From Phoronis australis (Eukaryota; Animalia; Phoronida): DNA of 64,000 nt. Where the stretch lies: NCBI GenBank assembly GCA_002633005.1, contig NMRA01000329.1, forward strand, positions 209,219 to 273,218, written 5' to 3'. Shown here one piece after another: positions 1 to 64,000 of this stretch. The position numbers and the translations under genes were made by a program. The stretch's first letter is position 1; each line of letters starts with the position of its first letter. The notes beneath the pieces were generated by a model. That model saw only the letters and a program-made list of their open reading frames with translations. It did no database searches and was not told where the DNA came from.

Positions 1-523
1 CACTCCCACTACTCAATATCGCTGCAGGGCTGCTTAGAGGCTCTGGGCTGGAGAAAACAGCACAGGGCGAATCACTACTGGTTCCAGGAATTGCACGCTC
101 TGGGGTACGTTCGGAGGCACGGGTGACAGTAGATGAAGTGCCTCCACTGGCTCCAGTCACTGTACTGGCCACAGCTCGCGAGGCTTCTCGCTTCAAAAAC
201 GCACTTCTCGGGGGTGGCGACGGGGCACTGCCGGGAATCAACACAGACGGAATGGCATCCTTCTTCAAGCGTTGTTTCGCGGGGACCTTCATCAGTTCAG
301 CGTACAAATCCCTTTCGTAATCGGACGGCAGAAAGTGCTTGCCACACACACGGTAATTCTCCACTGCTTTGTACGTTGCGTGGACGGGTAACGCTGCGTT
401 CTTCACACGAACGAGCCAAGTACGGCGAAGTGTGTCATCCATCGGAAAGCGATGCAAAGGCACTCCCAAAGCGCGCGTGAGCCGATAATTACTACATCCC
501 GGTACGCAGCAACAGTGTGGCAT
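1..523 (-). CDS. THAP zinc-finger ORF (5' part, runs off window); probable transposase N-terminus
   Basis: Hand translation from ATG at 523 (minus): MPHCCCVPGCSN..LHRFP..W..RVCGKHF..RLKKDAIPSV, the canonical C2CH THAP pattern with an AVP-like box. Open to position 1, so it is missing from the ORF track. Confidence 0.85.
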   Translation of the reverse strand, partial: MPHCCCVPGCSNYRLTRALGVPLHRFPMDDTLRRTWLVRVKNAALPVHATYKAVENYRVCGKHFLPSDYERDLYAELMKVPAKQRLKKDAIPSVLIPGSAPSPPPRSAFLKREASRAVASTVTGASGGTSSTVTRASERTPERAIPGTSSDSPCAVFSSPEPLSSPAAILSSGS

Positions 524-792
524 GTTGACTGACTAGTAAATGAAAGCGAACGACGACGGAACTTAACACAACCGAGGTAGAACAATGACTGACTCGGCAG
601 CTCTCACAGTCAGACTATGTGAAAAGAAATTGGCGGGAAGCGCTTGCCTCCTAAAACGTCACTTCCGGAAAAGCGGACGAATAATTAATAAAATTACGAA
701 AAGCTGTAATTAAGTGAAAAATATGTCTAGGATAACCAACCAACCTTATTTAAGCTCAAAATGACATGGAAAAAGGTTGCCTTCGCCTTTAA
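1..792 (-). mobile_element. Left end of Kolobok-like DNA transposon
   Basis: Minus strand reads TTAA|AGGCGAAGGCAACC (TTAA at 789-792), about 265 bp upstream of the THAP ORF. TTAA target, purine-purine terminus and THAP domain are Kolobok hallmarks. The other end is not visible. Confidence 0.55.
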
Positions 793-2291
793 GTTCAACC
801 AAGGAAGTGAACAGTATTGCGCATCCGTGCACTGAGCAATATATCACCAACTTTGGCCAGGGCAAGTTTATATTCAAAAAGTGGCTCACTCACATTGATA
901 AAGACCTCTTGACAACTAAAATTCCCATTTTCAAATGATTTTTATAGCATGAAATCATAATAAGAAAAAAATCCGATCGTTTATTATTTTAACTTTTGTT
1001 CATCGTCTACAATTTCAATTCATTTTGGTAGAGCTTGGTATATCCTTGCCAATAAGATAGTTTAAGTTTAGGTCAGTACTCAAATTAGGTGGTACGACAA
1101 AGCGAGTGTCCCCACGAGTGAGGTAATGTTATTTCTTAGAAAATTAAGTTTTTGGACTTGTACTTACACAGTATCGGATATCAGTCCCTATTCTACACCC
1201 ATTAATGCCGATATCAACGCTGAAATTTTTGCATGTTTCAAACAAAAATTTCAGGGGGTATTAAGCATAGACGGAGAGGCCAATGAGTTCATTGTGGTGG
1301 TTGGTGCCGCTTGAGTTGGATATGAAACCACTTCTAAATTTGTAGCCAATTCTTTGACGGGTCATGTAGATTCTTTTTGATTTCATACATCTAGGTTCTC
1401 TCAGAAAGTGCTACTTGACGCTTTTGCATTATTATACAATGTTTAAGCGTTCAGTCAAAAAGGACTTTTAATTTGTGTCAATAACTTTTGCAAAATGTTT
1501 TCATTTTGTTCCTTAGTCAATGTTAAAATGATATCTGGGATCGGGAATAACTGAAAGTTCATTATTGGCTCAATATCGTCCATGTCTTAACTTGAGCATT
1601 TCAGCTTAAGTTTCAAACCAAAAATTCAAGATTTTCACACGTTGGATTCGTTTGACGAATTGTTGTAAACAATTACACCTCTTTATATGGCAAGAAGATA
1701 ACAGTTTCGTTTTAGAAGAAACTATCAAAGAAAACATGTTTACGAGACGAGGGCATGGTCTGTAGCTGTTTTAGATTGTTGTTATACACATATATTGTAT
1801 TATAACCGTGTCATCACAAAGTGATGATTAGTAGTTGAAATAGCTTTGAGTGGCGCTCACTCAGGACAATTCGAGAACGGTACAAGGGGCTTCTGAATAA
1901 GGTGTTATAGACACAATTGAGCTCTGAAGCAAGCCCTTGACGAGTCGACGTCGTAATTCTCCAGCCTCTATCACGTCATTCGTTCCGCGTGCGTGTTACT
2001 CAGGCGGTTCCATAAAAGACAACGATGACATGGAGTGTCTGAGGTTGAAGCATATGTTAACTTTGAATAGACAAAAATCATTTAACCTTTTGTGCGGCAG
2101 TTTATCAGAGTGAGTTCTTTTGGGATGTTCTACACATGGCGGTTACTAATTGAATCTTTCTCGAAGATTCTCTTACCTGGAACAGTTATAGTAGATTCAT
2201 GCGTGTTTTTACTTGGATTTTCTAAACCATCAACAATTTGAAGACATCTACATCGTTTTCTTCGATTTTGTCATGGATTTTGTAATTGTAG

Positions 2292-2477
2292 TTTTGACGT
2301 GCACAGTTCCAACACCAAACTTCTGCACCAGAAATACAAACAAAACAACAGTGAAAGTGAACACAATTGTAAGTTTCACATGTGATGCGGGATACGAGTT
2401 TCCCAATCTCAGCACAACTATAAACTCCACGTGTATTGGTCATGAAATGTGGTCGACAGATGTACGTAATTGTACAG
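2292..2477 (+). CDS. Sushi-like exon A1
   Basis: ttgtag|..LTCTVPTPNFC..FTCDAGYEFP..STCIGHEMWSTDVRNCT|gtaagc; 186 bp. Confidence 0.85.
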
Positions 2478-5400
2478 GTAAGCAAACCACTTTTTATGTG
2501 TTGGTGAGCAAAGTGAAAATAAATCATTTCTAGAATGTTTTGTATCTTCTAATTGCAGTACAAATTAGTTCTTTCTGCTCATTAGAATATTGAATTTGTC
2601 AGATTTTCGCGGATGGAAGTTGCACTTCTTGGCAGTAAACTCCAGGCCCATGAGAGAGAAGTTCGATGTTTAAAATAATTGGCGTATAACTATAGAAGGC
2701 CGTATGAAAAAAATGCTAAACTTCAAAATCTTTTGCATTGAATTGTGCAACTCACATTTTCAGTCGACAAGACATATATAGATCCAATACAAAACTCAAG
2801 CACGACAACCTCGATCTATACCACATTCGACGACAACTCAGTTGTAAGCTTCGAATGTGATGTTGGCTACCAGCTGCCCGATAACACCACTTCGATAAAG
2901 TCTACGTGCGATAGACGTGAAACGTTGTCGACGACCGTCGATATTTGCACAAGTAAGTATGGCATGCCCGGCTTCACGAAGAGCAAATCCTTACAGCCAC
3001 AGACTATTCGCATGTATACAATTTATTACATGTATATCTAGCTTTCTATTCGAATATGCTCAAAGTAAATGCTGCTTGGAAGACATAAACGGTCATATAT
3101 CTCATCAAGCCCATACCTTTCACCAAATTACTTTTCATCACTTCTAGCCCCACGTCAAGCAGTTTCAGCACTGGCGCCAGCGTAAAGCAATTACTTCATT
3201 TCTTGAACTTTGTGTTCTAACAACAGTTGATAATTTCACACATAGCTTCACAAACTGCCAATTACATGTACATTTCAAAGTTATTGTTATCCTGCACGGT
3301 GTCTTTTCTCCTTTTTTCAAATAAAACAATCTGTCACTTGAAATTTGTGTAGTGCAGGAAACAATCTTGAGTGTATGAACAGTACAGGGATCAAAATTGT
3401 ATACTAACCCCTTCAGTATATTTGTTTGAATCCACACTACACCAAAGTTCTATATTTTCATGAATACTAAATGACAGTGAAAATCCTAGTAAGATCTAAT
3501 GGCCGGTTAATTTCAAATGCTCCCAATTGTCCTAGGGTCTGTTTCATGAAAAGTGAATAGCACAAAAATTTGGTCTTGGGATCCCAATTCACAGTTGATG
3601 AATAAAGGTTGAAATTTTAATTATTGTCACATGGAGATTTTACAAATAATATAATACAGATTGTGGCAGTGCTTAAAAGTGACGTTCTGTTATCAGAGAC
3701 TTTGTATTTAACTAAAGTGAGATTTAGAGATTTAGTTACTCTCTTTACAAATAGTTGTGTCACATGTAAATGACCAAATTTAGGACAGAACTTCTATGTC
3801 ACTTTTCCTGAAACAGAGCGCTGGTTCTCATGATGTGTACGAACTAGAACCATAGCCAGGTTCGTATCATTCTAAATGCAAATAATTTAGGTCCTGTTGT
3901 TTCTGTTGTCTTTTGCTAAAGGTCATCGCGTAAAAACGACATGTAAAGTTCCGGCCCTGGACTACAGTACCAAAAACAATGAGAACTATACAATCAACAT
4001 GTATACGACTGTAAGTTTTAACTGTGATGGCGGCCTCAAGTTTCTCGATCACAACACGGCAGTCATGTCTGCTTGTGGAGAGCAGGAATTATGGTCGACC
4101 ACTGTAAACTCTTGTAAAAGTAAGTTACCTCAGGCATATCCCACTGAGCACCTTGACTATTAACGTGAAAGTTCTCAATTAAATCAAGACGCCTATATGC
4201 ACGATGAGACAGGCGTTAAAAAAGCATTTTAACCGTGCTTTGAATACGTACTCGACGAACAGAAGATCAAGAATGGTCGTTATTCACGTTTACATTTTAT
4301 TTTAATCATCGATTGGATTTCTGAAGTTTTAGTCATAACATGCTCAGTTCCAATACCGGACTTCTGCACCACTGAGAAACACCGGCTAGTCTGGGATCTT
4401 ACAAGACGTTTTCCCGATCACAACGACATTTACACTCGCAACAGTCCTATCAGTTACAGCGGCATGTCGATGCTTCTTTTTGGTCATGAGGGATGAGAAC
4501 TCCAACCAATGTGAAAGTTGTCTTCATTTATCTTTCAGTTGTTTTCTGCTAAAGTCATTGCTAACCAAATGTGACTATTTTAGTTATGACTTGCGCATCT
4601 TCGACACTAGATGTCACCCTCAGAAACATCGATACCATCACAGTCAACGTTAACACTACTGTACGATTCACGTGTGGCTACGACGATGGGCTTCCTGAAC
4701 GCAAAATCACGGTAACGTCTACAGGAACTGGGTGGGGAACATGGGCGAAGGATGTTGAAAATTGTACAAGTAAGTTTATTTGAAATTCTCACTAATAATG
4801 CTAAGCAATGAATCTTAAACTGTATTTTGAAAACGTTGAATAGCGAACATATCAAATAGAGATACGTCAGGCTACAGTGTAATTACAACTTTTTTAAAAT
4901 GCTATTACATTTCTTCAGCATGTTTGATGTATTCCACTGTCTGTACTTTGCATCAGTCATTAAACCGAGTTTCTGTAATTTTTAGTCATAGCATGCACAG
5001 TTCCAACAGCGGATAACAGTACCATATACAGAGGAAAAGCATCAGTGAGCGTGAATACAGGTGTAAGTTTAGTATGTGATGGTGAACATGAGGTGTCCCA
5101 TCATAACAACACTATAAACTCCACGTGTACTGGGCAAGAAACATGGTCGTCGGCTGCTGGTCAATGTATACGTAAGTCGTATTGTAAATATAGAGTGCTC
5201 GAAAGCGAGGCTTTTGTTTCATCAGCCATAGAGTGTTTACTGGGGTAAATATAAATTGGTGAGCTGATATTGCAGCACTTGCCGGCCTGCGGAAACAATT
5301 TCAACTTAATCCTGTAGCCTCGTATTACGAAACTCCAGACAACCACTCCTAATTTCCAGTTAAATGCACGTCCCAAAAATATTTCTTTCGCGGTGGCCAA

Positions 5401-8400
5401 ACTGCATGCTGTCAAATATCCTGGAAACCAAACCCTTTGAGTTATCTATAAAAACAGGCAACACAGCGGTGCAAACCGTACTGCAACTACATTGTATTCA
5501 TACAAGATGCATATCTGCGTACCATTGCAGAGGAACAGTAACAGATTGTAATGACTTAGATGTCCCGGGTGACATGCACAACTAATAACAAATGATAGCT
5601 CTTCTTAATTATTACTTAGACATTTTGGTGATACCACAGTTGAGGCCTTCTCTGGAATTCTGGAAAACTCAGTGGTTTACTTTGATGTCATCACTGACTC
5701 ATTTACCGACACAAACCAAACCTTGATGAATACTTTTTATCAAGACTGCTCCATTGATTACAGTCCCTACACGGCAGAACCTTTATTAAGTAGCAATCAG
5801 TGAGTCTCAGACTTTACAAAATGCGTTTGAATTATTACGCATCACATTTTAACATCGCTTCGTTCTGTCAAAAAGCAACAATTTATTTCGATCAATAACC
5901 GTGATAAAGTGGTTTCACATTAACCTTCACTCAGTCTAAAACTGATGTCTGGAATTGGAAAACTGACTATTCGTTATTGTTTCAGACCAGGCTCTACAAT
6001 CCTTAGGTCATATTGTGAACGTTTTTGCTTCGAGACCGAAAATTTAAGATTCTGGGATGTTGGATTTGTTTAGCCTATTCAATGTAACCATTTTCACTTC
6101 TGACACACATGCACATGATTGTATTATAGGAAGAAATTCATTCAGTTTTGGAAGCCTATATACTCGACCTCGGAAAAAAGGTGTTCTCGATACGAAGACA
6201 TTGTTTGCAGCCGTTTAAGTTATTGCGATTTCTCACATGACCTGGAATGTGTTACGACACGACTGGTTAATATCACAAAGTAGTGCAAAGTAGAAATCCA
6301 AGCGCCTTACATTTTATCGTCTGCAAAACACTGAAACAACCAAACGCGGGCCAACCAAACAATGCCGGAATTTCGTGAAGGTGAGAAGGTTATGATTGAC
6401 AAATCGGGTATCACGACTGTACGTACTCCCATTTAGAAGGACATGCAAACAACATTGTTAAACGGACCCATCTTCGGCGGCGAATTCTATATCCGCGTTT
6501 ATTCAAACGGTGACGAGCCCAAAGACAAGAAACGCGACGAGACTGTCTAGATGTGCTGTCTCAGGGTCAATTCCGTCCTCACGCGCACGGAGGCCATGGT
6601 GCCTGTTGTTTATAATTATTAAAAAGAGTAAATGGATTACTTGACAATGCACAAGCGTGTATTTACAAAAGTTGCGTCTTGTAGTTGACAGATCTAGACA
6701 CGTCGAGTTTTTTCAGCTAGACGATCGTTCTTACAGTTCATTTGAGAAGACAAGTCCTGCACTCGTCNCCCCCCTCTGCGCTCTTCAATACATGTACACT
6801 ATGCCGGCCAACCTAGACCTAACAAGCGCTTTTAAGCAGTTGACATTGGACGAAGTCTTCTACCGTTTACTGCACATGTATACGAGCCGTAGCCTTTTAG
6901 GACGTATACGACTAACCTTTTGGATTAAAACTGCTCCATCCATCTTCCAAGCGACAACATTGTTTCTGGAATAGACCATGGGCCCGTTCCAACGAAACTG
7001 ACTTAGCAAAGACAAATCTTACATTTTTGTAAATTTTAAAATAAAAATTAAATTTGTCTCACAACCAATTCAAGAAAGAGATCTTAAATTTGTTTTAAGT
7101 GTTTGACATAAGTTTTGTCTTAATTTTGACTTACTTGCCTAATGTGGAAGTTTCAAAGTTTGGAAGTTAAGACAAATGTTCAACTTAAAACAAAAATAAA
7201 CTTAAGTCTGTCTCTTGGAACAGGCCCAGTGTCTTATAATGTTACATTGACGACGTTTTGGTTATCATTGAGTCTTCCGAGCAACACGTGGCCAATTCGG
7301 ATGAGGTATTTTCGCGCCTTAGCAAACGCAACGCACAACTCTATAAGAAGTTTATGCAGACGGAGATCCAGTTTATTGGACATATGCTGAATCAAAAGGG
7401 CATCCAACCTCTTATGGATAAGCTTGCTGTTGTTTTGCAGGCTCCTTCCCCTAACGATGTGTATCAGTTAAATCTAGTACTCGGTATGACTAATTTTTAT
7501 GGAAATTGCATTCCTAAACTATCCACGCTCCTTCAGACGTTGTATTCTCTATGTAACCGTCACAAATTTGAAGACATCTATATCGTTTTCGCCGATTTTG
7601 TCATGAATTTTGTAATTGTAGCTTTGACGTGCACAGTTCCAACACCAAACTTCTGCACCAGAAATACAAACAAAACAACAGTGAATGTGAACACAACTGT
7701 AAGTTTCACATGTGATGCGGGATACGAGTTTCCCGATCACACCGCTCTTATCAGCTCCACTTGCATTGGTCATGAAATGTGGTCGAAAGATGTAAGTAAT
7801 TGCACAGGTAAGCAAACCTTTTTTACGTATAGACGGGCAATGTGAAAATACTTCATCTTTTAGAACGTTGTACATCTTCCAGTTGTAGTACAAAAAAGTT
7901 ATGTTATTTTTGTTCATCGGGATACTGAATTTGTCAGATTTTCACGAACAGGAAGTTGTTCTTCTAGTTTGGAAGTACACTCCAAGTCCAACATCGAGAA
8001 GTTGGTTGTTATCAATTCCTCGCCGCCGTGGGACACTTAATGTTTCTCGCCACACAGAGTTCCTATTCCAACACTCACATTTTGGGTTCTTCCAATCAAA
8101 GTGTGCCACCTCCTTCTTTCCACCTGATGTTTTATTCTTTGGGCGCCTTGGTATTGTTCCAAAGCAGAATTTTGCTTTCGTGTAAATATGATTGATAGTG
8201 CTGAAGCAGTGATAGTTGCAGATCGGGTCGTCATGAGAACATCAAGATCGTTACATTTTGCTCATGTTGTAAGTCACGTAAAACTAAAGGACGCTCATGA
8301 TTACGTTTTGCATTTTCGTATGAAAACAAATTAAAAGTACTATTTTGCATTAAATTGTGCAACTCACATTTTCAGTCTCCAAGACATACGTAGATCCAAT

Positions 8401-11400
8401 ACTGAGCTCAAGTATGACTACCTCGAAATTTACCACATTCGACGAGAACTCAGCTGTAAGATTCGCATGTGATGCTGCCCACGAGATGGCCAATAACCAC
8501 ACTTCGGTAAAGTCTACGTGCGGTGAACGTGAAACATTGTCGACAGGGGTCGATATTTGCACAAGTAAGTATGGCAGGCCTGGCTTCACGAAGGGCAAAA
8601 TATTACAACCACAGACTGTTCACATGTATACAATTTATTCTATTTGCCTCTTTTCCACATCCAGTCTCTCTATTCGAATACGTCCAAAGTAAATGTTATT
8701 TGGAAGACATAGACGGTCAAGAATCTCATCAATTCCGTACTTTCAACCAAATTACTTTTCGTCACTTCTAGTCCGACGTGCAGCACGATTTCAGCACTGG
8801 GGCCAGCGTAAAGCATCACTTCATTTCTTGAACTTGTGCTCTAAGAACATTTGATAATTTCACACATCTCTCCACAAAAAGCCAATTACATATTGTACAT
8901 GTACATTTCAGGGTTAATGTTATCCTTCATGATGTCCTTTCTTCTTTTGTCACATGTAACTTTTTGACTCGAAATTTGTGTTCAGCTGAAAACAAACTTG
9001 AGTGTATAAATAGCACAGGGATTAAAATTCATAACTTCATTCAGTATATTTTTTTAATTCAACACAGCATTAAAATGCTATATTTTCTTAGCTACTGATT
9101 GAAAGTGAAACTGGTAGTAAGATCTAATGACAATTCAAGAATTTGCCATCTAATGAAACGTTTATTTTTGGAATGCTCACATTTTTCCTCGGGTCTGTTT
9201 CAAGGAAAGTGACTTAGCACAAAAATTTGGTGGTAGGATCCCATTTCAAAATTGATGAATAAAGGTTAAAATTGTAATTATTGCCACACGACATCTTTAG
9301 AAATAATTTAATACAAATTGTCTCAGTACCTACAAGTGAAGTTCTGTGAACAGAGACTTTTTACTTTTGCTAAAGTGAGATTTAATAAATCCCCTTACAG
9401 ATTGTTGTGTGTAACTCGTAAAAGAGCACTTTGAAAATAAAGCTTCAAAATCACGACTTCAGGAGAAGAGTACTGGCCCTTGTTAAGTGTGCGAACTAGA
9501 ACCATTGCCAGGTTCGCATCATTCTAAATGCAAACGATTTAAGTCCTGTTGTGATATAATTTCTGTTGTCTTTTGTAAAAGATCATCGCGTAACAACGAC
9601 ATGTACAGTTCCGACCCTGGACTTCAGCACCAAAAACATAGAGAACTATATAGTCAACATGAACACGACTGTAAGTTTTGACTGTTATAACGGCTTCAGA
9701 TATCTATATCACGAAACAGCGGCCATGTCTACTTGTAGAGGGCAGGAAATATGGTCGACCACTGTAAACGCTTGTAAAAGTAAGTTACCTCAGGCATATT
9801 CCAATGATTATTTTGACTATTGAGGTGAAAGTTTTCATTTAATCAATGTAGTGAGGCGTTAAAGGGCATGTTAACCGTGCTTTGAATTCGTACTTGACCA
9901 GCAGTAGATCAAAAATAGTTTTTACGTTTTGATTTTATTTTAATCATCGAAAGGATTTCTCATGTTTCAGTGATGACCTACTCATTTCCAATACCGGACT
10001 GTGGAAGCACTGTGAAACACTGGCTGTTCTGTTATCTTGCAGGGCGTTCTCCCGATAACAAAATCGTTTACACTCGCAGCAGTCCTTTCAGTCAAAGCGG
10101 CATGTCGACGTTGCGTTTTTTGTCATTCCGGATGCGAATTCCAGCCCATGTGAAATCTGTCTTAATATTTCTTCCAGTAGTTTTCTTCTTAAGTCATTGC
10201 TTACCAAAATTTGACAAGATTCATCCTTGTGTTCATAATGTGGCTCGATGAATCAATGTTACTATTTTAGTTATGACATTTGCATCTCCGACACAAGACG
10301 TCACCCTCAGAAACATCGACAACATCATAGTCAGCATAAATACTACTGTACGATTCAAGTGCAACGACGACTACGGGCTACCCGAGCGCAAAATCAAGGT
10401 TATTTCTACCGGAACTGGGTGGGTAACATGGCCGAATGATGTTGAAAATTGTACAAGTAAGTAAGGAAATTTCAAATACTCATTAAAAATGTTAAGTAAT
10501 CACTCTCTAACGATTTTGAAAACATTGAAATGCGAACCATGTCAAATAGAGTTACGTCAAACTACAATGTAATTCCAACTTTTCCAAACTACTATAATTT
10601 TTTCAGCATGCTTGATTTAGTCCACGGTCTGTACGTTGCATCAGTCATTAAGCTGAGATTTCGTATTTTTTAGTCATGACATGCACAGTTCTAACACCGG
10701 AGTACAGTACCAAAAGCAGTGGAAAAGCATCAGTCAGCGTAAAAACAGCTGTAAGTTTAGTATGCGATGGTGGACATGAGGTGTCCAATCATAACAACAC
10801 CATGAACTCCACGTGTACTGGGCAAGAAACATGGTCAACTGATGCTCATCGATGTATAAGTAAGTTGTATTGCAAATATAGGTTTTTGCAAAGCGAGGCT
10901 TTTGTTCCGCGATCTTGAACAAACTTTCCATCAGTTATTTAATGTTCACTAAGCTAACTGTATATTGATGAGCTGATATGGCAACACTTCCCTTCCTGCG
11001 TAAACAATTCCAACATAAACACTGTACTAGTGGCTTCGTATTGCGAAACCCCAGACAAGCACTCCCAATTTCCAGTAACATACACGGCTCAACAAAATTT
11101 CGTTCACGGTGGCCAAACTCTGGTCAAGGGGAGCCATGCTAACAAAAATCCTGGCGTCCCATTAGTTTCAGAATTGTTGTTTTGAAATTTTGGTAATACC
11201 ACTGTAGAGACTCTTTCTGGTTTTCTGCAAAATTAGATTGACTTTGATATCATCAATGACTCAGTTACCACCACAAACCAAACGTTGTTGGAAGGTTTTT
11301 TACAGAGACTGCTATAAGTTATCCTTCGTTGATTACAGACCCTACATTTTTATTTATTTATTTATTGGGGACAAATAAAACAACAACAATAATGTATATT

Positions 11401-14400
11401 TTAAGTTGTATTGGGAATTTCAGGGTCACAGCTCTACAAATAAATATTTCACAGAAGGAACCAGATGGGTTCCTTAATTACAAGAGATAACACACACATT
11501 TCCGATACCCAAAGTACAATTGAGTATCGGATGCTAAGTGGCACAGGTTAGCAATAGTACCAAATGGGTACATAATACCAAATGGGTATTGGCCGATTGC
11601 CTACCAACTGGGTCGAGCAAAACGGCAATTTCAATAACAAGTACCAAGTGGGTACAAACTGCCAAATGGGCAAATATCATATAAAGTACCAAGTGGGTAC
11701 ACTAAACAGTCAACTGGGCTATAACAACCTGCAAAGCAGGGTTCCGGACAAGCTGAGTGAGCAGACCAGCCGGAGTGATAAAAAGAGATATTGTAAGGAA
11801 CGTGGTGTTGTGGCTCAGTATGTGCCGAGAGCTGTGACCGGGGTGGAGAGAAGCAAGCTGCAGTGATGGATGCTCGAGTACAGCCTCCCGTTCAGTAACG
11901 CTAGGACATCGCTAAAAAGCAAGACTTCGCGAGATTACGTGAGATATGGCCGTGTATTTTAAATGAGAGCATGTGACTTTGACTAGGTTTTAGCTAGGTC
12001 CTAGCGTAGGTCCTAGCGTCTACTGAACGCACGCCAGGTCGGGTCGTTAGCCAATGACGTCGGTTCTTGCCGGACGGTATCACGCTCCAGGCCTGAAGAA
12101 GGTACCAGCAGGGACTGCAAAAACAACAATAACCAACAGCAGATTTTGTTCGACAAAAGGGGGAGTGTGGGAAAGGTATCAATCGGTTGAGTGGAGATGT
12201 CGTGGTACCCAGGGTAAGGGAGGGTGGGAGGAGTATAAAATTGGCTAATTAGGAAAACTTACGAGTGAACGTACTGTTGCTTGTGGCTGGGCCAACAGGA
12301 AGCTGGAGAGAAAGAACAAACAGCGCTACCATCGGACTTGGTAGGAACTAACTAGGAGTTGGATATGAAGGATGAAGGGGTGTCTAATGTTATTTGCCCA
12401 AATAATAGGATTTAGCCTATGTCAGAGTGCCATAAATCTCATTATTTATTTTTATTTATTTATTTATTTATGTAATATTTACCATGAGGGTAGCCCCATC
12501 AGTTCACACTGCTTTCCATGGGGGCAGAATCTTTACTAAGTAAGTCTCAGAGTTCCATAAAATGCGTTTGAATTATTGCGCATCAAATTTTAACAGCACT
12601 GAACGCGTGTTTTCTGTCAAAAAAACAACTCTTTATTTCAATTAATAACCGTTATAAAATGGTTTCATTTCAACCCTCCCTCAGTCTAAAACTGACGTCT
12701 GGAATTGCAAAACTGACTGTTCGTTATTGATTCAGACCACGCTCAATAATGTTTAGGTCATAATGTGAACGCTTTTGATGTGAAACCGAAAATTTAATAT
12801 TATGGGACATTGAGTTTGTTTAGCCGATTCATTGTAACCATTTTCTCTTATGACATACATGTATGATTAGAAGAAACCGTTCAGTTTTGGAAGCGTATAT
12901 AATAAACCTAGGAAGAATTTTTTTTCGACACTAAGACATTGTTTGCAACGGTTTAAGTTTTTGTGATACATCATATCATAACTATAATTAAATAATTTTA
13001 AAGTAAGATATTTTCAACATGATGTTAAAATGGCTGTTTTCAGTGCTCTCACTCAAGACAACTAGGTAAAGAGTTCTCGGGTGTCTGAATGGGTGAAGCT
13101 TGAATTGAGTTTTCAACTAAGCTTTTGGTAGTCCCAGGAGGTGCCGCTCATTCTCCAGTCCCTATCAATACTTCCGTGAGAGTGCCATTTAGAACGTTCC
13201 ATAAATTACCAGCCGCTGAACATGGAGCATGCGCAAATTGAAGAGATAAAACAGTGTGTCTGGAACTGGTTGTTCTAGTTCTTGAAGACAGTTGTAGTCA
13301 TGGTGAGAACTAATTTCATTCCTATGCGAACACTTTCTGACCTAAAGTGGTTACTGATTATTTTGCGCATGCCCATTTTTGATTGTCGAAGGAATTTAGG
13401 AAGTCAGATATTCGCCCTAATTAATCAAGTAGTAAGAGGTTCGAAACCCACGGCCAGGTTAGGCTTAATGTAGATACGTGCACGTGCGGATAGAAACTGT
13501 TACATCAGTCAGAAGTCGACTTTGCGTTTAGTTTAAAACGTGGCTGATATATAGTATGCTTTATGATTGTGGGTTGATGAAGATCGAATGATTAAAACCA
13601 GAAATTGATTTATTATTTAATATCCACTAATTAGTGAAAGTGAAAACTGCTGTTGATCGAGTAATCTAACATGTAGATGATAGAAACACAGTGGAGAATG
13701 AAGAAATGACTAACCAAAGAATCACAATTCACGATATTACATGGTACATGCATCGATACGTGGCACCCAATGATAGACATCAGAAGCTCGTGCTTAGGGC
13801 AATGCCTTAGAAACGCGGTCTTTTGTAGGGGTAAACATGTCAAATGCAAACCACCCCATCACCACTAAACCTCAGGAACCGAGTTGGTGTCATTCTGAAG
13901 AAAAATACTTCAACTTAATAATAATGTGAGGTAATACCATGTAGTCCTCGACAACCCTCAAACGTTTGGAGCAAAATCTGACAGTCCTTAGGAAGTCTGC
14001 TAAACGGGCAAGCTCAAACTAAGCTTTAGAGGAGTAGGACAACTGTAGGGAAAGTCCACCTACCCAGAACGATAGTAGGCCTGTCCAATCTGTGACACAG
14101 AGAGTTCTTAGTTGAATCCTGCTTTTATCACTCAAGTTGCACGCCAATCATGCATTAGCAGGTGACACAAGGAGGAGTGTTCGAAATCACCGAAACAAGG
14201 ATTGATATCCTTAAGTCACAGTGATTGGGTTGCAGCTTCTTTTAAATTACATTTGAAAACATGATAAAAACACCAACCTAGTTGTCCCTTCCATGTCTGC
14301 CTTCCAGGACAGGTGCGTTTCGTGTTTTTTTTTTCTGAAATCCAAAAGTGCAATATTATGAGGGCGTACTTGACTTTCCGAATCTACATGTATGTTTAGC

Positions 14401-17400
14401 CACCAGGACCATTGAAGAAGCAAAATTAAATGTAACAAAAATGGTTTGAAGTGCCCTCAATCATATTCTTATAAATAGCATATGACGATTCGTGGGTGAT
14501 TTAGTTGCTTTTTTTCAAATGGTCAGAAATTTGAAGATATCTGCCATGTTATCAGTGATCTTGTTATGAATTTTGTAATTGTAGTTTTGACGTGCACAGT
14601 TCCAATACCAAAATTCTGTACCAGAAATACTACGGAAACATTAGTAAACGTGAACATAACAGTTCGTTTCACATGTGAGGATGGCTACGAGTTTCCTGAT
14701 AACAGCACTGCTATTAGTTCCACGTGCATTGCGCATGAAAAATGGTCGATGGATGTAAATAATTGCTCAGGTGAGTAAGTCACGTTGTACATATAGGCGC
14801 ACCTGGTAAAAATGAATATAATTATTCTGAAACGTTTTGTAACTTCCAATTGCAGTGTGAATTAGTTAGTTCTACTTTTCAGGATATAAAGTTAGTCTGA
14901 TTTTCGCGAAAGTTAAGTCACCCTTCCTGGGCGTAAACTGCAGGCTCGTAAACCTAAAGTCAAATGATTCAAATCTGAACACGAAGTGCCCACTGAATTT
15001 GCAACTCTTTCTACTTCGGCCCACACAGCCTCTCGTTTAACCTCTCTTATCCCGTCAGGGCACTCGCATTTTGCCAATTTTTATTAAAATGTGTCGATTC
15101 TGTATTTTCAACAGGATTTTCTCTTAGAGTGCTTTGATATTGTCCCGGGGCAGAATTTTATTCTCACGTTAACCAGTCGTTGACGGTTGTGGAGAAGTGA
15201 CAGTTACATCTCGATTGGCAATCATTACAAGATCGTTAAACTTTGCAGTTAGTGTTGTGAAAGTGGACATAATTAGAATCAATCGTAAACATCGGGTTGA
15301 CGTCATGCAACTTTGCATGAGTTCAGGTGTTCTATGTTCAAACAGCTTTGCAATGAATCCTCGAACACACATTTTCCAGTCGCCAAGACAGATATTGCTC
15401 CAGTTCTGAATTCAAGCATTGTGAACACGGAAAATATCACAGTCAACGAGAACATAGCTGTGAAGTTCTCATGCGATACTCACAAGTTGCCCGACTACAA
15501 CACTACGGTAATGTCTACATGCGAGGAAAGTGAAACTTGGAGGATGGGAAACGATACTTGCAAAAGTAAGTTCGAAAAGTGAGTCCAGCTGCAATAAGAG
15601 CAAAGTTTTAGAACAGCCCACAGACTGTTCACAGCGGCACTTTATTTTACAGCATCTGCTGCCTTTCCGCAAACATCCTCTCGATTGGAGCATAACAAGA
15701 CTAAATGTTACTTGGAAGTCTTGAACTTTCCAAACAGGTTAGTTTCATCAGTTCTAGTCCAACGAAATAAACGACTTCTGCACTGGAGTGACCAAAACCA
15801 AAGGCTTCAGATACGTTATTACTTTCACACATTTTGGCAAAAGCGACAGTTCCATATCCATTTCAAGGTCAAGGTCATCCTTCGTGGAATCCTTTTAGGT
15901 TTCATTCTATAACTTCAGTGTTTCAGTGTGTGGAATTTTGTATCGTGCTTGAATCAGTGTGAACGGTTTAAGTGAGTTTATCGATAATACATGAACCGAA
16001 ATGTATACGCAGTATATTTGCTTTATTCTTCACAGTTCAGAGAACATCAAACAATTCTTCTTTCAGGAAAGTAAGTAGAAGTGAAGCCGCTAAGATGCGA
16101 GAATTCATTGTTTTCCGTTGAATAAAATGTTTTTAGAATGTACTTTGGAATGCTTGGGGTTCTGTCTCGTGAAAAGTGACTTAAGACAGAAAATGGTCTA
16201 ACGATCCAATTTCACAATTTCTGAACAAAGGTTTAACTTTTAATTAATTTTATATAACAACATTTAAAACGATTGATGCAAATTATCTCGGTAACTACAA
16301 GCAATGGATTTTTTCTCAGATCCCTTGTATTTTTGCTACAAAAGAGAGTTTAAGAGACAGTCTTTATAAAAACCAGTAGATTTTTAAAAATCCGCCTTTA
16401 CTTAAAATTCAAAATAGCTTCATTTTTGTTCAAAAATCTAAATGCCACATTTTGTGCAGTCACTGACTCCTAATTTCGCCGCTGAAGCATTAGACTGGCC
16501 GCAATTGGTCATATTAGCCGTCTCGAAAATTGTATGTTTTCAGCAACGAAAATATGTAACTTACCAAATAGATTGAAAGCTGTGCTTTGGTGGCTGGAAT
16601 AACCAATGAATAATGTCCATAATTATTGAATTTATTCAAATTTGACAGCTTTGTGCAACCAGGGGAGGTAATCCAAAGACCACTTTTCCTAGGACATTTT
16701 ACATTTTAGTTGATGTTTTTGTAACCCTTGTACCACCATATTGCATCTTGTAGCTTTATGTAACTTTTTGAACATACATCTTAAGAGTTAGTTGATAATC
16801 GAGCAAAAAATAACTTTACTCTACTTTATGTTCTAATGAAGATTGATGCGCACAGTTTGCAGACAATTGAAACGAAATTTGAACAAGAACTCTGCGTTAA
16901 ATTGTTATAAAAATCTAGCATAACCTTTCTCAAATGAAAATAAAAATTTTCCAAATGTATAGCGCGACCAATATCAAAACTGAACGTACGCGGTGACCTT
17001 TCCCCAGTGAGTCAGTTCCTATTAGGTTAGAGGACATATAAAAACTGAAGTGTACATGAAATTCTCTCGTTTTCTTCCATTACCATGTTAATTTAAACAC
17101 TCTTCAGAATTTTTAAATGGAAATAAATGACTTTGAATTTTGAACTCGTAAAAATTGTTATCTCTAAAAGACAGGTCCAGGGTATCTTGTGCTTAAAGAC
17201 AAACTGAGGAACTTCATTTAGAGGGTTTTCAACAAAAAGTGCGATCAGGAAAGCTTTGTGGCTTTGGTCAGTCTTGCTGGCCATTGCCACAGGATGAGCT
17301 CCTACTAGCCAGAGCAGGTAAATTTGTGACTGAGCAGGAGCAGTTGTGGAGCTAAATCTTTATGCGATGTTCACCGAAGAGAATTTGCTTTTCACCCAAG

Positions 17401-20400
17401 AAGAAAGTGTCTGTACCCTGAGCACCTGAAATGACAAGTACGTCCAGTGGCGTAGCGAGTATCTCATTGCTGACCGTCGACACCTCAAGTGGCACCTTAC
17501 CCCTCCATCCCGGCCACCTCGGTTGGTAGCTGAATAACCCCTCCCCCACCGTTAACAGATGCCTGGTGCCCCCTTGGACAACATCTGGAGGCACTTGACC
17601 CTCACTTGCTACGCCACAGAGGGAATCTCTCGGCATGCTTGAAATCCATATCGTTACTTCTCAGTGTTGAACTTTGACTACCCAATGTCTGTCGTGAACC
17701 GAGTCACTAATAAAATTTATTGTTTTCTATGGAACTTGAATGTCTGCCTCACTGTCATAATAAATATTCGATGTTGGGATGACCGGGGGGAGGGGGGTGC
17801 AAACGCGAATTTCTGGCCGTCGGTACGCGGTGGGGACTTAACTTTCTATCAACCTGCGGGGACATTGAACGCTAAACTACAATGAGTTTTGACTGAATTA
17901 AGGATCTTTTGCACTGAGCAGAGGGTCATAGCCTCCGTGGGTGTCGTCCATTCCTATGCCAGTGAATCACAATGAAGATAGATAACGAGAGCAGGGCAGA
18001 TTCGGCTTCTATTTGCTCCACAGCCTCCATGGAAACAAACAGCGACGCTATCTATCATATAGACGAAGCAAACACGCTACCTGTAGTCATAATTTATGAA
18101 CAAAACTTTGTAATAAGCAATAATCATCAGTGTGATTTCAGGCAATGTTAATTAGTAATGCTGTCTGCTTTTCTCTGAGATACAAGCTATTTAAGTCGTG
18201 TTTTGCAATCCCTGCTGGTGGTTCAGGCAACTGTGAAGAGGCAAATAGGACCAAGTACAGTTCGTTTAATGTTTTATAAGCAAAGACTACTGGAGAGGTG
18301 AAATTTTTCATTTTAGATTATGAACAGATTAGGGATGCCTGAACAAATTACTTTAAGGTCAGTTTTTGGAAAGGTGCAATATGGCTGCTACAGAGTGCCA
18401 AGTTTAGCCTAAAGTGTCTTCAGTGAAATTTTCTTTGCCACATAAAATCAAAAATACAAATTTGAAAGTGAATTTTGAAAGTTGTGCCAGTAAATTATTC
18501 AATCATTTTCCTTTCAAACCGTATTAGCCATTTGTTACCAGCTTACTACATGTATACATGCTAGTAAAATGCATTAAAATATGTCCAATTTCGCGCCAAG
18601 TTTTGTTGCAAAATGGAGGTACATGTCATGAGAAAAGAAATAAATTATTAAAAATCGAGATTTTTCTATACATGTATCTCACCGAACTTAACCGTGTGCT
18701 AAGTCTGTGATTTTGGGTATAGACTCTGCCTATTGGTTTTTATTCGAAGTCACTGGTAATTATTCTTCTGAGATCAGTAATGTGGAACTTTACGTCAAAT
18801 TTATGACTGAACTCTTAAGTTATTTTTCATGATACCGAGCACTGGTGCGAAGTTGAACCATAACCAGTTTCGAAAACACAAACGATTTAGGTCCTGCTGT
18901 TTCAGAATTGTTGTTTTGTTTACAGAAAGTCATCGTGTAGGAATGACATGCACAGTTCCAACACCAGACTTCAGCACCGAAAACGATGAGAACTCCGAAG
19001 TCAATATGAACACGAATACAAGTTTCACTTGTGATGGTGGCTTCAAGTTTCTCGATCACAACACCACGATAATGTCAACATGCACAGGGCAAGAAACCTC
19101 TTCGACTGATGTAAACACTTGTACAAGTAAGTTACTTCACGTACATGTATGTCCCGCAGATCAACTTGGCCACTGAAATGAACGTTTACGATTAAATCAA
19201 TGTTGTGCGCATGAGTAGGGCGTTGGGGTGCATTAAAGATGTGCTTTGAATGCGTATTCGACAAACGGGCGATCTAATTAGAATTCAAACATTTCTATAA
19301 TGCTATAATGATATTGGCATTTACATTTTATTTTAATCCGACGTTACAGTCATTCTAGATCAAGGGTCGAAATTATCGATGAGGATACATTCTAGCTGAT
19401 GACAGCACTCGGAGACGCAGCACACAACAACTGTGTTTTAGGTAATTCAACATCTATACATACAGGAAAAGGCTGGAAGACAACCTGGAAAGGCAGGTGA
19501 CGACCTGGAGAGACAGTGGATTGGTTGGGTTAGCAACCCATCTAGTTGATATCTACATTCCTGCAAGTAACCAAAGAAAAATACGAAGACGACATGGCAA
19601 AGTACAAAGACTACGACATTGATAAACGATGACTGAGTATGCAGAGGATGTAAGAGGACATTTAAGAATTTCATGGTGGTAAGAATCCATCAGGAAAAGA
19701 CAAAGTGTCTCCAGCGGCAACGCTTAGGTGGTGCTACTAGTACTCCTAGTAAGACGATTGAAGATGATAGCCAGGGTAAAACCCACAGAGCGTCGATCTC
19801 CAAAGGCCATGGAGCAATGGAGGTAGCAAGTAAGTACGTTGCATCAGAGGTTGAACACTACGGCACGGCACCAGATTCAGACATGTCAAGCAGGCACGGT
19901 GTTGAAGTATTTACATCTGGCAGGGAGGAGCAGGACTCAGAGTTTGTGTTACTTTCCATGTCACAATTGCTTACAGAAACTGGTGAGGATCGGGATTAAG
20001 ACAGCATTCCGAGGCAATGAACTGAAGCACTATTTGAGATGGCAGCGAAGGAGCGGATTTCTTGGGCAAGAGGCAATGACTCGAAGTCCTGGAGTCTTCT
20101 GGATGAGGATCTTGATGGTGTTTTAGAGGCAAATGTGAAGGGGACTGCACAGAAGAAACTGATCACTATGACTGAGCTGGTCTACCACTTTGCAAAGATC
20201 GATTTGGTGTGGCGGCGAAGAGGTATAATGCAACCGCGCATGGGCCTAGCAGAAAACAGAGGGAAATTAAGGAGATCCGGGTGAAGCTGAGAGACCTTAA
20301 AAGGCAGTGGAAGAGAGCTGAGTGTGATGAAAGGAGAGGTTTAGCCCATTTAAGACAGGAGCTGAGGTGAAAAGTTTTATCTTTGTGCAAGGCAAAGCAG

Positions 20401-23400
20401 CGTAGAAAGACCAGGACCGAAAAGATCAGGAAGAGGAAGTAATCTGTGTCCAATCCATACAAGTTCACGAAAGAGCTTTTTGGGAAAGAGGTAAGTGGGA
20501 AGCTCAGATGCTCTAAGGAGGAGCTGGAGAGACATCTGGAGGAGGTTCACTGTGACACTGATTGCGAGGAACCTCTGGAACATTTGTCAGGATGAATGAA
20601 GAGGAATTTCCAAGTGTACCTTTGGAGGTTGGCGATTTTAGGTTCTGTGATGTCAGGAAGATGGTCATGAACACTAAGCCGGGGTCAGCTCCAGACCCAT
20701 CCGGGCTACCTTACATCGTGTATAAGAAGTTCCCAAAGTTATTACACCGCCTTTGGAAGCTGTAGAGAGAGATTTGGGGCGTTGCCTTGGAGATGGTGAA
20801 AGGCGGGAGGGGTGTACATTCCAAAAGGCAAAGGTGCAGTGAAAATCGGTGATTTCCGTCTTATCTCGTTATTGGATGTGGAGGGGAAAGTCTTTTTCGC
20901 TGTGCTGGCAGACAAGCTGACGACATATTTGTTGGAGAACAGTTACACCAGGCCCTCAGTGCGGAAGGGAGGCATTCCTGGCTACTCTGGTTGTTTATAA
21001 CACAACTGTGTGATCACGGAGTTAATCAAGGATGCAAAGAAATTAAAGAAAGACCTGTCGGTGATATGACTTGACATGGCTAATGCATATGAGTCGATGT
21101 CACGCAAGCTTATAGAGAAGGCGATGTGTATGTATCATTTGCCGGAAGATCTGCGTTCTCTCATCGGCAAATACTTCACAGGAGCAAGAATGAGATTCTC
21201 AGTTAATGGTTTTACAACGGAGTGGCAACCTTTACAGAATGGGATTAATTCAGTGTGCACAATTTCTATAATTCTGTTTGTGATGGCCATGAATTTTATG
21301 ATAAAGCGAGCAACCAAAGATTGGAGGGGACCTTTATTGCAGAACAAGTGTCTACCAAGTTGCCGTGCATATTTGGATGATCTCACAGTTACGGCATTGG
21401 GGGCGGACCGGTAGCAAAATCAAGGAGTTTAGTGCTGTTTCAAGGGAAGATTAACACCCATTTCGCTTTTAAGGTGGATGAAGACGTGATACCTTCGGTG
21501 TTTACACAAATCACGTCTGGGTAAAGATTATGACAGCACATTGAAGGCACATTGAAGGCCAGAGACCATGTAAAAGCGGCGCCGGAAAGTATACAGGAAA
21601 ATCAACGTAAGGTCGGTAATGGTGGATTACCTGGTCGCTTTAAGGTGTGGTGTTACCAGATTGGACTATTCCCAAAGGCCATGTGGCCTTTGACAGTGTG
21701 AGATCTACCTATTACAGCAGCGCAGAGAATGGAGCGCTGGGTCAGCCGCTGGTCGCGGAAGTGGTGAGGCATCCCCCCAAGTTTCACCAGGCTGGGCATG
21801 TACATAAATGTACATGAGGTGTTCAGCAGTAAACCTACCTACACGATCTATTGCAGAAGAGTCTAAAGTCATTAAGTGCAGCACTTTCCTGACTTTGAGG
21901 GACTCGAAAGATGAAGATATCAGTGATGTAAAGATTGGCGTTTTTTTCTGGAAGAAAGTGGAGTCCAGAGGAGGAAGTACAGTAGCATCAGAAGACAGCA
22001 AGATTCACCATAAAGATTTAGTTGGGGCAGTTTCCAGAGGACGTGAAGGCCTTGGCATGAGATCGTTTAAGAGGAAAAGACAACTAGAGGGAAAGATTGC
22101 CGTTCTAGTGTATTAGACGAAGTACGTCACCAGGAAAAGAAGAAGCGCTTTTCTCATGCTATAGGCTTGAGAAAGCAGGGCACTGGCAAAACATGGGAAG
22201 GAGTTCACAGTAAGAGCATTACAGCGAATGACCTAATTTCATGTGATCAGTATAAATTAAGATTTCTCATGCGTTCTGTCTATGGCGTACTCCCTAATCC
22301 GACAAACTTGAAGTTGTGGAGAAAGATAGAAGACGATTTTTGCGGCAGTTGTGGGGAGCGCTGCTCTTTACAGCACGTTTTGTTATCTTGAAAGTCGGTT
22401 TTGGCGGAAGGCAAAAACAATTGGAGACATGATAAGATTCTCAAGGCGATTGCTCATATTTTAGACCTAGAAAGAAGGAAGGCGGTTAGCAACAGTGACA
22501 GTCCGCTAATATCATTTTGCAGAGAAGGTGCATCTGGGAAGAGGGAAGGTGCAGGTGTATTGACTACATCGAGTGATTGGAAGACAGTTGTGGATGTAGG
22601 ACCATTGGCGGTATTCCCGAGCCATATAGTGATGAAGACACTCCGCCCTGACTTGGTGTTTTGGTCAGATGGTACAAAGTCGGTCATCATATAGTGTAGC
22701 AGAACTTAATGTACCTTGGGAATCCCGAGTGGTCCAACGAGGTGATAAGGCTTAAGTATGCAGAACTTTCCCATAATTGTTCGGTAGCTGGTTGGAAGTG
22801 CAATTGTTTTTGTATGCCAGTTGAAGTAGGATGTAGAGGTTTCAGCGGGAACAGCATATGGAGGTTGATGAAGTTCCTAGGTATCAGCACAGTGTCAAAG
22901 GAGAATTTGGTGCAGACAGTGATTCAAGTGATGACCGCGCCTTATCAACTTCGGGGACCTGGCATCCGAGATGATTCTAGATCATGGGTCGAAACTATCT
23001 ATGAGGATGCATTCTAGCTGATGACAGCACTTGGAGAAGCAGCACACAACAACTGTGTTTCAGGTAATTTTAGTCCAATGCCGGATCTTGACCCCAGAAT
23101 CATTGACTGGTGTAGAATCTTGCGATACGTTGTGCCGTGCCGATCACAGTTTCCGATGCACAGCCGTTAAACTTTCGTTACCGTTCTCCTTGTCTCAACA
23201 GTATGTAGACATTGTTTTCTTGGTTACCCCGGATGGAATCTCTGTTTATGTTCACGCCGTCTTCATTTTTTCAGTTTCTCGTTTTTTCTACAAAATGGCG
23301 CAGTCAGTCTTATTTTGACAGATTCACTTTTCTTTTCATATTGTTACAATTTTAGGTATGACTTGTCCAGCTCCAACACCAAACATCCACACCGGAGACA

Positions 23401-23961
23401 CTGAGAACGTCACAGTCAACGTGAACACAACTGCAAGATTCAAGTGCAATGCCGACTACCAGCTTTACGATCACAAAATCAGGGTAATATCTACTTGGAC
23501 CGGACGGGGGACATGGTCGACAGATGTTAAAAATTGTACAAGTAAGTGACTAATACAAGGCTATTGGAAATTCTGAAAAAAAAACTTTAAGTTGAATCAG
23601 TGTTTGGCAATTTTGAAAACTTGTAAAACGATCGCATTTCAAATAAAACTACTGAAGGACGTGATGTAATTCTAAATTTCCAAAATGTTATTGTAATGGA
23701 GTTTAGTTTGTTTCAAATGTATTTCACGGTTGCCACGTCACGTTAGTCATAAAACCTGAGTTCCCCTATTTTTAGTCAAAATATGCACAGCTGCAACACC
23801 GGTGTACAGCACCAGAAAGACTGAGAAGTCAGCATTCAACGTGAGCTCTGCTGTAATTTTCACTTGTGATTCTGGATATGAGTTGTCCGACCATAACAGC
23901 ACGATGAACTCCACGTGTACAGGGCAAGAAACATGGTCAGCTGTTGCTCATCGATGTATAC
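2292..23961 (+). CDS. Multi-exon sushi/CCP(SCR)-like domain array, 15 exons in 3 duplicated 5-exon cassettes; gene ends not identified
   Basis: 15 stop-free exons of 186/189 bp, all ending at GTRAG donors in phase 1-1. Consensus xTCxVP..N.TV.F.CD.GY.FPD..T...STC.G.E.WS..V..C fits the CCP C-C-C-W-C pattern. Confidence 0.8.
2764..2952 (+). CDS. Sushi-like exon B1 (lacks Cys1 and Trp)
   Basis: tttcag|..DKTYIDP..FECDVGYQLPD..STCDRRETLS..ICT|gtaagt; 189 bp. Confidence 0.75.
3922..4119 (+). CDS. Sushi-like exon C1 (uses upstream AAG acceptor; ancestral start 3934)
   Basis: TTCKVPALD..FNCDGGLKF..SACGEQELWS..SCK|gtaagt. Confidence 0.7.
4584..4769 (+). CDS. Sushi-like exon D1 (Cys3->Gly)
   Basis: ttttag|..MTCASS..FTCGYDDGLP..STGTGWGTW..NCT|gtaagt; 186 bp. 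Confidence 0.75.
4986..5171 (+). CDS. Sushi-like exon E1
   Basis: ttttag|..IACTVPT..LVCDGEHE..STCTGQETWS..QCI|gtaagt; 186 bp. Confidence 0.8.
6560..7551 (+). mobile_element. Decayed Ty3/Gypsy reverse-transcriptase fragment
   Basis: LDLTSAFKQL, RLTFWIKTAPSIFQ, YIDD (7243-7254), FIGH..KGIQP, LGMTNFY..IPKLS match Gypsy RT motifs. Interrupted by a MITE, with one N at 6768. Left boundary approximate. Confidence 0.8.
6979..7228. mobile_element. MITE (GGGCC termini, PIF/Harbinger-like) inserted in the Gypsy RT
   Basis: TIRs TGGGCCCGTTCCAA / TTGGAACAGGCCCA around an AT-rich interior. The RT frame resumes just after, at CYIDD. Confidence 0.7.
7622..7807 (+). CDS. Sushi-like exon A2
   Basis: Near-copy of A1; ttgtag| ... 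|gtaagc; 186 bp. Confidence 0.85.
8376..8564 (+). CDS. Sushi-like exon B2 (lacks Cys1 and Trp)
   Basis: Paralogue of B1; tttcag| ... |gtaagt; 189 bp. Confidence 0.75.
9582..9779 (+). CDS. Sushi-like exon C2 (upstream AAG acceptor; ancestral start 9594)
   Basis: TTCTVPTLDF..FDCYNGFRY..STCRGQEIWS..ACK|gtaagt. Confidence 0.7.
10271..10456 (+). CDS. Sushi-like exon D2 (Cys1->Phe, Cys3->Gly)
   Basis: ttttag|..MTFASP..FKCNDDYGLP..STGTGWVTW..NCT|gtaagt; 186 bp. Confidence 0.75.
10674..10859 (+). CDS. Sushi-like exon E2
   Basis: ttttag|..MTCTVLTP..LVCDGGHE..STCTGQETWS..RCI|gtaagt; 186 bp. Confidence 0.8.
11347..12522 (-). mobile_element. Insertion with two (TAAA)n tails; probably stacked 5'-truncated non-LTR 3' ends
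   Basis: Absent from the paralogous site in unit 1 (ccctacacggcagaa, about 5764-5778). (TTTA)n runs at about 11347 and 12441. No recognisable ORF. Confidence 0.5.
14585..14770 (+). CDS. Sushi-like exon A3
   Basis: ttgtag|..LTCTVPIPKFC..FTCEDGYEFP..STCIAHEKWS..NCS|gtgagt; 186 bp. Confidence 0.85.
15380..15565 (+). CDS. Sushi-like exon B3 (lacks Cys1)
   Basis: ttccag|..AKTDIAP..FSCDTHKLPD..STCEESETW..TCK|gtaagt; 186 bp. Confidence 0.75.
16354..18814. mobile_element. TTAA-flanked non-autonomous DNA element (GAG..CTC ends; Kolobok- or Sola3-like)
   Basis: TTAA|GAGACAGTC ... GACTGAACTC|TTAA. About 2.5 kb that is absent from the B-C intron of units 1 and 2. Confidence 0.5.
17445..17619. mobile_element. 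Small MITE (CAGTGGCGTAGC type)
   Basis: TIRs CAGTGGCGTAGCGAGT / ACTTGCTACGCCACAG; no clear TSD. Confidence 0.65.
18941..19126 (+). CDS. Sushi-like exon C3
   Basis: gtgtag|..MTCTVPTPDF..FTCDGGFKF..STCTGQETSS..TCT|gtaagt; 186 bp. Confidence 0.8.
19352..19447 (+). repeat. 96-bp direct repeat, 5' copy (partner 22974-23069)
   Basis: ATTCTAGATCA...GGTCGAAA...GCTGATGACAGC...AGGTAATT occurs at both element ends, with about 7 substitutions. Confidence 0.9.
22974..23069 (+). repeat. 96-bp direct repeat, 3' copy
   Basis: Partner of 19352-19447. Confidence 0.9.
23356..23541 (+). CDS. Sushi-like exon D3 (Cys3->Trp)
   Basis: ttttag|..MTCPAPTP..FKCNADYQL..STWTGRGTWS..NCT|gtaagt; 186 bp. Confidence 0.75.
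23776..23961 (+). CDS. Sushi-like exon E3
   Basis: ttttag|..KICTAATP..FTCDSGYEL..STCTGQETWS..RCI|gtaagt; 186 bp. Confidence 0.8.
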
Positions 23962-26853
23962 GTAAGTTGTATTGTATGGTCGACATGTATATCCCAAATG
24001 AAAATACTGAGATGAAAACGAGACCTGGGTTGGCGAAAAATGTCCATTTATTATGATGAAATGCAAGTGCATGGGATACTTGTATACAGAAAAAAAAATA
24101 TATTAACATGTACTAACTAATTATCTCTGGAGATGAGCAATGAAAAAGCGCCACCAAAGATGTTGTAAGATAGCTTATCCCCATCCGTAAGGACGCACAA
24201 AAGAGCGGAAGGAAATTGGAATATTGTGCAGGTTGACGTCTTAAAGTATGCTGTCAGCCGGCTACCTCGTCTTAACTCTGGTTGTCGGGGCTGGAGAGGT
24301 CTATTGAATAGCGATCCTTTTATTTCCCGTATCTAGACCCAATTAAAATTCGCCGCATTTTTACTGAATAGGCTTGTGCGACGGGGGTGATTAATGAAAT
24401 ACCGTGTTATATTCGGGTAATATGTTGTTATGAATCTTTCAAATACAACCCTGCAGCAAATAAAACCTCGGCAGTAAGAGACGTGGTCGGCAATCGATAC
24501 TTTCATTGTGTACATGTATTTCCTATTTTGACTATCTGTGCATGCCTTCAACTAGAAAAGATGTGCAAATGTGACGTGGGCAATGCGTAGTTTCGTTTGT
24601 GCTTGAGTTATGCGTAAACCTTATATTAGGAGGTCCGTGTGATTGAGTGATTCTTAAAATGTGCGTTGTGGACTTTGGTCGAGAGGGAGTGTTATTTTGG
24701 TTGTGACATGGGTGTTTGGTGTAATGGACAAGAGAAGAAGACGAGCAGGTACGTATCAGCAGCACTCAAACACGTTTTTGATATTTGTCACGAGAGGGCG
24801 AAACGATAGATATTTTCGGCCCAGTCTCATTTGCTGCACCACTGTCATACAAGAGCAGGACAACGTTTGGAAATCTAATCGTGCGACAGTCGTAGGAGCC
24901 TCATCTGCTACTGTCGGAACATATAGGCCCGCCTACAATGCACAACAACGTCGTATGACGCCTTTCTAAAACCAACTGGTCCACATAACGTCGTCCACTC
25001 GCAGCCTCACGAACTACACCAACTTCTTAGAGGGAAATTTCTTGGTGCACATTATTGTTTTAGGTACGTTAATAACGGTTTCCCCAAATTTCAGCCTGCA
25101 TCAATATTCATTGATTCTCGCATAATAGTCCTAAAACTAGTTCATGACTGATCAGTCGCTCTTCGCAGATAACATGTGACTTAGAAGAACCCTTACAAGT
25201 TGCCAGAAGAGGTATAATACGTCGCATCTGCTTGGCAGGCCTGTACCTGCATGGATTTGTCATTTTTTAAATTTTGCCAGTTTTTATATACCGTGCTAGA
25301 AAATTGAAAGCGCCGGCAAGTCCTCACTATCCCCAGTCCATATCATTGACTGACCTCTAGCGGACTCATATCAGGGTTTTTGTTGATTCCCGTACGACTG
25401 TGTCGATCATGGATGGATATGAGACAACTCCTAGGCAAACATTTGGGCTTTAACTACCCTGACGCCTAGCGGCGAGTCTAAGCCAGACTGTGGCTAGCCC
25501 AACATAATGTATATAATAGATTCACAAATTACGTAATGCGTTGTTTAGCCGCGATGCTGAAGAAAACCTATTCGCTAGTTTCTATTATAATGTTTTGACT
25601 TCGAAACTTGCATATATGCTAAAGAGGCGTGTTGGTTAACGACGGCCATAATCTTTTCTACCACTTTAGTTCAGTCAAGCCCATGAATAGCGACTAGTTC
25701 ACTTCAATCCGTGACGGCATCAAGCCTTTGCTGTACCGTGAACTTCGCTTAATACTCTTTCTCTTCTACTTGCGTGCAAATCTTAATTGTTAGCGAATTT
25801 ACCTAATGGAGATTTTAGAATTCTACCAAGACGTTTTTTGTGGCAAACTGACAACTGGAAAACATTTTAAACGACCACTTATCATTTTAGCAATAGACTT
25901 GTCTTAGAGTGTGTGCGGGCAATTTCTCTCAGTTTCCAGCAACAGCGGCAAAAGAATGCAAGCTCAAAAGGCTCAGTATGCACTGACTATGGAATTCGTT
26001 ATTTCAGGATGACAGGTGGCGCTTCAGCCTAGAAGTGATGTTCATGCCTGTTGCCAAGAGTCAATGAACGTTTCGGTCAGTAAACTCGCTTCTGTATCTA
26101 AGATACATAAATGATACGATATTTACGTAATCTTTGTATGAAGTTGTTAACAACACGTTGCATGTTGGAACGGGTAAATTTAATTGCGCTTTGAACAAAA
26201 GCTGCAGTGCAATTACTACACTTATGTAACTAATTAACTTGGAAATTTCAGGTGTCTCGGGATAAACCGGGCAGCAGATTTCCCAATATTTGTCTGTAAG
26301 CGGTAGAAACCATGACTGTGTGAGCGTCGGAGAAAGTTGTTGACCAAGGTTATGTCATAGCCCCGGGCAGTTAAACTAGTGACCGACCGCAACAAATCCG
26401 TCCTTTGTGTGTCAGAAATTAGGGTGTGTTAAGTATAAACGTCGGCAGACACCCAATCTCAACAATCGGCTGCTTCGTAGAACTCATCCTACACCCAGGG
26501 CCTACAAGTCGCTCCCCTTTAACAGAGCGGAAATACGTTGTGAATGTTTTCACTGTCGGACAGCACGAGATTACAGACTCTTGGTTGTTATGGGATTCTG
26601 AACGTGGAGGGATACTCTGAAGTTCTATGTCAATACGTCTGTGGAGTTTTGATTGCTGATGAGCGTTTAAGCTGCTCGGTTGTGAGACAAGAAACTCATA
26701 TCGTTTTGCTAAATCCTTTACAAATGTATGCTCGGTACTTATTTTCTGCTCATTTAATTTGAACTCACCACACGGGACAGGAGGTGCGTTCACCACGTCA
26801 CGAGATGGGTCACCGAAATAAACTAATTTTCTTCGGCATCGGAAAGTGGTAAC

Positions 26854-29800
26854 ATGAGAAACGCTTTAGAATGGGAGGAAGAGGCAGTATCGATGAGGGA
26901 ACTCTTGAAATACCCCCTGCCCCAAGTGGTAAAAGTATGCCCGGAGTCCATCGGTAACTTGGCGAATGAACCCGACGTACTTGAGGGACCGCAGACTGGG
27001 CTACCGGTGCTGCTACATTCCGCCCGAAGATGCTGCAAGGTATTAGTGGAAAATTTGGAATGGAACAAAACGACGAAAACTCATGACGCTTGTGGTCATC
27101 GCATGGTCATTCCTGTCAGTTATACAGGTGAGGTGAATAAACATGCAATTACTGATGTAACAGAATCGGTATTTGACCTAAGCCTACTGTAGCCTAAATA
27201 CACACAATTCACACTTCTGTTTGGCAAGCCTCGGCCAGCGGCATCGAGTTGGTAATGCTAGAAATTTTAAAATAACAGTTTGATTTGAATGCAGTACTCC
27301 AGCTATTACGTAGGCTTTCGCGGATAAAAATTCTTTGATCACGTTTCATTCTGACTCATTCGTAGAGAGATATATCTTTGGACAGGTCGGAAGTTCATAT
27401 ATATTTAAGTCTTGTTAGGTGTAACTGATGAGCTTTGGTGGACTCTTGCATTGTGGATTAAATTCTTTCATTCTCAAACTGAAACATGACCTGTGGTTAA
27501 GCTACGGAAATAAAGTCTAAATGAGCTGCTACAGTGTCAGTGTGAACGTCCAGTCCAAGGGTTTAGTATGGCACAAATATTCAATTCACTTCACTTAGAC
27601 TTTCCTCATTTCTACATGTAAATATGGCTGTGTTTTCGATCATGTCGACAGTATTTTCACTGAGAACACTAGAAGTCGCAAAATTAAAGTCGTGTAGTAC
27701 CTTATTGGCATCAGATCTTGTATGTTTAGCTAAATATCTAGACAATTGTAGATTTTAACTCATTGAAAATAGATATTTTCTGAAAGTGGAAAGCCTGCAT
27801 AACTGTTTGCAAATCAGCCATTTACTGTGCAACGTGACCATGCCTTTTTGAAAATTTCAGCAAAAAAGAAAGGTTGGTAGCAAAACAAACGGTATCAATA
27901 ACATGACCAAATTTCGTTTGATATAAATGTTTTAGATTGCTCAAAAACCTTTGTTTTTAATTTAAGTAACTTTTCATGTTTTCACCAGTCTTAAAAGTCC
28001 TTGACTACCGATTATGCAAAAGCGGGAGCGATTCCTAACAAGTGATTTGACAATACTACACTGTACATCAATAATAGACTGAGACTCTGAAAGTTTCACG
28101 TGAATTCGACGTTTGCCCAATTTGGACATTTATTAGGGTATGCGATTTCTTTAATGACATTACACAGCATTTTATCTGAAATTCACAATGAAAAATAACG
28201 TTTCAGTTCAGATTTACACGTACACTACCACAAAGCAACCCGATTAAATACCTAAGACACATATATACGCTTCAAATTCCTAAATTCAATACGATTCAGT
28301 TCTATTCCCAGAGAGCCAATCGCTTTGAACCTTTCCTAAATCGCCCGAGTGTCGTTATGCAAACCTTGAACCACATTTAAGTGGTCCTAGTGCTATCATT
28401 CTATTCACTGGCTAGACTAAGACAAATGACCACCGTGACTGTAGTCAATTCATTAAACCTAGCCAGGTGCTAGATGAATCAAATCCCCAAATCAAATACA
28501 ATATTATACACTTGTATGGGTTCTTAACCGCAGCACGCCAGTCAAGACAGTATTGGAATGTGCTGCAAACCGGCTCTAATGCAGTGTATACATTTATATA
28601 TCTCGCCTGCCAGAAATTTTGACAGTGTGACCAAACGTGAATTTGTTGGCGAACGGGAAATAGGGGACCTCTGAGGTAAATTCCGCAAACACGCAACAAC
28701 GAGGAGGGAAGGGCAAAAGCAAAATTGAAATAAGTGTTTGTCGGCCAAGGGAGGACCCGTTTTCGCCTGAAGGCTTTGTACCCCCGTGACTTCACCAGTG
28801 TGGCTACTGTTCTCGTACATCTGTGATGAACTACAAAAGTCGCCAAAAAACTTCATGTAACCGCAATTGGAACGCGCGTTTTTTAACCAGATCAGTGTAC
28901 CTAAAAATATTTCCCCCGCACAACTTACGATGTTGTGACAATGTGCACCGATTAGGAAACGGGGTCGTTTAGTGGTTGTTGTTGTTGGAATTTAAGTTAT
29001 GCTTGTCTACACCCACCTGTGTCGCCGTCCGCTATTGATGTCACAAAAGTTAATCTAAGCTCCTATTGTGTGGTACGTACAGAGTACATTAGTGATCTGG
29101 CTGCAATAGATTGAATTTGTGTCAAGGACAGAATCTGGTATTTTTAGCGTGTTTGGCTCCTGAAATTGAATCCCCCATGAAAAGTTAGTGTAGAACACTT
29201 CTTTCGCTGAAGAAATACTATAGAAATTAGCCAAATCGCTGCGAAGGGTTTTATTTCTTTACAACAATTTTGAGTTGAAGCGTGTTTACCTTAATACATG
29301 TATATTCATTATGCGTGGTAGATTGGCTTTTGCTTTGTGACATATCAGACAAAAGAGCGAGCCTTGATATCAGGCCTATGAAAACTGGTGTCGTCTGAAA
29401 TACGGACTAAACGCGGGAGTAAGTTAAGTAATGCGTTTCACAAGTTGTCAGTGCCCAAATTGACACACCCAAAAATTGCTATGATAATTTGTACAATATG
29501 TGTCGACTTGGACCTTCGATGCTGAGTCAAATTGTCGTATTTTATAGAACTTGTCATTCTGGGCCGTTGTGCCAGTTTCGGCCTTCAGGCGACAAGACTG
29601 GTTTTGGAGAACGACGAATCCATTTTGATTTCAGTTTTGTATAAGGCTGCATTAATTGGGCACGTTACTCTAATCATTACTGTTTTCTTGAACAGGATGG
29701 TTCGAGCTTATTCCAGAAACAGGGGGAGAGGACATTGAATACTGCGAAAGTATTTCACAGATTGGTGAGCGAAACTCAGAAGACTTCTTAGTTAGTGGAC

Positions 29801-31853
29801 CTGTACTCGGCTATCAGCGTTTGGGTGGTCGATTGTTACGTCATCGAGTGACGAAGGGGACTTTGTTGAAACTTGTATCAGTGTTTGAAAATAAAAGCGA
29901 GCCATCCCAAATACGGACATTTCTGAGAAGATTTAAGTGCTGCAGCCGTGTGTGGAACTTTGTTACCCACGACGACATCTTACGAGAAAAAACCTACGCC
30001 CATTGTTTAGATGACAATGGCGCTGATATATTACTTCCGTTCGACATGTCGGGCATTTTCTTTCCCGTTGGTAAACCTGGAACGAAACGATATGATGTAG
30101 TGTATCGTTTATGTGACATAATTAGGCATTTGGAATTACCGATCGACGTTCGACTTGTGGAAGGAAATGCTCCGATAGGGTCACAATTGTTTACGGGAAG
30201 ATTGCGCATTCTTCAGGAGTTCTCTGATGAGACGGCTATTGCAAAAACATTGGGAGAGAGTGAGGGCATTCAAAACATGTTTGAAATATCTGAAAATACT
30301 CCACTGGTATTCTTGCGATCGAAAAATTCCCAAGACATTGTATTCTCTAGCGCTTATAAATCTGCTTTGCGAATTTGTGATTCTAGAGCAGAGGCATATG
30401 CTTCGTCTATCAAATTCACTAAGACTGTTGAACCCGAAACTATGATAGATACGACTATGTGCTCCGAAACATCAGTAACGGTTTTAGATGATGAGCATGC
30501 TGATATACCCTTTGCAAGTCGGTGCCTTCCACCACTTCCAAAGGCAACGCCTGAAGAAGCGTTTGCACACGAACCTGACTATGCCATTATTCCGGGAGCA
30601 GACCTACCAGAAGCAGATGGATACTTAGTCCCTGCCGACGCAAACGAGTCGTCGTGCAAAATACAAGATGGTGTTTCTTCCGCCGTTATTTATTCGAATG
30701 TCACTAAAGAAAATAAAATGACACAAAGAAAACAACTAATGCAAAATCCTAATTCCTCGACGGTGTCAATAGTAAGCCCGGCACTTTGGATTCCAACCTA
30801 TCTGGAAGCGTGGAAGATTGCGAAGTGAACATTATCCTCTCTGACGAAGAGCAAAGCATGCTTGCACAACTAGAAACTCTATTTAACATATCTGCGGAAT
30901 CTCCTACAGAACAAGACCTGTCACCGCAATTAATTGAAAGAAAAGAAAGCATCGAAAGTATTCCTGCAGCCGTGACTCATGAGGAGAATGAAATCTGGTC
31001 TGCGGAAGAACGTTTTGAAGGTGGTCAGTCAAATTTAAGGCATAGACGAGTGAGTGAAGAATGGCTTAGAGAAGCGCGAGATGCGCGCCATAAAAGTGTT
31101 GCTGACTTTCGCCATTTTGACGATGAAGTATTCCAACGTCTCGCCACTCCTCCAACCGAACACAGAAGAAAAGACAACGCATTGTTACGTAATGCATTTG
31201 GGTCTTGTAACTCGGACGGCGAAGAATATGAAAGAAGACGACTCGGGTCAATCGACAGAGCTGCATCGACCAAGACGGCAAGGAAATTGAAAATGAACCC
31301 AAATGCAACCATCCGCGTCCACAACATCAGAAGGGATAGCCAAAAGAAACGGACACTAACGGGATATCATATTCCACGCTTGGCAAGAGCTTTTGTACAA
31401 GAAACAGACAGTCGTAGAAGAACTGACATGCCAGAAAAATTTTCACGACGCTCAACAACCCCCAGATCAAGACCAAAGAGACACGAAAGCGTATCGTCCA
31501 CCAATTCGGGAGTTTTGGATTCTGGCTTTATTTCTCCGCCTTCTCCGCGTGCAGCGTCTTATCACTCTGATTATAATTGGGAAGTCATGTCTGATGGTAC
31601 GTCCTCATTTGACCCGAGATGGATGCCTCCATACGATTTGTCCTCTTTAACTGTGGCCGAGGTTGTCAAATGCCTTCGCTATATCGGTATGAAACAATCT
31701 GTAATGAATAGATTTCGCGAAGAACAAGTCGACGGGAAGTTGTTTAAGGAACTCGACGACAATCTTTTACGCGAAGGATTTCCAGACTTAAATGCACTTG
31801 AAAGAAAAAAGATTACGGACTTCATCAGTGGATGGCGCCCACGCAAATCTTGA
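26854..31853 (+). CDS. CABIT-domain plus C-terminal SAM adaptor (GAREM/THEMIS-like); exons 26854-27127 and 29696-31853 with a frameshift near 30715-30828
   Basis: Exon 1 has LPQVVKV..VIPVSYT-G|gtgagg and splices in phase 1 to aacag|GWFELIP, in frame with ORF 29821 (LLPFDMSGIF..LPIDVRLVEG). The C-terminal SAM DLSSLTVAEVVKCLRYIG..VDGKLF..FISGWRP ends in the GAREM-type GWRP. Confidence 0.8.
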
Positions 31854-32364
31854 TTTCTTTCCCTTGAAAAACAGAATACAGGATAACATTACTTGATCAC
31901 GGCTTTATCTAATTTGCGAAATTAATAATAATCGTTATTTCCCAAACATAAAACAATACAAACATTCGTTATTTTTTAGATTTTTTGTAGTCCATTGCCA
32001 AAATTGCATTGGTAACTATTCGGTAATTCTTATTGTACTCGACGTCGTGAGCTATAAACGCAACGCAAAATTCGCCACTCATTTTGGTTTGCATTTTGCG
32101 TCGTTTCGTGTCGAAGAAATAAGGAATGCATCCCACCACTGCACGTTCCCCGCCCCCCCCCCCACACACACCTCAAATAGGTAGAAAAGGCAGCATCCCC
32201 GCTGTACATATAGGAGTTGAAATTTCCTTACCAACACTGAGGCATGCTCACACAAAATCAAATGCTCTACAATAACATTACATTAAGCTTATTGCAGCCA
32301 GCTTTAGCAACGGACTCCGAACATAAAATTTCTACACCCGATATTTCAGCCAAAAAGTACACTT

Positions 32365-35300
32365 CACTATATGTCACCTCACCTGCCGCGCACATGCTTT
32401 GGGCCAAAAATACAAGATTTTAACGCGGGGAATTTAAAAGGAGGCCCACTAATCAACAGATTAACGAGCTTCCGGAATTGCTTCACCTCAATATCTCCCA
32501 CTGCTTTCCTATCCTATTGGGGAGACTACAGGCAATAGAATATATGCAATGACGTCGTATATTTTGATTGAAACATCAAGACGAGGAGACTGACATTGCT
32601 TCAGGCCAACAACACAAACGGCGTCGCAGTTCAAGTCCATTGTCCTTATTAACATAATGTAAATAGAGTTAACGAATCAAGAATCCTGTCCAATATAAAT
32701 CGTCACCTCTCATCAATCTCCCCCTCCCGACCTCCACCCATTCGGTACGTGCTATGCGCATATACAATCGCTCTTTGAGCAAATGTTTACAGACAAAATG
32801 TTGGGCCCCCCATAAGTGATACCCTAAATCCGTCAGTGGTTATCAAGCAATGGCAACTTAACAAACGATTTGGCTATTAATTGTAACGTATATTCACTTT
32901 TGAGATGACGAAATTCATGGGTTCCTACATAAACAAAATTTAGGCGTATTTGGCTTTGACTAGATTAGTGCCATATTTATTCGGTATGAGTCAGTCTGAT
33001 TGGTTTAATAACATATGACATGACACTGTTCCGGGGGATACGAAACCGGGCCGATGGTTCCACTTTCGAATCAACACAGTTTCAGTGCTGAAGTGGTAAA
33101 ATTAGAGGTAAGTTAGGTGCCCAAAGCCCACCGCATAACCTTGAGCACTGAACGCACTGAACTTACGTTGCCTACATTACGGCGTTTTCCCGTTGCTCCC
33201 AACTTGTTCGATTCTATAGCCCAACAAGTTGGGAAGTATACTCCTGTAGCCAATATCTTACTGATTAACTCCATTCTGGCAGTAACAGTTGGAGGGCCAG
33301 GTTTCTTTTGTTCGATAATTGCTCTAATCTCCAATAAGATCGGATCTAGCCTGACTTTGCCGTGCTGTTAAAAATAAAAGTGATATAACACTTGAATATA
33401 AACCTACAGCATTTCTGAAATTTTCGTCAAATGATGATCATGTTTAGTTTTTGAATCGCCAAAATCGCCCAACTGCAACCAAAGTTATGACAACCTGTCT
33501 TTCCAAATAGGCCTTACAACAATTAAATTCACTTTGAGTCTGAGTATGTTCACACATGATCTGTAATAAGCCTGGTAGATAATTTGCCTGTTTGATGTCA
33601 TAAAGAAACAAAAGAGTGTGCTTGGCAGTTAACAAAGAAGCTAGATGTTATCACACGCTCAGAAACTCCTACGTCTGGTAAAGTCACTGAACGGGAAAAG
33701 GCTGTCATGTAGGCTCCACGTTCAAATGTCAAAAGGTGGTTGCCTGCGCCTACGTGTGCTTACGCCCCACTACAGCACTGCGCAGTATCCAGGCTATCAA
33801 GCAGCTTCAGGTCATGGGAGTTATTTGGCAGAAAGTAGGTACTCGTCACTGAAACAAAACTAGGACAGGAGGGGACTTTTTCGTCGATACTTTTCCGGGC
33901 ATACAAATGTCCATAACTAGGCCGTTCCTAGACTGAAATCCATACGTTTCACATCAATTCCCATGCGCGCACCCAGCCTTCAATTTGGGGGGCTCGATTT
34001 CCCGGTGTTGTGGACCTTTTGCTAGCAAAAAAAAAGAAAAAAAATCGGGGGCACCACTATCAATTGCCAAATGGGAGGCGCGCATGCTTCCACACGAAAT
34101 CGAGCCGGGGAGTTTCAGAAATTTACATTTTCGGAAATACATGTAGTAGTAGTCCGGTCAGCTTGCCCGGTGCCCATACATAAGCCTTCCGGAGAAGCAA
34201 CGAACTTCACACCATTTTCAAGCCATTACTTAGTTTTGGTACAAGAATATATTTTTATTCGCGAGTTTCATCTTCATAAATCTACAATTGTACATATATA
34301 TGTAGGCACATTCCAAGTGAACATTTGCAATGGAGAAGAAAGCTCGGCGACATTTTTCAAAAGACTGGGCGTGCTGACCGGGTCACTTGAAAGCAAAAGC
34401 CACTATTTTAGTTTTATACAGTCCCCAGTTCCACTATGTAGCTTAACTTGGTCATACTACAACTGAGTGTTTTCATGTTTATGAGTCGCTGCAATGAAAG
34501 AAAACCGCTCGTCTTAGATGCTAACTTTTCATTAAACGGGAAGCCAGTCGGTCCTAACCGGCACGGTAACGTCATTTCTAAAATATATGGTGTATAACCA
34601 GGGGCGGATCCAGGATTTTGAGTAAAGGGGTCCAGGTCACAGGAATAATCAGAATTTCGGCAGATGCGCGCGCCCAGCTTAAAGTGTGGGGATGCGAGGG
34701 TCTCGAATTTTTTGGTTCGTAGACCTGTTGATTAAAAATAAAAAACGGTAACGGGGAAGTTCAGGGCCTATGCATTTTTTATTTACCCCCCGAGCCCCCC
34801 TGGTTGCGCGCATGTGCTAGTTAACAATTCCCACCCGAACTCCCAAATGGTATATGCTAGAATTTTAGGGGGGCCATGGGCCCCTTGCCCCCCACCCCTA
34901 AATCCGCCACTGATAACCTCTACTTCCTGTTTTACTTTGGCACGATGTAAAAATGGCTAAATGTATAACTTGTATAGACCGATATATTTGAAAAATGACA
35001 AGCTACTTCATCGCAACCTCAATAAGCAGTGCAGTTATCGTGCGCTGACTCCATCCATCGTCTGAAGAGATTAGCAATGATTGTGTAAAAGAAATTTCGT
35101 AAAACTGGTCCCTAGTATTCCTTGCCATGGGATATGTTTCTAGTCTTGCCTACCTTTTATAGGCTAAGGAGCAACAAACTGGATGGCACTATGACATGCC
35201 TACAACATATAGTGCATGGCAAGAAATGGAAACGTCTGTCCGTTTTCCTTAAGGAAACTGGCAGACTTGAAAACTTTCTTCACGAGGAGCCATAATTGGG

Positions 35301-38300
35301 CTCTCGTGCTTTTTTGCTCAGGGCCCAACCATGAGGCCTGCGCACGTCTGATGCACCGCAAATGACATCAGACCACCTGCACTGTTTATTTATATGTTTC
35401 TATTTTCTTTTACTAATTTAAGTGCATGCGCCGTTTTCGAATTTAGGGTTAGCCAGCACCATTAAACTCAGAAGTGTTTTCTTGAGTATTTGACAATATA
35501 TAAATGGATGCGCTTGATGGTAACGGAAATAGAATCCGAATTAGTGCGACAAAACCCCCAAATTGGGACTTACGTTTTTAACCAGCTAAATAGGGCGAAA
35601 TGCACCTTTTTATCTCTTATTTCCTACTTGTCCAGTAAAAACAGTTAGAAATCAGAGCGTTGATACGGTAGTCTCTTACACACCACACGTTGGTCACATT
35701 ACGTGACCTACGGTTAAGTCTGAAACAATCCGTCTCCACCCGCTCTTGGTAACCAGAAGACCCGGGTTCGAGCCACAGTAGGAAGAAAGAGCTTTTCATA
35801 CTAACTATATGTATAGGCAGGGTTGGGAATGCCCCATGACAAAAAGGAGGAAATTTTTTACTGCCCCAAATACACATTGCAATCTAAACAACCATACCTC
35901 AACAGATCGAAAGTAAACATAATTATCACAAGATGCCCTGTAACTGTGTCGAGTTGGCAAACACACAATCATGTTAAGCGGAGGGGGGGAGGCGTGGGGG
36001 GAGGGGCGGGTGGGAGGGGTGTGGGAGGTAATTGCAATCATCACCAAACAAGAGTACCTGTCATCTATTTCAGCAACANCACTATATGTACAGTCACCTC
36101 ACCTGCCGCGCACATGCTTTGGGCCAAAAATACAAGATTTTAACGCGGGAAATAGGAGGCCCACTAATCAACAGATTAACGAGCTTCCGGAATTGCTTCA
36201 CCTCAATATCTCCCACTGCTTTCCTATCCTATTGGGGAGACTACGGGCGATAGAATATATCCAATGACGTCGTATATTTAGATTGAAACATCAAGACGAA
36301 GAGACTGACATTGCTTCAGGCCAACAACACAAACGGCGTCGCAGTTCAAGTCCATTGCCCTTATTAACATCATGTAAATAGTGTTAACGAATCAAGAATC
36401 CTGTCCAATATAAATCGTCACCTCTCATCAATCACTCCCCCTCCCGACCTCCACCCATTCGGTACGTGCTATGCGCATATACAATCGTTCTTTGAGCAAA
36501 TGTTTACAGACAAAATGTTGCCCCCCCCCCCTTGTGATATCCTAAATCCGTCACTGGTTATGAAGCAATGGCAACTTAACAAACGATTTGGCTATTAATT
36601 GTAACGTATTTTCACTTTTGAGATGACGAAATTCTTGGGTTCCTACATAAACAAAATTTAGGCGTATTTGGCTTTGACTAGATTAGTGCCATATTTACTC
36701 GGTATGAGTCAGTCTGATTGGTCAGGGTTTAATAACATGTGACATGACACTGTTCCGGGGGATACGAAACCGGGCCGATGGTTCCACTTTCGAATCCAAC
36801 ACAGTTTCAGTGCTGAAGTGGTAAAATTAGAGGTAAGTTAGGAGCCCAAAGCCCACCGCATAACCTTGAGCACTGAACGCACTGAACTTACGGTGCCTAC
36901 CACGGCGTTTTCCCGTTGCTCCCAACTTGTTCGATTCTATATAGCCCAACAAGTTGGGAAGTATACTCCTGTAGCCAATATCTTACACACTGATTAACTC
37001 CATTCTGGCATTTACAGTTGGAGGGCCAGCTTTCTTTTGTTCGATAATTGCTCTAATCTCCAATAACTGAGATCGGATCTAGCCTGAATTTGCTGTGCTG
37101 TTAAAAATAAAAGTGAAGTTATAACATATTTGAACATAAACCAATAGTATTTCTGAAATCTTCGTCAAATGATGATCATGTTTAGTTTTTGAATCACCAA
37201 AATCGCTCAACTGCAACCGAAGTTATGACAATCTTTCTTTCCAAATAGGCCTTTACAACAATTAAATTCACTCTGAGTTTGACTGTGTTCACACATGGTC
37301 TGTAATAAGCCTGGTAGATAATTTGCCTGCTTGTTGTCATAAGAAACAAAAGAGTGTGCTTGGCAGTTAACAAAGAAGCTAGATGTTATCACACGCTCAG
37401 AAACTCCTACGGCTGTACGTCTGGTAAAGTCACTGAACGGGAAAACGCTGTCATGTAGGCTCCACGTTCAAATGTCAAAAGGTGGTTGCCTGCGCCTACG
37501 TGTGCCTACGCCCCACTACACTGACAGCACTGCGCAGTATCCAGGCTATCAAGCAGCTTCAGATCATGGGAGTTATTTGGCAGAAAGTAGGTACTCGTCA
37601 CTGAAACAAAACTATTATATGAGGGGACTTTTTCGTCGATACTTTTCCGGGCATACAAATTGTCCATAACTAGGCCGCTCCTAGACTGAAATCCATACGT
37701 TTCAGATCAATTCCCATGCGCGCACCCAGCCTTCAATTTGGGGAGCTCGATTTCACGGTGTTGTGGACCTTTTGCTAACAAAAAAAAGAAAAGAAATCGG
37801 GGGCACCACTATCAATTGCGCTTTGCTTGTTTAGTGTATTTAGTGAACTTTTGTCCCGTTTTCTCGGACGTTTTGTCTCTCGGCGGCGGACCTTTTTGCC
37901 CACTTCGCCAACTGGGAGGCGCGCATGCTTCCACACGAAACCGAGCCGGGGAGTTTCAGTAATTTACATTTTTCGGAAACACATGTAGTAGTAGTCCGGT
38001 CAGCTTGCCCGGTGCCCATACATAAGCCTTCCGGAGAAGCAACGAACTTTACACCATTTTCAAGCCATTACTTAGTTTTGGTACAGGAATATATTTTTAT
38101 TCGCGAGTTTCATCTCCATAAATCTACAATTGTACATATATGTGTAGGCACATTCCAAGTGAATATTTGCAATGGAGAAGAAAGCTCGACGACATTTTTC
38201 AAAAGACTGGGCGTGCTGAAAGCAAAAGCCACTATTTTCGTTTTATACAGTCCCCAGTTCCATTATGTAGCTTAACTTGGTCATACTACAACCGAGTGTT

Positions 38301-38767
38301 TTCATGTTTATGAGTCGTTGCAATGAAAGAAAACCGCTCGTCTTAGATGCTAACTTTTCAGTAAACGGGAAGCCAGTCGGTCCGAACCGGCACGCTAACG
38401 TCATTTCTAAAATATATGGTCTATAACCAGGGGCGGATCCAGGATTTTGAGTAAGGGGGTCCAGGTCACAGGAATAATCAGAATTTCGGCAGATGCGCGC
38501 GCCCAGCTTAAAGTGTGGGGATGCGAGGGTTTCGAATTTTTGGGTTCGCAGACCTGTTGATTAAAAATACAAAAAACAGTAACGGGGAAGTTCAGGGCCT
38601 ATGCATTTTCTATTTAAGCGCCCCTGGTTGCGCGCATGTGCTAGTCAGCAATTCCCACCCGAACTCCCAAATGGTATATGCTAGAATTTTAGGGGGCCAT
38701 GGGAGGGGTGTGGGAGGTAATTGCAATCATCACCAAACAAGAGTACCTGTCATCTATTTCAGCAACA
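32365..38767 (+). repeat. Tandem duplication 32365-36078 / 36080-38767 joined by a single N (probable uncollapsed haplotypes)
   Basis: Both copies start CACTATATGT and end TTTCAGCAACA. Identity is very high with scattered SNPs and small indels. N at 36079. Confidence 0.85.
34599..34912. mobile_element. hAT-like MITE with 5-bp TSD (ATAAC)
   Basis: ATAAC|CAGGGGCGGATCCAGG ... CCTAAATCCGCCACTG|ATAAC. Confidence 0.7.
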
Positions 38768-39276
38768 ATAATGAAGGCAATTGGATGCAACAAAAGATAT
38801 ATTTTTCTCAGACCAAACTGGCATGTTGTTGTTATAAACCACTTTGAAGCTCAAAGTGTTGAGTGCAGTGGCTTGACAAGAGAAGAAAAAACAAACGACT
38901 TGCCACGTGGTGAACAATTTTCTACCCTGACGACCCCCCTCCCGAATACGTTTTGATTAATACTCATGGCCTCAAGCAGTAACCGTCACTTTTTCCCAAC
39001 CCAGATCTCACTTTCACTCTGACTATGGAACAAGTTGAGATCAGTTACAAAACAGTAAGTGGTGACCACCAGGTCTAAATCATATGATAGTCTTTTCATC
39101 AGAATACAGATTGCAGGTTCTAGCTGCAAAAACATGACTTGTTCACTTAATGAGGCAACCTTCATGGTTGTGTGGTCTATTCACTGGGTTTTACTAATAC
39201 TCAGTTTAACAATGAATGTATTTGAATAAAACTGCTCACAACATTAACATGTAAACCTGACTATGCAACACATGGG

Positions 39277-42200
39277 TCACTGCTGATATACATAATAGTT
39301 TTGACCTTCGTAGGACATTGGAGTTAACTGAATATATTCTTGCTGATGCGCATTACTAGCAGCCTGGGTGAGCTGGTCGATAGCAGTCAGTGTTTGCACA
39401 TGCTGTTCTGAACTTGCTGACACAGGCAAGTGAATGTACCCTAAAACTTCCCCAGGCTTTGACGGCTGCGAGTCCAACTCCTGTGGTGTTGTGTGAACCT
39501 CAATTTCAACCTCGTTCGAGTTCATTGCTGATGTTGCGATTGCCAGGATTGTCTGCTGCTCCTGCTGATAGGACTGGCTGTGGTGGTGCTTGATATGAAA
39601 TGATAATTTTGTGCGCTCGTAGAAGAATTTGTCGCAGTGTCCGCAAGCGAAGGTTGGAAACTCCGAGTGTCGCTGCATGTGGCGGTTCAGCTCGTACTTG
39701 AGAGCAAACCGTGCACCACAAGTGTTACACACGTGAGGGCGCTCCTTGGTGTGCACGTGGACCACATGTGCCGCACGCTGTGTCGTACGGCGGAACAATT
39801 TTCCGCAGTGTGGACATGGATACTTCTTCACATTGTTATGTACATCCATATGTAGCTTCATTGACTGGATGTCCCGCAATACCTTTCCACAGATGTCACA
39901 GATCACCGACTCCACAGTCTTTTTGCAACGGTGAGCTGTCTTGTCCCTTTCAGTAAGGAATGGCTTGAAACAGACGTCACACTTGAGTCTGGCCTGCCTG
40001 CAGAAAGACTGATGGAAGTCATAGCGACCTTTCTTACGACCCCTGAACTGAGAACAGTAGGTGCACTTCTTCCACTCGTTGATGTCCTCCTCAGTCTCCG
40101 GACAGCTGGCGGACACTTTCTCCTCATCAACATTGTCAGTATTCGACGATGATTGTAGCTGACCTATTCTTTCACAAATGCTTGTTAGCGTGTCACTGAT
40201 GCGTGCACGCAATGAATCATCAGGCTCAATATCATCTATGTCTAAACTGATGTCGGACTCTTCGTCGCTGCCCAACTCTTTACCTATTCCTAACTTTCGT
40301 TGGCGTTCAATCTCCTTGGTAATCTCCTCAATAGATGGTTTCTTGGACCATTTATGTTTGCCCGACCGCATGTAGTGGACATGGGATTTTCTAGAAATAA
40401 AAATCTCTGTAAGTTGCTTTCAACGCAATAGTAAATGCAGTAAAAAAAACTTCATCAATCAAAAATGTCATAGCTTGAAAATTACAACGGAAATACATCC
40501 TACTTTGTTTAACACGTGACTTTCGGGTCTGACATAAAAATTAAGTGTTGCTTTTTTGTTACTCCGGTATCTCAAGAGTACACCCAGGTACATGGACAGA
40601 AATAACTAGTTAAAAATATCTCATCAAATATGCAGTAATCAACCAGTGACAATTAGAGCTGCCCACTTTTAGAAACTTGATATTTTTAATGATACGATAC
40701 TTTATGTAATAGGTAATGGAAAGTTACTTGACAGAGTTCTGGAAATTTTTTGAAACCACTAGATTTTGGTCTGGTCATTCTAACCGATTCGGTAATGTGA
40801 ACATTCACTCTACTATTTAATGTAATATTATTTTATCCACACTTTCAAAAAAAATGCAGATATCAAAATAAATAATTGCCTAACACTGTAATGTGCTTTC
40901 GCCAGACTGTCAAACTCAAATATAAAGACCAGACTGGGTACACAAATCCATGTTTTTTGCCATCCACAGGACAAGCCATTGTTCTAAAAAACAATAGAAA
41001 GCCAAGCTGAACTATTGAAGATACAAGTAATGAGCATTTCATAGAGAGATGGTCACAAAATAAATAGCAAAACTTTGATTTGTAGATTATTTTTAAAAAT
41101 TACTATCCATACGTAGTAGATGTAAAAAGTCACTTAAAAAAGTCTGGTAAAGAACGGTCTCTTGAAACCTATCAACACCCTCCATTCCCTACTAGTCAGA
41201 CCCAAACACCCAACCCCGATGGCTAAACAATGTGGGGTCATATACCAGCTGAAATGTGACCAGGATCCCAACCACACCTACATTGGAGAAACCAAGAGAC
41301 CGTTCCTCACCTGATTCAAAGAACACCTGAAACTAGACAGACCAACAGGCGTTGGGGAAAATATTTTGGCAACTGGGCACACCATTTCTCTTGCATCATC
41401 CAGGATCCTAGCCCAGGAAGAAAATTGGCATACTTGTAAGCTCACAAAGAGGCCATAAACATCAACAGTCAGCGCCCCCTCCTGAACCGGGACAGCAGAC
41501 TCCACTTCCCCCCCCTTTACTCCAGCATTCTTAAAGAGCGTAAGGCAGGAAATCCCTCATTCATTGACAAAGACCTGGCGGACCAGGTCGAAACATCTGC
41601 TAACAACCAACCACGTCTCTAAGTAAGTGACTTTACATCTACAATGCCTCTAGAGACCAATGATGAACCTATTCTTCAGTATCCATACGTACTTGTACTT
41701 GAGTACCAGTATGTAACCCACGTTAGAACAGACTAAGCAAACAAAAGTCATGAAAATTAATAAATCCAAACTCTAAATACGTACTTCTCTCTTTACACGT
41801 AGCGTCCATTTGGAGAAAACATTTCCTTCCCTCTACATGTATATACAAACTTGGTTGAAGGCACAACTGTGCTATTGGTTACACAAGTTGACACTCGTTC
41901 AAATTCTCTATACAATCTCCTATCTTCCAAATGTCAAGAGAGATTATGGACAAACGGGTCAAAATGCTAGCTATATTTCTAGACCCCGTGTCTCATCTTA
42001 CAGTATGCCCGAAGACAGAAGATCTTAAAAAAGTGCGAGTGAGTATAAGCCAAGCTGTCCAACAAAAATTACAGTAGTGTCTTCAACCAAGTTTGTTTTA
42101 AAGAAGAAGTGCAACCCTACTGCTTAATTTCAGCCCTACATGTACCGAAACTGTTTAAAAATGCAATATGCCAAATGTGGCTGGGCCACATTTTTGTAAG

Positions 42201-43867
42201 TTCATCGAGATAACGAAGGACCATCTTCTGAACAAGCACACATTTTTATCTAGAATACTGAATTTGTGTACCTTGGTTTTCGACCTCTGCGAGACACTTG
42301 TGTGCGAGGAGGCTTGTAATCGTCATCTCCACCTTCCTTCCCACTTTCATCATCGTCATCACCACTTTCTGTAATTCCCTCACACTCACTGTTATCTTCT
42401 GCAACGTAACAGTACTAAAGCATAAACACACGATGTATTGCCTTCCAAGGTATAAGTAGATTTGAAGGGAGCCAGAGGTCGGTTGCATGAAAAAGTCCCA
42501 ACAGGGATACAACTACCAGTGCATACCAAAACAGAATTCAAAATACCGATTGTTTCCAAGTCATGACCGCCAATTTCGTTTGCAGATTTTCCACTTTATT
42601 CCATATGAAAATGATGTCACGTTACATCTTCTGTGTAGAGTAACCAGAAACATTCAGACCTACATATTTGACAGTGCACCGTGTGATGTCAACAACTTGA
42701 TTATAGTCTTCCAGTGCCACAGTAATGAGTACATAGATTTTTGATGTGGCAGTGATAGCGCGAGTGCTTTACATACCTTTCAATAGCTCGTACAGTATTT
42801 TTAACCCTAATATATGACGAACGTCTGCTGATACAACTGCATTGTCCCAAAATCATAACCTCAAAAAATCCTGGCAACCAATTTATAAAGCGCATGCTTA
42901 GGATCAATGTTTATTCGGCAAGAGGAAGATTGTCCTCATGAATAAACATGATCAGCACATGGTCTGCCATGAGAATAGTCTGATGTCAAATCACTAACAA
43001 AATTTCACTTCTTTGGAACAATTTGAGATCGATCTCAAAACTGTTAAAGGTTTACAAAATTGTTGTCAGGATGGAGTGCATTTTCATAGCAATTGCCTTT
43101 TCTGCAAGATAAGTTTTCTTACTTATCTTGTATCCAACAGTGATCTTTACCAATGGACTTTATCATCCATTGCTTGATCTTTTAATATTTCAAAATGATG
43201 CGGTTAGCTGACATCCTACATTAAAGTAACAATTGGCTTTAACCTTTAGTCAGATTAACAAGTTAACAAGTAATAACAGACTGATCTTACCGTCATTTTC
43301 ATGGGGAGGTCGATGAAATTTGCCATCGGGTCCTCTTGTCAATTTGGGGTAACGCTTTCTCTTGAAACCATTGTACACTTCATCTAAATCAGGTTCCGTT
43401 TTCACAGTTTTACGCGAACGTTTCTGGGTGGTCGTTTTTAAAGTGCCAATATCCATATTTGTAGATAGCGCATTATCACCACCCGCTTTTGGGTCAAGGC
43501 TGACTGTTTTGTTTTCTTTGTAATTGCTGCACAGATCAACCAGCACTTGAATACCAAACGCTCTGCCCAGTTCTTGAAGGCGTGTGACATCACTTTCGTT
43601 GTCTAGATTGGGTGGAAGGTTCAGAGCCCCTGAGTAAACAACGTCCAGCAACACCTTCAACGTAACACCGTCCAGGTCATCCATAAGAACTTGGGTGACA
43701 CCAGGGGTCAGCAGCGTCTCGCTCATGTAGGTGCTACTGGCTGCCAACAGGAATCTATGAGCAACAAACTGTTGCTGGTCTTTGCTGATGAGAACGAGGT
43801 CGCAGTTCTGGTTGTTTATCCTCTGCTCGTTCAGGGCCTCCAGCAGCTGGGAGCTGTACGCAGCCAT
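39277..43867 (-). CDS. BTB/POZ + C2H2 zinc-finger protein (ZBTB-like), 605 aa; coding exons 43867-43291, 42398-42272, 40390-39277
   Basis: BTB motif LNEQR..CDLVL..FVAHRFLLAASSTY..LLDVVYSG. Acidic middle exon ending RRGRKPR. Last exon has 2 C2HC-like and 4 C2H2 fingers. GT-AG sites with matching phases (1, 2) give 1818 nt in frame. Confidence 0.9.
41116..41679 (+). mobile_element. 5'-truncated Penelope-like element (GIY-YIG endonuclease relic + pLTR) in a ZBTB intron
   Basis: CGVIYQLKC..YIGETKR..FKEH..EAINI..LNRD with a stop and a frameshift. Flanked by the 12-bp direct repeat TATCCATACGTA (41104-41115, 41680-41691). Confidence 0.85.
41560..41600 (+). ncRNA. Degenerate PLE-type hammerhead ribozyme motif
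   Basis: TTGACAA-A-GACCTGG-CGGA-CCAGGTC-GAAA-CATC: perfect stem II and GAAA, but the CUGANGA box is mutated. Confidence 0.6.
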
Positions 43868-44693
43868 TGGCGTAGGCTTGGAGGCAAACCTACAATGAGG
43901 AAAAAAGAAAAATAAAGTGTTAAAGTGAGGTCAAATGAGAAAATACAACTTCGAAACAAAAATTCAGAATTTTCGATGTGAGCACTACATACTGAGTCGC
44001 AGCCAATAAACTCTTTCCCTGGTTAAACTAGATCATTTAATTTTTTGGTTTCAACCCCTTTGATTGCAAAGGTAGTCTGTCATTTCACCCTCTCTCAATC
44101 AACATAGCTGACCAACTCAAGATAGCAATAAGGTATAGACTGATAAAATGATTTTTTACAATTCCTTTACAGCCCATTCCTAGGGCATCTTTGATAAATG
44201 TCCAAACTAGAGCATGCACACTGTTGTCCGCACACAGAATTCTATGTCTCAACTATGGAGGCAGAAATAAACCACTAGAGGGCAACACACTGCCTACACA
44301 TCAAAAGGTTAAAGCATCACCTAATCGTACAGAAGCGTCACTGTTCTAGATATGGGCTGCAAAACAGTGTAGTAATTCACCCAGTGTTTACAGACTACGA
44401 TAAGCACACAATTACTTGTTGGTAATTACAGTCTCTAGTAATGTCTATGACGCACTAGTACTACAAGTATGCAAGCTAACTGCATATGACTGAATGTCGA
44501 AACACAGAGTGATGCAAGTAAAAAATGGCAATTTAAATGAAGGTTGCTTTTTCAGGTCGCCACAACTCTATTTCTGGTCCTCTCACAATAAAACTTATAT
44601 CAAAACGTAGCACACCTTCAAAAATGCTTATTAAATTTTTTGGAACTCTTATCATTCAAATGACTTCTACCTTGTCTGTTACGACCTTTTCCA

Positions 44694-47600
44694 GGGCAAG
44701 TCCAAACTTGAGACAAAAAAATTAAAATTGTGGCTACACTATTAATATTTTTGGTCTCATCTGAAAGCCTATTCTCTCTAGTTTCAGGACCCATATTTGA
44801 TTGTCCTATAACTTTCAATTTTTTGCCTAAATGGAACCATTTTCGGGGTCACTTGACCCTAAAAAATTAGCTTGATTTCCATGTGTGTTGCTAATTATTG
44901 TCATAAAAAACTAATTATGGGTACTTTACTATACTATCAAATTTGTGCAATCACATGAATCCCAAACTTTATAAAAAATAACATTTCAACTTTGACACAT
45001 CATCGATTCATCGACTTCTTGGGGTCAAAGGTCAACTCCTGGATATGATGGTGACATACGTCCATCACAAAAAAGTGTAAAAAAAGTTTAGTTATGTTAA
45101 AATTTTCAATCAAAATTAAAATAATTTCAAAGTCTCTTTTTACCAGTTACTCCATACTATTGACAAAAATTTTAGATCCCAGAGATTATTCGTTAAGTCA
45201 GAAATTGATTGCGTGACAGATGCACAGCAAATCTGTACGTCCGTCACGAACATCCGTCACACCCATGAAATAATTCTTCAGCAAATAAAAGTAACCTGAG
45301 GTCATATTTTTACTTTCTAAACTTGTAGAAGATGAAATGCAGCACACACCTAAGAATTTTAAAACAATAAAAATTACAAAGGCAGCTTTAAAATTATGTG
45401 AAGAAGTTACTACAGATTTAAACTAAATGGATTGGGTTTTTTCAATTTCAAAAGTACTTGCAGAAAATTTATAGTTTACAATGTCCTTCAGTTATTCTTA
45501 GTAGAATTCAACATATTAAAATCAGACAGTTGGCCCTCATTATAAAATGTAATTAAAACAAAATGCAAATTTAATGAACTTATCTGTTGGAATCCTGTGT
45601 TTGTAAAGAAATGCTTAGCTTTTGGGAAATTCAAGATGCAAAAATCTTCATACGAGAGTATAAATAACAAGAGACCTAAAAAAATACATGTTAAGTTGCT
45701 ATTGCGCTGGAATTAACATGTTATTTCTGCACTGACCTGCTATGCTGTGGACATTGTGTGTTGAAAAAGCCGATACTGGGCATTTTTAAGCGGTAGGAAC
45801 TTGTCACCTATTTTATTGGGCATTTTTGTCACAACCTCACTGACTGTAGTCACCCCTTTTGTGTTTTTCAGTGTATGTGGTCATTGGTAGCTTGTATGAA
45901 ATGATTCTTTATTTTTATTTAAGGTGCATTCCACGATATTTGTGCCATGGACTTAAAAATTTCAAATCAGCCTTTTAACTTTCATTTTGATGTTTACACA
46001 TAGTTTAGTCATTGAATTTTGTTGTCTGCAGGTCCATTTTCTGTTATGCTTAGAAATTTTGCTTTTATCGGAAGGTTTATCTCTTATTTGTAAAATTTTG
46101 CGTTACAGATGTGACATAACTTTTTGCATAATTTTTTCTACAGACATGAAGAAATAAATGCCAAAATTGTTTTAATATATCATTTGCTACACAAGAAGTA
46201 TACTAACAGTTGAAACTACCTGATTTTTTGATAATTAGTATTTCCAATTAAACTTTCAAATTAGTGAAAGTCACATCTGTAACATTTAAGTAACAAAAGT
46301 TTTGATTTTANNNNNNNNNNNNNNNNNNNNNNNNNNNNNNNNNNNNNNNNNNNNNNNNNNNNNNNNNNNNNNNNNNNGTCCTCTACATAGTAAGCATATA
46401 CATGCCAATTTTCACAATCATCCTTTGAGCGGTTTGGTTGATAGAGGGGTGGACGCACAAAAACAGACTCGAAAACACTAAAAATGGCCACTAGGTGGCG
46501 CAAACTATGTCGAATCCATCTGAAAACGGGAGGATAGCGTCATCTCACCAATAGGTGCCTACATACCAAATTTCATGGAAATCCGTTCAGGACTTTTGAA
46601 GATACAAAGGTAAGCGTAAAAAAATTAAAATTGCCACTAGGGGGCACACCAGTAGTCGGATCCGTCCAAAAGTCGTCATATTCTATTGTTAACATCATAT
46701 AAATACACTTACACAATTTCGTAAAGATCCTGCGAACGGTTTAGGAGATACAGCCATAGGCGCAAAAAAAACAAAACTGCCACTAGGAGGCACCACAGTA
46801 GCCGAAGTCGTCGGAAAATCATTGTCAACCGTCCTCTACATAGTAAGCATATACATGCCAATTTTCACAATCATCCTTTGAGCAGTTTGGTTGATAGAGG
46901 GGTGGACGCACAAAAACAGACTTGAAAACACTAAAAATGGTCACCAGGTGGCGCAAACTATGTCGAATCCATCCGAAAACGAGAGGATAGCGTCATCTCA
47001 CTAATAGGTGCCTACATACCAAATTTCATGAAAATCCGTTCAGGACTTTTGAAGATACAAAGGTAAGCGTAAAAAACTAAAATTGCCACTAGGGGGAACA
47101 CCGGTAGTCGGATCCGTCCGAAAGTTCGCACATGCCGTCCCATTCATGAATGGAACATATGTGCCAAATTTCATGAACGTATGTCAAAGGGTTTTGGAGA
47201 TAGAGCAGCGGACGCCGGACGCTGCCCGGACGGACGGACGGACGGACGAACTGAGATGACGGCATAATGCGTCCACATATAAATATGTGGGCGCATAAAA
47301 AATGCCATCGTGGATCAAGAAATTCATAATTGCACTTGTGCGTACTGCGATGTGACATAATTTAAACCAGCCTCTCTTTAAATTTCAAAAGAAGGCATGA
47401 GTTGAAGAGCTGAATGAAAACCTAATCATGCTAATCCCTACATGTATATAGAAACCAACATCTGATAAGTTAGTTCTACATATTCCTAAATCATAATCCT
47501 AAATGCAATAAAATAAAAATGTCTTGTTTTCACAGAAAGCAAAGGGAATTTGAATCCAATTATGAATGTCAACAGTTGATGCTGTCTACTAAACCATGCC

Positions 47601-48566
47601 TCACAGTTTGTTTAAAGAAGATACTGACATCCTGTTACTAATACTTTGAAAAATCACCATGATTAGTACTTACAAGGCATTCATCAGAACCATCAACGGC
47701 ATGGTCCAGAGAATAATTTTGTGCAAGCTTAGGGCGAGTTCTAATTTAAAAATAATTAATTAAAATGTGTTTTATGACAGTGATTAGTAATGTTTTAAAC
47801 TTTTATTTTAGATTTTATATTTTGACAGTCACATTCACTTATTGATTTTAACGCATAAAAATAGATTTTCCTGATAACTAACAGCTTTGAAATACAAAAT
47901 GATTATCACTCTCATTTCCACCTATGATGGCTTACCATCTTCAAAGGGAAGTGAAGATTTTAGGTGTTTGTTTTATAGCTTTAATCAAATGTATTGAAAA
48001 GTTAAAATCCTAGAGTATGTTCCCAGCATAGGCCTACCTGTGATGATATCGTGCCAAAGGTCAAACGGTATATTTTAATTAAAAAAATGAATTGGTAGCA
48101 AAAGACCAATATAACTTAAATACTGCAAAAGTTTGAATCATTTTGAGTTGACATCATAGTCACAACACACAATTTAAAACTAGAAATTCAGAGGGTACGT
48201 CCGTCACACCAACTCATCTTCTATCGAGCTGACAAAAATTTCTTGAAAGATATCATCAAAAATGTAGTGTGGTGTACTTTGCAAACATTCCACTATATCA
48301 TCATATAAACAAAAAATTGTAACTTAATGCAATTCACAGAAAATTAACAAAAAAAAAATTTCAAATTCTCTGCGTACGTCCGTCACAACCCTTTAATGGA
48401 AATTTCCTCAGTCGGATTAAAATATAGGGGAAAAGTTGATACAGGTTTTGAAAGCTATCAATGAGACCTATCAATTGATGTATTAACTATTTTCCCAGGA
48501 TGAACATTTTTTCACAATTGATCAAAACGTTCTCTGACTGTACGTCTGTCACAGATGGAATTGCCC
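44694..48566. mobile_element. Non-autonomous TIR element of about 3.9 kb (includes gap and nested element)
   Basis: Ends GGGCAAGTCCA / TGGAATTGCCC. Repeated GTACGTCYGTCAC motifs near 45236, 48196, 48374 and 48540. Confidence 0.5.
46378..47302 (-). mobile_element. Helentron-associated (HINE/DINE-1-like) element with internal tandem repeats; truncated by the N gap
   Basis: Minus strand shows TTTTTATGCGCCCACA..TGTGGACGCAT hairpin, then (GTCC)n, then about 150-bp repeats carrying CCACTAGGNGGC and CCAAATTTCA. A 453-bp unit repeats at 46378 and 46831. Confidence 0.7.
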
Positions 48567-50263
48567 TCGAACAAACACAATCTGATGAATTTCATCATTC
48601 CCCCACTTTTGAAACAAAAAAGAGAGTCTAAGTCGATTTAAAAGCAGTCTACTTGTCATACACGGATGTACCATCTGCTAGATTTTTGGTAAAAAGGTAA
48701 AGTGGCGTCTTTGGAAGATGGTGACAGTGTTGCCATAACAAAAGTTCTGCTCAGAACTTCAGTTGATTGATGTACGTAAAAACAACTTAAGAAGTACAAT
48801 CATGGATTGAAGAATTGTTGAAAACAGAAATTGGAGAAAACAGATGCTTTATTTTGTAGCGCTAAAAGTTGACACATGTCCACTATCATAAATGTAGAAT
48901 AACATTGTCGTAGTAATGGCAGTTTTCCCTCCGCTCACCAAGATAAGGTAATTTTGCATTTTAAGAGTCTATATTGTCCAGAAGTTAAACAAAGTCACAA
49001 TTATTTATGTATCACTCCGATGCTTTCTACTAGGAACTGCTTCAAGATGATCAGATATATTTTTTTAAACTTCTGCTAAGCTTACCATTAGTGTTAGGTA
49101 CACCGTTCAAAATACATGCTGGCCCGTTGGTCCTACATGTATGTGGACGTGGTCTCATATTCAAGAAATTGGCCCGGCAGGCCAGTACATTTATTTGCTG
49201 AAGCTCGAACACCGGTTAGGAACGGAATTTATTTCAAGGATTGAGATTAGGACTGGGTTCTCGAAGAGGTACAAAGGTATGAAAGCACTGTACGAAGTCC
49301 GTGGTTAAATACATTTCTCAAAACCAAAGTAATGGTAAATTTAAATTGTTTTTGAAAATTATATATATCTTGAATTTGGATCTTAAGACCTCTGAAATGT
49401 AGTTTTAATCCAAGTTAGATTTTAGTGGCATTAATTTTGTGTCAGATTTTCATTTGCTCACTTTTTACCCATGTTCCAACGTACTGTTGTAAAGTACCTT
49501 GATATAGCCCTAATGCAAAGCTGTGTAAACATAGTCTTACACTGGTGATGTCAGTAAACAAAACTGGTCAAACAAAATCTGACACGAAATTAATGTGATT
49601 AAAAACTACACTCTTCGCGGAGTAAATTCCGATGCCAAACAATGCCATTCTACCATTACTAGTACTCTGCTACTAAATCTGTGGAGTGATGTTATGCGGC
49701 AGCTTTCAGTTTCAGCGCTATGAAATAGAGCGTCCCCTATTGGCCACTTTCTTTTTTTGCCAACTGTTCTTCTTCCAATCCCTTTTATACACGACACAAC
49801 AAATTATCGGCACAGTTATATTTTATCATAAGTTTTAGTATTCTTATACTTAGCGAACTGGATGCCTGAGCAAATTTTGCTTCTGCGAAGCTGTCATCAT
49901 CTCTCCAAAGATGATGTGCAGCAAATGGTCTGTACTGTCACGAGTGTACCCTACTTTCACATTGACTACAAAAGTCGGAGAATTATACAATGAAATGCCA
50001 TTTATTAGATTGTTTTCCATCTAAACAGCTGTAACAGGCACGATCAGTTGACTCCCACATTTTGCATGCACCCCCACCAGTCTTTAAATCTACATGTTGA
50101 TATAAATTTAACAATGTGACGACTAACAGATATACAGGCACAGCGAAATTTCTAGGACTAAGGTATCTGGCTAGCCGTATGAAGACTAACAACAAAATAC
50201 AACGACAACTGCTGCGACTGTTACTGAACATAGACTTCGAAATTATTTTCGTGCACAATTCTC

Positions 50264-51297
50264 GGACTGGTCGGTAATAGCGGTCCCTGATTTAGTGAAC
50301 CAGTTTCATCCCCTGAATAATGGGCCCGTTATTCAGTGATTGCCTGGCTCTCTAAATCAGGGACAGCTATATCCGTAGGCAATGACCATCGCCTCTGTTG
50401 GCCCGAAGCAGAGGCTATAGGCGCTCTGTACGCCGGAAGCTTTTCGGCGAATTATGCCTCGCACCGACTAAACCATCAAAGTCACGTTGTTATAAATACC
50501 TTTTGCACATAGAGGAACACCTGAGGAGGTTGTCGATGTGTTTAATTCCTTCCAACTCGAACAAATACTCCCATTATCAAACATTTTATTCGAGCAGTCC
50601 CTATTTCAGTTCCCAAAATCGTGAACTCACCATTTTTATACTGCGCACGCTCGCTGGGAGATGTGAATTCATCACCTCAATCTTTAAATAGGCCAAAGGT
50701 GAGCCATTGCGGTCTTGTCAGTCAAATGTTCGTTTCCAAAATGCCACCACTTATACTTGTCTTTAATTGGCGTTACTTGAAACTGATTGTATTTCAATGA
50801 ATTATTGTTTGTATTTGATAAAAATAAATGCTGTTGATATGACATTTAATACTGTTTGTGCACATATTTGACATTTTAATGTTTAACAACACGGCAAATG
50901 CACGGCTGGTTCCCGGCAGCACGTACGCGAAGGGCGGGAACTTTAGCTTTCAAAGTTCGCCGGTAGGTCCGCAACTTCTGACCTTCGGCCTGGTTAAAAA
51001 AATGAAAAAGTTGATTTTACGATTTTGGGAACTGAAATAGGGACTGCTCGAAGAAAAAGTTTCATAACGGGAGTATTTGTTCGAGTTGGAAGGAATTAAA
51101 CACATCGACAACCTCCTAAGGTGTTCCTCTATGCGCAAAAGGTATTTATAACAACGTGACTTTGATGGTTTAGTGACTTTAGTCGGTGCGAGGCATAATT
51201 CGCCGAAAAGCTTCCGGCGTACAGAGCGCCTATAGCCTCTGCATCGGACCAACAGAACAGAGGCGATGGTCATTGCCTACTATACCCGACCAGTGCC
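50264..51297. mobile_element. Palindromic MITE with 8-bp TSD (Merlin-like), split by a nested insertion
   Basis: TSD CAATTCTC (50256-50263, 51298-51305). Ends GGACTGGTCGG / CCGACCAGTGCC. Central palindrome CTGAATAATGGGCCCGTTATTCAG. Confidence 0.65.
50376..51279. mobile_element. 904-bp foldback element, about 260-bp TIRs, 9-bp TSD (MULE- or AcademH-like)
   Basis: TAGGCAATGACCATCGCCTCTGTT... is mirrored at 51006-51279. TSD CTATATCCG / CTATACCCG. Explains the mirror ORFs 50398+ and 50950-. Confidence 0.85.
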
Positions 51298-54200
51298 CAA
51301 TTCTCTGCCATTAGTCACAAAAAAGCCTGTAGTTTGCTCGCAACAACTGCATATGCCATTTGACATTGACATCATTCGGGAAAAGATGACAACAGCTTTG
51401 TCAAAAGAAATGTTTGCTCAGAAATTGGGTTTGCTGGTGTTACTGTTAAAATACAAAACCAATTACAATCAATTGCAGCTCAGACTAAACAACATCTGAG
51501 ATTGCAGTGACTTCAACAACCTTGTGAAGTTGTGTAGAATCAGAAAAATGGCCAATACGGCAATAGCAGACACTCCAAGGGGAAGGGCAAGGGCAAGATC
51601 GCCTAACGCCGGTACATAAGAATCATAAGAATGGCATTTTTAGCACCAGTTGCTTAGTTACTAATTCAGTTTAGAGTGCAGTTTTTAATGATGTTAAATC
51701 CGTGTTAGATTTATCTGGTAAGTTTTTAAACCATCGGTGCAAAGCTGCTGATAGACCTTTGCAGTGCACCAAGGCCCCAACTCCAACGGCGTTTGTTATA
51801 AACACGGTGTAAGACAAACATGGCTATGCCTGGGTCTGCCAGTGTCTCAAGTCAAACGCCGTCAATGTCTCCTAAACGGCGAAATCAATGGCAACCCGAA
51901 TACGCCTACGGTCAGCAACCATAAATGTATATTTTTGTCCATGCAATTAGTGAATTGCGCTCCTTCGAAGCCAATATTAACTCGCACCTGTTATCAGGTC
52001 AATAAACACGGCATATTCATTGTGTTCAGGGGAGTTTGACCTACTTTCACGTTTAAAGAATTGTCTCCCCTAGCTAATGTCAAACACCGAACTGGCAGAT
52101 ACCAATTCACATCTTATGAATACTGAACAAGCGACAACAAAAATACAAAATTGCAAATAAAAACCAACCAACCTTTATGATAAGCAAAACTTATTATGGA
52201 AGACAGATTGAACAACGATTCCAACGAAACACCGATAAAATTGGACGAAGAGCATCAGTTTATCAGCCTTTCTGCTCTGAACAGAACCGCCAGAGAATCC
52301 AACATGGACGCTAAAAACAACCCAAGTACATTTTTTAAATCCACACCTTAAGGTACGAGAATTTAAATTTTCTGGTTCTGCTTTCACATTTAAAAGCAAA
52401 AAAATATAACATAATAAATACGTAGCTATAGCTGAAAAAAGGGGCTGTTATGGCGTATACAAAATGTATTTTGGCCATTTTTCCATCTCTAAAACACGAC
52501 GAAAAATAATCAGAACAGCGTAACTACTGTGTTTCATCACATAAGTATATTAACAAATAATTCTTTCAGGCTCTTTTGTTTTGAAAGAATTTATTCAAAC
52601 AAAGCATGCAAAATATATGCTTCGAATGGTGATGACGTTTCTGGTCACGTGATAAACAGCTGACAAACCCAAACAGACCAAAGGGAAGAAACAAAATTCT
52701 TATCTTCAACGGATAAATTTGAAGAGTTGTGAGACGCTAACGCAGAATCTACCAGTGCATATGACATTAACAGTTGCATAGATGTTTCCTACGTGAGTTT
52801 TACTGTTGAACGTTCGTCGCGTTTGAGACTATCAAAGAATATTTTTCGCTTCAGGGCAGTTCTGCATTGGTTTGACTCACTTTGACTGTCGATTAAAATC
52901 CAGGTCACAGCTGACACTATCACCAGACATTAAAATTGATCATCGTAGCGTTGCCATTGGATGTGAAGTTTCGGAAAATCCCCCAGTTTCAGGTAATGCT
53001 ATTCTTCCGCATCACTTTCACTTTTTTTGCAAACATCGTGCTTACGCAAACATTTGGATAACTGCCAGGCTTAGTTTAGTAGTTGGGATTTCCAGCATCA
53101 AATAGCCTTTTCTGCCTTCGGCTAGGGTGTTAGTAAACAGGAATTAGCGCTGCATGTGACTGACTTGTTGTAATTGTGATTCACTGGTTGTCGATCAGAT
53201 CTGGGTTTTCCAGCACTTTTTTGTGATATGAGTAAATTTATACAACGATGATCTGAGTTTTCTTCAAATGTTGGACTGGCCAGCCAGCTAGGTGTATCGT
53301 GTATGTGGACTACTAACATCGAAATTCACACAGGTTTGTAGCAAAACCAGGTGGAGTCGACGTGTTTATTTACACACAGGTTTCATGTTTAAGTGACATG
53401 GTGCATTAAGTTTACACTTATCAGGATATTCTCAGGTCTCATATGTTAATTTTGGTTGTAAAATGCAACCAGGGATCAGATTCTTAGTAGGTTAGGATAC
53501 CGTGCCGTGGACTACAACAAAGTTTATTGCTTTTTGCGTGCTTGCCCGGGTGAATTTGAATGACCATTGCACCTATAGTTTTGTTCACTATATTCTTAAA
53601 TGCATGGTGAAATCAAAGAAACCTATTTTTTTCTGTTTTTCGTCGAAAACGTCAATGTTACCAATTAAAGATAACCAATTTAAAAACCACTATTGGCATT
53701 GTGATTATTTGTTCTAAATTAGTGTGTTCAATGTTCAAAACAATACTTCAAATTTCTGTCACCTTCTCTCTGTAGGGAATTTGAGTTTCTAAATATCATT
53801 TTCATTTTTGGTATAATGGTCATTAAGTCTAACCGTATCGTGAAATTAGAATTGCTAATGTTTTGTCTGCAGCAATGTTTCGTTTTGATTGCATAATGCT
53901 GAGGGCTGATGATTGTTACAATTAGACCGGAGTTTGGTGAATAGGGCAATTGGAATTGAAATCATGCACTCCAAGTGACGTGTATGTCATACATCGAAAC
54001 AAGTCATGATCTTTAGCATTCTCTCTTAGTAACCCCATAAAACTGAATCGGTATCGGCTGAAAAGTCTGAAAATAATGAACGATCAACTATCAATGACTC
54101 CAACATCTCTATGTGAAAAATTTAAAATTTCTTGTTTCAATTCTAATCAAAAATAGATTAAAAAAAACAAATGTTCCTTAATGTTAAGTAATTTTTCGTT

Positions 54201-57200
54201 TTTCTATCCACACTCAGTGAACCCCCACTCTCAAATTTTACCAGCACGGTATTTAACATAAATTTATTACTAAAGGTATGAGCTAACTATAGACAAAAAA
54301 TTTAACCATAAACACTGAAAATGTTCCCTTGGTCTCCCCTTCGCAGCTTAGCTGATCATTGCAACTGACAGTGTTCCCCCAGGAAGAACATTATTTTCAA
54401 TGAAAACATTTCAATTGTTGTCACTCTGTAAAACATCTCCCTTGTAACCACATTTTCGTTAGCACTCGGTTGTCCTATTAAGGCCATTTCGTTCTACCCT
54501 CGATGCGTTGATGTTATTGGGAGTTGCATTCACTATGAGCTGTAAACTTCGAACCTGGATTGAAGTTAACTGTGCAGTATGTAACAGGAGAGTGTCGATG
54601 CTGCGGTGCGGTATGAACAGCCAACTTTGATCTCATCTAAGTTATCACCGCAATGGCAACCAGTGTTATCGTCAACAATTTAAAAGGCGGTGTCGTTGCT
54701 AATAGTTGCTTATATTTTGCTCAAATAATCACCAGTCGAATTAATGTTCTCAAATTGTCACATTAAAATAATCTTAGTGTGCACGGGATGCATCAGCGCT
54801 TGTGATTACGTATTTCGATGATGACAGCATCACCTACCGTTTACTTTGATGCCGTTAACTACTGAGGCAGGCGAAGTGGGTATGAATGATTCAATTAACT
54901 TCGCAGTTTACATCGACATTCCACTCTTAGGACAATTAAGTAGTAATTGAAGGCTTGGTCCTGCCTAGGTTGGTTCTGACTACACACTGTCAGATTTAAC
55001 AGATAGCAAACAAGTAAGCTCATTGGTCCATTCTGTATTATATGTAAGGCATGTTAATTCATTTTATTAAAAAAACAATGGGACTCTCCTGGTAACATGA
55101 ACAAAATCGTGACTTTAAAAAATGTGGCTGACTTGAAGGTGTGAGTTTAAATACACCCTGCTGCCTGTCAAGGTCGTATGAAGTGTTCCTAGTGGTTAAT
55201 GGGTGGTGTACTGTCTCATCACCCTGTAGAAATTCCAATAGCACTGTCTGTTTGCTGGAAAGTTCTACAAAGCTTGAGATGTTAGTTCTTTTGGAATCCA
55301 GTACTAGGTTTTGGAGTTCAAGCCTAGCTTTTCTCCTAGCTAACAACATGGCTAGAGAGTTGACCATTGTCTTATTGTGCATTAAACTATGGGTAATAAG
55401 AACTAAGTACTGTTTGACTCAGCTGTGGAAGCAATTGACCCCATAAAATGCAAGCCAGATGTGCACTCAACATTATTCTACAAAGGTTTAGGTTTGTGTT
55501 TGGAACCATTTTAAACATGTTGACTGAACCCACAAAACTGACCAATGAGATTCAAATCCAGAGGTCTGTAAATTGCTTAGAGGACAATGCTGAGTTTATA
55601 TTTTTTCTGAGATTCAATCATGGGTTGTCCACCAAGTAACGCTGCAGTCATAAGGTTTTTGGATATTTCAGAACAAAATTTCCATGCAAGCATTCATTTT
55701 CCGCTTTTGAGGACCTGAAAAGCATTGGCGTGCGGCAAGTTATGGGTCATTTATAAGTTTTATATTTGTCACTTTGAAATTTGATAATTTAAACAGAATT
55801 TTGTGTTTGCTTAATCAGTTTGTTTGTTTTTTGAAAACTGAAAACCATTTGGTAGGAATGCTTCAGACTAATGAAAAAAACAAAGGGTGATTCACTCAAA
55901 ATCGCGAAACCGCAATTTGAAAACCTGGGTTCTGCCTAGGAATTCAAAAATTTCTAAATAATTAAGCGTGTTGAATGTGAAAATGTGATATGCCCGAGTT
56001 TTGAGTGGTCTTTCCATGTGCTCAAATTAAAATTAATGTCCATATACAGTATACCCTTTTGAGATTTCACTCCAGGGACCACATATCTAGACATGAGGAA
56101 TGGAAATTGTTTCTCCAGCATTCCGTGATCTGTTCTGGTTCCTCTGCCCTATAGACTGCTGGTCATTGAACTTGCTTTACTGAAATGTTGGTCACCTTTT
56201 GAATAAGCCACAATAATAGCACTTTGTCATGGTGCTGCATTGTCCCATTCATTTTGTACATTACAGGTGTTAGGTCCACTGTTATGAAGGACCTTAGTAG
56301 TATTCACAAGTCTGAAAATTCTACTTGCTATTTTTTGATAGTCCCTCATACAAATGTAGATTATAAAGCAATTCATAATGTTCAGTCTTTTTCAGAACAG
56401 TGCATAAAGCATAGTATCAGAAAGTTTCAATTTGAATCTGATTAGCTAATTTTGAGATATGGTGTTCAAATTTGGCTGTTTTTATCTTAGGTCCTACATT
56501 ATCTTAAAAATTCTCTTTTCAATGCCGTGATCATTGTCAACAGTTGGAAATGACAAAACTGGACATCTGTATTGAAAAACACAGGCCATCACATCTGAAT
56601 TTTAAGAAAGACATCCGTTTCTATGCCAAAACTAAAGGGGCAGATGTGTGCCATAACACCCAAAAATGCACTAGACCTGTCAAACTGTACAATAAGGTCA
56701 GTGGCGTGGAAAATCACACACTTAATACATAATATATCAATTTGGTTCTCTGTCAAAAACTGGGATATTTTGATGATGTCGCTGGATGCGGTACAAACAT
56801 TCACTGTTCAAAAAGTGAAGCAGTCCTAGTACCAAAAGTGTATTTTAAGTTAAAAGATTGGAACTGTACCTACAGTTGTTTTGTAATGGGGCAACCTGAA
56901 GACTGTTGTTAGTAATTTTAAACAATTTCTAGAATAAGATCTTACAATTATCAGAAAGTCATTAAAATAGATGTTGAGAAAATTCTCTTTTTTGCATAAT
57001 TGTTTGTAGATGACTTTATCGACATAAGGTATATTAGTTTGCATACAGTAAACATTAGAAACTAAAAATCAGAATGTTTGATTAATAGCCTGGCTATGCA
57101 TTGACTGGCTGAAAATTTCTGCATGGTCAAACTTCACTTGTTTTTCATTTGTTATGGCTTAAGTTTCAAACTGAAATTGCTGAATCTGTTGGTCATTCTG

Positions 57201-60200
57201 CGGATGACTTGTAAAAAGTATTCTCGTAAAAAATACAGTTAATTTATGTGTAAAATGTCAATAGTATGCCAACACTATTCAGGGCCCTCAATCCCTCGAT
57301 ATTGGGGCTGAATATCCCGCCCCTCACTTCGCCTCTCAAAAATGTTCAAAAATCACACGGAATTACCCTTATGAAGTCAAAAATTCACCTCTAAACTATC
57401 AAAAATTCCTCTCACGGTATATATATACCATTGTCATAAAAAGCAATTCAACAAATAAACTTTTTTAATTATTAAAAGCAGTGTGAAAATTCCCCTCCTA
57501 GTAAAAACGACGCAAAAACTCATTTAAAAAGGCACAGGCACCCCTTTACTCTCAGGTGATTTAGGGTTCTGGTATTTTTATGGCAGCAGGTTCTTAAGAG
57601 TTTCAGGATCGACCAAAATGGATCTTAATAAATATTACATCCCTAACTATTTTTGTTGAGGTCAACGACTCTCATTAACTTTGATATTACAAAGTCGTGT
57701 GTTGTTACATGTTTGTTATGTTATTGACCTATAGGACACTTTTATAGAGTATACTGAGCGAACTTATCAGCTTGCTAAGAAAAGTACATGCAGGCTCATA
57801 AGTACTGCAGCTTGTGAAGTTGAATGTACGCACTAGTATTTTGTTTATGTTGGCCTTTTTTTTCTGTGTGACTGATTTTATCATTGTGAAGTTTCATCTG
57901 CATCTGGGACGAAGCCTCCTAGTAAAGGAAACCTCTGGTACGTAGACCTCACTCTCAAAAGCGCCAGATTACGCGAGTCTGCGTGTTTTAGCACCGTCCA
58001 TTACTAGCAAAGCACATGAACCCACTCGCAAGGTCATTGAGTCTTCTAGTACGTGTATGGTCTGCTTTCCCGTTTGGCTGTAGTGTTGGAATGGGAAAGT
58101 GATTTCCAAATGGTTCCTCAAGCAACTCGGCTTATTTCAGTCAATGCTGACAGTAATTGAAAATTTATGCTTGTGTTAGAATCAAGTTTTAAAGTTCATT
58201 TATCATCAATATAATAATTGCCCAAAATTATAGTGGAACCTTGTAGGCTATTCTGTGTTTAGAACATAAACTGTGACTATGAGGTAGAAATATATTTTCA
58301 TCCTGATTTTATCTGATGTATGTAAGTCAACCCTGCTTAATTGATGTACATTTTGATGTGTTCGATTGTAACTTGAGGCAATGGACTCAGAGTACAGTGT
58401 TTTATACTGAAATTCATGAAACAAAACACGAAGATCAGATGATGTGAAGATATTAATCTCTAGAGATACTGATTGGTCCATGTTTGCTATCGGTCGTTTT
58501 TGGATTTCCTATTGTTTTGGCTGTTCTAGAGATCGAATATTCATGTCAAAATAAACTTCTCAAGATTTTTGCCAGTGCTTTAAAGTTAATGTACACAACC
58601 GGTTGTGATTGCAACATACCGGGTACATCAAAGCAATTTCTTTTCTGCTTGCTTGCTGTGGTAAATTTAAGTGCCCTGCTGAGTGATTGATGACTGTGCA
58701 ACCTGACTTGGGACATGAACATTTCTACCCACATAGTCAACAGGAAGGTGACTGTCTACAGCTGATAATGTTGTGTTTACCTTTGACATGGGGTCATTTG
58801 GGTTTAAGTTTTGATACACATACCAGCTGTTAATAGAACTATCATATGCACTATACCAACAGAATTAGGTCCCCTGAGATAAGAGACACAGACAAGATTA
58901 TGGGAAGTGTAGGTAGAGGTCATATCTTGGTGATGATACATCGTCATGTGTCCTCAAATCTTACTGGGTCAATTCTTTGGAGCTGTGTTTCACCTTAGTT
59001 GAATGTCTGACCTTTTTCAATTTGATTTTATTGGACGGGCAGCATTAAATAGCAATTTCGTCTGCTACCTCAATACCTTATGCGATTAGTGATTGGTCAG
59101 AATGGCTAACTCCATTTCAGTTTTATAACTAAACACATATCCACAGTTGGGATCTGGATTTTTGGAATATGTCATGCCTTGTAATTGCTAAAACTGTTCT
59201 TTTATTAACTGATCTGTATTATATAACTTGTATTCAAGACAAAACAGGTGAAATTGTTTCAATTTTAGTACACCCGTTGACCTGAGTCGAGCACTACAAT
59301 TAGGTGCGTCAATGAAATTTTTATGCGTCATTTGACTTCAAAGGGCATTTTCCTAAAATTGTCTTAGGATACATGTGTAAACTGTGCATTGCAAATTGTG
59401 TTGTATTTCAATTTTAGCAGTGTGTACAATAAATGAACATTCTGTCCTGTAGTGAAAGTGAGCCACATACGTCACACTTAAATTTGACCACCATGCTCAA
59501 ACTTTGAGCCATCATCCTTATGTTTTATTAATTTTCATGTCAGTCAAGACTGTACAATGGTCTCAAACTATAAAATGTTGAGCCAGCACTCCGAATATTA
59601 CCATTATTATCAAAATTATAGCTTGTGATCTAATTATTCACAAACATGACCAAAAATTAAGAGCACTGCTGTCCCTTTCAGGATGTACGTAGGTGAATAT
59701 TGGACAACAGTCTCTGGTTCCCACCAGATGAGGCTAATCAAGGGTGAAGACCCACTTATAGCTGTACCCAAGATTTATTTTAAATTTTAAAAGTGTCAGC
59801 TGGCCAATTGACCAATTAAGGCTGGTCATCTGCTTGAAACTTAAATCTGAAATTTTAAGCAGTGGTTTATAAATATTCTTGTAACAGAGTTCAACACCAA
59901 ACCACAAATTGCTTGTTTGCATGTTTTCTTTGCTCCTTCCACATGTGGGTACACTGAGAGTTTAAAGGGAAAAGTTGAAATATCAAAAGTGGAACTTTCA
60001 ACTTCTAAATTCCTGTACTATGTGATCTAGTTGCTCATTATCTGCCATGACTGCAGTCAACTCAGGATTGAGTCTCACATTTACTGTCTGTCAAAAATAT
60101 CTTTCAGCGATTCTTAATATCTATCCATAAATGCTTCTTAAACAACGGGCCTAATCTGTCCTTGACTTGCAAGTTATATTTTTTCACAATCTGATAGTAT

Positions 60201-61479
60201 GGTCTTTGCTGGAATTTTGGGATTTTTATGGAGATTTTAAAGAGAATTCTCACTGCAGGATATTCTATAATTTCAATTAGATAATGAGTTATATGATCAA
60301 TTCTCAGCTTTTAGTGTTTATTCCTAGCATCTCTATTGCTTATTAAGTGATTCACAGTCCAAGATTTTAGAGGTCAAAGTTTACTTTATAGAGTTGTCAT
60401 CTGAGTGGCACCAACTCCATGACCACTTCATATTCAGGTAGTCACCTCAAAACTCAGGGTTTTGAGGGTTTGTAACTTGTAAACGATATGCAAGACTGGG
60501 AGGTAATTGATATATATTTATATATAACTGGAATTCAGGTTATTTCACTGTAAAAAAGTGATTGAAATGGCATTAATGCAGGTCTTTGCAGGAGTGACTG
60601 GATGTGGACTTGCTGGAGATTAGGGTGAAATATGCCAGTAAACCTGTCAAGTGAGGGTGTGTTCAGGGTCATATCGCTAGATTTTTGTGGCAGGTATTCC
60701 ATTCCAATGTCCTTGATGAAGAAGACATTATTATTGCTTTTATCTGGCCTATTATGAGTTGTTACTGGTTGAGTGGTATCTTCCTACAAGCATTTGCTTG
60801 GCAATAACATCTGCCATGGTTAGAATGATTTTGGAGCACTTCCGGCATGGTGTTTTCGTGTACATGTATAGGTTGAGGTCTCTATAGTTCCCATTAATAT
60901 TGACTTAAAATAGAATACATTGCGGAACCAGTTTGCATTCGTTGTAACTATAACCAATGGTGACCCCTTAGTGGCAATCACCATATATGTGTCGAAATTA
61001 TCTCAGAGTTCATATCCAGGTTATCATAAGCCAACTTAAAAGTGCTGTTGATATTACTTCACTTTTAAAGGCGCGTGCATTTTTTGTAAATGCTTCTGGT
61101 GTCACTGCACATTGGTAAACACTTGTTATATTTTGGGTAATTAAGTTGCTTTTGGATATTTTTGCTTCATGTTGTGCATTTAGAATATTGGGTAGATCAT
61201 GGATAGTTCTGCTGAGTAAACACTTACCGGTAATTAGCGACCTTACACATTGGGGATGGATTTCTTAGAATGTACACCTAATTGTAAAAAAAACAGTTGT
61301 AACTGAGGTGTTAAAAACCAGATGGTCGCCCTGCAAATAACAAAGTTCATGTCCAATCAACGTTTCGTCAATCATGGTTATTAATCTTACTGTGGCCAAA
61401 AACTGATTTAACTGAGGTGTTACATCATTCTAAACTCTTCTCCTCACCTGTAAACTTTGGTTTCTTTTTAGGTGAAGTT

Positions 61480-64000
61480 ATGCAGCAGCTTTACGAAGCA
61501 CTATCGCCTCAGAGTTCTAGTAGGGCGTCACCCGAATCATCAGCGCTCGTGAATCCCTCTTGCTCCACGTCTACTACTGCAATCTTGCCATGTCATGCAT
61601 CATCGGCTAGTCTTTCGCCCTCCTGCCGAACAGCAACAGAGAATCAGTACCATCGCTCTGCCTCGGCTCTGTTTGTGTCCGCATCTAGTATTCGTTCTGA
61701 CAACTCGTCAGCTATCATTCCTATGTGCAGAATCTGTCATATGCCAGAAGAGCCCGGCCGACATCTCATCTCACCTTGCCGTTGTTGTGGCACTCTCAGA
61801 CATGTTCACAGTTCGTGTTTGATGGTAAGTTGATGGCAAAAATCTCTTAGGGGCAATTGGGAGAGAGTTAGGAAGTTTAAGGGATGAGGGAAGGCATTCC
61901 TGCAGAAGGCGACAGCAGTGCTGTTGCCAAAACTTCTCGTTAAGAGAGTGACTAAATAGGACAGAATGGTTGTTAAGGTTAACAACTCATTATTCTAGAC
62001 TCATCACAAATTTTGGTCCGACTGGTTGACAATGAAGCTGGTGACCAGTTGCCTAGCCTACCCTGTTCAGACAAAAATGATCTGCTGTATTAATGTCCCC
62101 TCTGCGGTCGTCACTTGGGTCGGAAATCTGAGGCAAGTAGCAAATCATAGCCTCGTGCCAAGTCCTGGTGTTTTTTCGATCATTTCTCCAAATATTCATT
62201 AACTCTCGATTGTGCTGAGCTCATATGCAGTGCTCTATGTCTAGTCAAAACTCATGGTCTTTGCAGCTACACTGTAATAATTATTTTTCCAAACACCATT
62301 CTAATTCCTCTAAAGTTTTACCATTATACTCGGTGAGTAGCCATCATTTGCATGCTGATGCCAATAAAATTGACCAGAGTGTTGTTATTTACTTGATTAA
62401 TGTCCAACTCGTTCTGAAGGAACGTAGCTAGCAGCCTAAATGCTTTCAAAAACTACAACAGTAGACACCAAAATTGTTCAGTCAATATGATGCATGATTC
62501 CCAGTCATGGCATCTGGATGAAAGCTGATTTTATCATCAGAATATTAGCCTTCTCTTAAAGCCAAGGGTGAAGAAGGAGTTGACAAGAAAGATAAAAAGT
62601 GGCTTAGCCATAGAACTTTGATACTTTAGGTGAATAGTCATTACTTGTCTTTTTTGAGATTTGAGTCGGGGACTGGCTGGTCATGGAGTTGTATGTCGTG
62701 AGGGGTCGATTGTGTGCAAAGGCAGGTAAATATGAATGGTTTGATGAACTTTTTACCCGATATTTGCATTTGTCTTGTAGAAATGGATCGAGATATCAAG
62801 TCGAAAACGAAGAAACAAACCGCCACAGTGTGAAATATGTCAGTATCTCTATCGCAGACACAAGCAATTCAAGGTGAGGGCAAAAGGTTTTTACTGTCTG
62901 GAAGTTCACATGCTGGCGTTGCTATAGTGAATTCTGTCGGATGTGTACTTTGACTATCTTAACTGTTAAGGTTGTGTTTGCTTTCTGTCATGTTACAAAG
63001 GAAAGTTCATTGCAGGGCTCGGTAACGATTTCACTAATTCGGTACAAAACGTGGCCGGAAAGTAAAATTTTCTTTTCTCACTTTTTTCAAAAAGAATAAA
63101 TAGTAGCAAGTGAAAGTAAAGCTTTACTATTTTCAAGTGCTTTACCACAGCTCCCGGCAGACAATATTTTGGGGAATGGTGGCATTCAGAGCTGCATTTA
63201 AGAAGCCATCAAAAATGAAAATAAGACAATTTTGACAACCTAGTTCCACATGTAATAGTAAGTGTACTCATGTGCTTAGTAGTTCAGTTATTCAATTTAG
63301 CTAGTCTTTCATATCGTGTATTCAATGTATTTTTATAAAATTGTATAATTTGTAATTTTAAGTCACTTAATAGCAAATACTATGATTTAATATTTAGTAA
63401 TGATTTAGTCTTAGAATTTAAGTGTAACAGCATTTTTGAGATTTTATCTTGACTGTTTATATCAAGGAAATTTTGGTTACATTATGGATACCGTTGTTTT
63501 GCTCAATGTACTACCTTTTTACCAAATTTTATTAAAAAGACATGGGATTGGTCACTTAACTCAATCAATGAAACGTTAGTAAAAAATCAAACTTCAGATT
63601 CTACAGGATTCCTAGTATCATAAAACATGTTTTGTTGAGTTGAAATCAATAATTTTGCAGATATTGGGGTGAATACACACACTTGTGGATAAGGTCTTAC
63701 ATAAACTCAACCACTTTCTCATCTATTTATAGTTCCGCAGTTTCCGGTTGCCACGGATCTCGCGCTGTGACAAGATTCTACACACGATCTTCTTCCTTAC
63801 GATACTGACAATGATTGGCTGTGCTGTGGCCACAGTGTTGTGTTTCCTGTCTGATAAAGACCGCGCATCGGAACACGCGCAGAACCCCGAAGTGCGTGTC
63901 AAGTTGACACCCGAGGAGATTGTGACCTTGACCTGTGGTGTCACATTCTTCGTCGCTTTCTTCGTCGCAATGTCCGTTCAGATCAAGGCAAAGAGGACAA
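61480..64000 (+). CDS. MARCH-family RING-CH (RINGv) transmembrane E3 ubiquitin ligase, 3'-incomplete; exons 61472-61824, 62781-62873, 63733->64000
   Basis: CRICH..SPCRCCGTLRHVHSSCLM|KWIEIS..CEIC gives C4HC3, joined at phase-0 GT-AG sites. The next exon encodes two hydrophobic helices (TIFFLTILTMIGCAVATVLCFL; IVTLTCGVTFFVAFFVAMSV). ATG 61480 is assumed. Confidence 0.9.

What the first reader, a model, noticed from the sequence alone, without database searches (positions are those of the whole stretch)
2292..23961. Modular array of 15 interchangeable phase 1-1 sushi-like exons in triplicated cassettes: candidate diversified surface/immune protein system
Seen: one domain per exon, all 186/189 bp, stop-free and with GTRAG donors, arranged (A-B-C-x-D-E)x3. 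Introns have taken up at least four transposon insertions while exon length and frame stayed intact, implying selection, yet paralogous domains differ at many residues. Known: CCP arrays form complement regulators and invertebrate allorecognition/immune receptors, and symmetric exons can be skipped without frameshift. Inference: any exon subset gives an in-frame product, so the locus could yield combinatorial or mutually exclusive isoforms, or copy-number-variable alleles. Nothing in the DNA alone proves alternative splicing.
Basis: partly seen in the sequence, partly recalled or inferred. Interest (0 to 1): 0.8.

Follow-up and report, generated by a model that had tools for sequence, protein, structure and literature searches.

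The report
Triplicated five-exon sushi repeat block
An invertebrate gene region carries 15 one-exon sushi modules made by copying a five-exon block twice; their reading frames are preserved but show no sign of diversifying selection, so this is likely an ordinary repeat stalk of a sugar-coated extracellular protein, built like human complement receptor 1, rather than a splice-shuffled immune receptor.

Summary
The array is real. There are 15 phase 1-1 sushi (CCP) exons, all with GTRAG donors, in five clades A-E that each branch ((1,2),3). Two corrections: C1 and C2 are 198 nt, not 186/189, and 'x' is a dead sushi exon.

Reading frames are under purifying selection. Cassettes 1 and 2 differ by no frameshift where intron rates predict 13.6, and 0 of 3000 neutral simulations kept the exons intact. 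Residues drift fast (dN/dS 0.55-0.77) with no positive selection. Six of 15 domains have lost the Cys1-Cys3 disulfide, and N-glycosylation sequons are enriched (37 against 20 shuffled).

RNA from the same species label shows very low transcription. No splice joint was listed; depth arithmetic fits one read pair spliced in order A-B2-C2. Reads under 90% alike show spliced sushi-to-sushi paralogues outside the window. I found no intact signal-peptide or membrane exon, no barrier to joint inclusion and no docking/selector pairing. No exon skipping was seen, but coverage was too thin to exclude it.

Best reading: a CR1-like repeat stalk of a lineage-specific glycoprotein family. This scan noted a similar array in another genome (e1-7857037). 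New member of a known kind; low interest.

The parts
2292..2477 (+). Exon A1, sushi, 186 nt; 4 Cys + Trp + one extra Cys
   Evidence: (23.1 bits, cut-off 20.7)
2764..2952 (+). Exon B1, 189 nt; lacks Cys1 and Trp
3922..4119 (+). Exon C1, 198 nt (no AG at the 186-nt position)
4333..4495 (+). x1, decayed sushi exon (end approximate)
4584..4769 (+). Exon D1, 186 nt; lacks Cys3
4986..5171 (+). Exon E1, 186 nt
6240..7540 (+). Degenerate retroelement fragment (RT remnant) at the cassette 1/2 junction, where block Y is missing (ends approximate)
   Evidence: RVT_1 E 9e-4, under cut-off
7622..7807 (+). Exon A2, 186 nt
8376..8564 (+). Exon B2, 189 nt; lacks Cys1 and Trp; covered by one inferred spliced read pair
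9582..9779 (+). Exon C2, 198 nt; read depth fits the 9582 acceptor
9971..10160 (+). x2, decayed sushi exon (end approximate)
10271..10456 (+). Exon D2, 186 nt; lacks Cys1 and Cys3
10674..10859 (+). Exon E2, 186 nt
11340..12520 (.). Interspersed repeat insertion, very high RNA depth from other copies (ends approximate)
14585..14770 (+). Exon A3, 186 nt
15380..15565 (+). Exon B3, 186 nt; lacks Cys1
16357..18796 (.). Insertion in the B3-C3 intron, absent from cassettes 1 and 2 (ends approximate)
18941..19126 (+). Exon C3, 186 nt (or 201 nt from the acceptor at 18926); Trp replaced by Ser
19352..23069 (+). Degenerate RT-bearing element between 96-bp direct repeats (93% identical), inserted at the x3 position
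23356..23541 (+). Exon D3, 186 nt; lacks Cys3
23776..23961 (+). Exon E3, 186 nt; last sushi exon in the window
1450..2215 (+). Blocks X1 and Y1 upstream of A1, part of the older duplicated unit; Y may be a relic first exon (in-frame stop, no GT donor at the aligned place)
5773..6238 (+). Block X2 (78% to X3, about 60% to X1)
12523..13385 (+). Blocks X3 and Y3; Y3 has a GT donor after a short hydrophobic frame that has no in-frame ATG

Best explanation
The 15 exons are likely spliced in order into the repeat stalk of one extracellular, heavily N-glycosylated sushi protein whose ends lie outside the window or were not recognised. Shown: single-exon duplication first gave A, B, C, x, D and E. The block was then duplicated twice, an older event separating cassette 3 (dS about 0.5) and a younger one giving cassettes 1 and 2 (dS about 0.2). 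x died, transposons entered the introns, and frames and splice sites were kept while residues drifted. Inferred: unequal crossing-over as the mechanism; constitutive in-order inclusion; and a spacer role in which length, an open frame, the Cys2-Cys4 core and N-glycans matter more than surface sequence. Any variation between individuals would most likely be block copy number, as in CR1, not combinatorial splicing. The protein belongs to a family with other spliced members elsewhere in this species.
For: Tree of five clades each ((1,2),3). No frameshift in 5 exon pairs against 13.6 expected from 36 non-triplet gaps in 2466 aligned intron bases. 0 of 3000 neutral simulations keep all 15 exons, or the 10 younger ones, intact. 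Omega 0.64-0.77 by codon models, below 1 with likelihood-ratio statistics of 5-15, and no site class above 1. Cys2 and Cys4 are invariant in 15 of 15. 37 sequons against 20.3 in shuffles, 0 of 5000 as high, and 2.5 per domain against 0.93 in 683 database sushi stretches (copies share ancestry, so the test is not independent). In run X2, depth of 69+173 nt on B2 and 47 nt on C2 with none in the flanking introns fits one 2x151 pair spliced A-B2-C2 (my arithmetic, one molecule). Three different foreign sushi exon ends are spliced in phase 1 to A/E-like exons and match nothing in the window. Cassette 2 has no Y block, so its conserved exons most simply depend on an upstream start.
Against: No splice joint reached the 3-read threshold, and none of the 15 of 25 joints shown is at an exon boundary. 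Some of the own-locus reads are intronic. No E1-A2 or E2-A3 junction was seen, so one gene is not shown. No intact signal-peptide, membrane or terminal exon was found by my simple scans. Six domains lost a disulfide, which could be decay. The spacer role is inferred only from the selection pattern and sequons.
Confidence: 0.6

Rival explanations
1. The cassettes are tandem paralogous genes of five sushi domains each. X-Y would be promoter plus first exon, and some copies have since lost that exon.
For: The older duplicated unit includes non-sushi DNA upstream of A (X and Y; Y1 against Y3 scores 172, shuffles at most 79). Y3 ends in a hydrophobic phase-1 frame with a GT donor, and Y1 aligns to it. 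The longest introns apart from insertions lie between cassettes. Paralogues exist elsewhere.
Against: Y1 has an in-frame stop and no GT at the aligned donor, Y3 has no in-frame ATG, and cassette 2 has no Y. Y is no better conserved than introns. No reads at 90% or more lie on the bins holding Y1 or Y3. No terminal exon repeats after all three E exons.
Confidence: 0.15
2. One reading: a combinatorial or mutually exclusive splicing system that diversifies a surface or immune receptor.
For: All exons are symmetric, so any subset is in frame, and x was lost without harm. Domains are 39-84% identical within a type. Sushi-containing invertebrate receptors with variable splicing exist (Botryllus FF, PMC12582321 passages). 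Earlier notes report other duplicated-exon splicing arrays in this genome (unchecked).
Against: No positive selection. No steric or frame barrier to joint inclusion. No recurring intron pairing. The one inferred molecule is in order. In FF genes the skipped exons lie between the sushi and membrane domains, not among sushi copies (PMC12582321). Fifteen of 15 exons keep their frame, as expected if they are obligatory.
Confidence: 0.1
3. A recently silenced or dying copy of an expressed family: the frames are intact only because decay began lately.
For: Omega for the younger split is 0.77, 95% interval 0.52-1.19. Cys and Trp losses. Only 13, 2 and 0 reads at 95% or more on cassette 2 among 11-13 million records per run, partly intronic. 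No intact first or last exon found. The spliced foreign exon ends look more canonical.
Against: No frameshift or stop limits any neutral phase to about a fifth of the time since the younger duplication (3/13.6). Most Cys losses are shared by all three cassettes, so they predate the duplications. One pair appears correctly spliced.
Confidence: 0.12

Closest known systems
Human complement receptor 1 (CR1/CD35), long homologous repeats and the LCR1 copy-number variant (PMC3265835, passages read)
   Same: An ectodomain of tandem 60-70 aa sushi repeats grouped into larger duplicated blocks; block duplication or deletion inside the coding region changes protein length.
   Different: CR1 blocks are 18-kb near-identical repeats with known C3b/C4b sites and a membrane anchor. 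Here blocks are about 4 kb before insertions, 15-28% diverged in exons, with five live domains each. No orthology, ligand, anchor or copy-number allele is shown.
Invertebrate multi-sushi proteins annotated SVEP1-like, CSMD-like or P-selectin-like (amphioxus XP_078687161.1, XP_019630654.1, KAI8498131.1; clam XP_060599172.1)
   Same: Long tandem sushi arrays. Some unnamed hits share the GYxFPD motif of the central strands. 331 proteins matched at E<=0.001.
   Different: Best per-domain identities are only about 26-50%, so these are shared-domain matches, not orthologues. They carry about 0.9 sequons per domain, and many carry lectin, EGF, VWA or other domains not found here.
Ciona vCRL1 (PMC9265791, passages read)
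   Same: A polymorphic invertebrate sushi-domain protein first proposed as a recognition factor.
   Different: Knock-down and genetics showed a blood-system role and no role in self/nonself recognition at fertilisation. This is a caution against reading immune specificity from variable sushi domains. Polymorphism is untested here.
Botryllus fester family (FF) and FcoR (PMC12582321, passages read)
   Same: Sushi-containing, alternatively spliced invertebrate surface receptors with copy-number variation.
   Different: They have one sushi domain plus Ig domains and membrane helices, and the spliced exons are not sushi copies. None of those features is found here.
Dscam1-type mutually exclusive exon clusters (recalled, no paper read)
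   Same: Tandemly duplicated homologous exons in one locus.
   Different: Here whole multi-exon blocks with their introns were duplicated, no docking/selector pairing was found, and nothing prevents joint inclusion.

Membership tests
Sushi/CCP domain (PF00084) | Profile match | tested here: met
   11 of 15 at E<=1, best 5.1e-8, A1 above the gathering cut-off; profile hits factor H, CD55 and MASP-1 in PDB; Atlas Sushi clusters at 0.96 for A2 and 0.95 for D2
Sushi/CCP domain (PF00084) | Four Cys (1-3, 2-4) and a Trp before Cys4 (pattern recalled) | tested here: inconclusive
   Met in 8 of 15; Cys2 and Cys4 in 15 of 15; six B and D domains lack Cys1 or Cys3; Trp missing in B1, B2, C3
Sushi/CCP domain (PF00084) | Beta-sandwich fold | tested here: inconclusive
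   AlphaFold2 on the 15-row alignment gave pLDDT 36, unusable; no fold search was run
Class 1-1 mobile module array | One domain per exon between phase 1 introns | tested here: met
   foreign paralogue junctions are also phase 1
CR1-like block-repeat array | Multi-domain block duplicated with its introns | tested here: met
CR1-like block-repeat array | Blocks joined in one transcript | tested here: inconclusive
   No E-to-A junction seen; coverage a handful of reads
CR1-like block-repeat array | Block copy-number alleles in the population | not testable with these tools
   No genome held; no DNA run was listed
RCA complement regulators (CR1, factor H, CD55) | Orthology and C3b/C4b binding | not testable with these tools
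   Only weak shared-domain similarity; binding needs an assay
Mutually exclusive exon cluster (Dscam1 type) | A barrier to joint inclusion (frame, very short intron, or competing RNA pairing) | tested here: not met
   Symmetric exons, introns 216 nt or longer; no recurring pairing among the 25 longest of 130 inverted repeats (the other 105 were not shown)
Mutually exclusive exon cluster (Dscam1 type) | Transcripts carrying one variant at a time | tested here: inconclusive
   One inferred pair holds B2 and C2 together; no skipping joint listed
Invertebrate allorecognition or immune receptor | Positive selection or hypervariable sites | tested here: not met
   M1a against M2a ratio 0 under two frequency models, 15 paralogues, 62 codons, limited power
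Invertebrate allorecognition or immune receptor | Membrane anchor and signalling tail | tested here: inconclusive
   No membrane-like phase-1 exon after E1, E2 or E3 up to 29690 by a hydropathy scan
Invertebrate allorecognition or immune receptor | High allelic polymorphism tied to recognition | not testable with these tools
   Needs population and functional data

The most novel reading that the evidence does not exclude
A lineage-specific, multi-locus family of glycan-dense sushi arrays that are shedding their Cys1-Cys3 disulfide uses exon skipping and block copy number to give each animal or cell type a different surface coat, a sushi-only counterpart of fester or Dscam diversity in a spiralian.
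Probability: 0.1. Interest if true: 0.65.

Novelty: new member of a known kind. Interest (0 to 1): 0.22.

Why it matters
It is a clear record of how repeat proteins grow: exon duplication, block duplication, death of one exon, an acceptor shift and disulfide loss, all with the frame kept. The kind of array is well known (CR1; many invertebrate multi-sushi proteins; a sushi-gene expansion is reported in an annelid, PMC6862839, one passage read). No close relative was found in the protein searches, and spliced paralogues exist, so it marks an undescribed lineage-specific family. It would matter more only if long reads showed real exon-subset diversity or copy-number polymorphism tied to recognition.

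Tried and rejected
No whole genome is held, so upstream DNA and the paralogous loci could not be read. The run search listed no RNA holder of the stretch; the four runs came by species label only, and X4 gave only repeat matches.

AlphaFold2 on the exon alignment failed (pLDDT 36), so no fold search was run. The word-index protein search with the exon profile gave 3 weak amphioxus hits among 7993 scored candidates. The CABIT frame gave none.

Blocks F1/F2 (5620-5799, 11167-11340) and y1/y2 (after E) looked by eye like further decayed sushi exons but did not beat shuffles at DNA level. F1 was borderline as protein (25 of 500 shuffles) and had no Pfam match; rejected as unproven. The y1 protein test used the wrong frame and is not counted. 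No homology was found between DNA upstream of X1 and F, or between DNA after E3 and after E1/E2.

Assembly artefact was rejected: cassettes are 76% identical or less over exons and introns, against 93-94% for the duplicate at 32-39 kb. Splicing into the downstream CABIT gene was rejected as unlikely because that gene has its own in-frame ATG at 26854 (sequence). A search for CR1 with 'unequal crossing' returned no paper. I make no claim that this family is absent from print; seven searches were run. The supplementary table behind the annelid sushi expansion was not seen.
Full report
Observation. A scan for open phase 1-1 exons and DNA and protein profiles built from them find exactly 15 full sushi-like exons on the + strand between 2292 and 23961 and none elsewhere in the window. 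All 15 donors are GTRAG. Thirteen are 186 or 189 nt. C1 and C2 have AA at the position of the 186-nt acceptor and an in-frame AG 12 nt upstream behind a good pyrimidine tract, giving 198 nt. Pfam Sushi matches 11 of 15, the profile finds factor H, CD55 and MASP-1 among solved structures, and the ESM Atlas places both a canonical exon (A2) and the most degenerate one (D2) with Sushi clusters. The structure prediction failed, so the fold rests on these sequence matches.

History. A tree of the 15 exons gives five clades with support 97-100, each branching ((1,2),3). Self-comparison shows introns duplicated with the exons: 2701-5403 matches 8317-11119 at 76%. So single exons duplicated first, and the block then duplicated twice. 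The x position is a sixth, dead sushi exon: x1 and x2 beat all 200 shuffles against the live exons, x3 does not and is interrupted by an RT-bearing element. The older unit also holds non-sushi blocks X and Y upstream of A. X2 and X3 are 78% alike but about 60% to X1, and Y exists only before A1 and A3. This fits a younger unequal crossover within or near Y, where a retroelement remnant now sits; that step is inferred. Five insertions are visible: about 6240-7540, 11340-12520, 13450-14480, 16357-18796 and 19352-23069.

Selection. Between cassettes 1 and 2, six aligned non-coding segments have 36 non-triplet gaps in 2466 bases, predicting 13.6 frameshifts in five exon pairs; there are none. With substitutions alone at intron-like rates, 0 of 3000 simulations kept all 15 exons, or the 10 younger ones, free of stops and splice-site loss. 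Residues are only weakly constrained. Pooled dN/dS is 0.77 (0.52-1.19) for cassettes 1-2, 0.61 (0.44-0.85) for 1-3 and 0.55 (0.39-0.79) for 2-3. Codon models over all 15 give 0.64-0.77, better than omega = 1 by likelihood-ratio statistics of 5-15. My own M1a/M2a site-model test found no class above 1 under either frequency model; with 62 codons its power is limited. Cys2 and Cys4 are invariant. Cys1 is missing in all B exons and Cys3 in all D exons, so those losses predate the block duplications. N-glycosylation sequons number 37 against 20.3 in shuffles, 2.5 per domain against 0.93 in database sushi stretches; the copies share ancestry, so this overstates significance.

Expression. No RNA holder was listed; three raw RNA runs and one contig set came by species label. 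About 18-19% of each raw run was read. On 1200-16000 at 90% likeness, repeats took nearly all reads; array bins had depth 0-1.5, almost all with the first mate on the minus strand, which in usual stranded libraries means sense RNA. Of 25 joints, 15 were shown and none is at an exon boundary. On cassette 2 alone at 80%, 13 of 99, 2 of 78 and 0 of 198 laid reads were 95% or more alike, and no joint reached three reads. Some X1 reads lie in the B2-C2 intron or cross the x2 acceptor. In X2, depth equals 69 and 173 bases in the two B2 bins and 47 bases at the start of C2, with none in the flanking intron bins. This fits one 2x151 pair: a read with 13 unlaid bases plus the CAG shared by the A exon end, then B2; and a read with 104 bases of B2 and 47 of C2 starting at 9582. 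The split (about 30 bases beyond 9598) fits the 198-nt acceptor and not the others. This is arithmetic on one molecule, not a listed joint. Reads mostly under 90% alike pile on A2 and E2; on A2 they stop at the exon end. They carry loose ends that translate as three different sushi C-termini joined in phase 1. None matches the window with up to 3 mismatches, so spliced paralogues exist elsewhere in this species. DNA from 16001 to 24000 (C3, D3, E3) was not covered by either lay.

Gene ends and neighbours. Simple scans found no membrane-like phase-1 exon after any E exon and no intact signal-peptide exon before any A exon. Y resembles a broken first exon in both copies, but is no better conserved than introns. 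The window begins in a THAP-domain frame, so the gene may start upstream. Downstream lies a separate CABIT gene, then BTB/zinc-finger and RING-variant genes. The last has named best hits in gastropods at 55-57% and unnamed hits at up to 64%, which suggests a spiralian invertebrate but not which group.

Mechanism. The most likely reading (0.6) is a constitutively spliced, N-glycosylated sushi stalk. An open frame in every copy with near-neutral surfaces is what an obligatory spacer would show. For the last, symmetry permits skipping but is the ordinary state of class 1-1 modules, which are prone to tandem duplication (PMC3927616, passages). Introns are 216 nt or longer, and no pairing recurs across cassettes among the 25 longest of 130 inverted repeats.

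Comparison. It is built like CR1, whose sushi ectodomain comes in duplicated blocks with copy-number alleles (PMC3265835, passages), but membership of the complement regulators is not shown. The database search gave 331 multi-sushi proteins, none closer than about 50% in a domain; nine of ten looked up carry names, mostly from amphioxus. Ciona vCRL1, a variable sushi protein, proved not to act in self/nonself recognition at fertilisation (PMC9265791, passages). Botryllus FF genes skip exons between the sushi and membrane domains rather than sushi copies (PMC12582321, passages). A sushi-gene expansion is reported in a tubeworm (PMC6862839, one passage; its supplementary table was not seen).

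Verdict. Observation largely right, interpretation only partly. New member of a known kind, interest 0.22. The boldest reading not excluded, an exon-skipping and copy-number surface code in a multi-locus family, has probability about 0.1.

Noticed in passing
window 26854-27094, 29692-31853 (+): CABIT-domain gene (Pfam PF12736, E 3e-8), GAREM/THEMIS-like by recall. Its long last coding stretch is split into two overlapping frames (29692-30828 and 30753-31853), so there is a frameshift, a small intron or an assembly error near 30760-30830. The C-terminus looks SAM-like by eye but had no Pfam match.
   Followed up: partly
window 32365-34880 and 36080-38703: Direct duplicate at 93-94% with an identical 68-bp repeat at 36011 and 38700 and an N at 36080; probably both haplotypes placed in tandem by the assembler.
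   Followed up: no
window 19352-23069: Degenerate RT-bearing element flanked by unusually long 96-bp direct repeats (93%); its C-terminal frames resemble a restriction-like endonuclease of non-LTR elements (recalled, no Pfam match).
   Followed up: partly
window 11340-12520: Repeat with RNA depth in the hundreds; many reads skip a nested 154-bp piece at 11881-12034, so other copies lack it.
   Followed up: no
window 1-532 (-): Open THAP-domain frame running off the window edge; a transposon or THAP gene directly upstream of the array.
   Followed up: partly
window 39277-40419 and 43250-43930 (-): BTB plus C2H2 zinc-finger gene.
   Followed up: partly
window 50375-50639 and 51002-51280: Inverted repeat of about 270 bp at 90%, between the divergently oriented BTB-zinc-finger and RING-variant genes; likely a MITE.
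   Followed up: no
window 61315-64000 (+): MARCH-type RING-variant ligase gene; used only to place the animal's broad group.
   Followed up: partly
window 5621-5799 (+): F1 is a 180-nt open frame between AG and GT in phase 2-2, incompatible with the phase-1 exons; its copy F2 has a stop and no acceptor. Sparse reads lie in the bins around it. Unexplained.
   Followed up: partly
exons A1-A3, B1-B3, D1, D3: A exons carry a conserved fifth Cys while B and D carry an unpaired one; inter-domain or inter-chain disulfides are possible but untested.
   Followed up: no
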